The notes beneath the pieces are model-generated. The model worked only from the letters and a program-made list of their open reading frames with translations. It made no database searches and had not been told where the DNA came from. Both the position numbers and the translations under genes were made by a program. A stretch of DNA of 64,000 nucleotides from NCBI RefSeq assembly GCF_964204865.1, contig NC_135251.1:7998001-8062000 (forward strand), given 5' to 3'. Positions 1-64,000 of this stretch are shown one piece after another. The DNA is from Styela clava. Lineage: Eukaryota. How positions within the stretch are numbered: position 1 is the stretch's first letter; the number at the start of each line of letters is the position of its first letter.

Positions 1-261
1 TGTTAAGTTACTTTGTCCCACTTTGTCAACCATCCATGAAGAGAAAGGATTTAATAAGCATCGATCATACGTGAGACTCACTATCTATATGTGCTCCAGC
101 AGTATCCCATACTTGGCAGTATGTTTTTTCTAACAAATTGCTATTGGGGGGGTCTATCAGTTTAAATTGAGAAATATGATATTGAAGCGTATTTTTAGTT
201 GTTGTAATTTGGGGAAACAACGACATGACCTTCCTGGTTAGTTTCATCGAGTTTGATATTG

Positions 262-575
262 GTTATTACTTATCGATTTTAATCGGTAAGTATGTTGATA
301 GGTATTTGTCTGTCTGTATGTCTGTTTGTCTGTTAGATGCACGCGATATTTCACGAAAGCGAGGTTGAATCTGCTCCAGATTTTGCATGTGCATTCATCC
401 TATTTTGGAACAGAAGCCTATTGATTGTGGGTGAATTATGTCGTATAATTAGCGAGTTATCAATTAATTAGTGATGGGACACAAGGTGTCACTATGGAGT
501 GAGAGCGCTGTTTTGGAGGATCCCCTAACTTTCGGCCGATAAGTCTTCGGTCTCTGACCAATATTCACCTTGGTT
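262..575 (+). mobile_element. Helentron/DINE-1-like non-autonomous element
   Basis: Begins ttattacttatcgat, carries a (tctg)n microsatellite and ends gataagtcttcggtctc. Homologous copies at 18736-19420. Confidence 0.65.
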
Positions 576-585
576 ATTAGTTATA

Positions 586-1220
586 CACAGGTCCATGAAG
601 TCTTAAAAAAATTTTAATTGCAAAGGAAATTTATCGATACCATATGTCAGGGGTGGCCAACCTTTCACATACCACGTGCCACGTTTTAAACATAATGTTT
701 CAGATGCGCCGTAAATCTCTTGTATTCCCACGCCTAATGTCCTTTTCTTGTTGCAATTATATAAATTTATAATACACACATATATATACACACGTATATG
801 TAGTTTTTACAATTTACAACTTCACATGAATAGAAATTAAGCAAGGAAGTATAATAAATAAAACTTTGAGCATTACGCAATAAAGCTGTTTTTAACAACG
901 AAGAGAAAAAGGTACGATTAAGAAGTAAATTTCGGCGTAATATTGTGACAACAGGCCTCTAGTATCAATATTTAAACTTCATTTATTTTCCTGTTAAAGA
1001 TGTAATGCGCCACCCCTAATCATGCAATGCGCCACGTTTGGCGCATGCGCCATAGGTTGGCCACCCCTGCCATATGTAGTTTGCTACCACTACAGATATA
1101 TTCAATGAACTGAGATCTTAATAAACCCTGGTTAAAAAACAACAAACCTGGTTAGGATATACTGAGAACTAAATTCCTGACAAACTTGAAATTGTAAAGA
1201 GACTTTATGGAGAGCCCGTA
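586..1220. mobile_element. Tc1/mariner-like MITE interrupted by a hAT MITE
   Basis: Matches the reverse complement of 53053-53251 once 648-1069 and one TSD copy are removed. Confidence 0.7.
648..1069. mobile_element. hAT MITE
   Basis: TIRs CAGGGGTGGCCAACC / GGTTGGCCACCCCTG with a perfect 8-bp TSD CCATATGT. Confidence 0.92.
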
Positions 1221-1694
1221 TAATTAGTTTGACAAAACATGGTATTGAAATGATCGGGAAATATTTTCTAAAACTGAGGTTGCCCAATGGACATAAATAT
1301 ATAAACAGTTCAATTCAATAATTCTTGAAATTTCTTTGTTCAATTCCTGTTAAAATTACCACCAGAATGTGCAAAAAAATGAATTACCGAGTATTTTTCT
1401 TCTACTTCTGTAAATAATGAAAAAGGGCACAATACGAGAGTTTGTTTAGAACTTGATCTGTTGAAATAGATCAAACTTTCTTTTACTGCCTATGTGACTA
1501 ATTCTATGAACCAATTGATGAAGTGGAATATTTTTTATATTTCTTTGTTTTCGTTACTATCGTAAGTTTCCAACCTCGAGAAATACATTTCGACTTGAGG
1601 GAGGGGCCGTTTAAGTGACGATCGTGATCGCATATTCTTATGAATTTCCAACGTTTCTGACACTCAGAAAATGATATTAGACTGCGGTGTTTTA

Positions 1695-1935
1695 GGATCT
1701 TTTGTACAAAGCCCCCGCCAATAATGCAAAATGTGAGATTTCAGAAAAACACCTCTGCTACATTTTGAAATGAAAATGTATTAGCTATCCAGTTGAGTTT
1801 AGGACTAGGAACGATTTGAAAATTTCCATCGCAATCTCAAATTCCATCTGCATCCCAAACTTTAACTGTATAATTTTCCTTTTTTGAGCGTTGGCGGGAG
1901 TGTTTTTGGCGGCGGAGGTTTTGTATAAAAGATCC
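1695..1935. mobile_element. MITE with ~25-bp TIRs
   Basis: GGATCTTTTGTACAAAGCCCCCGCC vs GGCGGAGGTTTTGTATAAAAGATCC. No clean TSD. Confidence 0.75.
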
Positions 1936-3048
1936 ATGTATTATACTTTTCCTCATTTTATGTTTGCTGGCGGAAAATGTGTCATGTATTTGTCTGAATG
2001 AAACATAAGTTCTGTGGTTACAGATGATATTTTAATATAAGCTAGTTCAAATAATCTGCAAATAACATTGGACAAAATTGAATCTGGAAGTGTGGTAACC
2101 AAACTTTTTGTGCCCTTATGTGATCATCGCAATAATTAACATAGGCGGGCATGGTTAGAGCTTGTTTTTAAATGTTTCAGAATTGATCATATTTGGGTTG
2201 ATTGGCATGATTTCTAACAAGTGAAACTGGTTTCCGGTAATATTCCTTTGGGATTGTGCCGTGGTATAATCGCCACTGTCGAATATAGATGCTTTGGCAT
2301 ATATTTGATTCTTTTTTGTTACAAGATTATAATAATTGAATTCGAGGAGCTATTGTGAGTCATTTGGTTTAAAACATGGATATTATGTTACAAGGGTTGA
2401 TGAAGAGGTTTTTGTAAAGTATGTATTTCATTCTTCCAAATATCAAAATTAATTTGGTGTTATCATTACCGGTAAGTAGAGTGATCATTGAATAGAACTT
2501 AATACATTTACTTGATATACAGAAATTTAGATACTGATACAAATCAAACGCGATTCATTGAAGTATGTCTTATCAAAAACTGAAAGAAACCTTTAGTATG
2601 GCCTAACCTTATCCTGGTACATAAATATGTATTTTATTCTGCAATTGTAGTAGTATACAAAAAGTCTGTGGGCAGAAAAGTATGTAAATCAGTGTGCAGA
2701 CCTCAAATAGCTCAATATTTTTAAATGTTCACTTGTTATTGTACATAGCAAATCAAAGGTTTTGAAGGTTTCGTAAATTTATTTAGAATCAGAATTCTAT
2801 CAGTTGGTATTTGCTCCAATAAATCCTATTATTTCTTTACTCTTGGAATCAATTTTTTTGTCAACAATCATATTCAGTGTGTCTATTTTATATAAATTAC
2901 TGCTGAGCCTACTTCAATAAGCTATATGTTGCATTTCTTACAAAGATCTAGACAGGAAATATGTAAGGCATCAAATCAGGCATTTATTGCTTATAATCAA
3001 AGTTAACAAGAAAACTTGCCTGATGCATGGACTATTTGTAAACGATAT

Positions 3049-3607
3049 ATATCGCCGGATGAGAACAGAAGGGGCCTAAGTCACATTTTTGGAAAATTGA
3101 CTTTCTTCAATATTTTGGGGTTTTGAACCATGCTCTACAAGGTGGGGGTCTTGAAATCCTGAATTTCTCAATAATATTAGTTGGACTCAAAACCTCAAGA
3201 TATTGAAAAAAGTTAGTCCTAAGTTTCAATATGATGGGCATAAACATCAGAAATGAAATGTCCAAAACTTACATCCCTAAAAATTTGTTCAGTGCAACTT
3301 AGGCCTAAGTCATCTTGTTTTACCTTGCATCCCATACAAAAAATTTCAGAAGTTGTTTAGAACAGAATGGGCCAAAATCCTTTATGGGGGTAAAAAAGCA
3401 GGAAGGAATTGAAGCTGGAATACAAAAGTGCCAAAAAATATTGATTACAATAATATTCTCATCCACATTAAAATAACCAGAGCTCAGGTCTTTACTAAGT
3501 GTGAATATCTAGAAATTCAAAAATGAAAAAATTCCAAATTGTTTTTTGTCTTTTTCTCAAAACTCAAAATTGTGACTTTGGCCCGTTCTGTTCTCATCCG
3601 GCGATAT
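3049..3607. mobile_element. MITE with ~40-bp TIRs
   Basis: ATATCGCCGGATGAGAACAGAA..GGCC..AGTCACA vs TGTGACT..GGCC..TTCTGTTCTCATCCGGCGATAT. Superfamily not assigned. Confidence 0.85.
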
Positions 3608-5161
3608 GTGTAATGTAATCAGAGTCAGGGTTGTGTCCGCTCTTAAAATAAGAACAAAAAATGTAATGGTCAAGTACAAAAATGATTTTACATGGGTCAA
3701 AAGTCGGGGAAACATCAATTGCTGACTCAAGATCACCAAAATTAGTCACGCAACAATATACACATAATGTCAGCTTTTACCTCAATAAGATCATCTGTAA
3801 AAAAGCGACCTTTACATCTCGGATCTGTTGCGCTCACAACATGCTTCCTGGTGCGGCCGCCCTTTTCGCACCCTTTTTTTGGGTAAGAGTGTTCTGAAGT
3901 GTTAGTTTGCGATTGGTCAACCCAACGACCTAAAAATTAGTTTACGTTGTTTCTCGTGCTGCTATATACCATGACGAGTACTTGAGAAGTTTTTCATAAC
4001 TTCAGTTAGCTATCATTGGGTACTCACTTTAAAATAGTCATATTTCACTTTTTATAGAGTTCTCCTATCCTCACAGAAAATATTAGAATAAATGCTGACA
4101 ACCATTTTATCAATATTTATTATCTTATTATGTTTATGACTGAGAATAATACATACTTCTTTCTGCCTTTCTGTTTTTAAAACACTCAATATCAAGTAAC
4201 TACTGTCGGTCTCGAAAAATTCTTGTCAAAAAATAGTATCTCTTGACATAAATAGCATATTGTTAGATTGTTTGACTGCTTGTATAGCGCAAGTACTTTT
4301 TCTCTCGACCCTAAAAAATAGTTTTAATTCCGTGCGAGCCAAGCATTCCATGATCATATTATTTTGTGGAAAATACTTGTAATTAAACATAGATTTCAAG
4401 ACTACTATTTCTTGCACAAAATTGTATAAAACTTGGCACAAAATAGTAAACAATTGCATTTATCTTGCCTAATGAGAATTACATGCTCTGTATTTAGAAC
4501 ACAACATATCAATTTGAGGTTTAATTTGAGAGAGCGCAACTTGGAGAACTTCTTCCACTTCTAATGTTGATCTGTATTTGTTTTTTTTAATATATGATAA
4601 TGCCAAAAACATCTTTTCACATCAGTAGGTAGTACGAACAGTTAAAGAACATTCATTGAAGCCCTTGACAACTCCAGATACTTATATTTATGGCAATTTT
4701 GAATTGTTTCGCGACGCAGAGTGTAAGACTGTAAGGTCTCGCGGCCCAAATGTGATCATGGGCCCCTGGTATAGAGAGCATTGTTGGAAACAGAAGGCGT
4801 GGAATGGGTGTCATATAAAAAACATTATAAAATGATTTACTTGAAATATGGTTAAACAAAATAATATTAATTTAGGAACAATTACCGGTATGTAAATGTT
4901 ACAAAGATTTTATGAATTGAAACTGTTTATGAAACCGTACGTTGTATAACAGATTTATTGGAATCTATGTTAGGTTTCATCGTACTTTGATGTTTTCTGT
5001 TTAGATTTGTAGCCAGTTTAGTTGAAGTTTATATCCTAGAACTTTGAAGATATTGTCGAAGAGTATTAGTAAATATCACATCGGATGGATATATTTTTAT
5101 GAAGCTTTACCAGATGGTTAACACATTGAATGTTGAAACTCTATGACATTGTGAAGCAAGC

Positions 5162-6512
5162 ATGATGTCTTATCAAAATGTAATCGCAAAAATTAATAAT
5201 AACACTGAAAAGTGCACTGACTTCTATGACTTTGCTGAATCTCATGGATATTTTGAGAGAAAACTAAATGTGAACGTAACTCCTCAATTGGAGGAAATTG
5301 ATTTTTATGGAGGTGAAAGAATAATTGAATATGATTATGTACCAAAGTCATCTAAACGACCGAAGCATCTAGAATGGGAAAGAGAAAGCGGGATCAGAAA
5401 AGAGACTCAACTGGATGAATTGTTTGACAACTTCAAACATGGTCATGTCTGTTTTGTGGGGCCCCCTGGATCGGGAAAGACAACACTCATGAAAGCAACA
5501 TCCAGAGATGTCATGCATGGAAAATATTTTCATAGAATTATCAAGATGGTTTCATACATAGAATGCAAACAATTTATGAGAAACAGTAAAGTAACCGCAG
5601 CGGAACTAATATTTAACAATCTCACAAAAGAAGAAAGAAGTCAAGCAATAGACATTGCAAAAACTCACCCAGAGGAAGTTTTGTTTTTGCTCGATGCCTT
5701 GGATACTTTCCAATATACTGTTGATGGAGTTTATGAAGTCATCGGCTTAGATGAGCCTGCATATCCTGAAGTAATAATGTGGAATTTTCTCTCTGGAAAA
5801 TTATTTCCTGGCTGTCGCATTATATCGTCCAGTCGTGAACATTCCATCAGAAATTTTTGGGGAGAAATTCGACCAAACAAGGTCATTGCACTTGCTGGAT
5901 TAACAATGAAGTCAATCAAAGAAATCATTTCTGGATATGAAGGAGATGAAGAGGCCGAGAAAATAATGGAATTTCTCAAGATTGAAGCTCCATTACTCTT
6001 GTTTCTGTGCACTACACCAGTGATGCTTGTTTACACATTGATAGCATTGAAATTCAAATCTGACTTCAAACCAAACACCATGAGTGGTATTATGATTGTG
6101 GTCATGCAAAGCATCTTACGATCACCCCACACTCACCAAGAGATTACTATGGAAGTGTTGGGCAAATTAAAAGATCTATCATACATTGGGACAATAGAAC
6201 GCCGAGTTCTATTTACAGAAGATGATTTTCGTCAAGTTCATCTAAAACCAGAAGAAGCAACCGATCTTGCAATCCTGGCTCCTGGAGGAATATACCGTAA
6301 AGTTTTTCAAGGAATCCACCTTCTTTACTTTCAACATCAAACTTTTCAAGAAATGCTCACATCATTCTATATTCTTGGACTGGATTTAAAAACGTTCAGG
6401 GAGTTTGTGGATGAACATCTTCATACGGGTTACTTTGTTTTCGTCAGAAGAATGATCTGTGGATTTTTATTAAATACCAGAGTTTATAAAGCAGCAGGAA
6501 TTTTACTTGAAG
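5162..6512 (+). CDS. NLR exon 1: NACHT NTPase with helical and winged-helix domains
   Basis: Walker A GPPGSGKT, Walker B VLFLLDALD, sensor-1 IISSSR, LCTTP (GxP-type) motif and WHD motif YFQHQTFQEML. Donor GAAG/GTATTG at 6513. Confidence 0.93.
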
Positions 6513-9500
6513 GTATTGTGATGTTTATTGTTTAACTTGGATTAAAATTCAAGCTGGTGCCATTTTTTTTATTCAAATCCGAGATTAGTTAGATATTGTC
6601 ACTTCAATAGGTATTGTTAAGTCACTTCAAAGTTTGATATATTACATAAGAGACCTTGTTCATTGTTTATCATCTACTTTGAAATAGTTTGAATTTTTTC
6701 AGATGTGAATATTGGTTTGTTTGAATTAATAACTAAACAGTACAATTGCTTAGCAGTTAAAGTATTAAACTTTTTAAGTGTATTGGCATTGTAGGTTGCT
6801 CATTTCAAGAAACAGTAATCTTATATGTAGCTTAACAGCATGAGTTTGTACAGAGCATTGTTCGGAGCCACATTTATTAATGCTGTAATTCTTGGCAATA
6901 GGGGCAAAAGTTTAGATGTTGCTATTATGTTCTATTGCAAAACAAAAAGTAGCCAAGTCTTATTATGACACATCAAGCATTATTATTGCTCATTTTACAC
7001 TGGATTTGAACTAAAGCTTTAAGCTAGGGGGGAATCTGAAGTGCAGTGACAAATTATTATTACCCAATACATTGATAGACAATGGCTAACTAGATTAAAC
7101 CTTCCAATCACTAGTTTAAAAAAGATGAAAGTTGATGTTATTTATATGTCAACATTACTGAATGGTAACTCATTATTCACTCATACGCAGGTATCATCAG
7201 TATAAATATATTTTTATATTCCCACAGAAATTACGGATCTTGAAGAAAAACGAGATATTTTCAAGAAAAGTCTGCAATCACAACTCAAAAAAATATCAGG
7301 CGGATCAGATCTTCTGGAAGTTTTCACTGCAATGAACGAAGCCAAGGATGGAATGAGTGACATTGTCAAATCATCTCTTAATGAAATTAGCATGACTGGT
7401 CATCCTCTCTCCATCAGCGATATTCATGTCATTGGATCAGTAGTTTCTTACTGCACATCACTAACATTGGATTTCACTAGATGTGATCTCAAGTCAGCCT
7501 CACTTCAGACTCTCGCATCTGGATTAAAAGGATCAAATGCGAAGGTAGAATTTCTAATATTAAATTCTCAAAAAAAAATTCATGTTTATGTTTTTACCTT
7601 AAATAAGGCTTTAGACTAGTAGCGTATATTTTGAGAGTTACTACAATATAGTTGAATTTCACCATATATTAATTATATGTTGAATTCTATATCAAAATAT
7701 TTTGGTTTGAAAGTGTTTAATGAATTGTCACACACAGAAAGTTGTGGTGGACCTGGTTTTAAACCTGAAATCTGTGGTCCGTGGTACAAACGCAATTAAT
7801 ATAGGTATATTTCTTATTTGGTAAATGCTTACTGACTACATGGTATGTGCAAAACAACATGGAGAAGATTTTTTAGCATTAATTTCTTTATGTTGTTTTA
7901 TTGTGTCTTGTCTTTGAACAAGACTCCAGGCACTGATCTTTAGCGAACTATGATTTACCGACGGCTATCGCTAACTGGTAGAAACGATAAATGTAAAAAA
8001 AAAATGTCCTTGTCTCTTTGCGTCATATTTTCCAATTCCTAATTTTGCATAAAGCATGCCAACACCGTTTTTGTGAATTTAGAAACGTCGAACCAGATAA
8101 GTAGGATAGGTAAATAATGTATTTTATAGAAATTTCTCGCGATATTGGGAAGAAATATATATTATTTTGACCACGTAGAAATGCTTTTATTGCCGATTTA
8201 TTCATGTGCTAGTATCAGTGTTTTAACCCCAAGCTGAGTTACGTAAATACTCAACACTGAGTATTCAAGAGATTGCCAATTTGCAGAGCTTTTAATTATC
8301 ATTTTATATGAAAGTAACACCGACACGATCTAAAATTAAAGACATGAAAATGTCAACCATCCGCTTCACAAATATCGCATCCCGGGGTCAGTAATGTTAA
8401 TATTGTCCGCTTAGAATTGGGACCGTAATTTACAAACTGCGGTTCAAATCCTACACAGAAGATAAAAATGAGAATAAAATTAATTTGTGTAGTGAATGCA
8501 CTCCTTAATAGTTGTCTCTAACATATTCGCCGATGTGAACTAACAATTCTGTCCGACATATAAAAACCAAACTACGATATCGGCCGTTGCGTGAGAATTA
8601 ATATTTATATAAAAAAGTGATTTAATATAATTTAACAACATTAATTGGAATATCGGCCGCTGAAAAGATCGCAGTGATCAAAACTTTACTGCAGCTTTCG
8701 ATTATGAATAAATTATGAAATAAAAATCGCCGCATTGTTACGGAGTTTTCAGTCTTCAAGTAGAATCCGAAAAAACAAATACTTATTGTCACGGTGATTG
8801 TTTCGGTGGCCGTCATCCAAATTAATGTTTAAAATGACAATACTCATTATTCGGTGTTGGTTGAAAATATTCGAATATCTCTAGTAAAAAAATACGATTT
8901 TACCTGTCACTAATCACGGCGCATGTAAATAATCATTGAATGGCAATAAAAAATCAACTTAATTAACAATAAATTTCAAGTAATTGTTTCACATTTAATG
9001 CATTTGATCGGCGCTACATGCGAGCATGTTGTTTGTAAATATAAGCCATGATGACTCTTCTGCAGGGGTGGGTAACATACCGCCCTCGGGCCGCGTCATG
9101 CCCGCAACGAGATTTTGACCAGCGCGCTGACTGTTTTCAACCACACTCTGTAATGTGGTCCGACGCATCATTCATGAAAGTTGCCTATCACTCTACTCTC
9201 ACCGCACTGTCAGTGCAAGATGGTGAAATAAACAATTGCCCTAGTGAACAAACAATTGCGTTAGCACACTTGTTAAACAAACAATATAAGGTCAAAGCAG
9301 AGAGCGTTGTAAACATTCCCCACTACTGTTATTGGTTATATTTAGATTCTAAATATAAATAGATTTTAGATTAGGATTTTTTTAGATTTAGATTTTTTAT
9401 ATTAAGTTTAATTAACCATGGAATACCCCAAGAAACGTGAAGTTGACACAGAGAGGGGTCGAGCATGTAACAAAGATTGGATACCGAAGTATTTTGAAAT

Positions 9501-12500
9501 AGGACTTGCAAACTCACTAAAAAACACCTTAAGTCAAAGAGAGGCGGGTTACACGTAACTGTGGAATTTGCTGTGAACGATCATGCATTTCAGTTTATTA
9601 AATGCATTTTTACGTCGTCGTGAATAGCACTTTTGGTGTAATGTTTTAATTTCACCATAACCCCCTCTTGGGAAAATCCTGGCTATATCATTCAAATATA
9701 ACCAACTATATATTACACTTCCTATTAATATCAGATTTGCTATACTTGTTATATGATCATTTCGTTCAACCAGTATTAGGTTTGCTTAATATGTGTTCAT
9801 GGTTTAAACAATTTACATTCCTTTACCCTCTGGAATGTTTCATTGGAGTCCCGCTCCATCAAAAAGGGGTCTGTCCATGCTTAATTTGTTGATGATTTTA
9901 CCATTTTAATTTAATTTTAAAATATTTTTTCGTTCTTTGTCCAAGGTTTAAAATTTTGCCATTCTAATTGAATATTGAGTGGCATTCCATTTTCCACAAT
10001 CGGCCCAACAAGATTTTAAAACAGTTTAAATATGATCTTAAATTGTTCTTTCATTATAGATCATGAAGTTGTGGCTGAATAAAAACACAAACATGGGAGT
10101 TGAAAGTTTAACATCAGTTGGACAAATACTTTCCAATCAATCCTGTGTTGAAGAGTTGGGCCTTGGCAACTGTAACTTGTCATCAGATCAACTACAAGCT
10201 TTCAAATCCTCGATAGGCAATAGAACAACGGTGAGTTACAATGGTCAATCCATAGTGAACTTTTCTTGAATTTATTGTATAGCACAGTCTATGGGTCACC
10301 TGAAAATCTTTTTGGGTCGCTTGTTTTAGAACCAGAAATTATTTCCAGTAAATTTTATTGTTTTTTTCATATTTGGTATTGTAATGTTTCTCAATAGTAA
10401 TTTTACATGTGGAAGGTATCACAGCGTTAAAACTTACTAGCAGCTATAAATAGTAAATGGCAGCAGCCAATAAATAGTAAGTAAAAATAATTGTTTTATT
10501 TTAATCATTTAAATCTGTGGCCATAAAAGCACTACATGCAGTTTAGTGTGTGAGAATATCCTTGGATCGCTTGGTTTTTCAAAATTTATTTTTTTTTAAA
10601 AAATTTAGTCACTTGAAAAAAAAAGATTGGGAGCCACTAGTATAGCAATCCCTGTAATTTACAGTTACCTCTGTCATGCAAAATGCGGAGTCAAATAAAA
10701 AATTATTTCAGCTGATTTGGAGTCAAGTCAATTAACTCTAAATTAATTTTTTCATTTATTTGATGATTTCGGTAAGTAGGGAGATAACATCTCATAACTG
10801 GAATATAATTGAACTTTTAAAGAATAATTTTTGGGGAAAAAGACTAAACTTAGGAATTCGGTGTAGATTTTGGGGGTGCTAAAGTTACAGGCACTTGTGT
10901 TATGGTTTTTATTATTTATTCAATAGTGTAGTGTTTTACTTTCTGCTGAGTACAAACAACAATATCCTTGATGGTTGTCTCATATAATCTCTGGTGGGCA
11001 ATGTTGGTTGGTTAGCTGCAAGGGTTATACTCTTGAATATTTGTCATGCATGAAACATCACACAATTGATCATAAGCATAAAAATAGGGTACTTTGAAAT
11101 CTATCAACCTAAAGTAATAATACCTTGAAATAGGCCATGTTAATATCAAAGTAAATATTTCAATATTTTTGTTCTGTTTTATGAGTATTAATAAATTCAT
11201 AATTGCTCCATCATTCATTTTCATGCAGTTGTTAACATGGGATTCAACTTTTGTGAATTTACATATTTTAATTCTGATATGTCTAGTTTTTTCAGATTTT
11301 GTTTTCAAATTCCACGGTATTGGCTATGGAATATTAATGGTATATTTTTCATCAAAAACTACTTTCAGTTTGAAAATGTTCATAATTTTTTATTTCTCAC
11401 TCATTAAAGAATCATTATGGATTTCCTGATTCATCAATTATTCTTGTCTCTTTATAGCTCATGAAGTTGTACCTATATGGAAACACAAACATGGGTGTTG
11501 AAGGTTTATTATCAGTTGGACAAATACTTTCCAGTCAATCCTGTGTTGAAGAGTTGGGCCTTGCCCATTGTAACTTGTCATCGGATCAACTACAAGCTTT
11601 CAAATCTTCAATTGGAAATAAAACAAAGGTGAGTTACAATGATCAATTTATAGTAAACTTTTCTTGAATTTATTGTACAGTACATTCTAAGGGTCACCTG
11701 AAATTCTTTTTTTTTTTTATTTATTTTTTGCAACACAAATATTTTTTAATAAAGTTCACTGTATTTTATCTTGGTATAGTAGTGCTGCTCAATAGTTATT
11801 TTATATGTGGAAGGTATCATAGCGTTAAAACTTAGCAGCAGCCATTTTGTTAAAATAAAACCATGCCACAATTTCAAAAAATTGCTTTTGGCAAACAAGT
11901 GAAACTTTCTTCACTAGTGCAACTTTGAATTAATTTCTGTTGAAATAAATAGTATGTAAAAATGATTGTTTTATTTTAGTCATTTATCTTTGTGGCCATT
12001 AAAAGCACTTAATGCCGTTTAGTATATAAGCATATAATTGGATCGCGGGGTTTTACAAAATTAATTTTTCTGAAATATTTGGTCGCTTGTGGAGAGGGTG
12101 GGAGCCACTACCACAGCAAATCATGTAATTTATAGTTACAACTGCCATACAAAATGTGGAGTTATATAAAAACTATTTGAGCTGATCCAGAGTCGAGTCT
12201 AAATTTTTCATTTATTTAAAGATTTGGGTAAATAGTAAGGTAACATCTCACTACTGAAATATAATTGAAGTTTTGAAGAATAATTTCATGGAAAAATAAT
12301 TAGCAATTCGGTGTAGGTAGAGAGTTAAAACTACAGGATATTTTTATGAATGCTAATTCCGATATTCCAATAGTGTGATATTCGAAAACTTTATTCGGTT
12401 TGGCCATCCCTGGTCACTCTCATGCAACATTTTTATTTTTATACTGACGTAGTGTTCTACCTTCTGCTGAAAACAAACAACAATTTTCTTGATAGTTGTC

Positions 12501-15500
12501 TAATATAATCTCTGGTGGGCAATGTTGGTTGGTTAGCTGCCAAGTTCATACTCAACTATAATAACAGACACAGATTTGAATAATTTTTTCGTCATGCATT
12601 AAACATCGCACAATTAAACAAAAGCATAAAATAGGGTACTCCGAGTAATAAACTTGAAATAGCCTGTGCTGATAACAAAGTAAATATTTTAATATTTTGT
12701 TCCGTCTTGTGCATATTAATGATGCCGTAATGGCTCAATTGGTCTTGTGCAGTTGTTGACATTTGTTAACAAGGGATTCGGCTATTCTGCATTTACAGAT
12801 TTTATTTCTGATTATCTATTTTGTAGTTGGATATTGTTTTAACGAGACATCTGTAGAATATTACTAGTATATTTTGCATAAAAAACTACTTTTACTTTAA
12901 AAATGCTCATAATTTTTCATTTCTCACTCAGTGAAAAACCATTTATATCTTTCGAGGTTTATCAATAACTCTTGTCTTTTTATAGCTCATTAATTTGTGG
13001 CTGAGTGGAAACACAAACATGGGAGTTGAAGCTTTATCATCAGTTGGACGAATACTTTTCAATCAATCCTGTGTTGAAGCCTTGTACCTTGCCAACTGTA
13101 ACTTGTCATCAGATCAACTACAAGCTCTCAAATCATCGTTGGGCAGCACAGAGGTATAACACAACAATAATTTTGTTTAAAAGGTCGGAGGAAATTGGAT
13201 TGCACTGTGAAATTATGGAAAACTTCTGAAATTTTAAATTTATCTTTTATTACACCTTGTGTTCGATGATTTGAACTTGTGCAATCTGGAATGGAAACAC
13301 AGTCAAATCTAATGCTTCAGATGCTAGGTCATCACACTCATGCATGTAAATTTATGATTCTCATGCTATCCTATCATCTTCAAAAGCTGATGTCTGTTTC
13401 AAGTGTTTATAAAAATAGAGAAAAAATAGATTAGAATTTGGAACAGAAGGTAATGATCAATAATAATAATTCTAAAAGGTACTTATTTCTAACATTGAGG
13501 GGTTGGAAGACAAAAGCATTCCTGTTTTTGAAATTGTAATTTACCTATGTTGCTCTGAGTTTGAAATAATTTTACAATTTTGTTTATTGATTCGAATTGC
13601 TATCACGATATGAAACACAATCGATTTGACCACAAAAAATGTCACTTGACTAAAACATTGAAATTTTTTATATATTGATTCTCACTCGATAATAACTGCC
13701 AACCTCTGGCACCAGGCTATATTTGAAGTTACAAAAGCGTGTTAGCTTTCAAAATGTGGATTTTGACCAAGTTTCACCCAATTAAAAATGAATTTCACTA
13801 TGTTGTGTATTAATGCCAATTGCTACCACTTCATTAAATGCAATGTTTTTGACCTACAACCCCAAGGCCATCCAGAGTTGGGTCAGCATTTTATGACGTA
13901 TTACTGTTGTCAACTTTATTACCGGTATATAAAAACATTATAAGATGCAAAAGAATCACTTTCATAATTTGTATGAACTACCGTATTAGAATAATTAGAT
14001 GGTTACCAGTCTGAGCCACTCAAATTTCTGAATAGAAAAAACTTGAAGCACTATAATTATGCTTGATCAGGAATTAAAAATTTTTTAAAAATATTTTCAA
14101 TGAAACTTTTTCACAGATATAGCTGAGTTTTTGGTTCAATTGACATCGGCTTCATCACAATTTCACCCAATGTGATTTTTGTATTAGATGGAAAAAACAA
14201 AACCCGACTTTCAAATATTCTGTATTTTAAACTATATTGATGGATAACAATTTTTCTTCATCAGTGTTCGCTATTAGTGCACTTTTTTGCGAAAACTGCG
14301 AGACATTTTCTCTATTTTTTTTTTTACTTTCAAGGCACCTTCACACTCATAATTTTCTTAAAGTGAACACTGCTTTTAATACTGTATTGAAATTATGAAT
14401 ATCATATTATATAGCGGCCTACAATAAAGTAGGATTTTCCAGAGTCAACATTATTATTTGAAACTTAAGTCTCAAATGGCAAATATATTCAGATTTTTTT
14501 GTCTTATAGTGAGCAAAGGCAGGTTAAAACTTATTTTTACTTTTGAAATTTATACCCGCAAGTTTGACTGTTTTGATATCATAACAATTTATCAATATTT
14601 TTGTTCTGTTTTATTGATTTTATAATTGTGCAAGTATTCGTTCTTATGCAGTTATTAGCATGTGATTCAACTATTCTGAATTTACAGATTTTAATTTTTA
14701 TATGTCTAGTTTTGTAGTTCAGATTTTGTTTTCAAATTCAACGGTATTGTTCGTGGCAGTGGTTCCCGACCATTATGGCTTGTGGCCCCCTTCCAGCGGC
14801 TCGTAGAACTCATGGCTATCCTGTTCATCATTCCAAAAAACTTGGATGTGTTCGAGTGTATTATGTATTTTCGACCTTCTATGGAATGCAAAAACAGACC
14901 ACAGGCTAGAAAGTCAAACTTTGTACTATTGGAAAGAGAAACTTGCAGGCTTTTTCTTTGGCAGAAACCCAAATTTGGCAATGTTGCTTCCTTGTCAAAT
15001 CTAACTCGCTAGGCAGCCAAGGCACTGAATGTAAACGTCTTTTACATGGAAAAGATTTTTTTGCACAGTGGATTTGGAGTTTGGATGAACGTAATGATTT
15101 ATTGTTTATCACATATGAGCAACGCAGGCATTGTGCACATTGCTTCAGGGCCCCCGTTAAGAACCACTGGTCTATGGAATATTCATGGTTTATTTTGCAT
15201 CAAAATTACTTTCAGTTTGAGAATGTTCATAATTTTTTTCTTTCTAATCCCTCAATGCACCATATCTAAATTTCTGGGTTCATCAATTATTCTTCTCTCT
15301 TCATAGATTATGAAGTTGTACCTGAGTGGAAACACAAACATGGGTGTTGAGGGTTTATTATCAGTTGGACAAATACTTTCCAATCAATCCTGTGTTGAAG
15401 AGTTGAGCCTTGACAACTGTAACCTGTCATCAGATCAACTACAGGCTTTCAAATCATCCTTGGGCATCACAAAGGTATATCACAATAATAATCACATGAT

Positions 15501-18500
15501 TAACGTATTTTAAAAAGGTTGGAAGAAAATTTGATTTTGATTTTGTAACAGATTAAGTTTCACACTTTCATAGCCAAAATTGGATTACATGGTGAAATTA
15601 ATGAAAAACCTCTACAATTTTAAATTTATCTTCTTTAATAAATTTTCAGGCCCTCTCATTTATTTGAAAATTTCTTTGAAATATATTATAACCAATTCTT
15701 ATGACCAATCGGTTCTGTTGAGTCTTGTCCGATGATTGTGTGAAATACCTAAAATTGTCCTATATTGTACGTAAATTACATTAATTTTTTTTTTCGATAA
15801 ACTCCCAAGTTTATTCAATTTTGAAAACTTTTTATTACATCTTAACATCTTAAGTAAAATTTGGAACAGAAGGTAAACAGATTTTAAAGAATAAACGATA
15901 AGTGCTAATAAATCTAAAATGATATTTATTTCCAACAGTACAGGTTTTATTTGTTCAATAACCACATTTATTTAATTTTCACGTGGTCAAATGTGGGATG
16001 TCCACTTGTATAAGCTTAAGTCACAGCTTATTACATTTTCAGTCACCTAAATGCTATTAACACCATAAATCATTTGACATTATCTACAATGAAAAGAGTA
16101 ATTCTGATATCATAAATGGTCGCACTTTTCACTTGTTTGTTAGTTAATCCCAATGAGACATATTAGGCCTTTGAGACAATAATTATTCATGCCTTTTCAC
16201 TGCAAACCTTGTGCAAATTTAACAATTAGTCTTTTGTACAGAATTTATAAATAACCTTTCAAATCAACCCTTGCCTTCTGGAACTCGGCAAGTTTTTTGA
16301 GGTCACCAGAGTCTGATAACCAAATTATAATTTTGACTATGTTGCTCTTACTTTTGTTCAATGATTACGAATGCTAACGATTTGTGAAATACAATTGATT
16401 TGACCACAAGAAAAGTCAAACAACTAAAACATTGAATTTTGATAACTGTTGTTCCTCATTTGATGAAAACGCACAATTTCTGACACCAGGCTCTGTTTCA
16501 ATGTTACAATGCTTTTCTGTGTAATAAGAATAATATGGGTTTGGCAAAACTAGGACGAATATGACTTTTATGTATTTTATCCATGCCATATTGATTTTTG
16601 TATTTGTTTATTTCAACAGATTGATCAGTTGTATCTGGGTGAAGATCGTATTGCAAACAATGAAGATATTGTTGCAGTTGCAAATCTGCTTCCTAATGTT
16701 ACAGAGAGTTTGTGGTTGGGAAGATGGAAAATAGCTGATGAAGATAAAGAAATATTACAGAATCAATTGGATGAAATTGGATCGGAGGTTTGAAATTCTT
16801 TTTGGGATATACAAAATATAAAATATGGGTCAGACATAAATCAATAATTTGTGTAGAAACTGAAAGTCTAAATTGTTCACGCTGAACTGAACACTTTAAA
16901 GTCCACCAAAGTATATGTTATTTCCATTCGTGTCATTTCAATTCTTTAAAGCAATTACCAAAATATTATATCATTGTGGTCAATTTGATTGTGTTGTACA
17001 TTAATGTTTAATGTTTGCTTTATTGGACACGTTTATTGGCCATAACGATCGTTTCAAAATTTTGTTGTTATTGTTATTTGTCTCCGTCTCCATTTTTAAA
17101 AAATCGCTTTTCTCTTCGAATACTGGACCAATTGCTTTGATATTTTCAGTGGTTAAAGATAAAATTTTCCTCCAGAAGGGTATTACTTTTTTTTCGCTAT
17201 GACGTCATCAAAATTATTGCCACTGGGTGGCGCTACGTGTCCATATATTTGAGCATAGCTCTCTTGTTTTAATTATGTTCATTTGTGTTTTGATAAAAAG
17301 AACAATTTCATAGATTCATTTGTGTTTCTGTTTCGTCAAGCAAAGTCTAAATTTGAAATGAATTGTATTTACTAATTTTTTGCAGTAATTATCATTTTAT
17401 TGAATTACCAAGCGTGGACTGTCAATTTAGTGAGTTATCAAAGAAAGCAAATTTTAAAAGTTTCTCAATAAATGTTAATGAGTAAATGACTGGAATTCCA
17501 GCATTGTCGTTGAAACCCTTCAGTGCTAATTTTGTATACAATTTATTCATTATAGAAACTAGAAATTTGCTTGGATAGATTCACAAAACTCAAAAGTCGA
17601 AGGATATCAGCAGCTACAATCAAAGTTTTTTCTAAACAACATCCAACCACAACTTCAAAAACAGAATTTGGTAAGTTATGAATATTTTTTCAAATTGAAT
17701 GGTTCTATGGCACCAATATCGCTGCTTGATAACAAACATGGGTTTTACTTTGCGTCTCCCTTCACCGTGGGATGCCATTTTTATGTTTTTTTTTCCTAGT
17801 TCTCATTCCAATCAAGTGAATTTACATTTTAGTGAAAAATAAACCACTGGCTCACATGATCACTACATCATGAATTTCTGCCCAATTGTTTAATATTTCC
17901 ATAGTTATCATTATTATATTATTCTTGTCATCAAGTAATTTTCATCGTTCTCGGAATGCTTATTGAATATACTTGCTACTGAAGCTGGCATATTATTCAA
18001 CGCTGTCTTGCAACATGTTAAATTTTGTCATTCTCTTAACAGATTTGGTATTTTTATCGTGTTATTGTCTATTGTACATATTGCGGTATCAAACAAAATT
18101 TTTGCTGTGATTAAATATACCGTAAATCTAGAATATGCAAAATTAATTTTATTAAAGATATAAAATAATTGCTTCCAAGTAGTTACACTTGGCTGTCGGA
18201 GCATAGAGCTTATAGTTACAGAATCTTAAATTTTTCTGATAATCGCTCACTACTCTTTGTATTTGGTTTTTGCTTGAAAAAGCCACTCACAGCTGTTTTA
18301 GATAACCCGGCTTTGCTGCTACTCACTACAATTTTATGTTTAATTTTGTTTTTGAATGAAATGGCCAGAAATAATATTGAGGTCACAGCTTTTATTTAAA
18401 ATAAAATATCTATTTTTAGCTTTGCCTAAAATTGAAAATGTTTCATCTCAAAGAAGTGGATCCGACATTCTTTTGACTTGGAATGAAGTATCTGACGGCA

Positions 18501-21500
18501 ACGTACTATACAACGTAGAAATCTTCTGTGATGATGTGAAACTTGAAGGGACTCACACTACAGAGGTTCCTCAGTATAGAATGGAGTCACCTACACTTGG
18601 TAAAAAATATATTTTCCAAGTGTGGGCCAAAGATGAATTGGGAAACTCTAGCATCAAAACACAGTCAAAGAATGTTATCAAATGTAAGTTATGGCCATTA
18701 ATCATTAGGTAATGTAGCAACCTTATAATTCAAATAGTTACTTATTGATATCGATCAGTAAGTATGTTCATAGGTATTTGTCTGTCTGTCTGTTAGATCA
18801 TTTTCGTATGTTACACGATATCTCACGAAAACGAGGTTGAATCTTCTCCATTTTGCATGTGCATTTATCATATCTCGGACCAGAAGCCTATTGATTTTTG
18901 ATGAATCATGTCAAATAATCAGCGAGTTATTAGTTAATTAGTGATGGGACATGCAGTGTTGCAATTGAGTCAGAGCGAAGGATACAAGCCGCTAGATCAA
19001 TAAGTCGGCGGTCTCCGTGCGCTATCTCGTTTGTCCGTTAGACACTTTCGTATGTTACGCGATATCTCTCAAAAGGGATGTTGAATCTAGTCCAAATTTT
19101 GCATGTGCATTCATCATATCTCGGAACAATAGCATATTGATTTTGGATGGATTATGTCAGATAATTAGCGCGGTAATAATTAATTAGTGATGGGACACGT
19201 GGTGTTGCTATTGAATCAGAGCGAAACAATCAAAATCGCAGTTTCTGTTTTGGCGGATCCCTTAACCTTCGTCGCTGCGAACGATTGTGTGCGTAACATT
19301 GCCCTGTCTGCAATTGCGAGAATAATCATTGTGAAATCGTACTCCGTCAAAATTGTCAAGAAAAATATTGTACATGAGGAAGATCGATAAGTCGGCGGTC
19401 TCCAATCGCTATCTAGTTTATTGTTTTAATAAATAGTCAGTGAGTGTATCTGCATGGTGGCGGCCCATCATCATTATTAGAAAAATATTAGGCATTTTAT
19501 TTTTTAGACGACTTATCGGCATAAAATCAGTGGTTCAAAATGGCCTCACATTTTTTCGCAATGAAAATGGTTTACATCCATTGACCAAGGCACAGTATTT
19601 TTATTCTATCATTCTTGGTGGTTCAAGAATTGGTTACTGACATTCAACATTACTATGTCAAACTGTGATGTGAAATAATTATGCAGAAACTACTACTTTA
19701 CTGGCTCCTAAACACCACCCCTTTACCTTAATTGCAATACATGAAGGTATATTGTGCTCATATTGTGTATATTGGTCATACAATCAATCTAGATTTATGA
19801 GGCCAAATCTTTTCTTTATTCCTAAACATGGAAGTTGCTCAATACCAGATTGAACTGGGAAAAAACATAATTGAAAATTCTAAAACAATACACAAGGAAA
19901 TTACTCAACTCATGGTAACAAATATTTTGTCGCATTTCTAGTTGCTGAGCCTGCTTTGTCTAAGTACTCATTTCCTACTTTACATAACTTTGGAACAACC
20001 TGTTAAAATTCATTTTTTGTTGCATTATAAAACAAATCTATTTTTTAGTGGTGAACGTTGAAGTTGCCGGCGGATCCATGAGACTGAACGAATGCAAAGT
20101 CACGTTTCCTGGTGGAACTTTCAACAAACAAACAAAGGTCTGGATGTCGGTTGGAATTGACAATTCACTGTGCCCAGAAGGATACATTGGTATCACACCA
20201 GTTTTCGATATCAGTGCAGATTCCGAATTCCTCAAAGATGCGATCGTGCAAATCCAGTCATGGTGTGTCGGTCTAGAGAAAGACAAAATTGACATATTAC
20301 ATTTCTCAAGTAAAACTGATTGGAATATTATTAAACCTCGCCGAATCACTGGGGATAACAGCATAGAATTCCGATGCAGAAAGTTCAGCCCAGTTATGGC
20401 CTTCATCAGGTGGTTGCTGTTTGGAACAGTGGAGCTTCTTATGGAACACCGTCTTTATATTTTAAACAAAAACAAATTTCATTTTGCATTTTTCACATGT
20501 GGTGAGACTGTTCAGAACACTGTCAGACATTATTATAAAGACCTGGGTGCACAACTTGCTCCTTTTCATCTTCCTCAGATTCTCTTACAAATTGGAGACA
20601 GAGTTCGCATGAAACTCCAAATTGACCGCGGACCAGAAAATTTGCATTTCGATTTTCCTGATGGCCATACTTTCCTGGTAGACAAACAATTCCTAAGAAA
20701 GCAAAGAAATGAATACACGGTTCAGCTTTTCCCTGTCCGCGACCAATATCCCCAAAGTAACATCAGATACAAGATGGTTAAGGAAGGCAATGAACCGGAA
20801 ATTTGCAATCGTGATTTTGATTTCCCAGTGGAACGAATAGGTGAGTAATTCAGGGCTCTTGCTCTCGCCTCATGCAGTTTTACTATGTTGTTCAAGTTGT
20901 CATTCGACCACTCAACATGATGCAGGTATTCATTGTTAAAACGAGGCTTCCTGCCATAAAAAAAACTTTCTAGTTTGGCTTATTTTGTTTAGTTTCTAAT
21001 TCTGGAAACTTGTGTTGCCCAATCAACATTACTTTCGAAGTTGAAATAAAAATGAATATGATTCTAATGTGTATCTCATACTGTTTAGATATGCCAGGAC
21101 AACAAACTATCAATTTCTATGGAGATGTTCGTGTTGCAGGGAACATGAATATGAATGGCGACCGCCAACAAGCTTTACAAGATGTGAGTAAATGCAATAA
21201 ATACGTAAATAAATTATTTCTGAGAAACAGCTGGCAAAATTTCAATTTTAAACAAATCTAGTTCTATTCCTTCGTTATAATTGTTTGTGTTTTTCTTTAA
21301 AGCTATGTGTATGAAGTTATAATATTATTTTGAATAAGTTGTAATATTACCAAATTGTCCATTTTTTACACTTTCTCCTGTTATATGCACAAAATGATAA
21401 TATCACCATGAAAATAATCTAACAAAAATAAATTTATCAAATATAATATAAATAAATATATATAATATGAATATAAGCAGTGGTGGGATTCAGCCGGTTT

Positions 21501-21922
21501 GCACCGGTTGTTTAGAACCATCTCACAGAATTTTATAAGATCAGCGTACCGGTTAGCATTAATCAGTTTATTTGCTAAAAAATATGACTTTTTGAAACAG
21601 AACCGGCTGAAAAATATGACTTTTGTGATGGAACCGACCGACAAAAAATTTGAATCCCACCACTGAATATAAGATAATATACAACTCAATCTCATACTAT
21701 AAATATTCAATCATTTAATTTGACTAACAAAATATTATGCTGAAAGTGACAACTGTTTTTTATATTAAGGAACAAATCGAACAGAGAGAAGCAGAGCAGC
21801 AAAGACAGGCAGATGAAAACAGGGTCCGTGTTCCAGGATTGGCTCCCCAAATTCTATTCTTGTTCCTAGCTGTTTTTCTCCACTTTTTGTTGAGGTGGCT
21901 CACACCCGAAATAACCTTATAA
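5162..21922 (+). CDS. NLR-family receptor, NACHT-LRR-FN3-FIIND(ZU5-UPA)-RHIM-like-TM, ~1310 aa, 12 coding exons (5162-6512, 7228-7544, 10060-10230, 11458-11628, 12986-13153, 15307-15474, 16620-16787, 17556-17670, 18420-18683, 20049-20840, 21089-21183, 21770-21922)
   Basis: Every exon is flanked by AG/GT. Phases chain without a stop (1,0,0,0,0,0,0,1,1,1,0). Summed length is 3933 nt, or 1310 aa plus stop. An in-frame TGA at 5144-5146 lies upstream of ATG 5162. Joining all exons into one transcript is inferred from phase compatibility, not from RNA data. Confidence 0.8.
7228..7544 (+). CDS. NLR exon 2: HD2-LRR transition and first LRR
   Basis: Acceptor cccacag, phase 1 start. Encodes ...LSISDIHVIGSVVSYCTSLTLDFTRCDLKSASLQTLASGLK. 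Donor AAG/GTAGAA. Confidence 0.85.
10060..10230 (+). CDS. NLR LRR exon A (171 nt, two RI-like LRRs, phase 0-0)
   Basis: IMKLWLNKNTNMGVESLTSVGQILSNQSCVEELGLGNCNLSSDQLQAFKSSIGNRTT, flanked by ttatag and gtgagt. Confidence 0.9.
11458..11628 (+). CDS. NLR LRR exon B (171 nt, phase 0-0)
   Basis: LMKLYLYGNTNMGVEGLLSVGQILSSQSCVEELGLAHCNLSSDQLQAFKSSIGNKTK, flanked by ttatag and gtgagt. Confidence 0.9.
12986..13153 (+). CDS. NLR LRR exon C (168 nt, phase 0-0; the ORF track shows the wrong frame here)
   Basis: LINLWLSGNTNMGVEALSSVGRILFNQSCVEALYLANCNLSSDQLQALKSSLGSTE, flanked by ttatag and gtataa. Confidence 0.88.
14757..15169. mobile_element. hAT (Charlie-like) element inserted in the intron upstream of LRR exon D
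   Basis: Ends CAGTGGTTCCCGACC / GTTAAGAACCACTG. Absent from the paralogous intron (empty site ggtattggctatggaat near 11316). Degenerate TSD. Confidence 0.8.
15307..15474 (+). CDS. NLR LRR exon D (168 nt, phase 0-0)
   Basis: IMKLYLSGNTNMGVEGLLSVGQILSNQSCVEELSLDNCNLSSDQLQAFKSSLGITK, flanked by tcatag and gtatat. Confidence 0.9.
16620..16787 (+). CDS. NLR terminal/capping LRR exon (168 nt, phase 0-0)
   Basis: IDQLYLGEDRIANNEDIVAVANLLPNVTESLWLGRWKIADEDKEILQNQLDEIGSE, flanked by tcaacag and gtttga. Not in the ORF track. Confidence 0.8.
17556..17670 (+). CDS. NLR linker exon (basic, Thr/Ser-rich)
   Basis: KLEICLDRFTKLKSRRISAATIKVFSKQHPTTTSKTEF, flanked by ttatag and G/gtaagt. Phase 0 to 1 bridges the LRR and FN3 exons. 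Confidence 0.7.
18420..18683 (+). CDS. NLR fibronectin type III domain exon (phase 1-1)
   Basis: P..V.....SDILLTW......LYNVE......YRMESPTLGKKYIFQVWA....GNS shows the FN3 W, Y and L..GxxYxFxVxA pattern. Confidence 0.85.
18736..19420 (+). mobile_element. Two head-to-tail Helentron/DINE-1-like copies in the FN3-FIIND intron
   Basis: Same family as 262-575. Units are roughly 18736-19030 and 19031-19420, each ending taagtcggcggtctc... Confidence 0.7.
20049..20840 (+). CDS. NLR FIIND exon (ZU5 followed by UPA-like domain; phase 1-1)
   Basis: ZU5 signature GGSMRL..CKVTFPGG...ITPVFDI....F.K.A.VQI, then ILHF...KPRRI...KFSP, then about 150 aa of beta-rich sequence. Confidence 0.8.
21089..21183 (+). 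CDS. NLR mini-exon encoding a G/N/Q-rich RHIM/amyloid-like motif
   Basis: DMPGQQTINFYGDVRVAGNMNMNGDRQQALQD, flanked by tttag and gtgagt, phase 1 to 0. The exon is well supported; the motif call is inference. Confidence 0.7.
21478..21665. mobile_element. hAT MITE in the last NLR intron
   Basis: TIRs CAGTGGTGGGATTCA / TGAATCCCACCACTG with a perfect 8-bp TSD AATATAAG. Confidence 0.93.
21770..21922 (+). CDS. NLR last exon: short charged helix plus C-terminal hydrophobic (tail-anchor-like) segment
   Basis: EQIEQREAEQQRQADENRVRVPGLAPQILFLFLAVFLHFLLRWLTPEITL*, after acceptor tattaag. Confidence 0.75.
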   Translation, partial: EQIEQREAEQQRQADENRVRVPGLAPQILFLFLAVFLHFLLRWLTPEITL

Positions 21923-22961
21923 TTTGTTTCTGGCTGCATTTTATTAAACTCCATTGGAATCGTGACCAAGGGGAATCTCATACAGACCTTTCAACCACTG
22001 GTATATACTAAGTTTAGAATTGCAAGTTGTTTGCAAATTCACAAGAAGTCATAAAAAGAAACATCAAGTAGGTTGTAAAAGAATGAATGGCTGGTATAAA
22101 AACTGTTGGACTTGAGTGATTGACCTCCGGCTTCACCTAGTGGTCTGACATAATGTTCCAGAGAGTGCAAACTGGTAGCTGAGGACAGTGTCACTTTGCC
22201 CCTAATCTATGTAAAATGATAGATTTGCATTATAAATTCTAGTTGTATTATAATAGTGATACATGTACAACAATACAATGGCATGCAATGCTTATTGTAA
22301 ATTTCTATTTTTTGTTTTGTGTATGTCAGAATTTTAAATTTTCATGCACTGTAATCAGCTTTTCTTGTTTATCATAATTGACAACACTGAACTTAATCTT
22401 GCTGTATTGGAATGGAATAACAATCGCATAAATAATTCAACTTATCCAAACCTTAATCCTCCCTGATGTATAAAAGTTATCTTTATAAAACTTTGTATTT
22501 CCCTGAGTTTTGGGTTTTCTTTATAACTCCGTGTGTTTCTGCAAGTTTTAAAATATGAAAAAAATGAAAACAACAAAAAAAAATTGCCAAGTTGCCAATT
22601 TTCCAAGTTGCTCAGAAATGAAGGAGAATCTATGAGTAAAAAGTATAAAAGACCACTGAAGCCCCAAAACCTACTGACACCACAAGTCCATAAGGCATCA
22701 TAGGGTAAAATTACTTCCTGTTGTTAACACTGATTGGTGTGAGACTTAAAAGTACTCATGGGCGAAGCTTATGGAGTATCAGCTTTTATTTTGATTCTTT
22801 TGCCTATTAAAAATATTTTTTGTTTTTATTTTATTAAATTACTTCCAATATTCAAAGGGTTTCTGATATTAACCAATGTCAGATTATATATTTATATAAA
22901 CTAATAGGGAAACTCCACATTTAGGAGGTTTTGAATTTTCTTTTTTATATTTCTCTTAGAT

Positions 22962-23566
22962 CAGTGGTTCTCAAACTGGGGTCTGCAAAGCATTATCGGG
23001 CAGGGTGGGTGGGGGTCAACTGCCTTCAGTTTTGGCGTTATAGGCTTACGTTGTTTTTGGCACTATCGTGTCAGTTAGTTCTTTGAATTTCACTTTACTT
23101 ATTGGACATGAAATGGACTTATGGTTCGTTTTGTATTTATCTTCTTCTTGTTGTGAAAAAATAGCCTTTCTCGTTAACTACAGGATCAATCCCTTAAAAA
23201 TTTTCTGTAGCTGAATCAAAATTAAAAAATTTGCATCGTGCCGTTGTTCCATGACCGCATTTCAGCGATCTTTTCAGACTATCAGTACTGTAAGATTCGC
23301 AATTCCACATACAAACCCTAAGAATGAAACAAATACGTGCTAAGCCGCAAGCACATCCTTCACACTAATAGGCTTCGTTTTGTTGCAATAACCCAGTAAG
23401 CAATTTGTGTTTCAAATTCGAGGAGTGGCAGCTAATTTGAATGTTATCTAAATATCTCTATGCTATGTTCTCTAATTCATTTTAGGTCTGAAAATTACAG
23501 GGGGTTCCGTAGTTACTTAAAAGGGGCATAAGGGGTTCGTAACCACATAAAGTTTGAGATCCACTG
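22962..23566 (+). mobile_element. hAT-Charlie deletion derivative
   Basis: TIRs CAGTGGTTCTCAAACT / AGTTTGAGATCCACTG, TSD 6/8. Internal remnant KPQAHPSH* is typical of Charlie-type transposase C-termini. Confidence 0.8.
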
Positions 23567-24595
23567 TTTTTGATAGATGTGTAATTTCAAACTGAATGTG
23601 CTGTTTGTGTGTGATGTCTCAAACCTAATGCATCTACAGCTAATTATTGATAGCAAATTTTTTCAGAAAAATAAAACAATTTATTATTCTGAGCGCTTAC
23701 AGAATGGTCAAGTGGATAATATTTCTAATTTTTGTCTTTTTTTTCGGAATTTTGAGTATGACATTGTGGATAAAACACCCATTATAAATGGTTATTTTTA
23801 TGTAAATCTGCTTTACCAATCAGTCTTATTGTTTGTCATGTTTAAAGCGAATAATAACTCATGATAAAAATTATTTTTCAAATTCTCATTGATCCCTGTA
23901 TTTATATGCCTTAACTTTTTCTTGATATGTTATTTTAATTACTGTGAAAGTGAAATATTTCATTGAAGAGCTTGATACAAAATGAAATTACCAACATGAC
24001 ATTTTGGTCTTCCTAATCTAACAGGACTTCAGTCAAAAACATTTATGATTTGAATTTACTTTTAATTCTGTGTGATATTTTGTTTAATTGTTGTAGCATC
24101 TGTATAATAAATAATCAGTGTGGTAGAACCAGGCTCCCATTCCCAAGGTTGGGGTTCAGGTTGTGCGTCATCTTGGTACACATACTTCCTGGGCGCCTTT
24201 TTATGTGTGTTCAGTGTTTTACATTGATTTTTGTATCAACTTTTCTCTACTGATACGTAAATGGATATCAAACTAGATCAGGTGTATTAGGAGTTTTTTT
24301 TGCAAAATTGTTCATAAGTTTCTATAAATGTTTTTTATTTCGACCTGATCAAGTCGCTAGACAAAAAGATATATTTTCCAAATTTGGTCTTAATGTTAGT
24401 TGTACTGTACTACTATACATGAATATACTGGTACTACTTATTCTTTTTCAAAAAAAAAGGTTCAGATAAAAAATAGTACCATAATTTCCCTTTTCTTCCA
24501 AGTTTTTTACATTCACTCTTAGAGTAAGGCCCCCTGGACAAGTAGGCATACTTGAACTTAGTATGGCTGGCGGAGTATATTATACCACATATATC

Positions 24596-24713
24596 GGAGC
24601 TCCATAAGTATGTGCACCAAGATGGCACACGACCTGAACATAGTATGTGTATATAGTGTACCGGTTAGGATTCAGGCTGTGTGACATCTTGGTGCACATA
24701 CTTCTGGACCACC
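24596..24713. mobile_element. Merlin-like MITE (GG..CC ends, 8-bp TSD)
   Basis: TIR core AAGTATGTGCACCAAGATG / CATCTTGGTGCACATACTT, TSD CATATATC. Family members at ~24120-24197, 37905-38480, 54523-55713 and 57876-58078. Confidence 0.8.
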
Positions 24714-25836
24714 CATATATCTACCTAATATTAAATATCCAAAGATGGATGAAAAATTCAATTTTCACTCACAAGTAGTTAAAAACAGATACTAGCTCAA
24801 TACTTTGAGGTTAGAGATGAAAAACAACTCAACACTCGCATACTGAGTTCATATTTCGAATATCGGTATACAGAAGAAACCCGTGCGGAATTTTGACACT
24901 TACCGAATATTTTTATCGCGATTGAAACTACAATTCGACCGATAAAGTAGAGGTTATTTTAAATCAAATATTTTCTGTATCTTTTGTATTTTTCAATGAA
25001 ATACCCCTTGCATCGCAGTGAAACTATGCCAAGATGGTGAGTTTTTGCAGCTAACGGAATAATATTTCAAATATGTAAGAAAAATTCTTGCTTTGACTTC
25101 AACTTTCATCGCGTAGCTATGTCGCCAAGTTAGTACCTACACCAAAGTCATAAGATTTAACAGGAATTTTTATCCAAGATATCAGGGAGACGGTTTGAGT
25201 GAAAAAGGCAAGAAAAATCATGAAGCATAGCTCAAGGGCGAAAAACAATCCAAAAGCAGTTGGGGAAGGGGCCCGCTCTCCGCCTAAATTCGGCAAAAAC
25301 AAGTGCGTTAATACGATAATGGAAATTATACTTTGATCGGCGACAACCTACCGTACACATCTTGGAACGAATCAAGGCCGAATTTAGACGATGAGACACA
25401 CTACTACACTAGGGCTAGGATTTCGAAAACAGCACAACTGTTATATGATGTCACAATAAGAACATTAAGTTTATGTTTCAAGTATCATCAGATCAGGGTT
25501 ACCATATTTTTGTGACCTCAAAGCAGGACGCCTCCAAAGGCAATGAGCTGGGATTTTGTCAACTTTAAATTCACAGATTTTACATTAGGCCTTCATTTAA
25601 AAACATCACGGCTGTCTTCATTGACCATATTGTCATCGAGAGTTCATGCGCTATCTGTATAAATATCGGTTCCAGTTCGAAAAATATAAAGGAATTTACG
25701 TTAACATTAAGCACCCTTCTGGCGTACGGAGCTTACACGCAATAAATTGTAGCAAATAGCAATAATTCGATAACAAGCAAGTCCACGCATCCACCTTCAG
25801 TAAGTAGGCTATCGGTGCGCTATACACGGCAACGAG

Positions 25837-27393
25837 CAGTGGCGGCGCGTCAATAGGGCCAACCGGGGCAATGCCCCGGTTGTTTTTTCGGTATAATAAA
25901 AAATATTCGAAAAATACCTCAATATCGGTTGCACAGACTGTCTACACTAGCCATATTCTCCCGACATGGTTCATTTTTCGCTCGCAAAGCCTTCGCCGAA
26001 CGTCGTCGCGGCGACGCCGATTCTGCCCCGGTTGCTCATTGTATATCGTATTCTCTTTTTTATCTTCCACTCGCCGCGTTTGTCTCGTTTGTTTTCTGTT
26101 TCTTTTACTAAATCATCGGGGCCGATCGGGGCTAGCCCCGAAATTATGACGACATAATGCCGACGTTTCTTACAACAACGTGTTGACATATTCACGCATT
26201 CCTTCACGTTCGTTGGTTGCTTGAAGAGTTGATAGTTTCCTCGCCTTCGTTTTTCTCGCTTTTTTCTCCACAATATTCTATCACGTGGATGTATTATAAG
26301 GCTAATGGATGGAGCGTCTGTGCAGTCGTGTATTTCAGACTTCTGCGATGCTGTATCTCGTATCCGGGAAACAATAAAATACGACGACACATGGAGTGCT
26401 TCTTTACGTCGCTGGCAAACAACGCAGCGTTTGATTTTGTCTGCATAGGAATGCTGTGACATTCTGGTGAATCAAATAGGCGATCGTCTGCGCACTGAAC
26501 ACCTTGCCGCGTTCTCTTTGATGAACTCCAAAAATTTTTCAAAATTTGCACGTCAATTTCCCATCCATTTGTTGGCTACTGTCTCCAAATTTTACCCCAT
26601 GATGAACGTGGGTAAATTGGAAAATGAATTGCGATGTATATACACCAATCAAACTTTTTTGAACATCACATCAACTTGCGCGCTCTATGGGTTCCTCATA
26701 GATAACACTCTAGTAACTACCTTTGCGGCGTCTGCAAAATTTCTGGACATCATCTTGACGACGCCTATTTCTTCCGCCGACGCAGAGCGAACATTCAGCA
26801 CGCTGAAGCGTATTAAAACGTATCTCAGAAACACAATGAAGCAAGATAGATTAAATTCCTTGGCTGTTTTATCCATTCACAGAGACGTTATTTCTGAGAT
26901 GCATGACTTTAATCAGCGCGTTATTGAGCATTTTGCTTCCAAGAAACCGCGGCGTGTTGCATATATGTTCAAGCAGTAGAAGTCTAGCAGCATATATATA
27001 TATGAGTGAGCGACGCATGTCCTTATCTTTGCATTAAATTTCCTTTCTTCATAGTAACGTTTTAAACCTTATTTTAGGTTTTGTCTGCTTTCCCGAAGTT
27101 TCTGTTAATATGTCATTGTATTTATCTGGGTAAATATTGCCTTTCCTTTTGAAAGAGGTTTCAAAATAAACTATGTCCATATTTATTAATCCCTTGACTT
27201 GGACCGGTTTTAAAGACACTTTCTTATCGTTAAAAATTGTCTCTTTTGCCGATTGGTTGTTACCGATGGAATGGTTTTTATACTCATAAAATGATGGGAG
27301 AACTTACAGCGTTCATCCTGTCCCCGTAGATGGGGGTGACTTGGTCCCGCAGTAGCTTGCCCCGGTTGTCAAAATGACCACGCGCCGCCACTG
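25837..27393 (+). mobile_element. Internally deleted hAT DNA transposon (ZMYM1-like transposase type)
   Basis: TIRs CAGTGGCGGCGCGT / ACGCGCCGCCACTG, subterminal GCCCCGG repeats, imperfect flanking repeat ggc(c)aacgag. Confidence 0.9.
26440..26979 (+). pseudogene. hAT transposase C-terminal dimerisation domain remnant
   Basis: TPISSADAERTFSTLKRIKTYLRNTMKQDRLNSLAVLSIH. An in-frame TAG lies just upstream of ECCDILVNQ and no N-terminal transposase is present. Confidence 0.88.
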
Positions 27394-28874
27394 GGCCAAC
27401 GAGAATATATTCAGTTTGTGCGCCATCTTTGTACACAAACTTCGGGAGCAGCGAATACACAGTGAATTGCATTGCGGCTATGCTTTGTTTAAAATCTGAA
27501 AAATAGAAGAGTTTGGCAGTCATTACATACTAAGACGTTTTCACGTTCATTTATGTCAAAAGAAATAATAACTTTCTGAAACCTGAATACAGAAATATAG
27601 CATATATATATATGAAATATAGAGACGTACTTATTTTTTTGTGGTTTGGCATGACTTTGTCGCTTGTTCTGTGCAGATATTTGAGTTACTAGTTCTTAAA
27701 TGTTGGTGTCGAGGTGACGGAAATGGAATGTTTATATCTAGAAAAACGTGCGCGAAATATGATACTTTATTTATCGTATTTCATCAAATGGGATTCTACG
27801 AAAAATTGAAGAGCGTGACAATAACCGTTTCCTATGCATTGTTACTTAAGCTTACTCGAAATAACAAGAGGGAAATGCCCAAATATATAGATACGATGAC
27901 TAAAAAACTAACAGAATTGTGTTAAACACAACTAAAATATGATTGAATATTTCACATATTGCTTATTACATCATATTGTTTCTTATTTTAAATCCTGTGT
28001 AGATAAGCAATAAATTCAATTTACTTTTTATGCCGACGAAAATGCCACTACCCTCAAAAAGTTAGTCCGCTTTAGGTCGACGGAGACGCGATATTGAACG
28101 GAGTGGGGCGACAACTTCACGATGCCGAGATCGCCGTGGCGAACAATTTAGCTGTAAAATTGATCACTTTTCTACGGAACACTCGGAAGACGCTCGCGGA
28201 ACACTAGTGCTCCGCAGAACAAAGTTTGGGATATGCTGATCTATTCTATACCATACGTATAGTCTTAACGTGAATGAATATACCATATGATTAATTTCCC
28301 AATGTAGCATCAAATCTTTTACAGACCCGCACCTCAATTAACCTAGTCTACTGTGCGGTACGATCAAAAACGTCCCGACTTTCGCCTAGCGCGAGATTCG
28401 GTGATATACAGTCGCGCAGCCGCTACTGGTAATTTTTAATCTCCATGTACAGTATAAGAACGGGGATTCGTCAGGACGAATTCTACTCTCGGGGAAATAT
28501 ATGGATGATATCCAGTGCTTTCATAATGAAGTTTTATTCGCTGTCAAGCCCATTTATCATAAATGTTTGGACTTTTAAACAAAATCGAATAGCATAACTT
28601 ACATTTTAAGACATTGGCTAATGTACCGTCACGCCCGAAGCGGTCATTACGAATTGGGAATGCATGCCATAAATTCTATTAACGACAACAACTCAGTGAT
28701 CACCTAATCTGATATATATATTATATTACAAGATGCTCCAATATATGGCCACGAAGGTGAAACGAAATAGTACTATTGCCAAATCAACAGTAGCGGAATC
28801 GCAGTTTTCCCGACTTCGACTGATCCCATCACTGGTTCTCAGCCAATATTGTTCGTAACCGTGCAGTCACGGGA

Positions 28875-29330
28875 GTGGAAGTGGTGACTCCTCTACGGCC
28901 CATGGGCCGGGGCCACGGCCCATCGAATCGGGCCTCGGCTCATCAGGCTATGGACCGCGGCCCATCAAGTTGTGCTAACACAGACAGTCCCCGAACGCAT
29001 AATAGAACTATAATGTGAAAAATCTGAACAGAATTTTGTCCTAACCCTAACCTGGTACACATACTAAAGGAGTATCCTTTTCTGTAGCTTTGTATTTTGC
29101 TTTATTTTGATATACATGCTTATCGTGAGAAAAAAATTTGGTGGCATACCGCGATTTTTTTTTCGAATTAAATATTGGCAATTTTGTAAAAATTGAAAAT
29201 TTTGGTAAGATAATTGTATTCTTCCTGATGGGGCCGCGGCCCATAGCTTGATGGGCCACGGCCCATGTGGCCCAATTTGATGGGCCGTGGCCCCGGCCCA
29301 TGGGCCGTAGAGGAGTCACAACCCCTGTAG
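28875..29330. mobile_element. GC-rich foldback MITE with long TIRs
   Basis: GTGACTCCTCTACGGCCCATGGGCCGGGGCCACGGCCCATC and its reverse complement at 29279-29319. Flanking 10-bp direct repeat AGTCACGGGA. Confidence 0.85.
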
Positions 29331-29476
29331 AGTCACGGGAAACCCATTCTTGGGTTAGGCAGTATTGGAAAACCTAGTTTCAATTTAACGTTTAATTAAT
29401 CATTATAGGTTATCTATTACTGTGCTACGCAACAATACATAACTGTGTACATCAATATTAACACTTTAGGTGTATG

Positions 29477-32400
29477 AGAATGGACTTGTGGAAACATCGG
29501 TGGAATTAGGGGAACAGGCTGTATTACTGTTAAATAAGAAAGATATTTATGACTGCCGTACTAAATGACTGGAACATTCAGGCCTACTGCCCTGGAATTT
29601 GTCAAAACCAATCGGGACTGTCCCGGCTAACCGGGATTATTATTGCTACCTTGGAAATTAGTTGAAAATAACTTTCAGTTTGTGCTCAGCTCGTTCCATA
29701 ACTTCGATCAATTGCACAAAATCAGCTCACTAAGGAATATTTTTCGATGCCTTTCGCCGTCTTGGTGTTATGTAGTTATTTCTGGTCGAAAAATCAAAAG
29801 GAGTGGAAAAGGCAAAGATGAAAACAAATCATATTATTTGATATCAGTCAGAATATAACTGCCTTCTATTATCTTTGATATACATCCGAGTGGTCGACGG
29901 ATGACCTGTGATTGCTTGCCTTAATTTGATAAATGTTTCCCGGCCTTTTCCTCGACCGCAGAACAAGTCTTATACAAATACAATTTATTCCCATAACCTG
30001 ATAACGCAGAACAAAATATGAGATTTTGAAAATCCGGAAAAAGAAGACAATTAAGAATAAAATATAATTAACGTAAACGATTAGAAACGATCTTCAACCA
30101 AAATGAAACAAAACATGAACTCTGGCTACTCCAGAGGGGGATTTACGTTTTGGAAAACTGAAAATGCCCCTAAATGATCGATCGTTTTCGACAGCGCCAT
30201 AAGCTATTTGGAGCAAAAACACCTTTATGTTGGTATTTATCTTTCGGTCTTCGACGGAATTGTGAGTTTGTTGTTAAAAACGAGTTATTATATTATAATT
30301 ATCAGTGACGAGGTGATAAAGATAATAAAGGAGTAAATGCACAACCAAAGTGTTTTGATTGAAGAGCGGCATTGTAAAATACTAATAATAAAACGAAAGA
30401 AAACACCATAATTTTTGTTTCAGTAGACCCGCGACGGAATAAAAATGCGTTTTATCATGGCGATTATTCATTCGCGACCAAAATTTGGTGCCAAAAAGTG
30501 TTGGGTTGCCTTTGAAAACTTTACCGTTTGCCGGGAAATACCAATCGAAACAAAATGTAATCGGAAAAATTGTCACGAATTTTCATGGTCGCGGCATTTT
30601 GGGGTAGTGATACTTTTTATATTTTTATTAAACGAAACAGCAGGTTACATTGCACACGTTTAGATAATAAAGCAATACATATTACACATGCCCATATCGA
30701 CCATGAATTGGGTACTTTGCGCAATTGCACTCTTCCGAGATTTTAACACAGACTCTGGAATTTTTCCAACGGCATCTCAAAGTTGACAAATTCCAAGGTC
30801 GCAAAAATCCGAATCCAATCTATTTATAATCGGGTGGTTGATCGTGTGTTTTATGTCCGCAGAATGCCGTAGTTTTTTTTAGAATAGTGGTTATTTTATT
30901 TTACGGTTTGTCGACGCAAAGTCGAGTTACGATGAACAAGTTTATTTGAAAGGCTATTGAACGCTTCTTTAGAAGCCGTTGCGAGAGAAATTTTGATTCC
31001 CATTTTGGAACCCCCTCCTTTAAAAAGCCCTGACGAGCACCGAGAATCGGCGTTAAATAAGAAAATTTTGGTGAAATATCGAGCATATAGAACTGAAAAA
31101 CAAAATGAAGGTAATATAGCGTCCTTCTACTGACTTCTTCGGTCTTCGGACTGGTAATTAAAGGATAGAAAGTGGTTCGCCGATTATCAGTCTACTCTCC
31201 TGGGGTAAATATAAAGAATGGACTTGTGGAAACATCGGTGGAGTTAGGGGAACAGGCTGTATTACTGTTAAATAAGAAAGATATTTATGACTGCCGTACT
31301 AAATGACTGGAACATTTAGGCCTACTGCCCTGGAATTTGTCAAAACCAATCGGGACTGTCCCGGCTAACCGGGATTATTATTGCTACCTTGGAAATTAGT
31401 TGAAAATAACTTTCAGTTTGTGCTCAGCTCGTTCCATAACTTCGATCAATTGCACAAAATCAGCTCACTAAGGAATATTTTTCGATGCCTTTCGCCGTCT
31501 TGGTGTTATGTAGTTATTTCTGGTCGAAAAATCAAAAGGAGTGGAAAAGGCAAAGATGAAAACAAATCATATTATTTGATATCAGTCAGAATATAACTGC
31601 CTTCTATTATCTTTGATATACATCCGAGTGGTCGGCGGATGACCTGTGATTGCTTGTCTTAATTTGATAAATGTTTCCCGGCCTTTTCCTCGACCGCAGA
31701 ACAAGTCTTATACAAATACAATTTATCCCCATATCCTGATAACGCAGAACAAAATATGAGATTTTGAAAATCCGGAAAAAGAAGACAATTAAGAATAAAA
31801 TATAATTAACGTAAACGATTAGAAACGATCTTCAACCAAAATGAAACAAAACATGAACTCTGGCTACTCCAGAGGGGGATTTACGTTTTGGAAAACTGAA
31901 AATGCCCCTAAATGATCGATCGTTTTCGACAGCGCCATAAGCTATTTGGAGCAAAAACACCTTTATGTTGGTATTTATCTTTCGGTCTTCGACGGAATTG
32001 TGAGTTTGTTGTTAAAAACGAGTTATTATATTATAATTATCAGTGACGAGGTGATAAAGATAATAAAGGAGTAAATGCACAACCAAAGTGTTTTGATTGA
32101 AGAGCGGCATTGTAAAATACTAATAATAAAATGAAAGAAAACACTATAATTTTTGTTTCAGTAGACCCGCGACAGAATAAAAATGCGTTTTATCATGGCG
32201 ATTATTCATTTGCGACCAAAATTTGGTGCCAAAAAGTGTTGGGTTGCCTTTGAAAACTTTACCGTTTACCGGGAAATACCAATCGAAACAAAATGTAATC
32301 GGAAAAATTGTCACGAATTTTCATGGTCGCGGCATTTTGGGGTAGTGATACTTTTTATATTTTTATTAAACGAAACAGCAGGTTACATTGCACACGTTTA

Positions 32401-32941
32401 GATAATAAAGCAATACATATTACACATGCCCATATCGACCATGAATTGAGTACTTTGCGCAATTGTACTCTTCCGAGATTTTAACACAGACTCTGGAATT
32501 TTTCCAACGGCATCTCAAATTCCAAGGTCGCTAAAATCCGAATCCAATCTATTTATTATCGGGTGGCTGATCGTGTGTTCTATGTCCGCAGAATGCCGTA
32601 GTTTTTTTAGAATAGTGGTTATTTTATTTTACGGTATGTCGACGCAAATTCGAGTTACGATGAACAAGTTTATTTGAAAGGCTATTGAACGCCTCTTTAG
32701 AAGCCGTTGCGAGAGAAATTTTGATTCCCATTTTGGAACCCCTTCCTTTAAAAAGTCCTGACGAGCACCGAGAAATCGGCGTTAAATAAGAAAACTTCGG
32801 TGAAATATCGAGCATATAGAACTGAAAAACAAAATGAAGGTAATATAGTCTCCTTCTACTGACTTCTTCGGTCTGCGGACTGGTAAGTAAAGGATATAAA
32901 GTAGTTCGCCGATTATCAGTCCACTCTCCCGGGGTAAATAT
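29477..32941. repeat. 1.74-kb tandem duplication (29477-31214 and 31215-32941)
   Basis: Period 1738. Identical spurious ORFs at 29643/31381 and near-identical ones at 30445/32183. Confidence 0.97.
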
Positions 32942-33422
32942 GCAAATCCTATCCTTAAGCATTTTAATGTAATTGACTGATTACCGCCGAGGGAATGTAA
33001 ATTGCGATATTATGTAGCCGAGTTTCAGAGCAAGTATCCTTTCCTGTATTTCCTTATTTTACGAACATCGTAGTTCAAAGGCATCATTCGTTATAAATAA
33101 AAGTAAAATCAAGGTTCCAATTCATGTAGGATCAGGAGGAAAAACATAAGCATTAATCCATTACCATTAGTTAGGTATTGTTCAAAAAATTTATTGCATT
33201 CAGACATATGCAATAGCTTATGAACCCTCTCTATGAACTCTTTAATTTCCGTTTCATTCCAGTGTTGGGTAGAAGTCCATGAGCGATCTCTGTTGGAAAT
33301 GCCGGAAAAATGGGGTATTTTTGTAATAATTCGGGGGGAGGAAAGTTTATAATAAATTTCAACCATATGGCGAACCACGAACCTCTCTCTGATCGGATCA
33401 CCAGCCAGATGAGGGTTACCGA

Positions 33423-33690
33423 TAGTTTTCCCTCTAGGGTGTGCGCGCGCACACAGCTTTCAGAGGCTGCGCACACGCATAGATTTACTGCGCACATACG
33501 TATTTTGATGTAATGCAACAATGTGCTCGGTTGGCAGGTTGAGAAAGTTTGTTGTTTGCCCACTTATTACCCGGTTAGAACGCAAAAATTTCTTCATTGG
33601 TTTTTGCACAAATATTAGTCATTTCCAAAAATGTGCGCACACACCAAAATTTCTGCGCACACATACTACAAAAAATTAGAGGAAACCTTG
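33423..33690. mobile_element. hAT-like MITE with TGCGCACA repeats
   Basis: Ends TAGTTTTCCCTCTAG / TTAGAGGAAACCTTG, TSD GTTACCG(A/G). Confidence 0.7.
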
Positions 33691-33875
33691 GTTACCGGTA
33701 ATCAATTTTTCCAGGTGCAAATATTCGGTAACTGTTATTTGTTTATTGTGTTATTCTGAAGTAAAGTAAGATTTTCTACACAAGCACTTCATACAAAAAA
33801 CTCCACAAAAGTCCGAACACAAGAGAAAAAAACGAAGTATGAACCAGCGTTCCGGTTCAGTTGTCATGACCTTTT

Positions 33876-33889
33876 GTTGTTATAGCAAC
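33876..33889. promoter_or_regulatory. Candidate RFX X-box upstream of CCDC96
   Basis: GTTGTTATAGCAAC, one mismatch from the palindrome GTTGCTATAGCAAC, about 1.5 kb upstream of the ATG. A splice acceptor immediately before the ATG implies an upstream non-coding exon. Confidence 0.6.
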
Positions 33890-34110
33890 GTAAGCAAAAC
33901 TGTTTTCATCGCGGCGAATGTAGGAATTTCGCTTGTATTGAAGTTTTTTTTTATCTTTTTCTATCAAAGACACGAAAAGTAGTTGTGTTTTAGATGTGGT
34001 AGCAGTTAGGAATACTATTATGTTTGAAGTTTCCAGGCAGTCTCGAAAGGGCGAAAAATAAGAGTGGCAACGGGAATTAACCAGGCCTGCCAAGCGAGTT
34101 ATGAATCCTC

Positions 34111-34532
34111 GGGTCTCATGTAGTTTCTTACCTAACATACTTCTAGTGGGCGTAGCATGACAATTTTTCACGTATCAATCCTAACCCCAACCTGACTACA
34201 CCATTCCAAAATTACGTCATTACAACGTCACAGTGACGTATTAGAGCCCTTCTAACTATAAGAACTGCAATCCAAGACGCGCAAACAAGCACCCTCGTCG
34301 CAACCATTCCAATAGGAGAGAGACCAATAACGTCAGTCAGTTCTTTATCGTCGGCGGCAATGCCATTTCGGTCGATCGTGCGTTTATTTGGCAAGCTCTA
34401 TGACGTGATTGTGATGTCGTAGTGATTTAATTTTTGGATGGCGTAATCAGATGGGGGTTAGGATTGATATATTGAAAAATTGTTATGCTTTGCCCACTAG
34501 AAGTACGTTAGGTACGAAACTACACGAGACCC
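34111..34532. mobile_element. Merlin-like MITE with ~80-bp TIRs
   Basis: GGGTCTCATGTAGTTTC... / ...GAAACTACACGAGACCC with a perfect 8-bp TSD GAATCCTC. Confidence 0.9.
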
Positions 34533-35413
34533 GAATCCTCTAAAATTACTGAACTCGTTATGCAGGGAAAAATTTAATTAAACTAGAAAATTGAATGAAA
34601 TAAGGAGACGATCGAAGGTATTCCCATTTAAATACACATTCTGACATTCCATTTCACAATGATTTATGCCTGATAACAAGTTAAGTTCAAGATTTAAAAT
34701 ATATTGCAAGTATTTGTCTTGTTATTCCATTCAATTTTGTAATAGTATAAGTTTATTTTGACTCCATAATCAGCATAACTGTCAATAAAATGATTGATAG
34801 AAACAAATAAATGCAAACTGATTGTGAAATCAGGGGTGCAAACAATACCTTAGGTGAGGTTTAAAACGTACAGAATATAAATTAGAAGGTATTGCTAAGG
34901 AGTGGTACATGTTCACTCACTTAATAACAAATAAATAGAAAATTGATTACTGGATTATGAAATCAGGACAACAAACCTCAGATAAGGTTTTAAACATACA
35001 TAACATAGAATGGAGAAAAACTGATCGTTTATTGTTGTTTCGTTTTATACCAGAGTGACCGAAATAAAATTGATTGATTGAACTCACTCACCCAAAATAA
35101 TTATAACATTTCACACACAGAGATATTATGAAGTAGGAACGCATCTTCGCAGAACATGATCCACTGGCACAAAAGATTAGAAGAAGGATAAGTAGTTGTC
35201 CTGACAGAAATTCATATGAGTTAGTATGCAACAAATGAATAGTAAACTTCACTCTGCTACAACATCCTTGCATTTCACATTGCAGTTATGAAAATGTTAT
35301 ATTATGTCTGTTTAAATATTGGTATATATATTGATATTACGATTGTTGTAAAACCCATCGAATGAGGAAACTATTATCTTTTCATTACCCAGATTGTAAT
35401 TTAATCTAACAGT

Positions 35414-37033
35414 ATGGCTGATGAAGAAAATAAAGAAATTCCCGCTGCAGAGGAAGCCCCACCTGCACCCGCAGAGGAATCTGCTGAAAATGTTGAGCCT
35501 GCTGCTACAGATGAACCTGCAGCAGTCACTGAAGAAGCAGACACTCCACCAGCAGAAGGAGGGGAGGTAGAAGTCAAAGAAGAAAGGGAAATACCACAAG
35601 AACAGGAGGGCGAGAAAGTTGATACTCCAGAGGAAGGGGAGGAAAATCCAGCAGAAGTTGCTGAAGCCGCTGCTGAACAGGCTCCTGAAGGTACAGAGGA
35701 GGCTGCAGGGGATGCTGCACCTCAGGAGGAACACAAACAAGAAGGGGTAGAAGGTGAAGTAGAAAAGCCAGAAACTGAAGTACCACCTGAAGGTGAAGAA
35801 CCAGTAACAGAAACAAAACCTGAAGAGGAAACAGAAAAAACGGAAACACCCTTGCCTCAAAACGAGGATTTCGATGCTGGGGAAAAAGACGAAGCGACGC
35901 TTGATGTTACCGGTGAAGTTTTATCAAGAGAAGGAAGCCCACAACCCCCTTTGGAAGGACCTGAAGAAATTAGGCCAGACTCTCCGAAACGAGAGTCCGA
36001 GGAGCGAGGCGTCATCTTTGAAGAAGAAGAAGAGGAGGAAGAAATCCCGAGATTTAACAGAGAAGAACTGATCGAAAGATACAATAAAGCTTTACAAGAA
36101 CGAGAAATGTTGAATCAGAAAAATCACGCTCTACAAAACAAACTAGCGGAATATTTTAAACGTAAAAAGACAGAAGACAACCGACAAGAAGTTGATCGCA
36201 ATGTTACAGACCAAGAACAAAGATACATGAAATACATCAGTAATTTAGAAGAGCTAAGAAACCAAGAGACAGCAGAAAGAGAGTCGTACGATGAACAAAT
36301 AGAGGAAATGAAAGAACGTAAAGCTGTGAAACAGAAACTAGTCGAACAAGAATGGAATGAATACTCAAATTTCAAACGTTCTGTTGCTCTCGCTTCTGTA
36401 AACAGCCGAAGCGGTCGACCTTTGACCCAGAAAGAATTTGAAATTTACGAGATTAATGAGGTCAAAAAAGAAGCCGAAGTTTCTCAAGTTCGACTTGAGA
36501 ATATAAAGTTGCGGAATCGATTACGAAAACGAGAATTGCAGTTGAAGCAAAAAGAAGAACTAGCTGAAGGATTACATCTCATCGATTTTGAGCAGCTGAA
36601 AATCGAGAACCAAACTTACAATGAAAAAATTGAAGAGCGTAATGAGGAGCTTATGAAACTCAGAAAGAAGATAACAAGTACGGTACAAGTTTTGACACAT
36701 TTGAAAGAAAAACTACAATTTGTACAAGGAGAAAACCAGGTATCCAAACAAGAGCTAGCACATATTGAAGCAGAAGTTGCGGGGAAGCGTGACATACTCT
36801 CTCGTACAAAACAAGCGAGGGATGCATTACGTCATGATAATTCAAAATTACAACAAAAATGTGGTCTGCTTGGAAATCGACTTCTTCTCCGAGACTATGA
36901 AGAAGGCACAGACGAAATTGCCGATCTAAGTCACCGCCTTGATCAACTAAAGAGAACTCATGCAGAACTAACGCTTAGTATTAGCGGTGTTAAAAAGAAG
37001 ATCGAACAAGCGAGAGCACAGTCGCAAAATTAA
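35414..37033 (+). CDS. CCDC96: Coiled-coil domain-containing protein 96 (CFAP184), intronless CDS
   Basis: E/A/P-rich low-complexity N-terminus. Conserved C-terminal LAEYFKRKK, EQRY and EELAEGLHLIDFEQLKIENQTYNEKIEERNEELMKLRKK (DUF4201-type). Confidence 0.93.
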   Translation: MADEENKEIPAAEEAPPAPAEESAENVEPAATDEPAAVTEEADTPPAEGGEVEVKEEREIPQEQEGEKVDTPEEGEENPAEVAEAAAEQAPEGTEEAAGDAAPQEEHKQEGVEGEVEKPETEVPPEGEEPVTETKPEEETEKTETPLPQNEDFDAGEKDEATLDVTGEVLSREGSPQPPLEGPEEIRPDSPKRESEERGVIFEEEEEEEEIPRFNREELIERYNKALQEREMLNQKNHALQNKLAEYFKRKKTEDNRQEVDRNVTDQEQRYMKYISNLEELRNQETAERESYDEQIEEMKERKAVKQKLVEQEWNEYSNFKRSVALASVNSRSGRPLTQKEFEIYEINEVKKEAEVSQVRLENIKLRNRLRKRELQLKQKEELAEGLHLIDFEQLKIENQTYNEKIEERNEELMKLRKKITSTVQVLTHLKEKLQFVQGENQVSKQELAHIEAEVAGKRDILSRTKQARDALRHDNSKLQQKCGLLGNRLLLRDYEEGTDEIADLSHRLDQLKRTHAELTLSISGVKKKIEQARAQSQN

Positions 37034-37210
37034 CTTTCGTTTTGATTTTTTGTCTCCCCGTTTCTCAATTTTACCGTTTTTTATCACTTTTTCCCGGCAC
37101 AGTCCCGAAATTAACCCTTCATTTTCGATTCATAGTTGTCCCTCTTTCCTTGTTTCCAATAAATCATTTAATCTGGCTCAATTCAAGTGCTTTCAACTGA
37201 TGTATTTTTC

Positions 37211-37216
37211 AATAAA
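37211..37216 (+). terminator. Candidate polyadenylation signal of CCDC96
   Basis: AATAAA about 180 nt after the stop, followed by GT/T-rich sequence. Another AATAAA lies near 37158. Confidence 0.45.
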
Positions 37217-37971
37217 CTAAGAAATTAAACTGTCTATTGTAGTGTCTTCCTTTTTCCGCAACTTAGTCACATAGAAAAACTTTTTTTTGTTTTATCGTTG
37301 TCCCCCTTTCCTCCCAAAGGCAGCCCATCTTTTTAAAATTTTCTGTTTTTCTAGAAATTAGGTGTTTTCAATTGATCCATTTTTCAGCGAATTGAGGGAT
37401 TAAATTTTCTATTCATTTACTAAAACAGTTTTTAAATTTGCAGAATTTGAAACAATTAATTTTATGTACTTTAATCAATTGCTCCGAATACGATTTATTG
37501 GTTCAATTTGGAAAATGTAAAAATTTTTTTATTTTAATTCGAAACGTATTTGCTAATACTATCCCGATAAGCAGCATTTAAATAATCTGTAGGAAATTTC
37601 AGAACTAATTATATCGATGTGAATTATTCACTTCCACCTCTGCTTTACCATTTCAGACTACAACGTTTAATATGCTACTGAATTTTATGTTGAAAATATA
37701 TATTTGATGAATTATAACATTGATTTTTGTATTTTATTGCTGCAAATGTGTTCTTATCTCCTGTTACATTAGGGTAGAGAAGGGCGGTAGGGTGCTTCAA
37801 TTTGAATTTCACAAGGACCCTGACTATTGATAGACAACTATTGATAGATATGGATTTATTGAGAGAATCTGAGTTTAATTTGTTAGTTTCTTTTTTATCT
37901 ACATGGGTCAAGTTTGCCAACCAAGATGGCGGACAACGGAACATAGTAGATGTACCAAGTTAAGGTTAGAC

Positions 37972-38321
37972 CAGGGGTTCCCAAACCAGGGATCGCGACC
38001 CCAACATGGGTCGGAGTGATAAGTAGGTAGGGTCGCAAACAGGTCATGGTGTCGCTGAAGTATGGTAAAGGATGGATGTACAAAACATCTAATATTTGAC
38101 AAACCATGTTAAATTTAGCAGTTTGTACCATGGCTTACTGTAAAACAGGCCCATAGGCATCGCTCTATGCTTATGCTATAGAAAATGTAGGTGCTGATTG
38201 TGACATCACCGTTTGGTTTTAACTTAGTTTACTTAATACCACCACATGACCAAACTCAGAAGTCCAGTGAAACTTGAACTGGGGTCGCACTGGACACTTG
38301 AAAAAAGCTTGGGAATCCATG
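37972..38321. mobile_element. hAT MITE nested in a Merlin-like MITE (host ~37905-38480)
   Basis: Ends CAGGGGTTCCCAAACC / GCTTGGGAATCCATG. GGTTAGAC occurs on both sides, with the right copy offset by 4 nt. Confidence 0.75.
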
Positions 38322-39330
38322 GGTTGGTTAGACCATAATTCTATTCCAGGTTCCCATATTTTAGTTCTATTACGAGTTTGGGACTAGCCAAGTCACTCCT
38401 GTAGTATTTGTACCCAAAATTACGATCCAACCCTTACGTTTCGGTGTCTGTAATCTTGGTACGCATACTTCAGGAGTACCTAAATCAATACATAGGTTTC
38501 TTCTATGGATAGGAAGGGCTGGAAAAAGGTCTACCCCAAGCTCTTAGCAATGTCAATGCAATATGGTCAATTGAGTCATTCTTTTGAGCCAGCAAACAAG
38601 TAAATTTTAGAACGAGCAATCAATATATCAGTATATTTAGAGAATTTTTGACTACCTAAATATTATCATCTGGACATCCTGTACTTCTTGTATTAGTGAA
38701 CCCTTTACTGGTCACCACAACAGCTAGGTTATGTACAGGAAATAGATATCAATAAAAAGCAGGAGACAGGTTTGCAAATATATCAGCCATATCCATATGA
38801 AGAATATTGATCCAAAGAAGGAAATAATCTGATCTACGAGGAAAAGGGCGAGATATTTTAACCACTTATTGAGTATTCAATTGAAGCCCTTTGTTGCCTT
38901 GTTTGAACAGCCCTTCTGAAGACCCCTCTTCAAACAAGACCTTTTTTGTCTGAGTATTTGACGAACTATGATCGAATATTGATCCATGATTGTCAATGAC
39001 TTTCAAAATTAAAGCAGTACCGTGTATACATCAAACTAATTCAACAAATATATGAGTCATACCACACTAGAATAATAAAACAAAACCGTGTGAAAGAGTT
39101 TTCCTAAACTTGCTTTTTATATTTATGGAGCCTACTATCAATTTTTGATATCCTTCCAATTATGATTTTTTTAAAAACAATACTTGGGATGATATTTTGG
39201 GGATGCAAGTGATTTAGACAAATTTATCAGATATTTTGATTTTTGAACTTCCTCAGTGGAATTTGCTATCTGCCAAATTTCTGAAATGAAAACGTAATAG
39301 AATTTGGGTATGCTTGATATTTATATGTAG

Positions 39331-39716
39331 CAGTGGTTCCCAAATCATTTTTCAATTGACCCAAATTCACAAAATTAAATCTCGTGACCCAATTATATCC
39401 TCATATACTGAATGGTATGTAGTGCTTTTATGGCCACAGAACTGAATGGCTTCTACAAAATAGTCATTTCTACATAATATGTATTGCAACAGAAAATTAA
39501 TTGCTAGTAGTTAGTACGGTAAGTTGTGCTTGTTAGCCATTAGCAGGTCTTTGAAATCGTGACGTGGGTTCGCTCAAGTCAAATAGATGCTGGTTTTATG
39601 CTGTGATTTCTCCTGCTTACAAAAATAACATTTGTGCAATACTACAATACCAAATATAGAATAAACGAAAACAACCCAAGAATATTTTCAGACGACCCAT
39701 AGGATGAGAAACACTG
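39331..39716. mobile_element. hAT MITE; the same family lies inverted and degraded in the introns after LRR exons A and B
   Basis: Ends CAGTGGTTCCCAAA / GATGAGAAACACTG, TSD 6/8. Internal sequence matches the reverse complement of ~10290-10640 and ~11690-12110. Confidence 0.75.
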
Positions 39717-40619
39717 ATATACAGGGTTAAATGCATAAATTAAACAGACAGCTTTTCCGATGTAGACTACAGCAACAACAACAAATTATGAATAATATTG
39801 GGCTACATTTCACCTCATTCAGGATGGTGAATTTGTGTAATCTTTCGCAAACTGGCTGTGCCTAGCCTAATATTGGCTGCTCATTCCGAGAAAAAGTAGG
39901 ATAAAAATATTCATTTTTCTGTTGATGGTGAGGATAGTGGAGTTCGATAACTTTACCATATTGTGATCTACCGGTTTATCCAGTTGCGAAATCCAGGGAA
40001 TTAAAGCAAACCCTTCTTGGAATTAACTCTTGGAATTAATGAGCAAACCCTGTTCTTGTGTTCGTTGTGCAGCAAATTGTTAATCTGCATTGTAGCTGAC
40101 AACTAGGGGTGGAGTCTAAAACTTTATCATATGGGGATCCACATCCAGTGATGGACTCAGGGAATTGAAGCGAACTTGTTCTTAAAATGTTAGACGAGCA
40201 CAGAAAATTGCTAACCTGCAATGTAGCTGATGACTAGCGATATATTTGGCCATTCACATATGTCGGATTTATGTAAAGCATGTATTTTACGGGTTTGACG
40301 GAAAAAAGAGACCAACACATTCCTAAAATTTTAATTTCCATCACTGTTTAAGACACAGGTTTTGGTCCATTCTGAATACAGGAATATTCGTCAAACTGAA
40401 AATTGTCATTAATATGTCTTTCCTATAAATCTAGCTAAAAACTTCAACAGCGTGCACCTGAAACAACCAAGCCCATTAAATAAAAAATCAATTATGTCTA
40501 CCAAATTATACTTTTAAAGAATATTTATAACACAATTCAAAAAGGATAAACTAAACTACAAGACTGTACAAATAAAAAGTGAATGAATAATACAGAAATA
40601 TATGAACTGTTAGTGCTTG

Positions 40620-40850
40620 CCAAATTATTCAACATTTTAAAAAACATGAAACGATTTCTCCCAATACACACCAGCTTGATGTAAGATATTTGAGATATTT
40701 TCACATATTGTTGAAGTCTTGATCGGAGGGAGGAGCATGGATATTTACAAATTATTCAAAACATTTTATAAAACATAAAACTATATCTCCCAATACACAC
40801 TACCTTGTTATTTCTTGATGTAAGATATTTTTACATATTGTTGGATATCA
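40620..40850. repeat. Imperfect tandem duplication (~130-bp unit x2)
   Basis: CAAATTATTCAA..CATTTTA..AAACAT.AAAC...TCTCCCAATACACAC...CTTGATGTAAGATATTT..ACATATTGTTG is repeated. Confidence 0.75.
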
Positions 40851-42551
40851 GAGAGTCTTGAGATTGGGGACAAAGGCCTGAATAGGTATCGTTTAAAAAA
40901 AGAAGTTTGAGATTTGGTATGAAGTAAACTTTAATATTTGCCTATTATATTTCATCTATATTGCCTATCAGACTTTTACTATAATTTAAAATAAATTATA
41001 GTTTATGGTATACTGATGGAACTTCAATTGCTCTAAAACTATAAATTTAACAGAAATTTCGGACTATATGATAACTATTTGCTTGATTTTGAAAAGTATT
41101 TTTGTGAGCGTGGTGGTCAAAACCTTTGGCACTGCATCACAAGTGAAAATATTGATTTCAAATTCCATGTCATAATAAACTGGGTAGGCCGAACTGCCGA
41201 ACCAGGCTCTTGAACTGACAGTGGGTCATGGGAGCTCCTGTGCAGAGCATTGTTTAAAGCAAAGGTGCATAAATATAACGTATAAAAATTATTTTAAGCC
41301 TTGGTAGCAATATTTACAGCAATGTGAGAGATATTTTACCAGACTTAATATTGGGGGGGGGAGGGGGGGTAGATATTACAGATTTCTGATTTGGAATACC
41401 GTAGGCTAATTCATGCTTAATTTACAAAAATAGCAAATTTTAATCGAAGAATCTATCATCCAAAATACATTCCTAAACTATTTTTGAAAACAAAAATATT
41501 CAGTTTATTCTAAACTAATAATAAAAATTACTCTATTCTGTTTTGAGATAAACAAGAGCCCACAACAATAAACAAGCAAGTTCAGAAAAAATACATATGA
41601 AATCTATTCATTTCAGTGTATGTGATCCCTACCCTAAATGTGTAATGTTAATGGTGAGAGTAAAAACAACACTGGAACAAACAATAGAGATAGTAACAAA
41701 AAAAAGTGCAAAATATGTTAAATTTAAAATTTAAACAGAATTATCATTCAAAGTATACACACCATTGTTCAACAATTAAAAATCTTGGAATTGATTTTCC
41801 AATTAAGGGGGCGATGACCTCATTGGACTTAACTGTGTTGGAATCCCAAGTGACGCAGCTTACACATGTCCCCTCTTCAATTCTCATGCCCTTCACCACC
41901 CAGCAGTAATGCTGTAATTTAATTAAGAGCCTTGCTGCCCTTTATCACAAACACATTTTTGTTATATTTCATATGCCTTGCAGCAAAGAGAACAGAAAGG
42001 CCAGACAGAGTTACATAAAATAGTACACGATAAACTATCCAATTCAACCGAAACAACACTACAGCATGTTTCAATGCGAGTCCAACAGAGAATGCAGTAA
42101 AAACATTTATAATATTAGATTAAGGATCTGATTCAACTCGACACATTATTGTGGAGTTGCAAGTCGTTATCGAATGCTAGAGCCACCAATTGATCAAGGT
42201 CTTTCTAAGGCAAGTTTTCAAGAAAGTTCCACCAGCATATAAGTGTGAGGAAGCAAATTATTTTGTTATCCCGGGTCAAATTTTGATTCAAAGTCAGACA
42301 CGATTTCTCTTTGAATCCACTTTGTACAAATGTATTTTGAATGGCGAAGACACACCATATTATGTCACAGACTCAACACTGTGGAGTTCCGAGTCAGCTT
42401 TTTTGCCGCAAACGAATGGTGAAGCCACTGAATCCGCTCTTTTAATAATAATGTATTTTGAATGGTGAAGACACACCATATTATGCCACAGTGATATGAA
42501 TTCATTATTAACAAAAAACTACTTTTCTAATATACCATTATATTAGTAAAT

Positions 42552-45272
42552 CTAATGCTTCCCTGCTGTGGGCTTTTTTCCTCGTGAAGCATTTCCAGCC
42601 GTTTTAGATTGCTCCGATTTTCCTTTCAATCTGTTGAGCGACGGTACTCGTCTTGGATTTTCTTGACAAGCGTCTCTTCCTGACCCCATAAGATGTGATT
42701 TCCAACTTTCCTCTCCTAGTTGGATGTTCTTGTGACACATCGGACACCTTGAGTGCTTATCTGCTTTGTTGATCAAGCATTTTTTATCGGCGACATGTTT
42801 TTGAAGGTCAGGAAGGTTGATCGCTTCCGAACACCTGTTACATTTTCCAAACGAGCCTTTTTTATCGCATTCGGAAATCAAATGATCGGTGTACGTTGAT
42901 ATTTCAACGACTTGTTTGCAATGCTCGCAACGTTTTAACATCGGACAGTTTTTCCAGTAATGGAGATCAAGGCCTTCATCATTGAAACTTTCGTCATGTT
43001 CTCCGCAAAATATACACAAGCGATCTAAATAAGCTGATGTATCGTCACCATCTTGACTTTCGCTCGGTGCGGCTTGATTTTCTGCCTGTGGCTGTTGCTT
43101 TTTCCCAGTATCTTTCTGAGGTTGTATTTTTGCATTAACGTTTCTAAGTTGTTCAATTTGTGATTGAAGTTCTTGTATTTCAGCCTGTTTTTTCTTTTCG
43201 TTCGCTTTCGTTTCACGTTCTCGTTGAGCTTTTAATTCAGCTTTTGTGGGTTTACCATCAATTCTATCCATTTCGTCAAAGATATTTCGATACATGATAT
43301 TTTTCCTGGTGGAAGGCTCGTCCGGTGGTAGCTTACTCTTTACAACTGCGCCAGCGAGACGATACACTTGATAAATAACTTGGCATGTTGCATCTCGAAC
43401 AGCGCCCGAATTGTGTTCCAAAGCTGGCATACAGAAATCCATTACAACCTCAGCTGTAAATGCCTGTGCCTCTAACCCTAAAGATTTAATCATCCTGCTC
43501 ACAATTTCAACTCGACTCTGCGCTAAACGTGTTGCAGTGTCGTGTCCGAAAGGTTGCACAACAGTATGCGGCAGAATGTGAGTGGCGCGGACATTCGGAA
43601 ATACAGACATCTTGTCGATAAAGTCGAGTGCAGTGCCACGTGCTCTTGCTACAGATTCTCCAGTTTTTTGAATGAGTTTCGGCAAAGTCTGATTGATCGT
43701 ATACGATAGGTCGTTCTTCCCAAGATGGTGCTGGGGAATAAAGTATGTCAGAAGAAGTTCCAGTACTTGTAAAGAAGCTGTGAACACGGAATGAACCTTG
43801 TCTCGTATTAGACGCTTTAAGATGAAGACCGTAGCTCGAAGATATGCTTTAAGTTGATCTTTACTGGTATCAGGTGGTAGTTCTTTCAGCTTTTTATACA
43901 TCGCCAAAAGAGCATCTTCACGAAAGGAAAACGTTTTTGAATACGCTCCTGAAATCAAAGGCAAACCAAAAACATCAATAGCTGATGACGCTTCTCGAAT
44001 GCTTTTTTCTGACATAGGTTCTGGTTCTCCGCTTGGAACGTTTCTTTCCGCCCCTGGAGGTAAAGTGTCGGTGTCCAATGGTGGTTCTTCAGCTGGAGGG
44101 GCATTTTTCTTGTTCAACGCAGGAATAATTTTATCATCATATGATGCACGGACATCAGTTCTCGGGGAAGCAATACTTTGAAAACTATCATCATGTAATT
44201 CTTGTGTGTGTTCCAATTCATGATGAGGATGTTGGGATGCTTGTGGACTGAGAATGCCATCCTCCGTTTGTCTTGGAGATACAACGCTCAATGCTTCAGC
44301 AACAGGAGATAGCGCTGTATTTGGCACAGTGTCAGGTTGTGCGTAAGGCTGGCGATCTTCTGCAGCGTAATGTTGATGCCGTGGAGGCTCTTCACGCTGG
44401 TAAGAATCTCTAGGAAGAGGGTTTTCCATTTCAAAGTAATGTGGGATCCCAGCTTCTTCAACAAGGCCGTAATTACGTAATTGTTGATAAACTTTTAAAC
44501 GATATTCTTCCATTTGTGCTTTCTTGCTTTTTGCAAGATCATAATCTTCGTCTTCCACGGCCTTTCTTTTATCTAGTTCGTACCTCGCAAGTTTTTCACC
44601 AACTTTTCGTAAATCTGCAATCGCTTGTTTCATCTTTTTAGCAGCGTCAAAATTTTCTAGTCTGACACACTCATTTTTTTGCGTATCCAAACGCCGGATA
44701 ATTCTTGCAACTTCTGGGTCCTGATAAAGGTCAAAGGCCAAATCATCCATCGGAGATATATAATCAGGATTTTTATGTGGACTGTCGTTTAAGAAATTCC
44801 CGCTATTTCGCAGCTCATTTTGATCAGATTGTAAATCGCCGATAATATTGAAAGCCATGATGCTGACCTGATTATACAAGTTAAATTTGTTTAAATGGTT
44901 TTTATGCAAAACGAGCTTCAGCATTGTGCCTTCTGTATCAACATGAACCGACTTCAATTCCCTCGATTTGTAACCAGTTTTCTCATTACTGGATAAATAT
45001 ATATAACCAAGTCGTTTAAAATTCCTGGAACCATCGACACCCCCGATATAAAACTCAACTTTTGTTGGAATAAGGTACTGGTGAGCTAGAAGTTGTAGTT
45101 TTTTCAGCCTTGCTGGTTCTTTCAGTTGAACAATCAACTCTTGTGGATAAACGCAGAAGCGTGGGGTTTGCCATCCTGCTACAGTCGGACTATGCTCTTC
45201 CAAATTTCTGGCAGAATAGCCTTCAGATTCCCCAGTGCTTCCAACGATGCTGTAGCCAAGTTTACGTGGCAT
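42552..45272 (-). CDS. CEP104: Centrosomal protein of 104 kDa, intronless CDS
   Basis: N-terminal jelly-roll (HSPTVAGW..RFC.YPQEL, LQLLAHQY.I, KSRELKSVHVD), YISPMDDLAFDLYQDPEVA, TOG-like HEAT region and C-terminal Zn fingers (LCIFCGE...LDLHYWK.CPML.RC..C.QVVEI). Confidence 0.96.
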   Translation of the reverse strand: MPRKLGYSIVGSTGESEGYSARNLEEHSPTVAGWQTPRFCVYPQELIVQLKEPARLKKLQLLAHQYLIPTKVEFYIGGVDGSRNFKRLGYIYLSSNEKTGYKSRELKSVHVDTEGTMLKLVLHKNHLNKFNLYNQVSIMAFNIIGDLQSDQNELRNSGNFLNDSPHKNPDYISPMDDLAFDLYQDPEVARIIRRLDTQKNECVRLENFDAAKKMKQAIADLRKVGEKLARYELDKRKAVEDEDYDLAKSKKAQMEEYRLKVYQQLRNYGLVEEAGIPHYFEMENPLPRDSYQREEPPRHQHYAAEDRQPYAQPDTVPNTALSPVAEALSVVSPRQTEDGILSPQASQHPHHELEHTQELHDDSFQSIASPRTDVRASYDDKIIPALNKKNAPPAEEPPLDTDTLPPGAERNVPSGEPEPMSEKSIREASSAIDVFGLPLISGAYSKTFSFREDALLAMYKKLKELPPDTSKDQLKAYLRATVFILKRLIRDKVHSVFTASLQVLELLLTYFIPQHHLGKNDLSYTINQTLPKLIQKTGESVARARGTALDFIDKMSVFPNVRATHILPHTVVQPFGHDTATRLAQSRVEIVSRMIKSLGLEAQAFTAEVVMDFCMPALEHNSGAVRDATCQVIYQVYRLAGAVVKSKLPPDEPSTRKNIMYRNIFDEMDRIDGKPTKAELKAQRERETKANEKKKQAEIQELQSQIEQLRNVNAKIQPQKDTGKKQQPQAENQAAPSESQDGDDTSAYLDRLCIFCGEHDESFNDEGLDLHYWKNCPMLKRCEHCKQVVEISTYTDHLISECDKKGSFGKCNRCSEAINLPDLQKHVADKKCLINKADKHSRCPMCHKNIQLGEESWKSHLMGSGRDACQENPRRVPSLNRLKGKSEQSKTAGNASRGKKPTAGKH

Positions 45273-46239
45273 TATTAAGATTATAACATCAGTATAATGA
45301 ATTTATATTCTGTAAAATAAATTTGAGAATTCGAAAAATGAGTTATTCTGTAAATATGAGAATAATGTCCAGAGCATACTCGGATATTGAGATTGGCAAA
45401 TAGAACTTACCGTATGAAGTATGCTGCATTCCAATGACTAATATTAGTACAGCGCAGTTCTCCGATTCCAAGAATAGCCCCCACAATAAAAGACATCAAT
45501 TATAAAAGGGATTGCAAACCCCTCCTTCACAAGACAGTCTGGATATCCAGATTGACGCGTCTGCCGTCATGCCAGAAGCCCTTCTTTTAGGACAAATTGA
45601 GTGTTTGTTTTTTTGAACTAAATGTCAGGACATCTTGAAATCAGAAAACTGTGCTCTACTGAATATAAACTTAAAGGTGCCAGTAGAGTACAACCTCGAG
45701 GCTAACAAGATAAATAGGTTACGGTACGGTACCGAACCATTGGCTGAATAGAATATTTTGTTATTTATTGTGACTGTAAGCCCAAATTTTGGGGAATTCA
45801 GGAATTAGGCTACCGGTACCGGTATACCGTAATAAATGAAGTGATTGACCTGGCTTGTATCATGTCTGCACGGGGCTGCTCATCAGCACAGCTACACACA
45901 AAGAATCTATTTAAAAAAATCATAAATTAGGTACGAAACACGAGGAATGGAGTCAGAAACAAACAAAAGATACCGTACCGGTACCGCGAATGTCCTGAAT
46001 GACTGATATTCCAGGCAGTTGTACACAATCCGGAAACGCCATATTCTGGCTTCAGTATTCGTACTGGTAATCTAATTCACCCCTACAGACACATACCCTG
46101 CCTCGAGAATGAAAAATTAGATCGAATTACCGGCTTCCGATAAACAATAAACTGTCTTACCAATGTTTACAAACACCGTTTCCAGGTTCTGACGCGAACA
46201 CCAGCTACCGGTACCGCTTCAATTAATCACATATTTGTT

Positions 46240-46251
46240 GTTGCTAGAAAC
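46240..46251. promoter_or_regulatory. Candidate RFX X-box-like site upstream of CEP104
   Basis: GTTGCTAGAAAC (minus strand GTTTCTAGCAAC), just upstream of a putative non-coding first exon with donor at ~46160 on the minus strand. Confidence 0.4.
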
Positions 46252-46742
46252 CTTGTTTCCGCAGCTAGTGATAGAGAGTTTTGCACTGCCCGGTAGAAGA
46301 CGCTAAAGAGTGTTGTTTAAATTTGTTTTTTATGTTGCCAGATTTTCTATATATTACATGTTTTTATTGTTTTAAATCACATGGAGCATACATGTTTTAT
46401 TATGAAAAAATTCAAAACCCATATTTATTCGTTAAAAATCACAAAAAAACATAGTATAAACATTAATTTAGTATTCTTTTTCGTCGTGATAACTGGCCAT
46501 GACGACTTTACCCCCAGTATCGTTACCACCCAGTCATTCGCCGGTGATTTGAATCTTCATTTTTTATGTATATTTATTTGTATTGTTATCTGGTTTAAAC
46601 AAAATAAAAATTATCTCCCTCTCTGCGCAACTTAATTTTGTCTATACTGTGACAGAACATGCTGCTGACCTCTCGTGATTCTGGCAACATTAAACTCAAG
46701 GATACAATAAGATGTGATGGGAACTTGACTACGGTATTTAGG

Positions 46743-47030
46743 ATAGAATTTACATATTTATCCCTGGGGTGAGGAAAGCCGATAAGACGGCTTAACTATA
46801 TAGCGAACCGCGACCTCTCGTCCGGTTACCAGTCCATGGCGAGTATTGGGTTAGTTAGCAGTTAATTGTTTTCGGAAGCATGAGCTTGATGGTGGGGAAG
46901 CTGTAACCGACCAGCGGCAATTTTCCCGCACATAACTATCCCCACATGGGAGATGAACCTGCGAACCCACGCAGGGTTAATCAGGGACGCGGTGTTCAGC
47001 GTATTCCTAACGCTTAGCACGTTGTGACTC
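46743..47030 (-). mobile_element. tRNA-derived SINE
   Basis: Minus strand reads A-box-like GTGCTAAGCGTTAGG, then B-box-like GGGTTCGCAGGTTCATCTCC, with a 3' tail ...GGGATAAATATGTAAAT. Related fragments at 59349-59480, 62588-62640, 63125-63170, and at the ends of the 1.74-kb duplication units. Confidence 0.75.
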
Positions 47031-49054
47031 TGACCCTGATGAATCTTCCGTATTAATCTCAAAGGATCCTGTGAAAAAAACATCCTCCATTCCTTTATCC
47101 TTGCTCCCACCCTTCATAACCAATAAATTAGAATACCTACCTCAGTATTAATCCCCTAATCTAATTATATTATACTTAAACTGTTACCAGTAGTATTTAA
47201 TAATTGATGTAATCTGGACTACAATTTGGCAATAGTTAGGCATGTCTTTGGTGAATGAAAAGGTTTAGCCGACCTCTTCATGCACTCAACTTTGGCTGGG
47301 CAATTTGGCATTTGACTCCAATTATCATCAGCTTGGCGAAATCATTTTTTTGTTTTTATATTAAATACTGTTCACTCTTGTTTGGGAATTTTTATAAAAT
47401 TATTAAAATGATGTGGCAAACAATTCATATTATTTTTTTTTTAATTTCATCTTTTATTCTAATTTCTTTTTTATGTGTTTATTTATTTATTTTTTGTTTA
47501 CATATAATTTATCTAAAGCTTCTCTCTTTTTTTTTAAATTTTATTAATGCCCTATGGTTGTGTGTGTGTGTGTGCGCGATTGTGAATGATTTGATTCAAT
47601 AGTTTTAGGTGAGTGAACACGTACCACTTCTTTTTGGCAATACCTTCCATCTTATATTCTGTACGTTTTAAACCTTATCCAAGGTTTTGTTTACTCTCCT
47701 GATTTTATAATCAGTTTTTATTTATTTGTTTTCACCAACCATTTTATCGCCTTTTTGCTGATTATGGAGCCGAAATAAACTTATCTTGTGCCACACCGCC
47801 GAGTAGTTGCTACTAATTTTTTGAGACAAGAATGTCGCATGAAAACGGTTATCTGTAAGTCATGTAGAGCAGCGGTTTCTAAACTTTTTGTTTATGCGGC
47901 GCTAAATTATTAGGAAAAACTCTCGGTCCCCTTCAACGAGAAAAATTTGCTGCCGTTCAAATGAAACCTAATATTGTAATCGTTAATGTGTACTTTATGC
48001 ATTTTAATTTGTAAACATGTAGGTCCTAAAGAATAAAAGCGATGTCAACTCTTCTTTTTCATCTCTGCCTGATTTTCTTTTAAAATATCGTAAAAACATG
48101 ACGTTCGCTGAACTTGGTTCAGCAGATAAATAGACTGCAGCTCACTAAATGAACTGAAATAGAAGCAAGTAGTGTCTACCTACATCGTTACGTAACTCTA
48201 AAAGCAGACACGATGTGACAGAAAATAAATCTCATGGAAAGGTGAAATGAATTTATTGATTCTTATGAACGGCATTTAGGATATAAAACAATTTATAATA
48301 AATACAATATGTAAAATATTCAATAATATTTTAGCTATGTTTTACACAGTTTCTGTTAATTTTCGAGGCGCACTTGACAAATCCCCGCGGTGAACTAGTA
48401 GGATATTGCTTTGCGTATGAAGAAACAGTCATTCAAGAGTAGGAGTTTGCCTTTTTTAACCGCAGTAAATTTCTAGGAGTCTGAACTCTCTGGCGTCGAA
48501 ATTACAGACTTTCAAGAACAATAAAAGAGGTCAGAATTTTCATAGAAACTCCAAAATCAAGTTTACCAAACGTTTTCAACATTTATTTAAAGAATGCTTG
48601 CATACGCATAAGTTTTCGTTTTAAAAATATTCGTAATTTTTTTACATCCCTGAGTTTGGGTTGATGGTAAGGTGAATCTCCCCAATATACAGCCTAATTC
48701 GAACACATACTATTCATATATATTTGTCTATTTACCCTGGTACAATACAAAAATAATGCTTCGATAATAATCATATATTGCAAAATATATATTATAAATA
48801 AAATTACACAATTCAAAAAAATATTGAAGTAGACAGATATTTAATTTAATTATAAAAACTGATAAATAGCATTTTCATAGTATATATATATAGGTTTACA
48901 AGCGCGCGACCCATCTAGTGGCGTATTTTTACGGGAATACTCGTTAAAAGCAAGGTTACGCGCTGTTACTCAGAAAGATAGGAGATTGATATTTGATCGA
49001 AGGTACGGCGACCACTAAAGTGCCAAGAGTTACTGAGATTATGAGTCATAACAG

Positions 49055-49398
49055 CACGGGTCGGCAACCTTTAGCCATTTGGCATTCATTATGTCAAAAT
49101 CAAACCCACCTGGAGTCGCAACATTTACTCTAATGTCGGTGGCTATTAAAACTCTCGGGAAACCACATATGATGCAATATTCTGGGTTTTACTAAGAAGA
49201 GGCCAAATAAATTACTAATGATGTAATAGTTCAGTCTATGACGAAATGAACTTTGAGAATGAAAAGTTATTCTGACAAATTTGAATCATCTCATTGCTTC
49301 GAACAAAAAATTGCAGTAACCACTTTGATTCCCGGGAACCAGTGCTCCGAGAACAAAGGGCCGCATGCGGCTCCGGGGCCGTAGGTTGCCGATCGCTG
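49055..49398. mobile_element. hAT MITE
   Basis: Ends CACGGGTCGGCAACCT / AGGTTGCCGATCGCTG with the typical subterminal GGCCGCATGCGGCTC. TSD 6/8. Confidence 0.75.
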
Positions 49399-50228
49399 CA
49401 TTATAGTGTACAATTACATGTTAGTAAATAAGTATTCACGCAAAAGGATTTAATATCAATACGACTAAAAACAGCTATGGGTGGTGAATTCCACACAACT
49501 GATGTTTTTGGAATAAAGCTTGTCTGGTAGGTACACTGACAGTGAGCGGCGAGTGCTAACAGCTAGCCGAATGTGGCGACTGAAAACATTTTCGGATGGA
49601 CAAGTCCAGAAAGTTCAGAAGAACACAGTCCGTTATAATATTGAGATATAAGTACAGCGTCGCATCAATCCTTCGGAACGTTTACAATTGGAAGATAATC
49701 ATATTCACGTGGACATTATGTCACGTATCCCAAATGGTGTTCTGATTTAAATTCTGTATTATACCATAGTTCTCATAGTATGACCCCAGTTTTTCAAAGT
49801 TATATTCGGGTATAGCTTCATAATGGTGTTGAGATATCCAGACTACAATGGTACATAATGTGGACTGTCATTCTGCTTTTTTAGCAATATATATTTTAAC
49901 CTGATATCGACCTTTCGAATTGCTCAGCCTCGTACGAGCCAAATGATTGATTTTAAATACGGAAGTATGAACTGAAATTAGTAGTACAGCATATCCTTTA
50001 TGATATTTTAGGTTCAGGAAGATCTCTTCCTTCAATTGAGCCAATCCATTTATATGATAAGGCATGCTTGTATAGCTTTGACAGCAAAGTAATTCTGAGG
50101 AGAGCTTTTTCAAGCTATCGTCGGATAACAGTGGCTTCTTGTATCTGGCCTTGTTCGAAACGAAATGCGCGAGTAAGCCTCGTATTACGTCATACGCTCC
50201 AAAAATTTTGAGATAGCTGCGCTATTGA

Positions 50229-51230
50229 TTACTTGTACTTTTTCTCGCAATCCCTCACCTTGTATTTCCTATTATTTTTTTTTGTAAGTAGTTTTGTCCA
50301 AATTTTGATTGCCCTATAAGCAATAATTTCGGGTATCCAACTTGCTATCCAAGCATGAAATGCATGGATGTAGTATCCGTTCGACAACCTGGATTTTCCT
50401 ACAGTTTTTAGAGAATGGCTTGCAAAATTTTCGGCATTCTCTACAATCTTCAAGTTATATCCTATCATTGGTTGTATACTTTGAACAATAATTTCATTCT
50501 TTTCGCACTCATAGCTCAAAGCTTGAGAAAAATGGTCGCCAAATCTCATTGATGTGGAATATAAGGCGCAAAAGGGTAAGACAAATTGTGAGGCAGCTGG
50601 TGAAATGTTTATAACAAGACCGGTTCCTCTCTTTATCATATTTGGTAACACCAGTTGATTGACATTCAACGGAAAAAAACAGTTGCAAGATATAAAATCC
50701 AAACTTCTTTTCGGCCGTTTTTTCCGATCTTTGGTATTTCCAAAGCCGTCGATTGACCGTTCGAATTCTTGCTCTAATCCGACATTGTTGACCACAATAC
50801 CAATTTCTAAATCTCGAATGGAATTTCTGATTGCGTCATAGGCTGATGACGTCATCGTTTCTCCGTCCATTACTTCACCTGTTTTTGTAAAGTCGACGAC
50901 AACATATCGCGCTTCGACACGGCATCCGCTTTCTATTTCCTTCGCAAGCTTTTGTAGCTTGTCTCGATGTTGACCAACCAACACTATACTCATTCCCATA
51001 TGAGCCAACTCCTTTGCAAAAGCTTTGCCGAGGCAATCCGTAGCATTTGTTACAAGAGCCCATCTTCCGAACCTGCGATAGTCCACCGCTGCACTAGTAA
51101 AATATATCACAAAATGCGTGTACAGATTAAAAACCGTTCTCGCGCTGACATAAATCAAGGCTAAAACCCCTGCGAAATATAACGCACTACTGGTTTCCAC
51201 CAAAATATTTATGACCGAACAGAGACCCAT
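50229..51230 (-). CDS. HSD17B12/HSDL1-like short-chain dehydrogenase (very-long-chain 3-oxoacyl-CoA reductase family), probably catalytically impaired
   Basis: N-terminal TM, G.WALVT.ATD..GKAFA.ELA..G, LEIGIVVNNVG, LVLPNM..RG.G.VINIS, FSQAL.YE and C-terminal KKxx. TGxxxGxG and YxxxK are degenerate. Confidence 0.85.
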   Translation of the reverse strand: MGLCSVINILVETSSALYFAGVLALIYVSARTVFNLYTHFVIYFTSAAVDYRRFGRWALVTNATDCLGKAFAKELAHMGMSIVLVGQHRDKLQKLAKEIESGCRVEARYVVVDFTKTGEVMDGETMTSSAYDAIRNSIRDLEIGIVVNNVGLEQEFERSIDGFGNTKDRKKRPKRSLDFISCNCFFPLNVNQLVLPNMIKRGTGLVINISPAASQFVLPFCALYSTSMRFGDHFSQALSYECEKNEIIVQSIQPMIGYNLKIVENAENFASHSLKTVGKSRLSNGYYIHAFHAWIASWIPEIIAYRAIKIWTKLLTKKNNRKYKVRDCEKKYK

Positions 51231-53052
51231 TATTACATCAAAATGGCTGCAGTATACACTGAAGAAGACACGTGATAATGATTAACATATTTGTTTCGTG
51301 TTGCGTAACTTCAAGGACTTTGATCGGTAGTGGTTTGTGCTGACAAATATGGCGTATTCTGATTCACGCTTGCTTTGAGATAAAATAATCAATAATTAAA
51401 ATATGCTGGTGCGCTGCGAAATAGTAAAATTGATTGCAATTTTCGAGTACATGTAAGTAAATGCATTCATTATTGCCAACTTTTTCCGATTCTGTAAGGA
51501 TTTTTTAGGCAAGGCCATACTGTATTTGGACTTGCTTTATTAATTGCTTCAATAGACCGTATAAACATCATTCAGAATTTAAATCAGGCCGGGATTAAAC
51601 CTAAGCTGAAAATTTGTTCAAAATATAAGATCAAACAAATTTCAAGCAGCGTGCGAAGACTGATCATTTGAATATTTTCTGCGCCGTTAAACCATTTGCA
51701 CTCAGCATCAACCTTTTTACGTAATACGTATTGCTGCAATTTGTCTAATTATAATCAATTAATAGGCTCATTAAACGAGTGTTTGTGAACTACTATACTT
51801 GTTAGGTTATAATATAATTTAGTGTCTCAAAACAAATTCTGTTACGTAACGTAAAGAATATAATCGTCAATCGACAGTTGTTTTGTTAATATAATTCAGT
51901 GAAGCGTCGCGGGCCGAATCTGGCCCGCGGACCTTAGTTTGCCGACCCCTGGTTTAGCCGTTAGAGCATTAGATTGGATGATCTTGATATAGCTGGTTAT
52001 TATCTGGGGTTGATATACCATGGCAGCCACCTGACCTAGGGTGTAATAAAATGAGTATGCAATGCCGAACCGAATAGATTACGGTTCTTTAAAAAGTAAG
52101 AGCTCCTTGCACATCGTTAGATATCATGATTTACTCATGAAGGGCCTTGTTCGGATCGAATAAATATTGGCGTGAATAAGCGTCTCGTACATTTATTTAT
52201 ATATCTCAAAAATAAATCCAAACTATAGTCGATTACACTTGCACATTCTGCCCCAGACTATACTGGCGCAAAAGTGGCAGCTTGACGTAGCAAAAAACAA
52301 CATTTGTGATCGATCGAAAGAAGGCTTGCGTGGAAATTTTCACGAATTCGATATGAACTTGGCCGAGAAGTTACTGATATGTAAAAAAAGTTTTTTGGGA
52401 GGAATCTTTCCGATTGGGCAAACAACTCGATTGATTACACCCGGGATGGGGTTTGGGTATTTCTACAAGACGTATCCATGCTTTGACTACAAACAAGGCC
52501 CAAGAATCCAATGGTGCGTGAGTTTGAATCTGTTAAACTGTTGAATCTGGAAAGAGTTATTTTGGTTTGATGTACAGCCAAGCCAATCGATGGAAACCTG
52601 GCTGATGCGTCTGATGAAATTTCGAGCCCGAAGTCTTTGCCTCGATTAAATGAATTGAGGTATATTCCCAGTCGGAAGGTCATTTCAAACTTCGTATATC
52701 CCTCCTACGCGGATATTTAACCAGAGTCCTATTCAAGACGAAAAAGTTTCAGACAGATAATAAAAATACTGAATTCGAAATCGCTAGATGTTAGCAATCA
52801 ACAGGTTTTCACTATTCATTACAATTTCAGAGTGACAAATTTATTATATAATTTATGTTTTAGAGTTACTGTTCTACGCTGTGAAAAAACTGTCGTCCTG
52901 CTTTGTTGTAAAATTTATCTTAAACTGGACCAAAATTGTTAATTAAATACAAACCGGTTTCACTAGTAAACTGACAAGAAAGTATGTTTATGCGACACTA
53001 AAGCGAACTGTCGATATAGGATTTATTAGTTTTTAAAAGACGTATGTATATA

Positions 53053-53251
53053 TAGGGTGTCCATGAAGTCCATTTACAATTTTGTTATGCAGTCAGTTCT
53101 CAATATATCTTGACCAGGTTTGTTGTTATTTATTGTATATATATTAGTATTTTTACTTCATTTAATACATCTGTGAGGGCCGAAACACTATATGGTATCG
53201 ATAAAATCCCTTCGCGAATTTAAAAAAATTCAAGACTTTGTGGACACCCTA
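53053..53251. mobile_element. Tc1/mariner-like MITE
   Basis: TAGGGTGTCCATGAAGTC / GACTTTGTGGACACCCTA in a TA context. Confidence 0.8.
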
Positions 53252-54522
53252 TCTCTCAGACAAAATATAGACTAAAATATCGGTGCTTTTAGTATAAATA
53301 ATATCCTCAGTTACAATCAGACATGTAACGATATCTGAACTAAATTTCTTTCGCGCCCTACTCAGCTAATGCTCTGTTTTTGTTGTTCAGGATGCCAAAC
53401 AATATCCTGTCGATATTATAACAAGTTAGTTTAATTTTTCGTGAGATGATTTCGCTAACCTATAGGTTACACTTATCACGCCAGGAAATGAGACGAAACT
53501 TAACAAGCTGAAATAATATTTAAAATCACCATATGACCAATATCATTGCAAAGACTGAGCAAAACATAGCTCAACGTGGATTACATGTGGCCACGAACCG
53601 GAAAGATTATTTAAACCTAACCTCGGATGTGGTTGGCTGATGCTTTGAACCTCACTTATGTTAGCGTCGCATGGTAAAATTTTCGTGGCAACCAAAATTA
53701 GACATGAACGGTATATTAATAAATAGAAATATAAAACCGAGTTCATACGACGGAAATCAGGCAGATTGTTTTTTCATTTTATGGTATTTACCATTAATTT
53801 TGAAACTTTCTTCCCCAATCTATTGAATTGGATGTTAGAACCTTAGGTTTCCATGCTCGATAACCAGTTTTGGTTCATCGCGGCTTCCCTTCCCCAGTAA
53901 TGTAAATATTATTTTTTCCTAATTTCTCTATGTTAAAATTTCGTGCCCACAAACTCTATTAGAAAGAAAGTAATAAAATTATAGGTGGGCTATGCCTAAA
54001 TGGAAATATTCCGGTTCTCATAAAACGGATTTCATACGACATGAACGGACCGGGTCAATCCCGTACGAACATCGCCAAGTGAAGAGTTAGATTTAACTTC
54101 GTTAAAAGTAAAATTCTTGGCGTTGACTGATTTTCCGACCACTAGGAGACATAAGTCAATTCGAATATTAAATAAATACATGCAGATTTATTTCTTCGTC
54201 ACTGTAGCGACAAAAGTATGAGTATATTTTGATCACCCTCAAAAAATGAACACACAAATGATTGGGAAAAACCAGTAAGAAAATTAAGACATGTAGAAAT
54301 ACATGCCAGTTTACACATCTTACACACACAAAAATGCGTATAAACAAAGATAAAAAACACGAAATTGTGTCTTCGGGCGTCCAACTCAATGCTTATCGTT
54401 CGGGATTTGTTTACATCAGCCAAATCTGAAGAAAACCTATAACTCGCTTGAGGTAAACAACTGCGAAGAAGGAATTTTTTATTGTGATAAAAATCCGACG
54501 TGTGGTGTAAGTTCCACCCAAC

Positions 54523-55713
54523 GGGTACTCCCGAAGTATGTGAACCAAGATGGCGGACACCGGAACGTAGTATTTGTATCAGGTTAGGCCAGTGTTTCCC
54601 AACCCGAGTCCGCGGTCTCAAATGAGTCCACGGAGCGTTTGAATGAGTCCGCAACGAGCCAGAAATTCACTGCGGGCCGCAAACGTTTTTGTGAAACTTA
54701 ACTATCAGCCAAGTTACGATTTACGTTAGAATTCACATAAAACATAAAAAGCAAGTTTATCCACATAACATTAATCGAGTCATATATTCGAATATTCAGC
54801 CATTAGAATAGCGAATAAATATTCAAAAATTCGATAACAGGTGACGCGACAGGTCACTTGCGCGTTGCTTGATCAAACTGCCTCCACATTGGTACGTATA
54901 GTACTGCCGTAAGTGTTGTACGAACAGCTCAGATTTGTCGAATTCACAAAAATACGAATCAAAACAAAATATAGTCGGGCACTTTACCACGCATTTTTGT
55001 GTCCAAGGATTGTCATGATATTTTCTCAGCAGTATTGTTTTTATTTCGTCGTTTTATTAATAATAAAACGAGGCAATGAATATGTATTTTTGATTTACTA
55101 ATATACTTTAAATATATTTTTAATAAGTACTAAATTAGGTTGTACTTTCTGGAAATTGATAGCAGATAGTAGGATTTTTCTAACGGCGATAACAAATTCG
55201 CAAGATCGCAAAAAATATCTATCAAAACTAAATATAATCGGGCAATATATTTTCCAATTATTATGTTCGCAGATTGCCTTGGCATTTTAGAGAAGACGCA
55301 ACAGCGAGTGACCGTGAACACAGTTAAATTAAAATAGAAAGGCATTTTAAATTCTAGTCGTTGTCATGAATTGAATATTGTGCGACAAAAAAAGCCATTA
55401 TTGAAATTCGTTAAAATTCTTTTGTGTTTGGTTTTATTGCTTCTTCACACAGAGTACGGATGAAATAAACGCACCTTGAGTCCGCAATGATTTTCGCCGG
55501 TGAGAAAATAGTCCGCGACAAAAAAAGGTTGGGAAACGCTGGGTTAGGCCATAATTTCGGATACAAATACTACGGGAGTCACTTGGATAGTCCCCGAACT
55601 CGTAATGGAACTGAAATAGGGAAATTTGTAATAAAATATGGCCCAACCCTAATCTGGTGCACATACCAATACCAGGTGTCCGCCATTTTGGTTCACATAC
55701 TTCGGGAGTACCC
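54523..55713. mobile_element. Merlin-like MITE hosting a nested hAT element
   Basis: 39-bp TIRs GGGTACTCCCGAAGTATGTGAACCAAGATGGCGGACACC / GGTGTCCGCCATTTTGGTTCACATACTTCGGGAGTACCC. Confidence 0.88.
54590..55541. mobile_element. Non-autonomous hAT element (952 bp), nested
   Basis: TIRs CAGTGTTTCCCAACC / GGTTGGGAAACGCTG, subterminal GAGTCCGC repeats, perfect 8-bp TSD GGTTAGGC. Confidence 0.92.
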
Positions 55714-57088
55714 AACATAGTTCCATATAAAATGTCTGATCATTTCTTCGAGAAATTGAAATAACAGCTACCAACGTAGTCCACAATATTCGAATCCTAT
55801 TCTTTCGTTGCCTATCATCCCAAGTGTAAACTGTTCCTAATATATTCTATTTGTTTCAAGACCACACACGGAGTTGTTACCCGGCGTCTCGAGGCCGTTC
55901 TTTACATAAAACGCCATTGCTAGAGTCTGAACTTTTTGTGCATTTCTGTTCAACATTACTTTGTTTCAATCTTTACGAAACTACGCGATGAAAAATTGGA
56001 TACAACCAAATATTCCAATACAGGAATGCATTTCCATTTTTAAACAACGTGCATTTATTACAGTACAAATGAAATTAATGAACACTGTGTGCTCCAGATA
56101 GGATTGCGTAACAATATTAAGTGCACATGCGAAAAAACGAGCATATAGATATATCGCCAGCATAAAACCTCCATGCAGAAACAGAATTTGGCAGAATTAA
56201 AAACAGTATCTTGCTCGGTGGAGCATAACGGCTGGACTGTTTTTTTTTTTTTTCAAGATTAGATCTTAGAACAGATTACATTTTGAAGGGAATAACAAAC
56301 ACAACTCTAAATCTATCCTGCGAAAAATGATCACACAAATATGTCTCCATTAATTTGGCAGAATAAAAAACAGCGTCCGACTCAGTGGAGCAAAGCGACT
56401 AAACTTGTAAGCTTCCAAGATTAGTTCTCTGTACATGTAAGATTTTGATGTGAATTACAATAGTAATTTTATCTGTACGCCGTTCGGGAAAGAGAAATGA
56501 ACATTTGTTGGGCGAATTATTACAATCATATGCAAATATGATTGAACGATATGTTCTGAGTTTACACACACTGGCAAACTGCTAAGAGTCTCCATCACAC
56601 AAAATTTGATCAGAGATGATGAGATATGTGCTCGGTAAAATAATTCAACAGTTTTCTAAATAGATATGGGCAATCCGGAAGATTCAAATCCCAAACTATA
56701 AAAACCTTTTGAGGGAGAATTAAACCTTGCTGCAGGGGCAATTATTACCAGGAAAGGGTATATAAGCGTGAACATATGCATTTTATAATTAACTAAAAGT
56801 ATTACGGTGTTTAATTAAATATTTACATGACATTATATGGTGTTTAGTTGAATATTTATCGCTCTTTTGCAGGCACACTGGTCTCAATGTACAATTTGTT
56901 AACAATAAACTTTCGTTATAAAATGTGGATATTTTTTTAATTAGAATTTTGAAACACAATTCTATATGCAATAAAAATGAGGGTATGCATGAACACTTTC
57001 AGAAAAAATTTACACCTGGGGAACTATGCGTCAATTGTGTGACTATTTGACTATAAAGCGCAAAGCCGGCATGTGAATACTATTAAAT

Positions 57089-57348
57089 CAGCTGTTTCTA
57101 AGGTTATTTGACCGGGGACCAAAGTTAGAAGCGGAAGGATATTCGCGGGTCAGGAGGAGGGAGCGCTCAAAGGGGCCGATACTAGTGGTATAATTAAGAT
57201 ACTGGTATACATGTCCTTAAACTGTGATAATGACGTATCAATCAGGGGTATCTAAAACACAAAAAGAAAGACACTCAAGTTTGACGGGCCATTTTAAATT
57301 GCTATGTGGGCCGTAACTGGCCCACGGGCCGCGACTTGAGAACCACTG
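57089..57348. mobile_element. hAT MITE
   Basis: Ends CAGCTGTTTCTAAG / CTTGAGAACCACTG with a perfect TSD TATTAAAT. Confidence 0.85.
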
Positions 57349-57875
57349 TATTAAATAGTATGCTTCGTGTTAGGATGAATAACAAACTCCCAAACTGTTT
57401 TGATTGATTTCCATAGAGACACATGAAGTGTGACAAAGCAGCATCGCATTCAAAGCAAATCAAAAACTGAAATTTTTTTATGTTTTATGTACGGTAAGTC
57501 TTCAATAGATACAATTCATGCAGTAAAAATCTGAAAAAACTTTAAAATAGGGCATTTACAAACAACTTTTTACATACTCAGAGCTGCTAAATAAAGCCAT
57601 GTAGATCACGGAAAACAAATTAATATTAAACTCAATACACGAGGTTGAACACCCACATGAAAGAGAATTTTACCAGTAGAAATTCTTATAAAATAAATCT
57701 AATTCATTTACCATTTGTTATAATATCTAAGGTACAGAACTATCTGGGTGTTAAGAGAAAATCACCTTGAGTAAACACAGTGTTAAAATAAATGCCATCA
57801 GCAATTAACTTATTCTATATTTTTACATCTTAAACCGCCACTTATATCGGTGTGCACTTATTTGATTGGAAATTG

Positions 57876-58078
57876 GGTCTCCTGTAGTATGTGTTCCGGG
57901 TTAGAGCATAATTTTATTCCAATTGTCCTTATTTTTGGTTCCATAACGTGTTTGGTGACTGTCTGTGTTAACTGAATATAACATTGTCCATAGGTTTCTG
58001 TCTATTTACACAACTTGATGTAAAGTAGGCGAACAAAATGAGTCACCTCCATATTGGTACACGCACTTCTGGAGCGCC
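57876..58078. mobile_element. Merlin-like MITE
   Basis: Same family as 24596 and 54523. Perfect 8-bp TSD GGAAATTG. Confidence 0.78.
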
Positions 58079-58915
58079 GGAAATTGTTTTCATCCTCTAT
58101 TTGCTCACTATTTAAAATCATGACATTGCGATCTTAACCTTTCATATTCATTGGGCAGACAATTGTATGCATTTGTTAGATAAAAAAAACATGGTGGACA
58201 TTATTTCGATTGCAAAAAATATTATTTCATTCAATAAAAATTGTTGAAATCCATGAAAAGCCCTAAATTTTCCCGTATAACCTATGCTTACCCAATATAT
58301 TATCACATTGAACTATTGTGATCATTTAATATTTATGTAGACCAGAGCTTCCCAAACTGATGGGCCGCAAAGAGTACATCATTTTCACACAAATATCTAT
58401 TGTTCTTCTTTAGACTTTTGCATCGAATGACACAATTATTAAAAATAGTGCAAAACTTAAAACAATACAAGAGAATACAATACATTGAATCAGCGAAGCG
58501 GCGCACTTGCATAACAATGCCGATTTAACAGGGGTCCAGGAAAATTTTACTATATTGGAACTTGGAAGGGGTTTCGAACTTAGAAGTAGACCTAGGTGTA
58601 GACAAATCTTAAGACTTTTTCATTGGTGGAAGGCAACCTCATTTCTCTACTTCTTACTTAGCCCTACTTCCATAGTTCAGTTATAGCACACTGGAGCAGG
58701 CAATCTAAAAAGTTGAGGGGTAAATTTAACTTTTGCTAAAAAAATCGAGCAAAGCTTGAGTATCTTTGCTCTATATCTTTCCAATTACTGGATATTTTAA
58801 ATCTTTAAAACCCAAATAAGTATCAAATATTTTACGTTTTTCAAAATAGGCAAAGTATACCAAAATAGCAAATTATATTTTTATAAAGATATAAAAATCC
58901 AAGAGTGAACACTTT

Positions 58916-64000
<5,085 letters not shown>

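What the first reader, a model, noticed from the sequence alone, without database searches (positions are those of the whole stretch)
5162..21922. NLRP1-like sensor with a non-canonical output: NACHT-LRR-FN3-FIIND-(RHIM-like)-TM
Seen: scattered small ORFs splice, with consistent phases, into one ~1310-aa protein. Known: NACHT-LRR-FIIND followed by a C-terminal effector is the layout of vertebrate NLRP1. There the FIIND self-cleaves, and degradation of the N-terminal half frees a UPA-CARD fragment. Here no CARD, PYD or death domain is visible. Downstream of the UPA there is only a short amyloid-like motif and a membrane anchor, and an FN3 sits between the LRRs and the FIIND. Inference: a membrane-tethered, self-cleaving innate immune receptor whose ~233-aa UPA-RHIM-like-TM fragment signals by polymerising at a membrane. 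I do not know of a described NLR with this architecture.
Basis: partly seen in the sequence, partly recalled or inferred. Interest (0 to 1): 0.93.

Follow-up and report, generated by a model that had tools for sequence, protein, structure and literature searches.

The report
NLRP1-like sea-squirt receptor, membrane tail
An intact 12-exon gene of the sea squirt Styela clava encodes an NLR-type sensor that carries the self-cutting ZU5-UPA module known from human NLRP1 but ends in a short conserved glycine/asparagine-rich motif and a membrane anchor instead of a death-fold domain; it is one of about fifty such genes, so the cut-and-release alarm design seems to exist outside vertebrates and to drive other outputs.

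Summary
Twelve exons (5162-21922, + strand) all have GT-AG borders and matching phases and add up to 3933 nt, or 1310 codons.

- **Domains.** Pfam confirms the NACHT. Homology to solved NLRs confirms RI-type LRRs on a colinear paralogue. AlphaFold2 plus fold search confirm an FN3 and a ZU5-UPA tandem. Its best matches are UNC5b, rat NLRP1 FIIND and CARD8 (Z 16-19).
- **Cleavage signature.** The Phe-Ser(-Pro) site lies at the ZU5/UPA junction. Across 83 distinct relatives, Phe is kept in 78 and a Ser/Cys/Thr nucleophile in 81.
- **Tail.** After the UPA come a conserved ~15-residue G/N-rich motif, a Q/E-rich spacer and a C-terminal tail anchor, then a stop. No CARD, PYD or death domain was found.
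- **Family.** The gene is not unique. The genome has at least 63 close ZU5-UPA exons, and 47 of 49 NACHT exons on this chromosome have one downstream.
- **Other outputs.** Paralogues swap the tail for an acidic end, a caspase (same ORF) or a kinase-KEN RNase.
- **Not shown.** Cleavage, release, polymerisation and expression of this copy are inferred. The motif does not meet the strict RHIM core.

I found no description of this architecture in the paper library. The scan's first readers noted paralogues elsewhere in this genome.

The parts
5162..6512 (+). Exon 1. It holds the start codon, about 95 residues with no death-fold, the NACHT NTPase (Walker A GPPGSGKT near residue 100) and the following helical domains. 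It ends in phase 1.
   Evidence: Pfam NACHT E 1.5e-20 at residues 96-259. It is 80% identical to P0055 residues 1-448. About 50 intact paralogous exons lie on the same chromosome.
7228..7544 (+). Exon 2: the post-NACHT region and the first leucine-rich repeats (phase 1 in, phase 0 out).
   Evidence: Acceptor and donor. It matches P0055 450-565 and P0052 496-620 at 66-70% identity.
10060..10230 (+). Exon 3: a 57-codon RI-type LRR unit.
   Evidence: GT-AG borders, phase 0/0. The equivalent part of P0055 matches NLRP5, NLRP14 and ribonuclease inhibitor LRRs in the PDB.
11458..11628 (+). Exon 4: a 57-codon RI-type LRR unit.
12986..13153 (+). Exon 5: a 56-codon RI-type LRR unit.
15307..15474 (+). 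Exon 6: a 56-codon RI-type LRR unit.
   Evidence: weak Pfam LRR_1 hit
16620..16787 (+). Exon 7: the last LRR unit (56 codons).
17556..17670 (+). Exon 8: a 38-codon linker (phase 0 in, phase 1 out). It is needed to bring the LRR exons into phase with the FN3 exon.
   Evidence: Read directly. It matches the linker of P0054, P0057, P0003 and P0001 at 62-70% identity.
18420..18683 (+). Exon 9: a fibronectin type III domain.
   Evidence: AF2 pLDDT 80 with seven strands. All top Foldseek matches are FN3 domains, TM up to 0.73. There are at least 96 copies in the genome. Pfam fn3 itself does not hit.
20049..20840 (+). Exon 10: the ZU5-UPA tandem (FIIND-type fold).
   Evidence: AF2 pLDDT 92, pTM 0.84. 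Foldseek: UNC5b 1.6e-9, rat NLRP1 1.4e-7, CARD8 5.8e-4. VIA-align: Z 18.9, 17.0 and 16.3. dN/dS is 0.21-0.39 against paralogues.
20300..20302 (+). Conserved His (about residue 1049), 29 residues before the predicted nucleophile.
   Evidence: His in 62 of 83 distinct family sequences. In CARD8, His-270 lies 27 residues before Ser-297 and is needed for cleavage (PMC3210808). The equivalence rests on spacing alone and is not structurally verified.
20384..20392 (+). Predicted autoproteolysis site Phe|Ser-Pro (about residues 1077|1078-1079), in the loop between the last ZU5 strand and the first UPA strand.
   Evidence: Phe in 78/83 and Ser/Cys/Thr in 81/83 family sequences. The loop 111-115 lies between strands 105-110 and 116-121 of the model.
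21089..21183 (+). Exon 11: the conserved G/N-rich motif (NFYGDVRVAGNMNMN) in the place where NLRP1 has its CARD.
   Evidence: Variants of the motif follow the UPA in 28 of the 30 closest genomic copies and in distant paralogues. 14 close copies of this exon all lie a few hundred bases downstream of a ZU5-UPA exon. Pfam RHIM does not hit.
21770..21922 (+). Exon 12: a Q/E-rich spacer, a hydrophobic tail anchor (about 21836-21901), six further residues and the stop codon.
   Evidence: Hydropathy 2.18 over 19 residues. Homologous TM exons occur in P0055, P0001, P0054 and loci L004, L017, L020, L023, L028-L030.
21943..21948 (+). ATTAAA poly(A)-like signal 21 bases after the stop.
   Evidence: pattern only

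Best explanation
The locus is one intact member of a large Styela clava family of NLRs. They are built like NLRP1 up to the UPA and differently after it.

**Shown**
- Gene structure: 12 exons, 1310 codons.
- Domain order: a short N-terminus without a death fold, NACHT, RI-type LRRs, linker, FN3, ZU5-UPA, a conserved G/N-rich motif, a Q/E-rich spacer and a C-terminal tail anchor.
- A conserved His...Phe|Ser/Cys/Thr signature at the ZU5/UPA junction.
- Purifying selection on the ZU5-UPA exon.
- Paralogues whose post-UPA output is a caspase, a kinase-KEN RNase or an acidic tail.

**Inferred mechanism**
1. The ZU5 cuts its own chain between Phe-1077 and Ser-1078, as in NLRP1, CARD8 and PIDD1. The two halves stay together non-covalently.
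2. Because of the tail anchor, the whole receptor sits on the cytosolic face of a membrane.
3. The NACHT-LRR-FN3-ZU5 half is then perturbed or degraded, or a ligand drives a change in the NACHT-LRR.
4. This frees the 233-residue UPA-motif-TM fragment.
5. The fragment self-associates through the UPA and the G/N-rich motif on that membrane.
6. It signals, or damages the membrane, by induced proximity.

Every alternative output seen in the family (caspase, kinase-KEN RNase) is also a module that is switched on by oligomerisation. That is what a release-and-cluster module would need.
For: - **Gene model:**. A RefSeq paralogue is colinear over all 12 parts.
- **Linkage:** 47 of 49 NACHT exons of this subfamily on the chromosome have a same-strand ZU5-UPA exon 12.5-54 kb downstream.
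- **Domains:** NACHT; NLR and RI-type LRR homology; FN3 fold; ZU5-UPA fold with NLRP1 and CARD8 among the top matches.
- **Cleavage signature:** Phe 78/83, Ser/Cys/Thr 81/83, His 62/83. Swapping Ser for Cys or Thr keeps a nucleophile, which is expected of an N-O/N-S acyl-shift site. The roles of these residues in CARD8 and NLRP1 are described in PMC3210808.
- **Selection:** dN/dS 0.21-0.39.
- **Outputs:** ZU5-UPA and caspase lie in one uninterrupted ORF at two loci. FN3-ZU5-UPA-motif-kinase-KEN models exist at two loci, with the exons of one on a single strand within 6.4 kb.
- **Motif and TM:** the motif is kept in paralogues whose ZU5-UPA is only ~25% identical. TM tails recur in distant members, including a non-Styela sequence.
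- **Tail anchor:** hydropathy.
Against:
- Pfam FIIND, ZU5 and UPA do not hit this exon. Only 3 of 33 family members reach Pfam ZU5.
- The best structural match is UNC5b, whose ZU5 is not known to self-cleave.
- The motif lacks the RHIM core, Pfam RHIM does not hit, and the homo-oligomer prediction gave no answer.
- Some RefSeq models of paralogues lack the NACHT (P0003, P0053, P0056), so shorter products may exist.
- The tail anchor contains His and Arg, so its target membrane cannot be called.
Confidence: 0.5

Rival explanations
1. A membrane-tethered NLR without self-cleavage. The ZU5-UPA would be a folded spacer or interaction module, as in UNC5 and ankyrins. The full-length protein would sit on a membrane through its tail anchor. 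Signalling would come from NACHT oligomerisation, with the motif serving as a docking site.
For: UNC5b is the best structural match and ankyrins also rank high. The only sequence-level link of the family profile to a solved chain is ankyrin-1 ZU5. TM-bearing NLRs are reported in sponges (PMC12909245).
Against: Phe plus a Ser/Cys/Thr nucleophile is kept in nearly all of 83 relatives, and a His is kept at the CARD8-like spacing. A pure scaffold gives no reason to keep these. Caspase and kinase-RNase outputs placed directly after the UPA fit a released effector better.
Confidence: 0.2
2. The protein self-cleaves and releases its tail, but the output is not an amyloid-like polymer. The G/N-rich motif would be a linear docking motif or a regulatory element. 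The released fragment would act through UPA oligomerisation alone, or by recruiting a partner at the membrane.
For: The motif fails the RHIM core and Pfam RHIM. The oligomer prediction gave no answer. The caspase paralogues have no such motif, so the UPA may suffice for clustering.
Against: The motif has the alternating hydrophobic and G/N pattern of RHIM and PP-type motifs (PMC7885112). In the acidic-tail class it reads G-A-N-I-G-N, close to G-phi-Q-phi-G. It stays conserved while the neighbouring sequence diverges. One paralogue (P0031) carries two tandem copies, as HET-s does.
Confidence: 0.2
3. This is not one functional gene. Either two adjacent transcription units (NACHT-LRR, and FN3-ZU5-UPA-tail) are present, or this is a silent recent duplicate.
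For: No RNA evidence was obtained for this copy. No RefSeq protein for this exact locus turned up in the searches. NACHT-less RefSeq models exist for paralogues.
Against: All 11 junctions are in phase with GT-AG borders and no stops. The full-length RefSeq models P0055, P0052 and P0005 join the same parts. NACHT and ZU5-UPA exons are linked in 47 of 49 cases. dN/dS is well below 1. Runs guessed to be RNA hold 20-28% of the words of 16600-22600, close to the 26% exon share of the coding exons alone (UTR not counted). This is weak evidence because nothing was laid.
Confidence: 0.05

Closest known systems
NLRP1 (especially rodent NLRP1B: NACHT-LRR-FIIND-CARD) and CARD8
   Same: It has NACHT-LRR followed by a ZU5-UPA tandem with a Phe|Ser site at the junction. 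The output lies C-terminal to the UPA. There is no need for an N-terminal death fold. The structural match to rat NLRP1 FIIND is Z 17.0 and to CARD8 Z 16.3.
   Different: There is no CARD. Instead it has a short G/N-rich motif and a tail anchor. An FN3 is inserted before the ZU5. Sequence similarity is too low for Pfam FIIND. It belongs to a ~50-gene lineage-specific family. NLRP1- and CARD8-like proteins were reported absent from the one tunicate surveyed (PMC11258412).
PIDD1, UNC5 and ankyrin ZU5-UPA-death domain supramodules
   Same: It shares the ZU5-UPA fold (UNC5b Z 18.9, ankyrin-B Z 15.8). PIDD1 also combines LRRs with self-cleaving ZU5 domains.
   Different: Those proteins end in a death domain and have no NACHT. 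UNC5 and ankyrin ZU5 domains are not known to cleave.
RHIM (RIPK1, RIPK3, ZBP1, TRIF), Drosophila cRHIM and fungal PP/HET-s amyloid signalling motifs; amphioxus RHIM-NACHT proteins
   Same: It is a short, non-globular G/N-rich motif with alternating hydrophobic residues. It sits where death-fold domains usually sit in an immune-type protein, as described for amphioxus (PMC4262963).
   Different: The core G-[IV]-Q-[IV]-G is not present in this copy and Pfam RHIM does not hit. The motif lies at the C-terminus after a UPA, not before the NACHT. Tunicates were reported to lack RHIMs (PMC4262963).
MAVS and fungal HET-S
   Same: The design is similar: a polymerising element joined to a membrane element, so that polymerisation happens on, or acts on, a membrane.
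   Different: There is no sequence or fold relation. MAVS polymerises through a CARD, and HET-S inserts an N-terminal helix of a HeLo domain. This is an analogy only.
NACHT-ZU5 and TM-bearing NLRs listed in sponges, ctenophores and cnidarians
   Same: NACHT is combined with ZU5, and TM segments occur in NLR architectures (PMC12909245).
   Different: Those are catalogue entries 'with unknown function'. No LRR-FN3-ZU5-UPA-motif-TM order, cleavage signature or effector swapping is described there.

Membership tests
NLR (NACHT plus LRR) | NACHT NTPase with a Walker A motif | tested here: met
   Pfam NACHT E 1.5e-20. GPPGSGKT is read directly.
NLR (NACHT plus LRR) | C-terminal ribonuclease-inhibitor-type leucine-rich repeats | tested here: met
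   The colinear paralogue P0055 matches NLRP5, NLRP14 and ribonuclease inhibitor LRRs. The window's LRR exons are 70-84% identical to that region. Pfam LRR_1 is only weak on the window's exons.
FIIND (self-cleaving ZU5-UPA) | ZU5-UPA two-sandwich fold | tested here: met
   AF2 pLDDT 92. Rat NLRP1 Z 17.0 over 236 residues and CARD8 Z 16.3 over 234 residues.
FIIND (self-cleaving ZU5-UPA) | Phe followed by a Ser nucleophile at the ZU5/UPA junction | tested here: met
   Phe-Ser-Pro at 20384-20392. Phe in 78/83 and Ser/Cys/Thr in 81/83 relatives.
FIIND (self-cleaving ZU5-UPA) | Conserved His needed for cleavage (CARD8 His-270) | tested here: inconclusive
   His in 62/83 relatives, 29 residues upstream against 27 in CARD8. 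The equivalence rests on spacing, not on a residue-level superposition.
FIIND (self-cleaving ZU5-UPA) | Match to the Pfam FIIND, ZU5 or UPA models | tested here: not met
   No hit for this exon at E up to 10. Three of 33 relatives hit ZU5, best 2.7e-5.
FIIND (self-cleaving ZU5-UPA) | Actual autoproteolysis | not testable with these tools
   This needs expression of the wild type against a Ser-to-Ala mutant.
NLRP1 orthologue | C-terminal CARD after the UPA (and a PYD in primates) | tested here: not met
   No CARD, PYD or death Pfam hit in any exon. The stop follows the TM. Paralogue models end at the same place. It works like NLRP1 at most and is not a member.
RHIM | Core G-[IV]-Q-[IV]-G and a match to Pfam RHIM | tested here: not met
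   This copy reads G-D-V-R-V-A-G, with no Pfam hit at E up to 1. The acidic-tail paralogues read G-A-N-I-G-N, which is closer.
RHIM | Forms amyloid / homotypic polymer | not testable with these tools
   The four-copy prediction gave no answer.
Tail-anchored membrane protein | A single hydrophobic segment within about 30 residues of the C-terminus and no N-terminal signal peptide | tested here: met
   Hydropathy 2.18 over 19 residues, with six residues after it. The N-terminus is polar by direct reading. No dedicated predictor was available.
Fibronectin type III | Seven-strand beta sandwich of FN3 type | tested here: met
   Pfam fn3 does not hit; only weak hits to related sandwich families appear.

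The most novel reading that the evidence does not exclude
Styela clava carries a modular cut-and-release system of about fifty NLRP1-type sensors. One ZU5-UPA release module is combined by exon shuffling with interchangeable proximity-activated outputs:
- an amyloid-type motif plus a membrane anchor;
- an acidic tail;
- a caspase;
- an RNase L/IRE1-like kinase-RNase.

The motif-plus-anchor version would then be an animal counterpart of fungal NLR-to-HET-S signalling: a self-templating motif acting at a membrane. It would be built into a self-cleaving receptor. It would also show that functional-degradation sensing arose before, or independently of, vertebrate inflammasomes.
Probability: 0.3. 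Interest if true: 0.9.

Novelty: new variant of a known kind. Interest (0 to 1): 0.8.

Why it matters
- **Origin of the design.** NLRP1 and CARD8 are the only well-studied animal sensors that work by self-cleavage and release of a C-terminal effector fragment, and both release a CARD. A survey found no NLRP1- or CARD8-like protein in the one tunicate it examined (PMC11258412). A tunicate family with the same NACHT-LRR-ZU5-UPA logic but non-death-fold outputs would mean the release module is older, or more freely reused, than thought.
- **A natural test set.** The family offers what amounts to a natural domain-swap experiment: the same release module with a membrane-anchored motif, a caspase or a kinase-RNase.
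- **RHIM-type signalling in tunicates.** It would put a RHIM- or PP-type motif back into tunicates, where RHIMs were reported missing (PMC4262963).
- **Link to fungal NLRs.** It would tie animal NLRs to the amyloid signalling known from fungal NLRs.
- **Easy first test.** Cleavage, localisation and clustering can all be checked with standard expression assays.

Tried and rejected
- **Read laying.** After that, no letters of 21439-21476 were sent as a query to any search tool. Local scripts still read the whole window file, and locus L001 (which covers those places), as a local BLAST database when mapping database proteins onto it.
- **Complex prediction.** Four copies of the motif exon gave no answer. 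This is evidence neither for nor against binding.
- **The search for homologous proteins.** P0005 region 733-1001 found only itself. The search with P0001 listed paralogues but no protein of this exact locus.
- **Pfam.** There was no FIIND, ZU5, UPA, fn3 or RHIM hit on the window's own exons, so the fold assignments rest on structure prediction.
- **Profile of the ZU5-UPA family against PDB sequences.** Only ankyrin-1 ZU5 appeared, at E 0.04.
- **Joined spliced protein.** Residue numbers come from arithmetic on exon lengths. Full-length checks used the database paralogue P0055.
- **Downstream death-fold exon.** Considered and rejected. Nothing matches paralogue proteins beyond 21922. The following ORFs are a hAT fragment and CCDC96/113-like, CEP104 and SDR genes.
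- **Pseudogene.** Considered and rejected, given intact frames and dN/dS of 0.2-0.4.
Full report
**Organism and setting**

The window is G000:C2:7998001-8062000 of a 377-Mb assembly. Earlier follow-ups of this scan name the genome as the sea squirt Styela clava. All named database relatives of the gene are Styela clava RefSeq proteins. The DNA is AT-rich, at 30-36% G+C across the gene.

**Checking the observation**

- Stop-to-stop frames and splice-site listing, plus direct reading of 17520-17720, give a 12-exon model.
- Every intron is GT-AG, all 11 junctions are in phase, and no exon contains a stop.
- The sum is 3933 nt, or 1310 codons plus the stop.
- An eighth exon (17556-17670, 38 codons, phase 0 to phase 1) is needed to connect the LRR exons to the FN3 exon. 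It matches the linker of several paralogue proteins.
- The RefSeq paralogue P0055 (1262 aa) matches every part in order:
  - NACHT exon, 80% identity;
  - LRR exons;
  - FN3 exon, 80%;
  - ZU5-UPA exon, 58%;
  - motif exon, 56%;
  - TM exon, 60%.
Residue numbers are arithmetic on exon lengths.

**Domains**

- *NACHT.* Pfam E 1.5e-20.
- *LRRs.* The NACHT and LRR parts of P0055 match solved NLRP5, NLRP9, NLRP1, NLRP3, NOD2 and ribonuclease inhibitor chains.
- *FN3.* The FN3 exon folds with pLDDT 80, and its best matches are all FN3 domains.
- *ZU5-UPA.* The 264-codon exon 10 has no Pfam hit. With an alignment of 33 relatives it folds at pLDDT 92 and pTM 0.84.
  - Foldseek finds UNC5b ZU5-UPA-DD (1.6e-9), rat NLRP1 (1.4e-7), ankyrin ZU5-ZU5-UPA-DD and CARD8.
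  - VIA-align gives Z 18.9, 17.0, 16.3 and 15.8 over 234-252 residues.
  - By fold the exon is therefore a ZU5-UPA tandem.

**The cleavage signature**

- In the model, Phe-Ser-Pro (20384-20392) sits in the loop between the last ZU5 strand and the first UPA strand.
- Among 83 distinct family sequences the Phe is kept in 78. The next residue is Ser in 72, Cys in 6 and Thr in 3. A His 29 residues upstream is kept in 62.
- In CARD8 and NLRP1 the Ser after the Phe is the nucleophile, the Phe is a structural anchor, and His-270 (27 residues upstream in CARD8) is needed for cleavage (PMC3210808).
- Exchange among Ser, Cys and Thr is what an acyl-shift site tolerates.
- Cleavage itself is inferred. 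It would leave a 233-residue C-terminal fragment.

**The tail**

- Exon 11 encodes a motif (NFYGDVRVAGNMNMN).
- Exon 12 encodes a Q/E-rich spacer, a hydrophobic segment (mean hydropathy 2.18 over 19 residues), six more residues and the stop. An ATTAAA follows 21 bases later.
- Variants of the motif follow the UPA in 28 of the 30 closest genomic copies, and in paralogues whose ZU5-UPA is only about 25% identical.
- The motif has the alternating hydrophobic and Gly/Asn look of RHIM and PP motifs (PMC7885112). However, this copy does not have the G-[IV]-Q-[IV]-G core and Pfam RHIM does not hit.
- A four-copy complex prediction gave no answer.

**The family**

- The genome holds at least 87 matches to the ZU5-UPA exon. 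Of these, 63 are at 41% identity or more, and 60 of the 63 have no stop.
- There are at least 96 FN3 exons.
- About 50 intact NACHT exons at 83-87% identity lie on the same chromosome.
- Of 49 such NACHT exons, 47 have a same-strand ZU5-UPA exon 12.5-54 kb downstream.
- dN/dS of the ZU5-UPA exon against eight paralogues is 0.21-0.39.
- Among the 30 closest copies the tails fall into classes:
  - this motif plus a TM (7 copies);
  - a second motif variant, six copies, five of them with a recognisable TM exon;
  - a G-A-N-I-G-N variant plus an acidic tail (about 14 copies);
  - a kinase.
- The window's ZU5-UPA is 88-90% identical to acidic-tail copies. Its tail, however, is of the class carried by copies whose ZU5-UPA is only ~60% identical. 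This points to exon exchange between paralogues.

**Other outputs**

- At two loci a single uninterrupted ORF of 580-586 aa holds the ZU5-UPA and a caspase domain (Pfam 8.5e-40 and 1.6e-33).
- Two RefSeq models (P0002, P0060) read FN3-ZU5-UPA-motif-protein kinase-Ribonuc_2-5A. The exons of one lie on one strand within 6.4 kb.
- Caspases and kinase-KEN RNases are switched on by oligomerisation (established knowledge of caspase activation and of RNase L/IRE1).
- This fits a UPA-led clustering step after release, as in NLRP1 and CARD8.

**Spread beyond this species**

Several relatives come from unnamed Logan and ENA contigs. Two of them match this genome at only 31-35% identity, so they are from other species. 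One of them ends in a hydrophobic tail.

**Literature**

- NLRP1- and CARD8-like proteins were reported in all clades surveyed except vase tunicate and lamprey (PMC11258412).
- Kajava et al. found many RHIM proteins in amphioxus, placed where death-fold domains usually sit, and wrote that tunicates appear to lack RHIMs (PMC4262963).
- NACHT-ZU5 and TM-bearing NLRs are listed for early-diverging animals 'with unknown function' (PMC12909245).
- ZU5/FIIND fusions predicted to autoproteolyse are discussed for TRADD-N proteins (PMC8195603).
- Searches combining FIIND with tunicate, amphioxus or ascidian terms found no description of this architecture.
- First readers of this scan noted paralogues elsewhere in this genome. 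None had a follow-up.

**Verdict**

- The sequence observation is confirmed in full.
- The NLRP1-like reading is supported at the level of architecture and cleavage signature.
- The gene is not an NLRP1 orthologue, because it has no CARD.
- 'RHIM-like' is a resemblance that failed the strict test.
- Cleavage, release, polymerisation, the target membrane and an immune role are inferences.
- The wider finding is the family itself and its interchangeable outputs.

Noticed in passing
L031:1443-3182 (+) = G000:C2:5.94 Mb; L032:1754-3511 (-) = G000:C6:18.83 Mb: ZU5-UPA and a caspase domain lie in one uninterrupted ORF at two separate loci. This is a direct FIIND-type-to-caspase fusion with no CARD between. 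The RefSeq model P0040 adds three tandem FN3 domains in front.
   Followed up: partly
G000:C1:30968800-30975236 (-), loci L064/L025; proteins P0002, P0060: These are FN3-ZU5-UPA-motif models followed by a protein kinase and a Ribonuc_2-5A (KEN) domain, the RNase L/IRE1 type of output. The exons of P0002 lie on one strand within 6.4 kb, with a 3-kb intron after the motif exon.
   Followed up: partly
window 20049-21922 compared with L002-L030: The gene looks like a mosaic. Its ZU5-UPA exon is 88-90% identical to copies that carry the acidic-tail class. Its motif-plus-TM tail belongs to the class carried by copies whose ZU5-UPA is only about 60% identical. This suggests exon exchange or gene conversion between paralogues.
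   Followed up: partly
window 5294-5340 (exon 1, residues ~45-60) compared with 21106-21155 (exon 11): The region before the NACHT contains I-D-F-Y-G-G-x-R-I, which resembles the start of the C-terminal motif I-N-F-Y-G-D-V-R-V. The N-terminal version is kept in paralogues. It may be chance. It may also be a matching pair of motifs, as in fungal NLR/effector pairs.
   Followed up: no
L020 and L023 (G000:C2:2.308 Mb and 3.070 Mb), motif exon: An in-frame stop falls directly after the motif in these copies, while a TM exon still lies downstream. The RefSeq protein P0003 ends at just this point. Some copies may therefore make a motif-only tail without the anchor.
   Followed up: no
protein P0031 (Styela clava LOC120327120): This distant ZU5-UPA relative is followed by two ~25-residue pseudo-repeats of a G/N-rich motif, an arrangement reminiscent of the two repeats of HET-s.
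   Followed up: no
window 18420-18683 and 96 genomic copies: The FN3 exon is the most conserved part of the family, with 93% mean column identity in 12 copies and 63-90% identity genome-wide. It always lies just upstream of a ZU5-UPA exon. Its role is unexplained.
   Followed up: partly
G000:C2:0.05-8.09 Mb: About 51 ZU5-UPA exons and 49 NACHT exons are spread at roughly 100-kb spacing along the first 8 Mb of this chromosome, mostly on the minus strand. The window's gene lies near the distal edge and is one of the most compact (14.9 kb from NACHT exon to ZU5-UPA exon, against a median of 34 kb).
   Followed up: partly
window 26467-26976 (+); 35414-37030 (+); 42555-45272 (-); 50232-51230 (-): The neighbours are unrelated. 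They are a hAT transposase C-terminal fragment, and apparently intronless CCDC96/113-like, CEP104 and short-chain dehydrogenase ORFs.
   Followed up: partly
Nothing can be said about them.
   Followed up: no

What the first reader, a model, noticed from the sequence alone, without database searches (positions are those of the whole stretch)
10060..15474. Four near-identical LRR exons that vary at the predicted concave-face residues
Seen: the scaffold (NTNMGVE.L.SVG.IL..QSCVE and CNLSSDQLQA.KSS.G) is almost invariant. The xxLxLxx strands vary: MKLWLNK / MKLYLYG / INLWLSG / MKLYLSG and EELGLGN / EELGLAH / EALYLAN / EELSLDN. Known: those x positions form the ligand-binding concave surface of LRR solenoids. 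Inference: diversifying selection on the recognition surface.
Basis: partly seen in the sequence, partly recalled or inferred. Interest (0 to 1): 0.7.

Follow-up and report, generated by a model that had tools for sequence, protein, structure and literature searches.

The report
Shuffled, fast-evolving sea-squirt immune receptors
The four exons are repeat modules of one of about 59 closely related sea-squirt NLR-type genes; across 158 copies the predicted binding-face positions change far faster than silent sites and are likely swapped between genes, which would build a varied set of immune sensors predicted to signal by self-cleavage, as human NLRP1 does.

Summary
The four exons are phase-0, 168/171-nt modules of two LRRs each, in an intact 1310-aa NACHT-LRR gene of the ascidian Styela clava. 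Four copies alone do not prove selection (pN/pS 2.2, interval 0.6-9.6). The genome holds 59 close NACHT paralogues, 49 on one chromosome arm, and I recovered 158 distinct intact exons. At the ten LRR x positions pN/pS is 2.0 (1.6-2.6) against 0.4 elsewhere; disjoint close pairs give 4.7 (p 3e-7); a codon model gives omega 7. The two variable strands of an exon are unlinked, and exons of one gene are no closer than exons of different genes, so conversion between genes likely recombines them. No N-terminal death domain and no CARD were found. Each ingredient is known (plant NLRs, brown-algal ROCO, NLRP1); ten searches of an open-access library did not show this family described. Ligand, cleavage and splicing are untested.

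The parts
5162..6512 (+). First coding exon: about 90 aa without a recognised domain, then NACHT with Walker A and B motifs and following helical domains
   Evidence: Pfam NACHT E 1.5e-20; no Pfam family on the first 90 aa up to E 5; splice ends
7228..7544 (+). Exon B: helical hairpin and the first two LRR-like units; its strand positions also vary among paralogues
10060..10230 (+). LRR exon 1, phase 0-0, two LRR units, 57 aa
11458..11628 (+). LRR exon 2, phase 0-0, 57 aa
   Evidence: matched by a contig of a run guessed to be RNA
12986..13153 (+). LRR exon 3, phase 0-0, 56 aa
15307..15474 (+). LRR exon 4, phase 0-0, 56 aa
10041..15492 (+). Exon-plus-intron units that arose by tandem duplication; flanking intron copies 75-84% identical
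   Evidence: self-BLAST
16620..16787 (+). Terminal (cap) LRR exon, phase 0-0, one per gene where seen, also variable at strand positions
17556..17670 (+). Linker exon
   Evidence: similar to the linker of P0021
18420..18683 (+). 88-aa beta-domain exon, FN3-like by residue pattern (label recalled; Pfam only weak, Tissue_fac E 0.06)
20049..20840 (+). ZU5-UPA exon; Phe-Ser at 20384-20389 at the end of ZU5, His at 20300-20302
   Evidence: AF2 pLDDT 90.9; Foldseek and VIA-align; conservation
21089..21183 (+). Tail exon with a short Asn/Gly-rich hydrophobic motif, RHIM-like by eye (label recalled, no Pfam match)
21770..21922 (+). Last coding exon, ending in a hydrophobic stretch and the stop codon; whole model 1310 aa without a break

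Best explanation
The four exons are repeat modules of an intact NACHT-LRR gene in a large sea-squirt gene array, their strand positions show a strong excess of amino-acid change across the family, and they likely form the variable binding face of a cytosolic immune sensor that is predicted to signal by releasing a self-cleaved C-terminal piece. Steps: (1) shown: symmetric exons let genes gain or lose two-LRR units in frame (1-6 found per gene, minima); (2) shown: x codons have dN well above dS, scaffold and NACHT below; (3) inferred from linkage: gene conversion between paralogues through the near-invariant middle of the exon recombines strand 1 and strand 2 and keeps the scaffold alike; (4) inferred: new surfaces are selected because they bind microbial or parasite molecules; (5) predicted: the ZU5-UPA module cleaves itself at Phe-Ser, and ligand-driven NACHT oligomerisation or loss of the N-terminal part frees or clusters UPA plus tail, which in this gene is a short RHIM-like motif and in relatives a caspase. 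Odds: selection on x codons 0.93, intergenic recombination 0.85, immune ligand recognition 0.75, self-cleavage 0.55, amyloid-type tail 0.3.
For: Gene model 1310 aa with GT-AG introns. 59 NACHT matches at 79% or more, none with a stop in the 200 aa searched; 150 of 178 candidates scored. 168 intact exons of 170 motif matches, 158 distinct, 153 distinct x-residue combinations. pN/pS 1.97 (1.57-2.62) at x against 0.41; held-out, per-gene and close-pair tests; omega 7.3 and 9.5 on two trees against 0.52. In the main array x-site pN is 0.43 while pS is 0.07 in both scaffold and NACHT. 0 stops at x codons against 56 expected if codon positions were independent. Strand 1 against strand 2 Mantel r 0.05; 26 pairs sharing a non-consensus 30-nt strand 1 differ by 5.9 nt in strand 2, random pairs by 6.7; within-gene distance 17.7 nt, between-gene 17.5. 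P0014, a presumed allele of a neighbouring gene (2 differences in 201 NACHT-side residues), differs at 5 of 30 x and 3 of 132 other LRR positions (p 0.006). LRR model pLDDT 94, ribonuclease-inhibitor-type fold. ZU5-UPA: UNC5b Z 18.9, CARD8 Z 16.1; model residues 1-112 align to NLRP1 1100-1212, and Ser1213 is NLRP1's nucleophile (PMC3210808, passages). Phe in 30 and Ser in 30 of 32 aligned homologues. Caspase behind the same module in P0009 and P0024.
Against: The four window exons alone are not significant, and the C6 subset of 13 exons is borderline (0.86-2.23). Codon-model omega is inflated by recombination; no PAML site model was available. Exons were found by scaffold motifs, which biases scaffold diversity down (not the ratio within x codons). 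No reciprocal four-haplotype quartet was found. The best ZU5-UPA match, UNC5b, has Leu in place of the Phe (PMC3210808) so the fold alone shows no cleavage; the residue before Phe is Lys or Glu, not Ser or His; Pfam FIIND and RHIM were not hit; the caspase-bearing NLR P0009 has Phe-Gly. No ligand, pathway or induction data. Side-chain exposure was not computed; it rests on DSSP strands and standard LRR geometry, on a model of the neighbouring paralogue.
Confidence: 0.72

Rival explanations
1. The surface diversifies for another reason than binding microbial molecules: self/non-self or gamete recognition, guarding of variable host proteins, or escape from pathogen inhibitors that bind the LRR.
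For: The sequence signature would be the same; a presumed allele differs mainly at x sites. Fungal NLR-like genes act in allorecognition (PMC1805685, PMC13449251; search listings and abstract starts only).
Against: No signal peptide or N-terminal membrane segment was noticed in the model (not tested with a predictor); dozens of recombining paralogues fit a broad sensor repertoire better than a one-locus self marker (inference).
Confidence: 0.15
2. No positive selection: x positions are merely unconstrained, while gene conversion keeps the scaffold uniform and makes the contrast look large.
For: Scaffold purifying selection is weak (pN/pS 1.1 in close pairs; omega 0.5); pS is also higher at x codons than in the scaffold of the main array (0.19 against 0.07); the window's four exons do not reject neutrality.
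Against: The ratio is above 1 within the x codons themselves in tree-free counts (140 nonsynonymous against 7 synonymous changes in 41 disjoint pairs, p 3e-7); x-site pN 0.43 exceeds aligned upstream intron distance 0.18; other exposed positions on the helices stay constant.
Confidence: 0.07
3. A targeted mutator (deaminase or retroelement type) writes changes into the strand codons.
For: Change is very local, and linkage decays within about 10 nt.
Against: Minor alleles at x codons are transversion-rich (45 against 27 transitions) and of 12 kinds, third positions are spared, and there are no stops, as selection on protein predicts.
Confidence: 0.04
4. The array is inflated or scrambled by assembly error.
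For: Several distant gene pairs are 99.2-99.98% identical over 10-16 kb, and one NACHT is duplicated exactly on a small contig.
Against: 158 of 168 exons are distinct; short-read contigs of run X1 match the window's introns and exon ends with 0-3 differences (X1 may be the source sample, so not independent); proteins with other accession series carry the same repeat with further x variants.
Confidence: 0.02

Closest known systems
Brown-algal ROCO LRR-GTPases with shuffled LRR exons (PMC11378527: abstract and section 11 read; PMC3341825: listing only)
   Same: Symmetric LRR exons in tandem, variable number, positive selection on the concave strand positions.
   Different: There one 72-bp phase-2 exon is one LRR and the NTPase is ROC-COR; here 168/171-nt phase-0 exons hold two LRRs behind a NACHT, halves recombine across about 50 genes, and alternative splicing is not shown.
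Plant highly variable NLRs (PMC8226289, PMC11093987: listings and abstract starts only; detail recalled)
   Same: NLR clusters with hypervariable LRR surface residues taken to bind ligands directly; gene conversion in clusters.
   Different: NB-ARC with N-terminal CC or TIR effector; here NACHT, no N-terminal effector found, C-terminal ZU5-UPA module.
NLRP1 and CARD8 (FIIND = ZU5-UPA; PMC3210808 and PMC11760013, passages)
   Same: Order NACHT-LRR-ZU5-UPA-effector; Phe-Ser at the structurally aligned end of ZU5; a conserved His upstream.
   Different: No CARD or PYD; tail is a RHIM-like motif, a caspase or a second LRR block; an extra FN3-like domain; Lys/Glu before the Phe; 6-17% identity; probably an independent fusion (inference), and dozens of copies with variable LRRs.
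Zebrafish NLR-B30.2 family (PMC4852459, passages)
   Same: Large NLR array on one chromosome arm, 0-6 internal LRR units plus one fixed terminal LRR, gene conversion combined with positive selection.
   Different: There selection is in B30.2 and the LRRs are reported as not particularly variable; here the LRR strands are the hypervariable part.
Ascidian NLRC without CARD (PMC11508797, passages)
   Same: Ascidian NACHT-LRR proteins lacking an N-terminal death-fold domain.
   Different: That survey used Ciona, lists FIIND only for vertebrates in the passages seen, and does not mention Styela.

Membership tests
NLR (NACHT-LRR) | NACHT domain | tested here: met
   PF05729 E 1.5e-20, above cut-off
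NLR (NACHT-LRR) | LRR solenoid C-terminal to NACHT | tested here: met
   Pfam LRR only weak, but AF2 model of the paralogue's repeats pLDDT 94.3 with strand-helix units; Foldseek ribonuclease inhibitor E 3.6e-13 and NLRP LRRs
NLR (NACHT-LRR) | N-terminal CARD, PYD, Death or BIR effector (canonical tripartite form) | tested here: inconclusive
   No Pfam hit on the first 90 aa; database models of paralogues start at the same Met; an unannotated upstream exon is not excluded
NLRP1/CARD8 FIIND proteins | ZU5-UPA fold | tested here: met
   VIA-align UNC5b Z 18.9 (rmsd 2.9, 252 aligned), CARD8 Z 16.1 (rmsd 4.0, 237); Foldseek rat NLRP1 E 1.7e-7
NLRP1/CARD8 FIIND proteins | Phe-Ser at the end of ZU5 | tested here: met
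   Model range 1-112 pairs with NLRP1 1100-1212 (range ends only, no residue-level alignment shown); Phe 30 of 32, Ser 30 of 32
NLRP1/CARD8 FIIND proteins | Ser or His before the Phe (SFS/HFS) | tested here: not met
   Lys or Glu in close paralogues; the CARD8 Ser-to-Ala change there had only a small effect (PMC3210808, passage)
NLRP1/CARD8 FIIND proteins | Upstream catalytic His | tested here: inconclusive
   His 28 residues before the Phe in 26 of 32; CARD8 His270 lies 26 before Phe296 (PMC3210808); equivalence in space not shown
NLRP1/CARD8 FIIND proteins | C-terminal CARD | tested here: not met
   Only about 80 aa follow UPA, no Pfam death-fold hit; so not filed as NLRP1, only as working like it
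NLRP1/CARD8 FIIND proteins | Self-cleavage | not testable with these tools
   Needs expression and a Ser-to-Ala control
RHIM proteins | Match to the RHIM profile | tested here: not met
   No RHIM family hit up to E 5 for the tail or 9 relatives; the likeness is by eye and the label recalled
Exon-shuffled repeat receptors (ROCO type) | Symmetric repeat exons in variable number | tested here: met
   Phase 0-0, 168 nt (146) or 171 nt (22); 1-6 per gene in the stretches fetched
Exon-shuffled repeat receptors (ROCO type) | Positive selection at concave x positions | tested here: met
Exon-shuffled repeat receptors (ROCO type) | Alternative splicing of repeat exons | tested here: inconclusive
   No exon-exon joint among the 15 joints shown, 83 not shown; RNA status of the run is a guess

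The most novel reading that the evidence does not exclude
The array is a combinatorial receptor library in an invertebrate chordate: half-exon conversion among about 50 genes, perhaps with exon skipping, keeps making new LRR faces on a fixed scaffold, and each receptor is wired to an NLRP1-like self-cleaving module that releases an exchangeable effector (amyloid-forming motif or caspase). It would be an inflammasome-type sensor family with antibody-like surface diversity, assembled independently of vertebrate NLRP1. A somatic version is not excluded but has no support here (about 0.04).
Probability: 0.25. Interest if true: 0.85.

Novelty: new variant of a known kind. Interest (0 to 1): 0.62.

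Why it matters
Whether the large NLR expansions of invertebrates give ligand-specific recognition is open; in the best-studied animal expansion (zebrafish) the LRRs are reported as not particularly variable. This family has a constant scaffold with ten freely varying positions per exon, so swaps are easy to design, and it has a predicted cleavage readout. It also puts a NACHT-LRR-ZU5-UPA order, listed only for vertebrates in the survey passages I read, in the sister group of vertebrates, with other effectors than CARD.

Tried and rejected
dN/dS on the four window exons alone: not significant. Sequence searches of the ZU5-UPA exon against PDB gave nothing meaningful; Pfam gave nothing for the window's copy and weak ZU5 for 6 of 32 homologues; the ESM Atlas pointed to ZU5/UPA/FIIND clusters (0.96-0.93) but below its recognition threshold, a lead only. 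Pfam PYRIN and SAM_SMF hits fall on LRR repeats and were rejected as spurious. The MG codon model did not run. Reciprocal four-haplotype quartets: none. Sequencing runs: no RNA holder listed; reads of run X7 were too thin for alleles, and paralogues cross-map at 92%. Run X6 (RNA only by guess) has its close matches over exons (2 differences in 460 nt of NACHT, 4 in 166 nt of LRR exon 2) and no depth in 7 of 30 bins; suggestive of expression, not proof. P0003, P0007 and P0008 have LRR sets with no close match among my exons, but C6 was fetched only in part, so this was not counted as allelic turnover. An 86-kb stretch between two array genes showed no partner gene by ORF, protein and tRNA scans; multi-exon genes unlike my proteins would be missed. 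Earlier scan notes: nothing relevant. Literature searches showed no description of this family; the S. clava genome paper PMC7540406 has 0 occurrences of NLR, NACHT, NOD-like or leucine-rich in its main text. Its supplement on expanded families and subscription papers were not seen and may mention it.
Full report
What is there. The four stretches are real exons: 10060-10230, 11458-11628, 12986-13153 and 15307-15474, each between AG and GT, 171 or 168 nt, phase 0 at both ends. They are 83-88% identical in DNA and 72-85% in protein; 9 of 10 LRR x positions vary against 9 of 44 others (permutation p 1e-4). Their introns are 75-84% alike in part, so exon-plus-intron units were duplicated in tandem. 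They belong to a 12-exon gene from 5162 to 21922 that reads through as 1310 aa: about 90 aa without a known domain, NACHT (E 1.5e-20), two LRR-like units, the four repeat exons, a cap LRR exon, a linker, an FN3-like domain (label recalled), a ZU5-UPA exon and a short tail. The closest database proteins are named Styela clava, mostly 'uncharacterized'; P0001 matches the neighbouring gene exon for exon.

The family. A search of the own genome with 200 aa of NACHT gave 59 matches at 79% identity or more, none with a stop: 49 on contig C2 (0.02-8.1 Mb, mostly about 100 kb apart), 7 on C6, 2 on C18, 1 on a small contig; 150 of 178 candidates were scored. Motif searches gave 166 exon positions. From 1.42 Mb of fetched stretches I recovered 170 motif matches, dropped 2 that lack an acceptor, and kept 168 intact exons, 158 distinct, with 153 distinct combinations of the ten x residues and 1-6 exons per gene; genes were fetched only in part, so these are minima. 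tblastn also showed broken or half exons, which are not in these counts.

Selection. The x set was fixed from the LRR pattern xxLxLxx(N/C): codons 2, 3, 5, 7, 8, 31, 32, 34, 36, 37. On the window's four exons pN/pS is 2.2 with an interval that spans 1. On 158 exons it is 1.97 (bootstrap over codons 1.57-2.62) against 0.41 for the other 44 codons; the 13 exons at 7.9-8.1 Mb give 2.7 (1.55-5.3) and the 13 on C6 give 1.4 (0.86-2.2). Without the window's four it is 1.95; with one exon per gene 1.67-2.17; in 41 disjoint pairs that differ by at most 8 nt there are 140 nonsynonymous and 7 synonymous changes at x codons (ratio 4.7, Fisher p 3e-7), while the scaffold gives 1.1. A GY codon model gives omega 7.3 (9.5 on a tree built without x codons) against 0.52; fixing omega at 1 costs 79 log units. 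Recombination inflates this figure, so I rely on the counts. NACHT in 44 array genes has pS 0.07 and pN/pS 0.33, with one variable site in 450; the variable sites of exon B and the cap exon again lie mostly at strand positions. Codon 10, just after the conserved Asn, is also variable. No x codon is a stop, against 56 expected from independent codon positions. P0014, a presumed allele of the gene at 8.10 Mb, differs at 5 of 30 x and 3 of 132 other LRR positions (p 0.006).

Structure. AlphaFold2 on the six-exon repeat region of the neighbouring paralogue gives pLDDT 94.3 and a strand-helix solenoid that matches ribonuclease inhibitor and NLRP LRRs. Strands fall at about exon codons 1-5 and 30-35, so the x positions lie on the strands and the loops that follow. 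That these face the concave side follows from standard LRR geometry; I had no coordinates to compute exposure.

Shuffling. In 126 distinct exons of the main array the two strands are almost unlinked (Mantel r 0.05), linkage decays within about 10-30 nt (p below 0.001), and 74% of informative site pairs fail the four-gamete test. One 30-nt strand-1 haplotype occurs with up to 4 strand-2 partners and one strand-2 haplotype with up to 5. Pairs that share a strand 1 at least 4 nt from consensus (26 pairs) differ at strand 2 nearly as much as random pairs (5.9 against 6.7 nt). Exons within a gene are as far apart as exons of different genes (17.7 against 17.5 nt), and the nearest neighbour lies in the same gene for 6.5 of 128 exons (2.5 expected at random). 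Recurrent change at fast sites can mimic part of this and no reciprocal quartet was seen, but shared long haplotypes with unrelated partners point to conversion through the constant middle of the exon. The window's gene is an outlier of the array, less homogenised (scaffold pS 0.21; nearest exons 13-20 nt away).

The C-terminal module. The exon at 20049-20840 has 63 genomic matches at 41% or more, of 87 matches from 105 candidates. Its model (pLDDT 90.9) matches UNC5b, CARD8, NLRP1 and ankyrin ZU5-UPA. Model residues 1-112 pair with NLRP1 residues 1100-1212, which end at the Phe before the nucleophilic Ser1213 (PMC3210808, passages read). Residues 112-113 are Phe-Ser in the window and in most of 32 aligned homologues (30 Phe, 30 Ser), and a His 28 residues upstream is kept in 26. 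Against: Lys or Glu precedes the Phe, Pfam FIIND is not hit, and no CARD follows. After UPA comes a short motif rich in Ile/Val, Asn and Gly, seen within the 1.5-kb flank in 14 of 30 loci; it looks RHIM-like to me, but Pfam RHIM is not hit. Database models of relatives put a caspase (P0009, P0024) or a kinase plus 2-5A ribonuclease domain (P0020, without NACHT) behind the same module. This module ranges from 41% to 89% identity to the window's copy while NACHT stays at 79-88%, so C-terminal parts appear to be exchanged separately.

How it likely works. Shown: symmetric exons, excess amino-acid change at x codons, unlinked halves, an intact frame, a ZU5-UPA fold with Phe-Ser in place. Inferred: conversion as the mixing process; recognition of microbial or parasite molecules as the selective force; self-cleavage and release or clustering of UPA plus tail as the output, by analogy with NLRP1 (PMC11760013, passages). 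Main rival: diversification for self recognition or escape from antagonists (0.15). Neutral drift on a homogenised scaffold (0.07), a targeted mutator (0.04) and assembly error (0.02) fit worse.

Comparison and novelty. It is an NLR by NACHT plus LRR. It works like brown-algal ROCO genes and plant variable NLRs in its sensor, and like NLRP1 in its predicted output, but is not filed as NLRP1 because the CARD and the SFS motif are absent. In zebrafish's NLR array the LRRs are reported as not particularly variable (PMC4852459, passages). NACHT-ZU5 architectures of unknown function are mentioned for early-branching animals (PMC12909245, passage), and ascidian NLRs without an N-terminal domain are known (PMC11508797, passages). 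PMC8195603 and PMC9505182 (passages) did not describe this family. Ten searches of an open-access library found no account of it; supplements and subscription papers were not seen.

Noticed in passing
P0020, P0025 (ZU5-UPA matches on G000 C1, near 30.97 Mb): Database models joining a weak Death-like N-terminus, the same FN3-like-ZU5-UPA module and tail motif, a protein kinase and a 2-5A ribonuclease domain: a CARD8-like front on an RNase L/IRE1-like effector.
   Followed up: partly
P0009 (G000 C18, 14.55-14.57 Mb) and P0024 (C2): NACHT-LRR-ZU5-UPA-caspase in one model, with Phe-Gly in place of Phe-Ser; P0024 keeps Phe-Ser before a caspase.
   Followed up: partly
G000 C2: genes near 0.27 and 3.39 Mb, 2.15 and 4.03 Mb, 3.81 and 4.56 Mb, 1.84 and 2.25 Mb: Distant gene pairs 99.2-99.98% identical over 10-16 kb, one pair on opposite strands: very recent duplication or conversion, or false duplication.
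   Followed up: partly
G000 C2: 2060841, 2584152, 3299031, 4186937, 5851482: Five array genes have only the 3' part of the first LRR exon shortly after exon B, and one exon near 2445700 is split by an insertion; symmetric phase would let them be skipped.
   Followed up: no
L311-L314 (G000 C2: 4.862-4.891 Mb): About 30 kb of mosaic blocks repeated up to 5-6 times at 85-97% identity directly upstream of an array NACHT exon; no repeated small exon found. The same interval holds a lone FN3-like exon near 4.924 Mb and a 692-aa transposase-like frame near 4.932 Mb.
   Followed up: partly
P0028, P0032, P0034, P0037, P0044, P0070 and unnamed P0097, P0108, P0111: The same ZU5-UPA type is fused to many partners: other NACHT clades, Death, BTB-Kelch, FN3 arrays, GBP, caspase; several end in similar Asn/Gly-rich motifs.
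   Followed up: partly
window 21770-21922: The protein ends in a hydrophobic stretch, as do P0002 and P0017; a possible tail anchor, not tested with a predictor.
   Followed up: no
window 35405-37030, 42555-45302, 50232-51281, 62792-63998: Neighbouring ordinary genes: CCDC96-like and CEP104-like, each as one long open frame, a short-chain dehydrogenase, and exons that look like phosphofructokinase-2/bisphosphatase (recalled).
   Followed up: no
window 26449-26976 and 29477-32941: A hAT transposase fragment and a 1.74-kb tandem duplication at 97.5% identity.
   Followed up: no

Follow-up and report, generated by a model that had tools for sequence, protein, structure and literature searches.

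The following described systems come closest to the locus analysed here. NLRP1 and CARD8 combine a FIIND-type ZU5-UPA module with a CARD and autoproteolysis, which in CARD8 uses His270 and Ser297 according to a portion of PMC3210808, and ZU5-UPA modules followed by a death domain are present in PIDD1, UNC5 and ankyrins. NLRs of fungi and bacteria, for their part, signal through short amyloid motifs (HET-s/NWD2, PP, BASS1-10), fungal NLRs bearing either such motifs or all-in-one fusions, as stated in excerpts of PMC12881547. Whether the RHIM is the only signalling amyloid of animals is posed as an open question in a section of Daskalov and Saupe (PMC7889193). The RHIM core tetrad is given in part of PMC13506858 as (V/I)-Q-(V/I/L/C)-G and the cryptic RHIM core as VxxG, and a G-phi-Q-phi-G signature common to RHIM, PP and BASS3 is reported in an excerpt of a preprint (bioRxiv 10.1101/2020.01.06.895854). 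Passages of Kajava et al. (PMC4262963) place amphioxus RHIMs at death-fold positions, one of them in a NACHT protein, and describe tunicates as apparently devoid of RHIMs. A system combining ZU5-UPA with a motif of the kind described below is not described in the main texts of the open-access literature searched, nor in the portions of PMC11760013, PMC8195603 and PMC8662601 that were covered.

The window, that is, the whole 64,000-nt stretch of Styela clava DNA analysed, contains a gene whose 12 exons (Table 1), when joined, give an open frame of 1,310 amino acids with GT..AG at 11 of 11 introns. Its product reads NACHT-LRR-FN3-ZU5-UPA, followed by the motif, a charged spacer and a predicted transmembrane tail. 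The LRR label reflects the repeat pattern and the RefSeq name of paralogue P0002, and the short N-terminus of exon 1 gave no death-fold match in Pfam. The motif, D-MPGQQTINFYGDVRVAGNMNMNGDRQQALQD, is encoded by 95 nt running from phase 1 to phase 0 with a split Asp codon, between ...tttag upstream and gtgagt downstream (AG acceptor, GT donor); a prior reading of this DNA (hereafter the sequence-only reading) had given the motif an exon of its own, and both these bounds and the in-frame 12-exon gene agree with it. The motif exon does not form the C-terminus of the product, as the last exon comes after it; the 82 residues downstream of UPA consist of motif, spacer and a hydrophobic tail of 17-19 residues (about 21851-21901; mean hydropathy 2.2-2.3), with no C-terminal CARD. 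Splicing of the motif exon is suggested by its splice signals, its frame and the RefSeq/UniRef models of paralogues P0001, P0002, P0005, P0008 and P0010, themselves predictions, which include the exon. Among four sequencing runs guessed to be RNA, two contigs depart from the genome at donor 20840 and the matches listed contain no joint into the motif exon, over whose bin the depth was 4.6, 3.2, 1.3 and 0, hence low in three of the four. None of the runs recorded as RNA contains the stretch, a result that counts neither way.

Table 1. Features of the NACHT-LRR-ZU5-UPA-motif gene in the Styela clava window
Feature	Position	Strand	Basis and remarks
Exon 1: short N-terminus and NACHT NTPase	5162..6512	+	PF05729, E 1.6e-20; in frame; covered by contigs of runs guessed to be RNA
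Exon 2: helical region 3' of NACHT	7228..7544	+	AG/GT, in frame; homologous to RefSeq paralogues
Four repeated LRR exons	10060-10230, 11458-11628, 12986-13153, 15307-15474	+	Sequence; GT..AG joint 11626>12984, also seen in contigs of runs guessed to be RNA
Last LRR/cap exon; linker exon	16620-16787; 17556-17670	+	AG/GT, in frame
FN3-like exon	18420..18683	+	Putative label (weak Tissue_fac match, E 0.086); GT..AG joint 18683>20049, present in two of the four runs guessed to be RNA
ZU5-UPA (FIIND-type) exon, 264 residues	20049..20840	+	AF2 model, structure matches
His codon; predicted autocleavage site F|S	20300-20302; 20384-20389	+	Inside the ZU5-UPA exon
Class A motif exon	21089..21183	+	Core INFYGDVRVAGNMNM at 21109-21153
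Last exon: charged spacer, predicted transmembrane tail anchor, stop	21770..21922	+	RefSeq model P0008 has a tail of this type

The AF2 model of the 264-residue ZU5-UPA exon (pLDDT 89.8) matched UNC5B best (Z 19.1), then CARD8 (Z 16.6), with ankyrins and NLRP1 also among the structure matches; a search of PDB sequences with the ZU5-UPA profile returned nothing, the likeness being visible by fold only. Residues 1-112 of the model aligned with NLRP1 1100-1212 and residues 114-256 with NLRP1 1214-1350, and from these registers F112|S113 corresponds to the NLRP1 cleavage position F1212|S1213. A His stands 29 residues upstream of the cleavage Ser, as against 27 in CARD8, an equivalence of spacing only, and this His and the FS pair are retained in 55 of the 57 loci parsed (of 60). 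By analogy, the sensor would be expected to cleave itself at F|S. Because its exon lies directly 3' of a FIIND-type ZU5-UPA exon, the motif occupies the NLRP1 CARD position, where the sequence-only reading had put it, and fold and cleavage register concur. The Styela gene thus shares with NLRP1/CARD8 the NACHT-LRR-ZU5-UPA order, F|S at the same position with an upstream His at similar spacing, a signalling slot directly 3' of UPA, and caspases as apparent effectors. It differs from them in having no PYD or CARD, with a short motif and a predicted transmembrane tail in the CARD's stead, an additional FN3-like domain, more than 60 close copies, and a ZU5-UPA nearer to the UNC5B fold, the comparison being one of fold and not of orthology. 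From the PIDD1/UNC5/ankyrin ZU5-UPA-DD module, which has the same fold and with which some tunicate relatives share a terminal death domain, it departs in that the motif replaces the death domain and in that the site of cleavage reads KF|S, its His lying distally, instead of HF|S.

The motif had initially been read as RHIM-like, and this part of the reading did not hold. The Gly-ending tetrads of the motif exon are NFYG, RVAG and NMNG; the RHIM tetrad is absent, and so is VxxG, no Val standing three residues upstream of any Gly, so that 'VRVAG' is no core of either kind. The RHIM profile PF12721 gave no match at E<=10 on the motif exon or on nine other motif peptides, and across the genome nothing exceeded the cut-off (best E 4.3; 10 candidates scored). 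No other Pfam family matched the motif peptides meaningfully, PDB searches with class A and class B profiles (the two motif classes defined below) returned chance matches only (E 0.11-6.5) and no RHIM structure, and ESM Atlas gave no usable match for the motif exon or a caspase N-terminus, which is uninformative. RHIM identity of the motif exon was accordingly rejected on the missing tetrad, the silent PF12721 and the lack of a RHIM structure in PDB. The motif nevertheless resembles RHIM and cRHIM, including the RHIM-NACHT of Branchiostoma, in its length of about 15-20 residues, its Asn/Gly/beta-branched composition, its unstructured context and, as described for RHIMs in passages of PMC4262963, its location where death-fold domains otherwise stand, while differing in the absence of the core tetrad and of a profile match. 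The class B sequence GANIG resembles G-phi-Q-phi-G, which leaves room for a remote kinship with RHIM, PP and BASS3. That the motifs are true but highly diverged RHIMs, homologous to those of RIPK1/3, amphioxus and insects and able to cross-seed with them, strikes us as very improbable: this resemblance (bioRxiv 2020.01.06.895854, in part), the homology of class A to class B, and the RHIM-NACHT proteins of amphioxus (passages of PMC4262963) speak for it, and the missing tetrad, the genome-wide best E of 4.3, the 10 motif peptides without a match and the PDB result speak against it. Separately, the relative P0044 (XP_077973547.1; NACHT-LRR-ZU5-UPA) ends in IQGNNVLIGDGTMNIN, the most RHIM-like tail encountered, yet has no Pfam RHIM match.

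Of 105 candidates scored in a genome search with the ZU5-UPA exon, 87 matched, 63 of these with at least 41% identity; we examined 56 of the 63 close loci together with 4 distant ones (24-26% identity). A homologous motif exon in the same phases was found 3' of ZU5-UPA in 51 of the 56 close loci and in 1 of the 4 distant ones. Lack of conservation in paralogues was part of what the sequence-only reading said would refute it, and this retention points the other way. The motifs fall into two classes: class A, of the NFYGD type (22 loci, 7 of which carry shorter subtypes), to which the window's motif belongs, and class B, PPP-[IV]-NFAGANIGN-[LV]-[HN]-L (29 loci). They are homologous to each other (hhalign prob 87.8, E 3.3e-6). 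The five close loci without a regular motif exon comprise (i) L052 and L055, where a caspase is fused directly to UPA and the motif is absent, (ii) L056, where a decayed class B motif runs into a caspase, (iii) L010, with the motif exon shifted further downstream, and (iv) L012, where a second module follows ZU5-UPA; LRR exons lie upstream in L055 and L056. Damaged motif copies, some with premature stops, occur in L019, L021, L022 and L029, and the distant L057/P0039, whose ZU5-UPA is only ~25% identical, still has a clear class A core.

On the ZU5-UPA tree (55 rows), well-supported branches force at least six class changes for B and at least seven for A, the bootstrap being not fully settled; from these forced changes we infer that a 3' cassette of motif plus tail has been exchanged repeatedly. 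The tail goes with the class: a scan of the next exon in 49 loci found hydrophobic tails in 16 of the 19 loci of class A and in none of the 24 of class B; no tail was obtained in six loci, two of them kinase-RNase genes. Pairwise dN/dS, in which pairs are not independent and values are rough, was 0.50 in the class A core against 0.83 in its flanks (nine exons of equal length, a set outside which the window's own shorter exon falls), and 0.20 and 0.35 in the class B cores against 0.48 in the flanks; the constraint suggested for the class A core is therefore mild. On contig C2 of the genome (G000), extra class B exons were also noted (e.g. L130-L133, L135, L136), 15-19 kb downstream of family genes and lacking a ZU5-UPA exon in the nearest 3.5 kb or so, which may be alternative last exons or remnants.

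A wider profile search with the ZU5-UPA family yielded 113 representatives; among 19 looked up (plus P0035), 11 were from S. clava, 1 from Ciona, 2 from Phallusia and 1 from Clavelina. Upstream of ZU5-UPA these relatives carry NACHT, BTB-Kelch, FN3, GBP or other domains. Downstream they carry death domains (P0052, PF00531; P0083, P0102 and P0133 have similar tails), caspases (P0012, P0117, P0134) or short stretches that are beta-rich and rich in Asn/Gly; tails beyond the close family were classified by eye, without statistics. The slot 3' of a single ZU5-UPA family is thus interchangeable between death domain, caspase and short beta-rich motif.

A search of caspases identified, on contig C1 (28.9-29.3 Mb), a clade without a death-fold prodomain whose N-termini (such as LNFVNSSIGQINL, VSIVGSTIGQINF and VNIAASKIKNINI; among the proteins are XP_077971471.1 and XP_039258481.2) are in register with class B VNFAGANIGNVNL. 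It comprises five genes with an N-terminal motif, three intact and two broken, which as paralogues represent about two to three lineages and not five independent cases; two are present as exact RefSeq proteins that start at the motif, the third as a database protein of near-identical sequence, and a 55%-identical homologue carries IQFLGNQIDVINV. The catalytic His-Gly and QxCRG are retained, and no fold was predicted with confidence for residues 1-72 (pLDDT about 30; the alignment was shallow). Using matrices and profiles built with our own settings, the class B position matrix placed the five caspase N-termini among the top 6 of 15,186 windows, drawn from 32 caspase ORFs and 4 window proteins, and local shuffles equalled their scores in 2-52 of 5,000. 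Among 81,159 windows, the reverse matrix, from caspase to sensor, placed 8 of 8 class B sensor motifs immediately behind the caspases (13.9-22.6 bits; next window 12.9), and hhalign joined class B to the caspase motif with prob 68.6 and E 4.6e-5. The caspase scores themselves are modest (9.5-16.2 bits, chance peaking at 15.3 bits in 672,902 six-frame windows), and HMMER was not significant from class B to caspases. Most sensors lie on C2, the genes being not adjacent.

We also considered the class B exon as a vestige of a captured caspase gene. In a quick tree (22 rows) the motif-caspases group as a clade of their own, separate from the caspases fused to ZU5, a result that speaks against a simple remnant of duplication, and this candidate is weakened further by the constrained class B cores. 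As for effectors carrying a matching motif, which the sequence-only reading had called for, they were found for the sister class B, in the caspase N-termini, and no free partner was found for class A in the searches described below. Two further sets of caspases were observed: L065 and L075 (C6, 18.83-18.84 Mb) are caspases with a death domain that also contain beta-rich repeats internally (INVVGKNAVGIQTNYY; INLKGKNATGIENNFY plus one more copy), which may represent a third class of motif, and L117/L122 and L090 (C1, 24.26-24.27 Mb) form a second caspase clade without a death fold, whose N-termini are beta-rich (CNINVNVHFYEG; VKLDITFNLMNNEV) but fit neither class A nor class B.

The sharing of a motif between class B sensors and caspases is consistent with more than one mode of contact. 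On balance, and with modest confidence, we favour a homotypic amyloid-type signalling tag which would relay sensor activation to effectors bearing the matching motif. A non-amyloid docking element, namely a strand-turn-strand that adds to a folded domain by beta-augmentation (its own ZU5/UPA, an adaptor or a caspase) through a shared receptor, seems unlikely to us. It would explain conservation and sharing with caspases without fibrils, and it fits the lack of any match to known amyloid motifs and the charged Asp and Arg within the class A core, which we count against the amyloid reading. It sits poorly, however, with a slot otherwise used by death domains and fused caspases, with the unstructured context on both sides and with an Asn/Gly/beta-branched composition like that of known signalling amyloids as given in part of PMC4262963. 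It is likewise at odds with the fate of the motif where a caspase is fused in cis, which coincides with its absence (L052, L055) or decay (L056). By analogy, this alternation of two-component and all-in-one forms is the pattern of fungal amyloid signalling.

The class A motif of the window scored 0.7 bits against the caspase motif (hhalign prob 0.4), that is, no match. Searches for a partner of this class showed that (i) the 32 caspase ORFs contain no free N-terminal partner, (ii) genome searches with two class A peptides return family exons only, (iii) the non-family matches of two class A DNA patterns are at or below control level for both patterns, those inspected (20 for the first, all 12 for the second) being non-coding or unrelated, and (iv) no class A motif is present in about 8 kb upstream of the 20 KEN-RNase loci inspected out of 42. 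Class A is present, on the other hand, in P0005 and P0013, proteins of the order death-domain-like-FN3-ZU5-UPA-motif-kinase-KEN RNase, one with a hydrophobic C-terminus. A weak match (E 0.008 among 155 proteins) was obtained in P0095, which joins a death-domain-like part to ZU5-UPA and bears two copies of the motif as well as a hydrophobic tail. The best candidate partners of class A would therefore be other class A proteins, above all the kinase-KEN RNase proteins; we hold this to be possible but doubtful, and it is the weakest step of the scheme. Alternatively, class B would be a real tag and class A a partnerless variant, either tethered to a membrane as a decoy or regulator or serving as a drifting spacer that separates UPA from the tail anchor. 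This we judge quite unlikely, for although a free partner was not found with peptides, DNA patterns, caspases or the 20 of 42 KEN-RNase loci, constraint is weaker (dN/dS 0.50), some copies have premature stops and hydrophobic tails are confined to this class in the counts above, the core is kept next to the ~25% identical ZU5-UPA of L057/P0039, shows stronger constraint than the flanks around it and persists in front of kinase-RNase effector domains. Tandem class A-like motifs were also seen in ZU5-UPA proteins P0095/P0156, P0078 and P0109; P0095 carries the further motif INITNIQGTIGQVLLG and overall resembles a membrane adaptor. The 42 PF06479 matches in the genome amount to a large kinase-KEN RNase expansion, several of them adjoining NLR/caspase clusters on C1 and C6.

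Taking the motif as an amyloid-type tag, the following sequence of events may be proposed. After self-cleavage at F|S, loss of the NACHT-LRR half would free a UPA-motif-tail fragment and UPA clustering would gather the motifs, as in NLRP1/CARD8. By analogy with fungal and bacterial amyloid motifs and with RHIM, the clustered motifs would stack as cross-beta and template the partner motif, and the partner enzyme would be switched on by proximity. In the cytosol, class B would bring in the motif-caspases, and class A would act on a membrane. Put together, the sea squirt may possess an inflammasome system resembling that of NLRP1, with a code of non-RHIM amyloid motifs standing in for the CARD. 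Sensors of class B would polymerise caspases with the motif as sole prodomain, those of class A would assemble on a membrane with kinase-RNase effectors, and recombination would swap the motif-plus-tail cassette and so rewire outputs. We put forward this whole scheme tentatively, as plausible and somewhat short of probable. In the sequence-only reading, position, paralogue conservation and, by way of class B, the expectation of effectors with a matching motif have stood and RHIM identity has not, and the transmembrane tail and the two swappable classes had been overlooked.

By analogy, the motif likely works as NLR amyloid signalling motifs do while lying outside the described fungal and bacterial families and outside RHIM; judged from sequence, it is likely a new candidate family of non-RHIM amyloid-type signalling motifs in a chordate. 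It is like the fungal and bacterial systems in that a short motif takes the place of a folded signalling domain on an NLR and is common to the NLR and a separate effector (here for class B), and in that all-in-one fusions coexist with several non-identical motif classes. Unlike theirs, the Styela motif is C-terminal, behind FIIND, and not N-terminal to NACHT; the effector is a true caspase with an N-terminal motif or a kinase-RNase and not HeLo/Bell; and the genes do not form adjacent pairs, no sequence match to those systems having been found in the Pfam and PDB searches. If the reading is true, the motifs would be the first family of signalling amyloids in animals other than the RHIM, and the caspases the first to be recruited by an amyloid. 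The system would unite the FIIND autoproteolysis of NLRP1/CARD8 with the amyloid-motif signalling of fungal and bacterial NLRs, and would show caspases recruited without a death-fold domain as well as a tail-anchored FIIND sensor. In the sister group of vertebrates, the locus offers concrete pairs of sensor and effector motifs.

Downstream of the gene, the window contains a hAT transposase C-terminal remnant (26449-26979, +; PF05699), with related copies in L180 and L186, and three further reading frames: a long single ORF for a CCDC96/CCDC113-type coiled-coil protein (35405-37033, +), an apparently intronless CEP104 ORF that holds the N, TOG and ZnF domains together (42552-45302, -), and a long single ORF for a short-chain dehydrogenase (50229-51281, -).

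Follow-up and report, generated by a model that had tools for sequence, protein, structure and literature searches.

The locus analyzed here raises the question of whether a NACHT-LRR protein of Styela clava contains a FIIND-like module that cuts itself, as in human NLRP1, and whether the Ser-Pro that such a cut would expose places the protein under the control of DPP8/9. The initial annotation had proposed both. The window, i.e., the whole stretch of DNA analyzed, comprises 64,000 nucleotides and originates from the tunicate Styela clava. Tunicates are the sister group of vertebrates, and the claim that the DPP8/9 checkpoint would extend well beyond vertebrates was thus overstated in its reach.

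The RefSeq model for this locus is XP_077966327.1 (P0069), a protein of 1310 amino acids to which the exons of the window map at 97-100% identity; RefSeq labels the gene as protein-coding and merely as "NLRP3-like." Exons were placed by tblastn using this protein and paralogue proteins as queries, and all exons of the model were located in the window, free of stops and Ns (Table 1). The order of NACHT, LRR-type exons, and ZU5-UPA module was confirmed by the Pfam NACHT match (E 1.5e-20) and by the exon order. Only NACHT and other P-loop families were matched in a Pfam search of the protein, which revealed no death-fold domain, the N terminus included. The whole ZU5-UPA module is encoded by a single exon that is bordered by an acceptor AG (20047-20048) and a donor GTGAGT (20841-20846). 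This exon ends in phase 1, and the codon G/AT across the junction with the next exon encodes Asp.

Table 1. Features of the S. clava gene; positions are those of the window, and residues in three-letter code are numbered within the ZU5-UPA exon
Feature	Position	Strand	Remarks
First coding exon	5162-6520	+	Short N terminus, then NACHT NTPase; PF05729, E 1.5e-20; RefSeq residues 1-453
Middle exons, outer ones	7227-7586, 16617-16787, 17556-17669	+	Placed by tblastn with P0069 and paralogues
Four near-identical LRR-type exons	Starts at 10060, 11458, 12986, 15310	+	Placed by tblastn
Exon preceding the ZU5-UPA module	18416-18682	+	RefSeq residues 876-964; looks beta-sandwich/FN3-type from sequence
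ZU5-UPA (FIIND-like) exon	20049-20840	+	RefSeq residues 965-1228
Predicted ZU5 subdomain	20049-20386	+	Exon residues 1-113, ends at Phe113 (F1077); ankyrin ZU5 aligns to model residues 1-121, Z ~12 (VIA)
His85 (H1049), candidate general base	20300-20302 (CAT)	+	Within predicted strand 81-86
Phe113-Ser114 (F1077/S1078), predicted scissile bond	20384-20389 (TTC 20384-20386, AGC 20387-20389)	+	
Predicted UPA subdomain	20387-20840	+	Exon residues 114-264; 7crv_D, Z 10.8 (VIA)
Pro115 (P1079), second residue of predicted neo-N terminus	20390-20392 (CCA)	+	Variable across the family
Mini-exon 3' of UPA	21089-21183	+	G/N-rich beta-type motif NFYGDVRVAGNMNMNG; common to most family members
Last exon	21770-21922	+	Charged linker and hydrophobic C-terminal segment (putative tail anchor), then stop codon

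At the sequence level, the module is recognized by no domain database. The exon at 20049-20840 matched zero Pfam families even at an E value of ≤10, and FIIND (PF13553), ZU5 (PF00791), and UPA were without match, so that the alignment to the Pfam FIIND and ZU5 profiles that had been suggested fails for this exon. Searching the PDB by sequence, either with the exon or with a profile of 44 family sequences, returned nothing relevant. A HMMER search of 1.84 billion representatives gave 38 matches, of which every named one was from S. clava, and reached no vertebrate FIIND. A transitive link to the exon is provided by 6 of the 44 family members and by the proteins P0029, P0020, and P0033, which do reach the Pfam ZU5 family. 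In the ESM Atlas, the clusters nearest to the module were ZU5, UPA, and FIIND.

Structure prediction nevertheless yields a clear fold. The AlphaFold2 model of the exon has a pLDDT of 91.4 and a pTM of 0.84, and Foldseek matched it to UNC5b (E 6.9e-10), rNLRP1 (E 5.4e-8), and CARD8 (E 1.6e-5). Alignments by VIA-align over 236-251 residues gave Z scores of 19.2, 18.0, and 17.0 for UNC5b, the rat NLRP1 FIIND, and CARD8, respectively. In addition, residues 1214-1350 of the human NLRP1 C-terminal fragment (6x6a_G) align to model residues 115-257 (Z 8.8, VIA). Since P115 of the model coincides with P1214 of this chain, F1077/S1078 is in register with F1212/S1213 of human NLRP1. The modeled F113-S114 pair is located in a loop (residues 111-115) that connects the last ZU5 strand (105-110) with the first UPA strand (116-121). 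The model clearly indicates that the exon encodes a ZU5-UPA fold, a sequence-divergent structural counterpart of FIIND and of the ZU5-UPA modules of PIDD1 and UNC5. The original FIIND assignment thus stands as far as a FIIND-like ZU5-UPA fold and the register of the junction with 6x6a_G in the model are concerned, but not as a match to Pfam FIIND.

The candidate site itself had been read accurately. The translation of positions 20291-20410 on the forward strand is exactly as quoted, DILHFSSKTDWNIIKPRRITGDNSIEFRCRKFSPVMAFIR, with the reported 29 residues between His and Ser; the approximate numbering F1077/S1078 corresponds to H1049, F1077, S1078, and P1079 of the RefSeq model. The expected C-terminal fragment of ~26 kDa agrees with the 233 amino acids and 27.7 kDa predicted from this model, and the residues quoted for human NLRP1 (H1186, S1213, and P1214) agree with the literature (PMC9700037). 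Autoproteolysis of CARD8 and NLRP1 requires the Ser, a buried Phe, and a distal His (PMC3210808, PMC9700037), and the Phe preceding the Ser acts as a structural anchor (PMC3210808). In NLRP1, H1186 and S1213 are 4.4-4.7 Å apart (PMC9700037). By itself, a tripeptide such as F-S-P would carry no meaning; it rises above chance here because the fold, predicted with confidence, has it where ZU5 and UPA meet and because of its conservation rank among the paralogues.

To describe this conservation, residues were counted in 86 genomic copies of the S. clava family, which has at least 87 copies (about 90 paralogues), and were ranked among 265 alignment columns. A number of observations can be derived from these data. 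(i) The Phe of the site is present in 83 of 86 copies (rank 4) and the Ser in 80 of 86 (rank 8). The non-Ser residues include Thr (3 copies) and Cys (2 copies), which are nucleophiles like Ser, and Ser, Thr, or Cys follows the Phe in 85 of 86 copies. The Ser is encoded by AGY in 72 copies and by TCN in 8; only Cys and Thr recur as alternatives, and changes between the two kinds of Ser codon pass only through nucleophilic intermediates. (ii) The distal His is found in 73 of 86 copies (rank 41), and 10 other, distant copies have a PIDD-type proximal His, HF[S/T/C]. In 83 of 88 rows a His is retained at one or the other of these positions, and in 0 of 138 rows at both. This complementarity is suggestive only, given that it was not significant after phylogenetic correction (3 supported pairs, p≥0.5) in an independent-pairs test that was underpowered. 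(iii) The column following the Ser ranks 197 of 265, with Pro in 32 copies, Leu in 29, Arg in 10, Asp in 5, Ile in 4, Ser in 3, Gly in 2, and Lys in 1, and at least 15 changes between Pro and non-Pro on the family tree. Conservation of F-S-P among paralogues, on which the initial annotation had made its reading depend, was thus observed for Phe and Ser and not for Pro. (iv) The Ka/Ks of this copy against 17 paralogues was 0.21-0.67. As judged from the sequences, the Phe anchor, the Ser/Thr/Cys nucleophile, and the His are under strong purifying selection across the ~90 paralogues.

A further residue relevant to cleavage is a modulating Glu that is located at His+9 in NLRP1 (E1195) and CARD8 (E279). 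The linear position of this residue in the S. clava module (His+9/Ser-18) contains no acid, residues 94-96 being Ile-Ile-Lys, and the conserved acids of the family sit elsewhere, namely, D91 (85%), D103 (74%), and E107 (83%). In the intervening loop, this copy has N93, R98, and G102 where the family commonly has D, D, and E, respectively, and the loss of these three acids could lower its cleavage efficiency.

We consider self-cleavage between F1077 and S1078 likely. It is a reasonable prediction because the junction is structurally equivalent in the model and because nucleophile, Phe, and His are constrained in ~90 paralogues. The protein would undergo constitutive N-to-O acyl-shift autoproteolysis at this bond, with the assistance of H1049, and the two resulting fragments, NACHT-LRR-ZU5 (121 kDa) and UPA (27.7 kDa), would remain associated noncovalently. 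By analogy with NLRP1 and CARD8, loss of the N-terminal fragment would free the UPA fragment to act, and the output would be not a CARD but a short G/N-rich beta-motif together with a hydrophobic tail.

Comparison with characterized systems places the protein as follows. (i) Human and rodent NLRP1 share with it NACHT, LRR, ZU5-UPA, and C-terminal output in the same order, the fold (rNLRP1 7crw_A, Z 18.0), Phe-Ser-Pro at the junction, and a distal His, which is 29 residues upstream of the Ser in Styela and 27 in NLRP1; in both, the output would be carried on the C-terminal fragment. In contrast to NLRP1, the Styela module is not matched by Pfam FIIND; the two structures align with just 10-13% identity, and the protein lacks an N-terminal PYD, a feature of primate NLRP1, and a C-terminal CARD. 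Its tail consists instead of the G/N-rich motif and a hydrophobic segment, and no equivalent of the Glu was identified. Furthermore, NLRP1 is a single gene, whereas the Styela gene belongs to a family of ~90 copies. (ii) CARD8 has the ZU5-UPA fold (7jn7_B, Z 17.0) and the x-F/S motif in common with the Styela module, and its Ser-Leu neo-N terminus is the second commonest variant of the Styela family (29 of 86). Unlike the Styela gene, it is devoid of NACHT-LRR, its output is a CARD, and its regulation by DPP9 is documented. (iii) PIDD1 and UNC5CL (ZU5-UPA-Death) contain an autoproteolytic ZU5 with the proximal His arrangement HF/S, to which the HF[S/T/C] of the 10 distant copies corresponds. 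Some relatives resemble these proteins, since P0024 ends in a Death domain and P0029 has tandem ZU5 modules, but the gene studied here has Lys before Phe-Ser, a FIIND-style distal His, and no Death domain.

Another class of ZU5-UPA proteins does not cleave. The supramodules of UNC5B and the ankyrins (ZU5-UPA-DD) are scaffolds that are not fused to NACHT-LRR, and the Styela module could likewise remain a single chain in which Phe-Ser is kept for folding or binding. UNC5b, which does not self-cleave, gives the best overall superposition (3g5b, Z 19.2, rmsd 2.8, 251 residues), the Phe is a known structural anchor (PMC3210808), a counterpart of the Glu was not identified, and this copy lacks three of the acids common in the family. 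However, in the noncleaving UNC5b the anchor is Leu instead of Phe (PMC3210808), and nearly all rows of the Styela family retain a His at one of two positions. The nearly invariant nucleophile after the Phe also argues against it, and the fact that Ser codons switch only through other nucleophiles points to a chemical rather than a packing role of this residue. We therefore regard a scaffold as unlikely. That the gene has fallen silent or is decaying within a birth-and-death array, so that its intact site is of no consequence, appears scarcely credible. Some of the at least 87 family copies do have in-frame stops (L006, L032, L046, and L055); the departure of this copy from the family consensus at the three acidic loop positions would also fit. 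Against decay stand the complete 1310-amino-acid model without stops or Ns in the window, its Ka/Ks values, and its RefSeq annotation as a protein-coding gene.

The initial annotation went further and proposed that, after self-cleavage, the Ser-Pro neo-N terminus enters the active site of a Styela DPP8/9, which would hold the fragment in check in the manner of human NLRP1, where S1213-P1214 is inserted into DPP9 (PMC9700037). The Ser-Pro of this copy is indeed an X-Pro, substrate-like motif, and the Styela genome contains a complete DPP8/9-type gene (C1:23.59-23.62 Mb), with one PF19520 (Dpp_8_9_N) exon of 45.4 bits (hit at C1:23.615 Mb, 42-45 bits; cutoff, 27). Exons for DPPIV_N (four) and Peptidase_S9 (three) lie on the same strand. 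Exon-wise genome scans with PF00930 and PF00326 returned only DPP4/FAP/DPP6/10-like loci, PREP, three APEH copies, and an ACOT, and a literature search on DPP8/DPP9 in Ciona found nothing. We nevertheless consider this checkpoint very unlikely. The Pro is absent from 54 of the 86 copies and has been exchanged repeatedly, and 10 copies naturally contain Arg. The equivalent change in human NLRP1, P1214R, is an activating disease mutation that blocks insertion into the DPP9 active site (PMC9700037). CARD8 starts with Ser-Leu and yet is restrained by DPP9, and rodent NLRP1 starts with Ser-Pro without specific active-site contacts, the Ser-Pro being disordered or not displaced (bioRxiv 10.1101/2021.01.13.426575); Ser-Pro is thus neither necessary nor sufficient for DPP9 restraint. 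In addition, DPP9 is bound mainly through ZU5 and UPA surfaces, for which identity is only 7-13% here. These data do not support a conclusion from Ser-Pro to control by DPP8/9, and the inference is a weak one, based as it is on a single nonconserved Pro. Under the preferred reading, self-cleavage at F1077/S1078, this Pro would be one chance variant at a position that varies freely and not evidence of a DPP8/9 checkpoint.

At the position where this gene has its tail, paralogues carry a caspase or a kinase-RNase in some cases and a Death domain or an acidic tail in others. It is possible, although we put this forward tentatively and with more doubt than cleavage itself, that S. clava possesses ~90-120 NACHT-LRR sensors with a FIIND-like autoproteolytic latch, in which the UPA fragment is wired directly to varied executioners rather than to a caspase via a CARD, and that sensing by "functional degradation" is a modular, prevertebrate chordate strategy. 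The executioners in question comprise the G/N-rich amyloid-like motif with membrane tail of this gene, a caspase, an RNase-L/IRE1-type kinase-RNase, and a Death domain. According to reviews, NLRs with a FIIND occur only in mammals and fish (PMC11508797); were the latch reading true, the FIIND-NLR architecture would be older than NLRP1 or would have arisen twice.

If the site cleaves, the precut design of NLRP1 and CARD8, which fires upon destruction of the N-terminal half, would be present in the sister group of vertebrates, and it would reside in a large expanded family with outputs other than a CARD, among them direct fusions to a caspase or a kinase-RNase. The Styela family thus offers a testable system for the role of the UPA fragment in the absence of a CARD and for the question of whether the CARD and the DPP9 brake are later vertebrate additions. 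Its natural series of Pro, Leu, and Arg after the Ser provides a ready-made test of the role of this residue in DPP8/9 engagement.

The RefSeq protein of the locus, XP_077966327.1 (here P0069; 1,310 aa), is titled "NACHT, LRR and PYD domains-containing protein 3-like" and comes from a tunicate, a member of the sister group of vertebrates. Its exons map to the window at 97 to 100% identity and contain no stops and no Ns. All searches were run with single exons or with P0069 itself, so that they involved no exon joins of our own. When the whole protein was compared with Pfam, NACHT was the sole family recognized. The exon that encodes the ZU5-UPA module ends in phase 1, and G|AT across the junction with the next exon thus encodes Asp. 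The segment 20291 to 20410 lies on the plus strand inside this one open exon. Its translation and the numbering F1077/S1078 are those of the initial annotation, and of the fragments computed from P0069 for cleavage at this site (121 and 27.7 kDa), the smaller agrees with the C-terminal product of ~26 kDa expected there.

Coordinates of the features in the window (exon numbering starts with residue 1 at the codon at 20048)
Feature	Position	Strand	Basis or detail
P0069 exons 1-6	5162-6520, 7227-7586, 10060, 11458, 12986, 15310	+	mapping
P0069 exons 7-12	16617-16787, 17556-17669, 18416-18682, 20048-20839, 21085-21183, 21770-21919	+	mapping
Module exon, acceptor AG	20047-20048	+	sequence
Module exon, donor GTGAGT	20841-20846	+	sequence
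His	20300-20302	+	CAT; H85 = H1049 of P0069
N93	20324-20326
R98	20339-20341
G102	20351-20353
Phe	20384-20386	+	TTC; F113 = F1077
Ser	20387-20389	+	AGC; S114 = S1078
Pro	20390-20392	+	CCA; P115 = P1079
G/N-rich motif	21089-21183		mini-exon
hAT transposase dimerization-domain remnant	26467-26979	+	long single ORF
CCDC96/113-type coiled-coil protein	35414-37033	+	long single ORF
CEP104 (906 aa, apparently one exon)	42552-45272	-	long single ORF
Short-chain dehydrogenase	50229-51230	-	long single ORF

The alignment to the Pfam FIIND and ZU5 profiles that had been proposed as a check returned nothing, as the module exon matched no Pfam family at an E value of ≤10; among PDB sequences, neither the exon nor a profile of 44 sequences found a match. 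In an exhaustive HMMER search, the exon matched only 38 of 1.84 billion representatives, and all named database homologues are from Styela clava, whose genome holds at least 87 copies. On contig C2, outside the window, 39 listed copies lie at ~1.07 to 4.94 Mb, all on the minus strand and with a fairly regular spacing of ~100 kb over 3.9 Mb; types at ~89%, 75%, 62%, and 48% identity are interleaved, and these copies represent either a very large tandem segmental NLR array or an assembly artefact.

The fold was established by modeling. The AlphaFold2 model of the exon, built on the alignment of 44 diverse copies, had a pLDDT of 91.4 and a pTM of 0.84, and the Foldseek and VIA-align searches made with this model agree with each other. 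The structures retrieved were the UNC5b cytoplasmic domain (3g5b; Foldseek E value, 6.9e-10; VIA-align Z score, 19.2; rmsd, 2.8 over 251 aligned residues), the rat NLRP1 FIIND with DPP9 (7crw_A; 5.4e-8; Z score, 18.0), CARD8 with DPP9 (7jn7_B; 1.6e-5; Z score, 17.0), and ankyrin-B ZU5-ZU5-UPA-DD (4d8o; 4.8e-8; Z score, 16.5). Residue 1214 of the human NLRP1 C-terminal fragment (6x6a_G) corresponds to model residue 115, and P115 is therefore equivalent to P1214 and F113|S114 to F1212|S1213. The geometry of the site is established at the level of secondary structure: F113-S114 lies in a loop (111 to 115) between the last ZU5 strand (105 to 110) and the first UPA strand (116 to 121), and H85 lies within strand 81 to 86. 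A transitive link to ZU5 also exists at the sequence level, since 6 of the 44 family members and the database proteins P0029, P0020, and P0033 pass Pfam ZU5. In the ESM Atlas, the clusters nearest to the exon are ZU5/UPA of echinoderms and sponges (0.94 to 0.96), with chordate FIIND clusters at 0.93. The ZU5 half of the model (residues 1 to 123) also superposes on the GAIN domains of CD97, BAI3, and CELSR1 with Z scores of 9.6 to 10.8, exceeding the unrelated background. GAIN domains of adhesion GPCRs are autoproteolytic, and the superposition hints that ZU5 and GAIN may share an autoproteolytic beta-sandwich.

Conservation of the site was analyzed in a family HMM alignment with 88 rows from genomic exons and 50 from databases; 86 of the genomic copies were informative at the site. 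At the Phe position, 83 of these copies have Phe and 3 have Tyr; at the Ser position, 80 have Ser, 3 Thr, 2 Cys, and 1 Gly, so that a nucleophile is retained in 85/86. Among 265 columns, Phe ranked 4th, Ser 8th, and His 41st in conservation. Both Ser codon families are in use (AGY, 72; TCN, 8). TGT (Cys) and ACA/ACT (Thr), the codons that recur in place of Ser, link the two families by single steps without loss of a nucleophile. Ka/Ks values against 17 paralogues were 0.21 to 0.67, and by this sequence measure the exon is under purifying selection, a constraint that we regard as established. The His was distal in 73 genomic rows, proximal (HF[S/T/C], PIDD/Nup98 type) in 10, and absent from both places in 5; the respective numbers for the database rows were 30, 9, and 11, and no row of either set had both. 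This complementarity is suggestive of a required base able to occupy either place; we grade it no higher because it reflects ~4 to 7 changes on the tree and the independent-pairs test is underpowered. In P0029 (1,356 aa), a distant family member, two tandem ZU5-like modules follow NACHT (residues 735 to 987 and 1013 to 1312), as in PIDD1 and ankyrins, and the second has neither His (G-F-S).

Mutagenesis of CARD8 and NLRP1 has shown that (i) the Ser is essential, (ii) the Phe anchor is buried, and (iii) a distal His 27 residues upstream is required, and noncleaving UNC5b has Leu at the anchor position (PMC3210808). The exon matches these requirements in its Ser, Phe, and distal His. The triad of human NLRP1 is E1195/H1186/S1213 (PMC9700037); the exon has no acid at His+9/Ser-18, and the conserved acids of its family are D91, D103, and E107. 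In the loop between His and the cleavage site, the studied copy carries N93, R98, and G102; Asp, Asp, and Glu occupy these positions in 62 to 66% of paralogues, and the difference could tune the cleavage efficiency of this gene. Taken together, sequence and model suggest that the protein probably cleaves itself at F1077|S1078. Autoproteolysis would be constitutive, the two fragments would stay associated via the inserted first UPA strand, and, by analogy, the UPA fragment would be set free once the NACHT-LRR-ZU5 part is destroyed.

The initial annotation had further proposed that the protein, with its Ser-Pro neo-N-terminus, may be under DPP8/9 control, and had named a lack of FSP conservation among paralogues as a refuting observation. 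Conservation holds for Phe and Ser and fails for Pro, whose column ranks 197th of 265: 32 of the 86 copies have Pro directly after the Ser, and the others have Leu (29), Arg (10), Asp (5), Ile (4), Ser (3), Gly (2), or Lys (1). At least 15 switches between Pro and non-Pro occurred on the tree, and the changes mostly toggle the middle base (CCA/CTA/CGA). [quoted passage not shown] Furthermore, the CARD8 fragment starts with Ser-Leu and stays outside the DPP9 active site, yet is restrained by DPP9, whereas rodent NLRP1 starts with Ser-Pro and has no specific contacts with the active site (bioRxiv 10.1101/2021.01.13.426575); a Ser-Pro start therefore predicts little. As to the partner, genome scans with PF00930 and PF00326 retrieved only DPP4/FAP-like genes, PREP, APEH, and ACOT. 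PF19520 (Dpp_8_9_N) gave an above-cutoff match at C1:23,614,937-23,615,239, in a region with four DPPIV_N and three Peptidase_S9 exons on the same strand, and a DPP8/9-type gene, as predicted from these matches, does exist in the genome. That this checkpoint acts on the protein nevertheless appears very improbable. At C3:7,672,172-7,678,956, three intronless ORFs of ~720 aa lie in tandem, and their closest match is the acylamino-acid-releasing enzyme APEH (7px8; E value, 1e-117); a triplicated single-exon APEH is, to our knowledge, unusual for an animal.

Reviews report FIIND-NLRs in mammals and fish only (PMC11508797). Kaur et al. (2021) described invertebrate immune-type proteins with ZU5/FIIND fusions, for which they predicted autoproteolysis (PMC8195603), so that the concept is already known; our literature search retrieved no work on NACHT-LRR-ZU5-UPA proteins of tunicates.

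The output that follows UPA differs from that of NLRP1 and consists of a G/N-rich beta-type motif, encoded by a mini-exon, and a hydrophobic C-terminal segment. Compared in the window and in the tails of the family proteins P0001 to P0006, P0013, and P0029, this motif resembles amyloid or RHIM-type signaling motifs in sequence; it follows UPA in most family members (e.g., NFYGDVRVAGNMNMNG, FHGDFNVGGDVDMMGQGN, and LYGDFNVAGNSTLNI), independent of the next effector. At the same place, paralogues carry a caspase domain (P0007, P0040, and P0064), an RNase-L/IRE1-type kinase-RNase (kinase plus Ribonuc_2-5A; P0002), or a Death domain (P0024), and acidic tails form another C-terminal type. If the site cleaves, the fragment released by the caspase or kinase-RNase paralogues would be the executioner enzyme itself.
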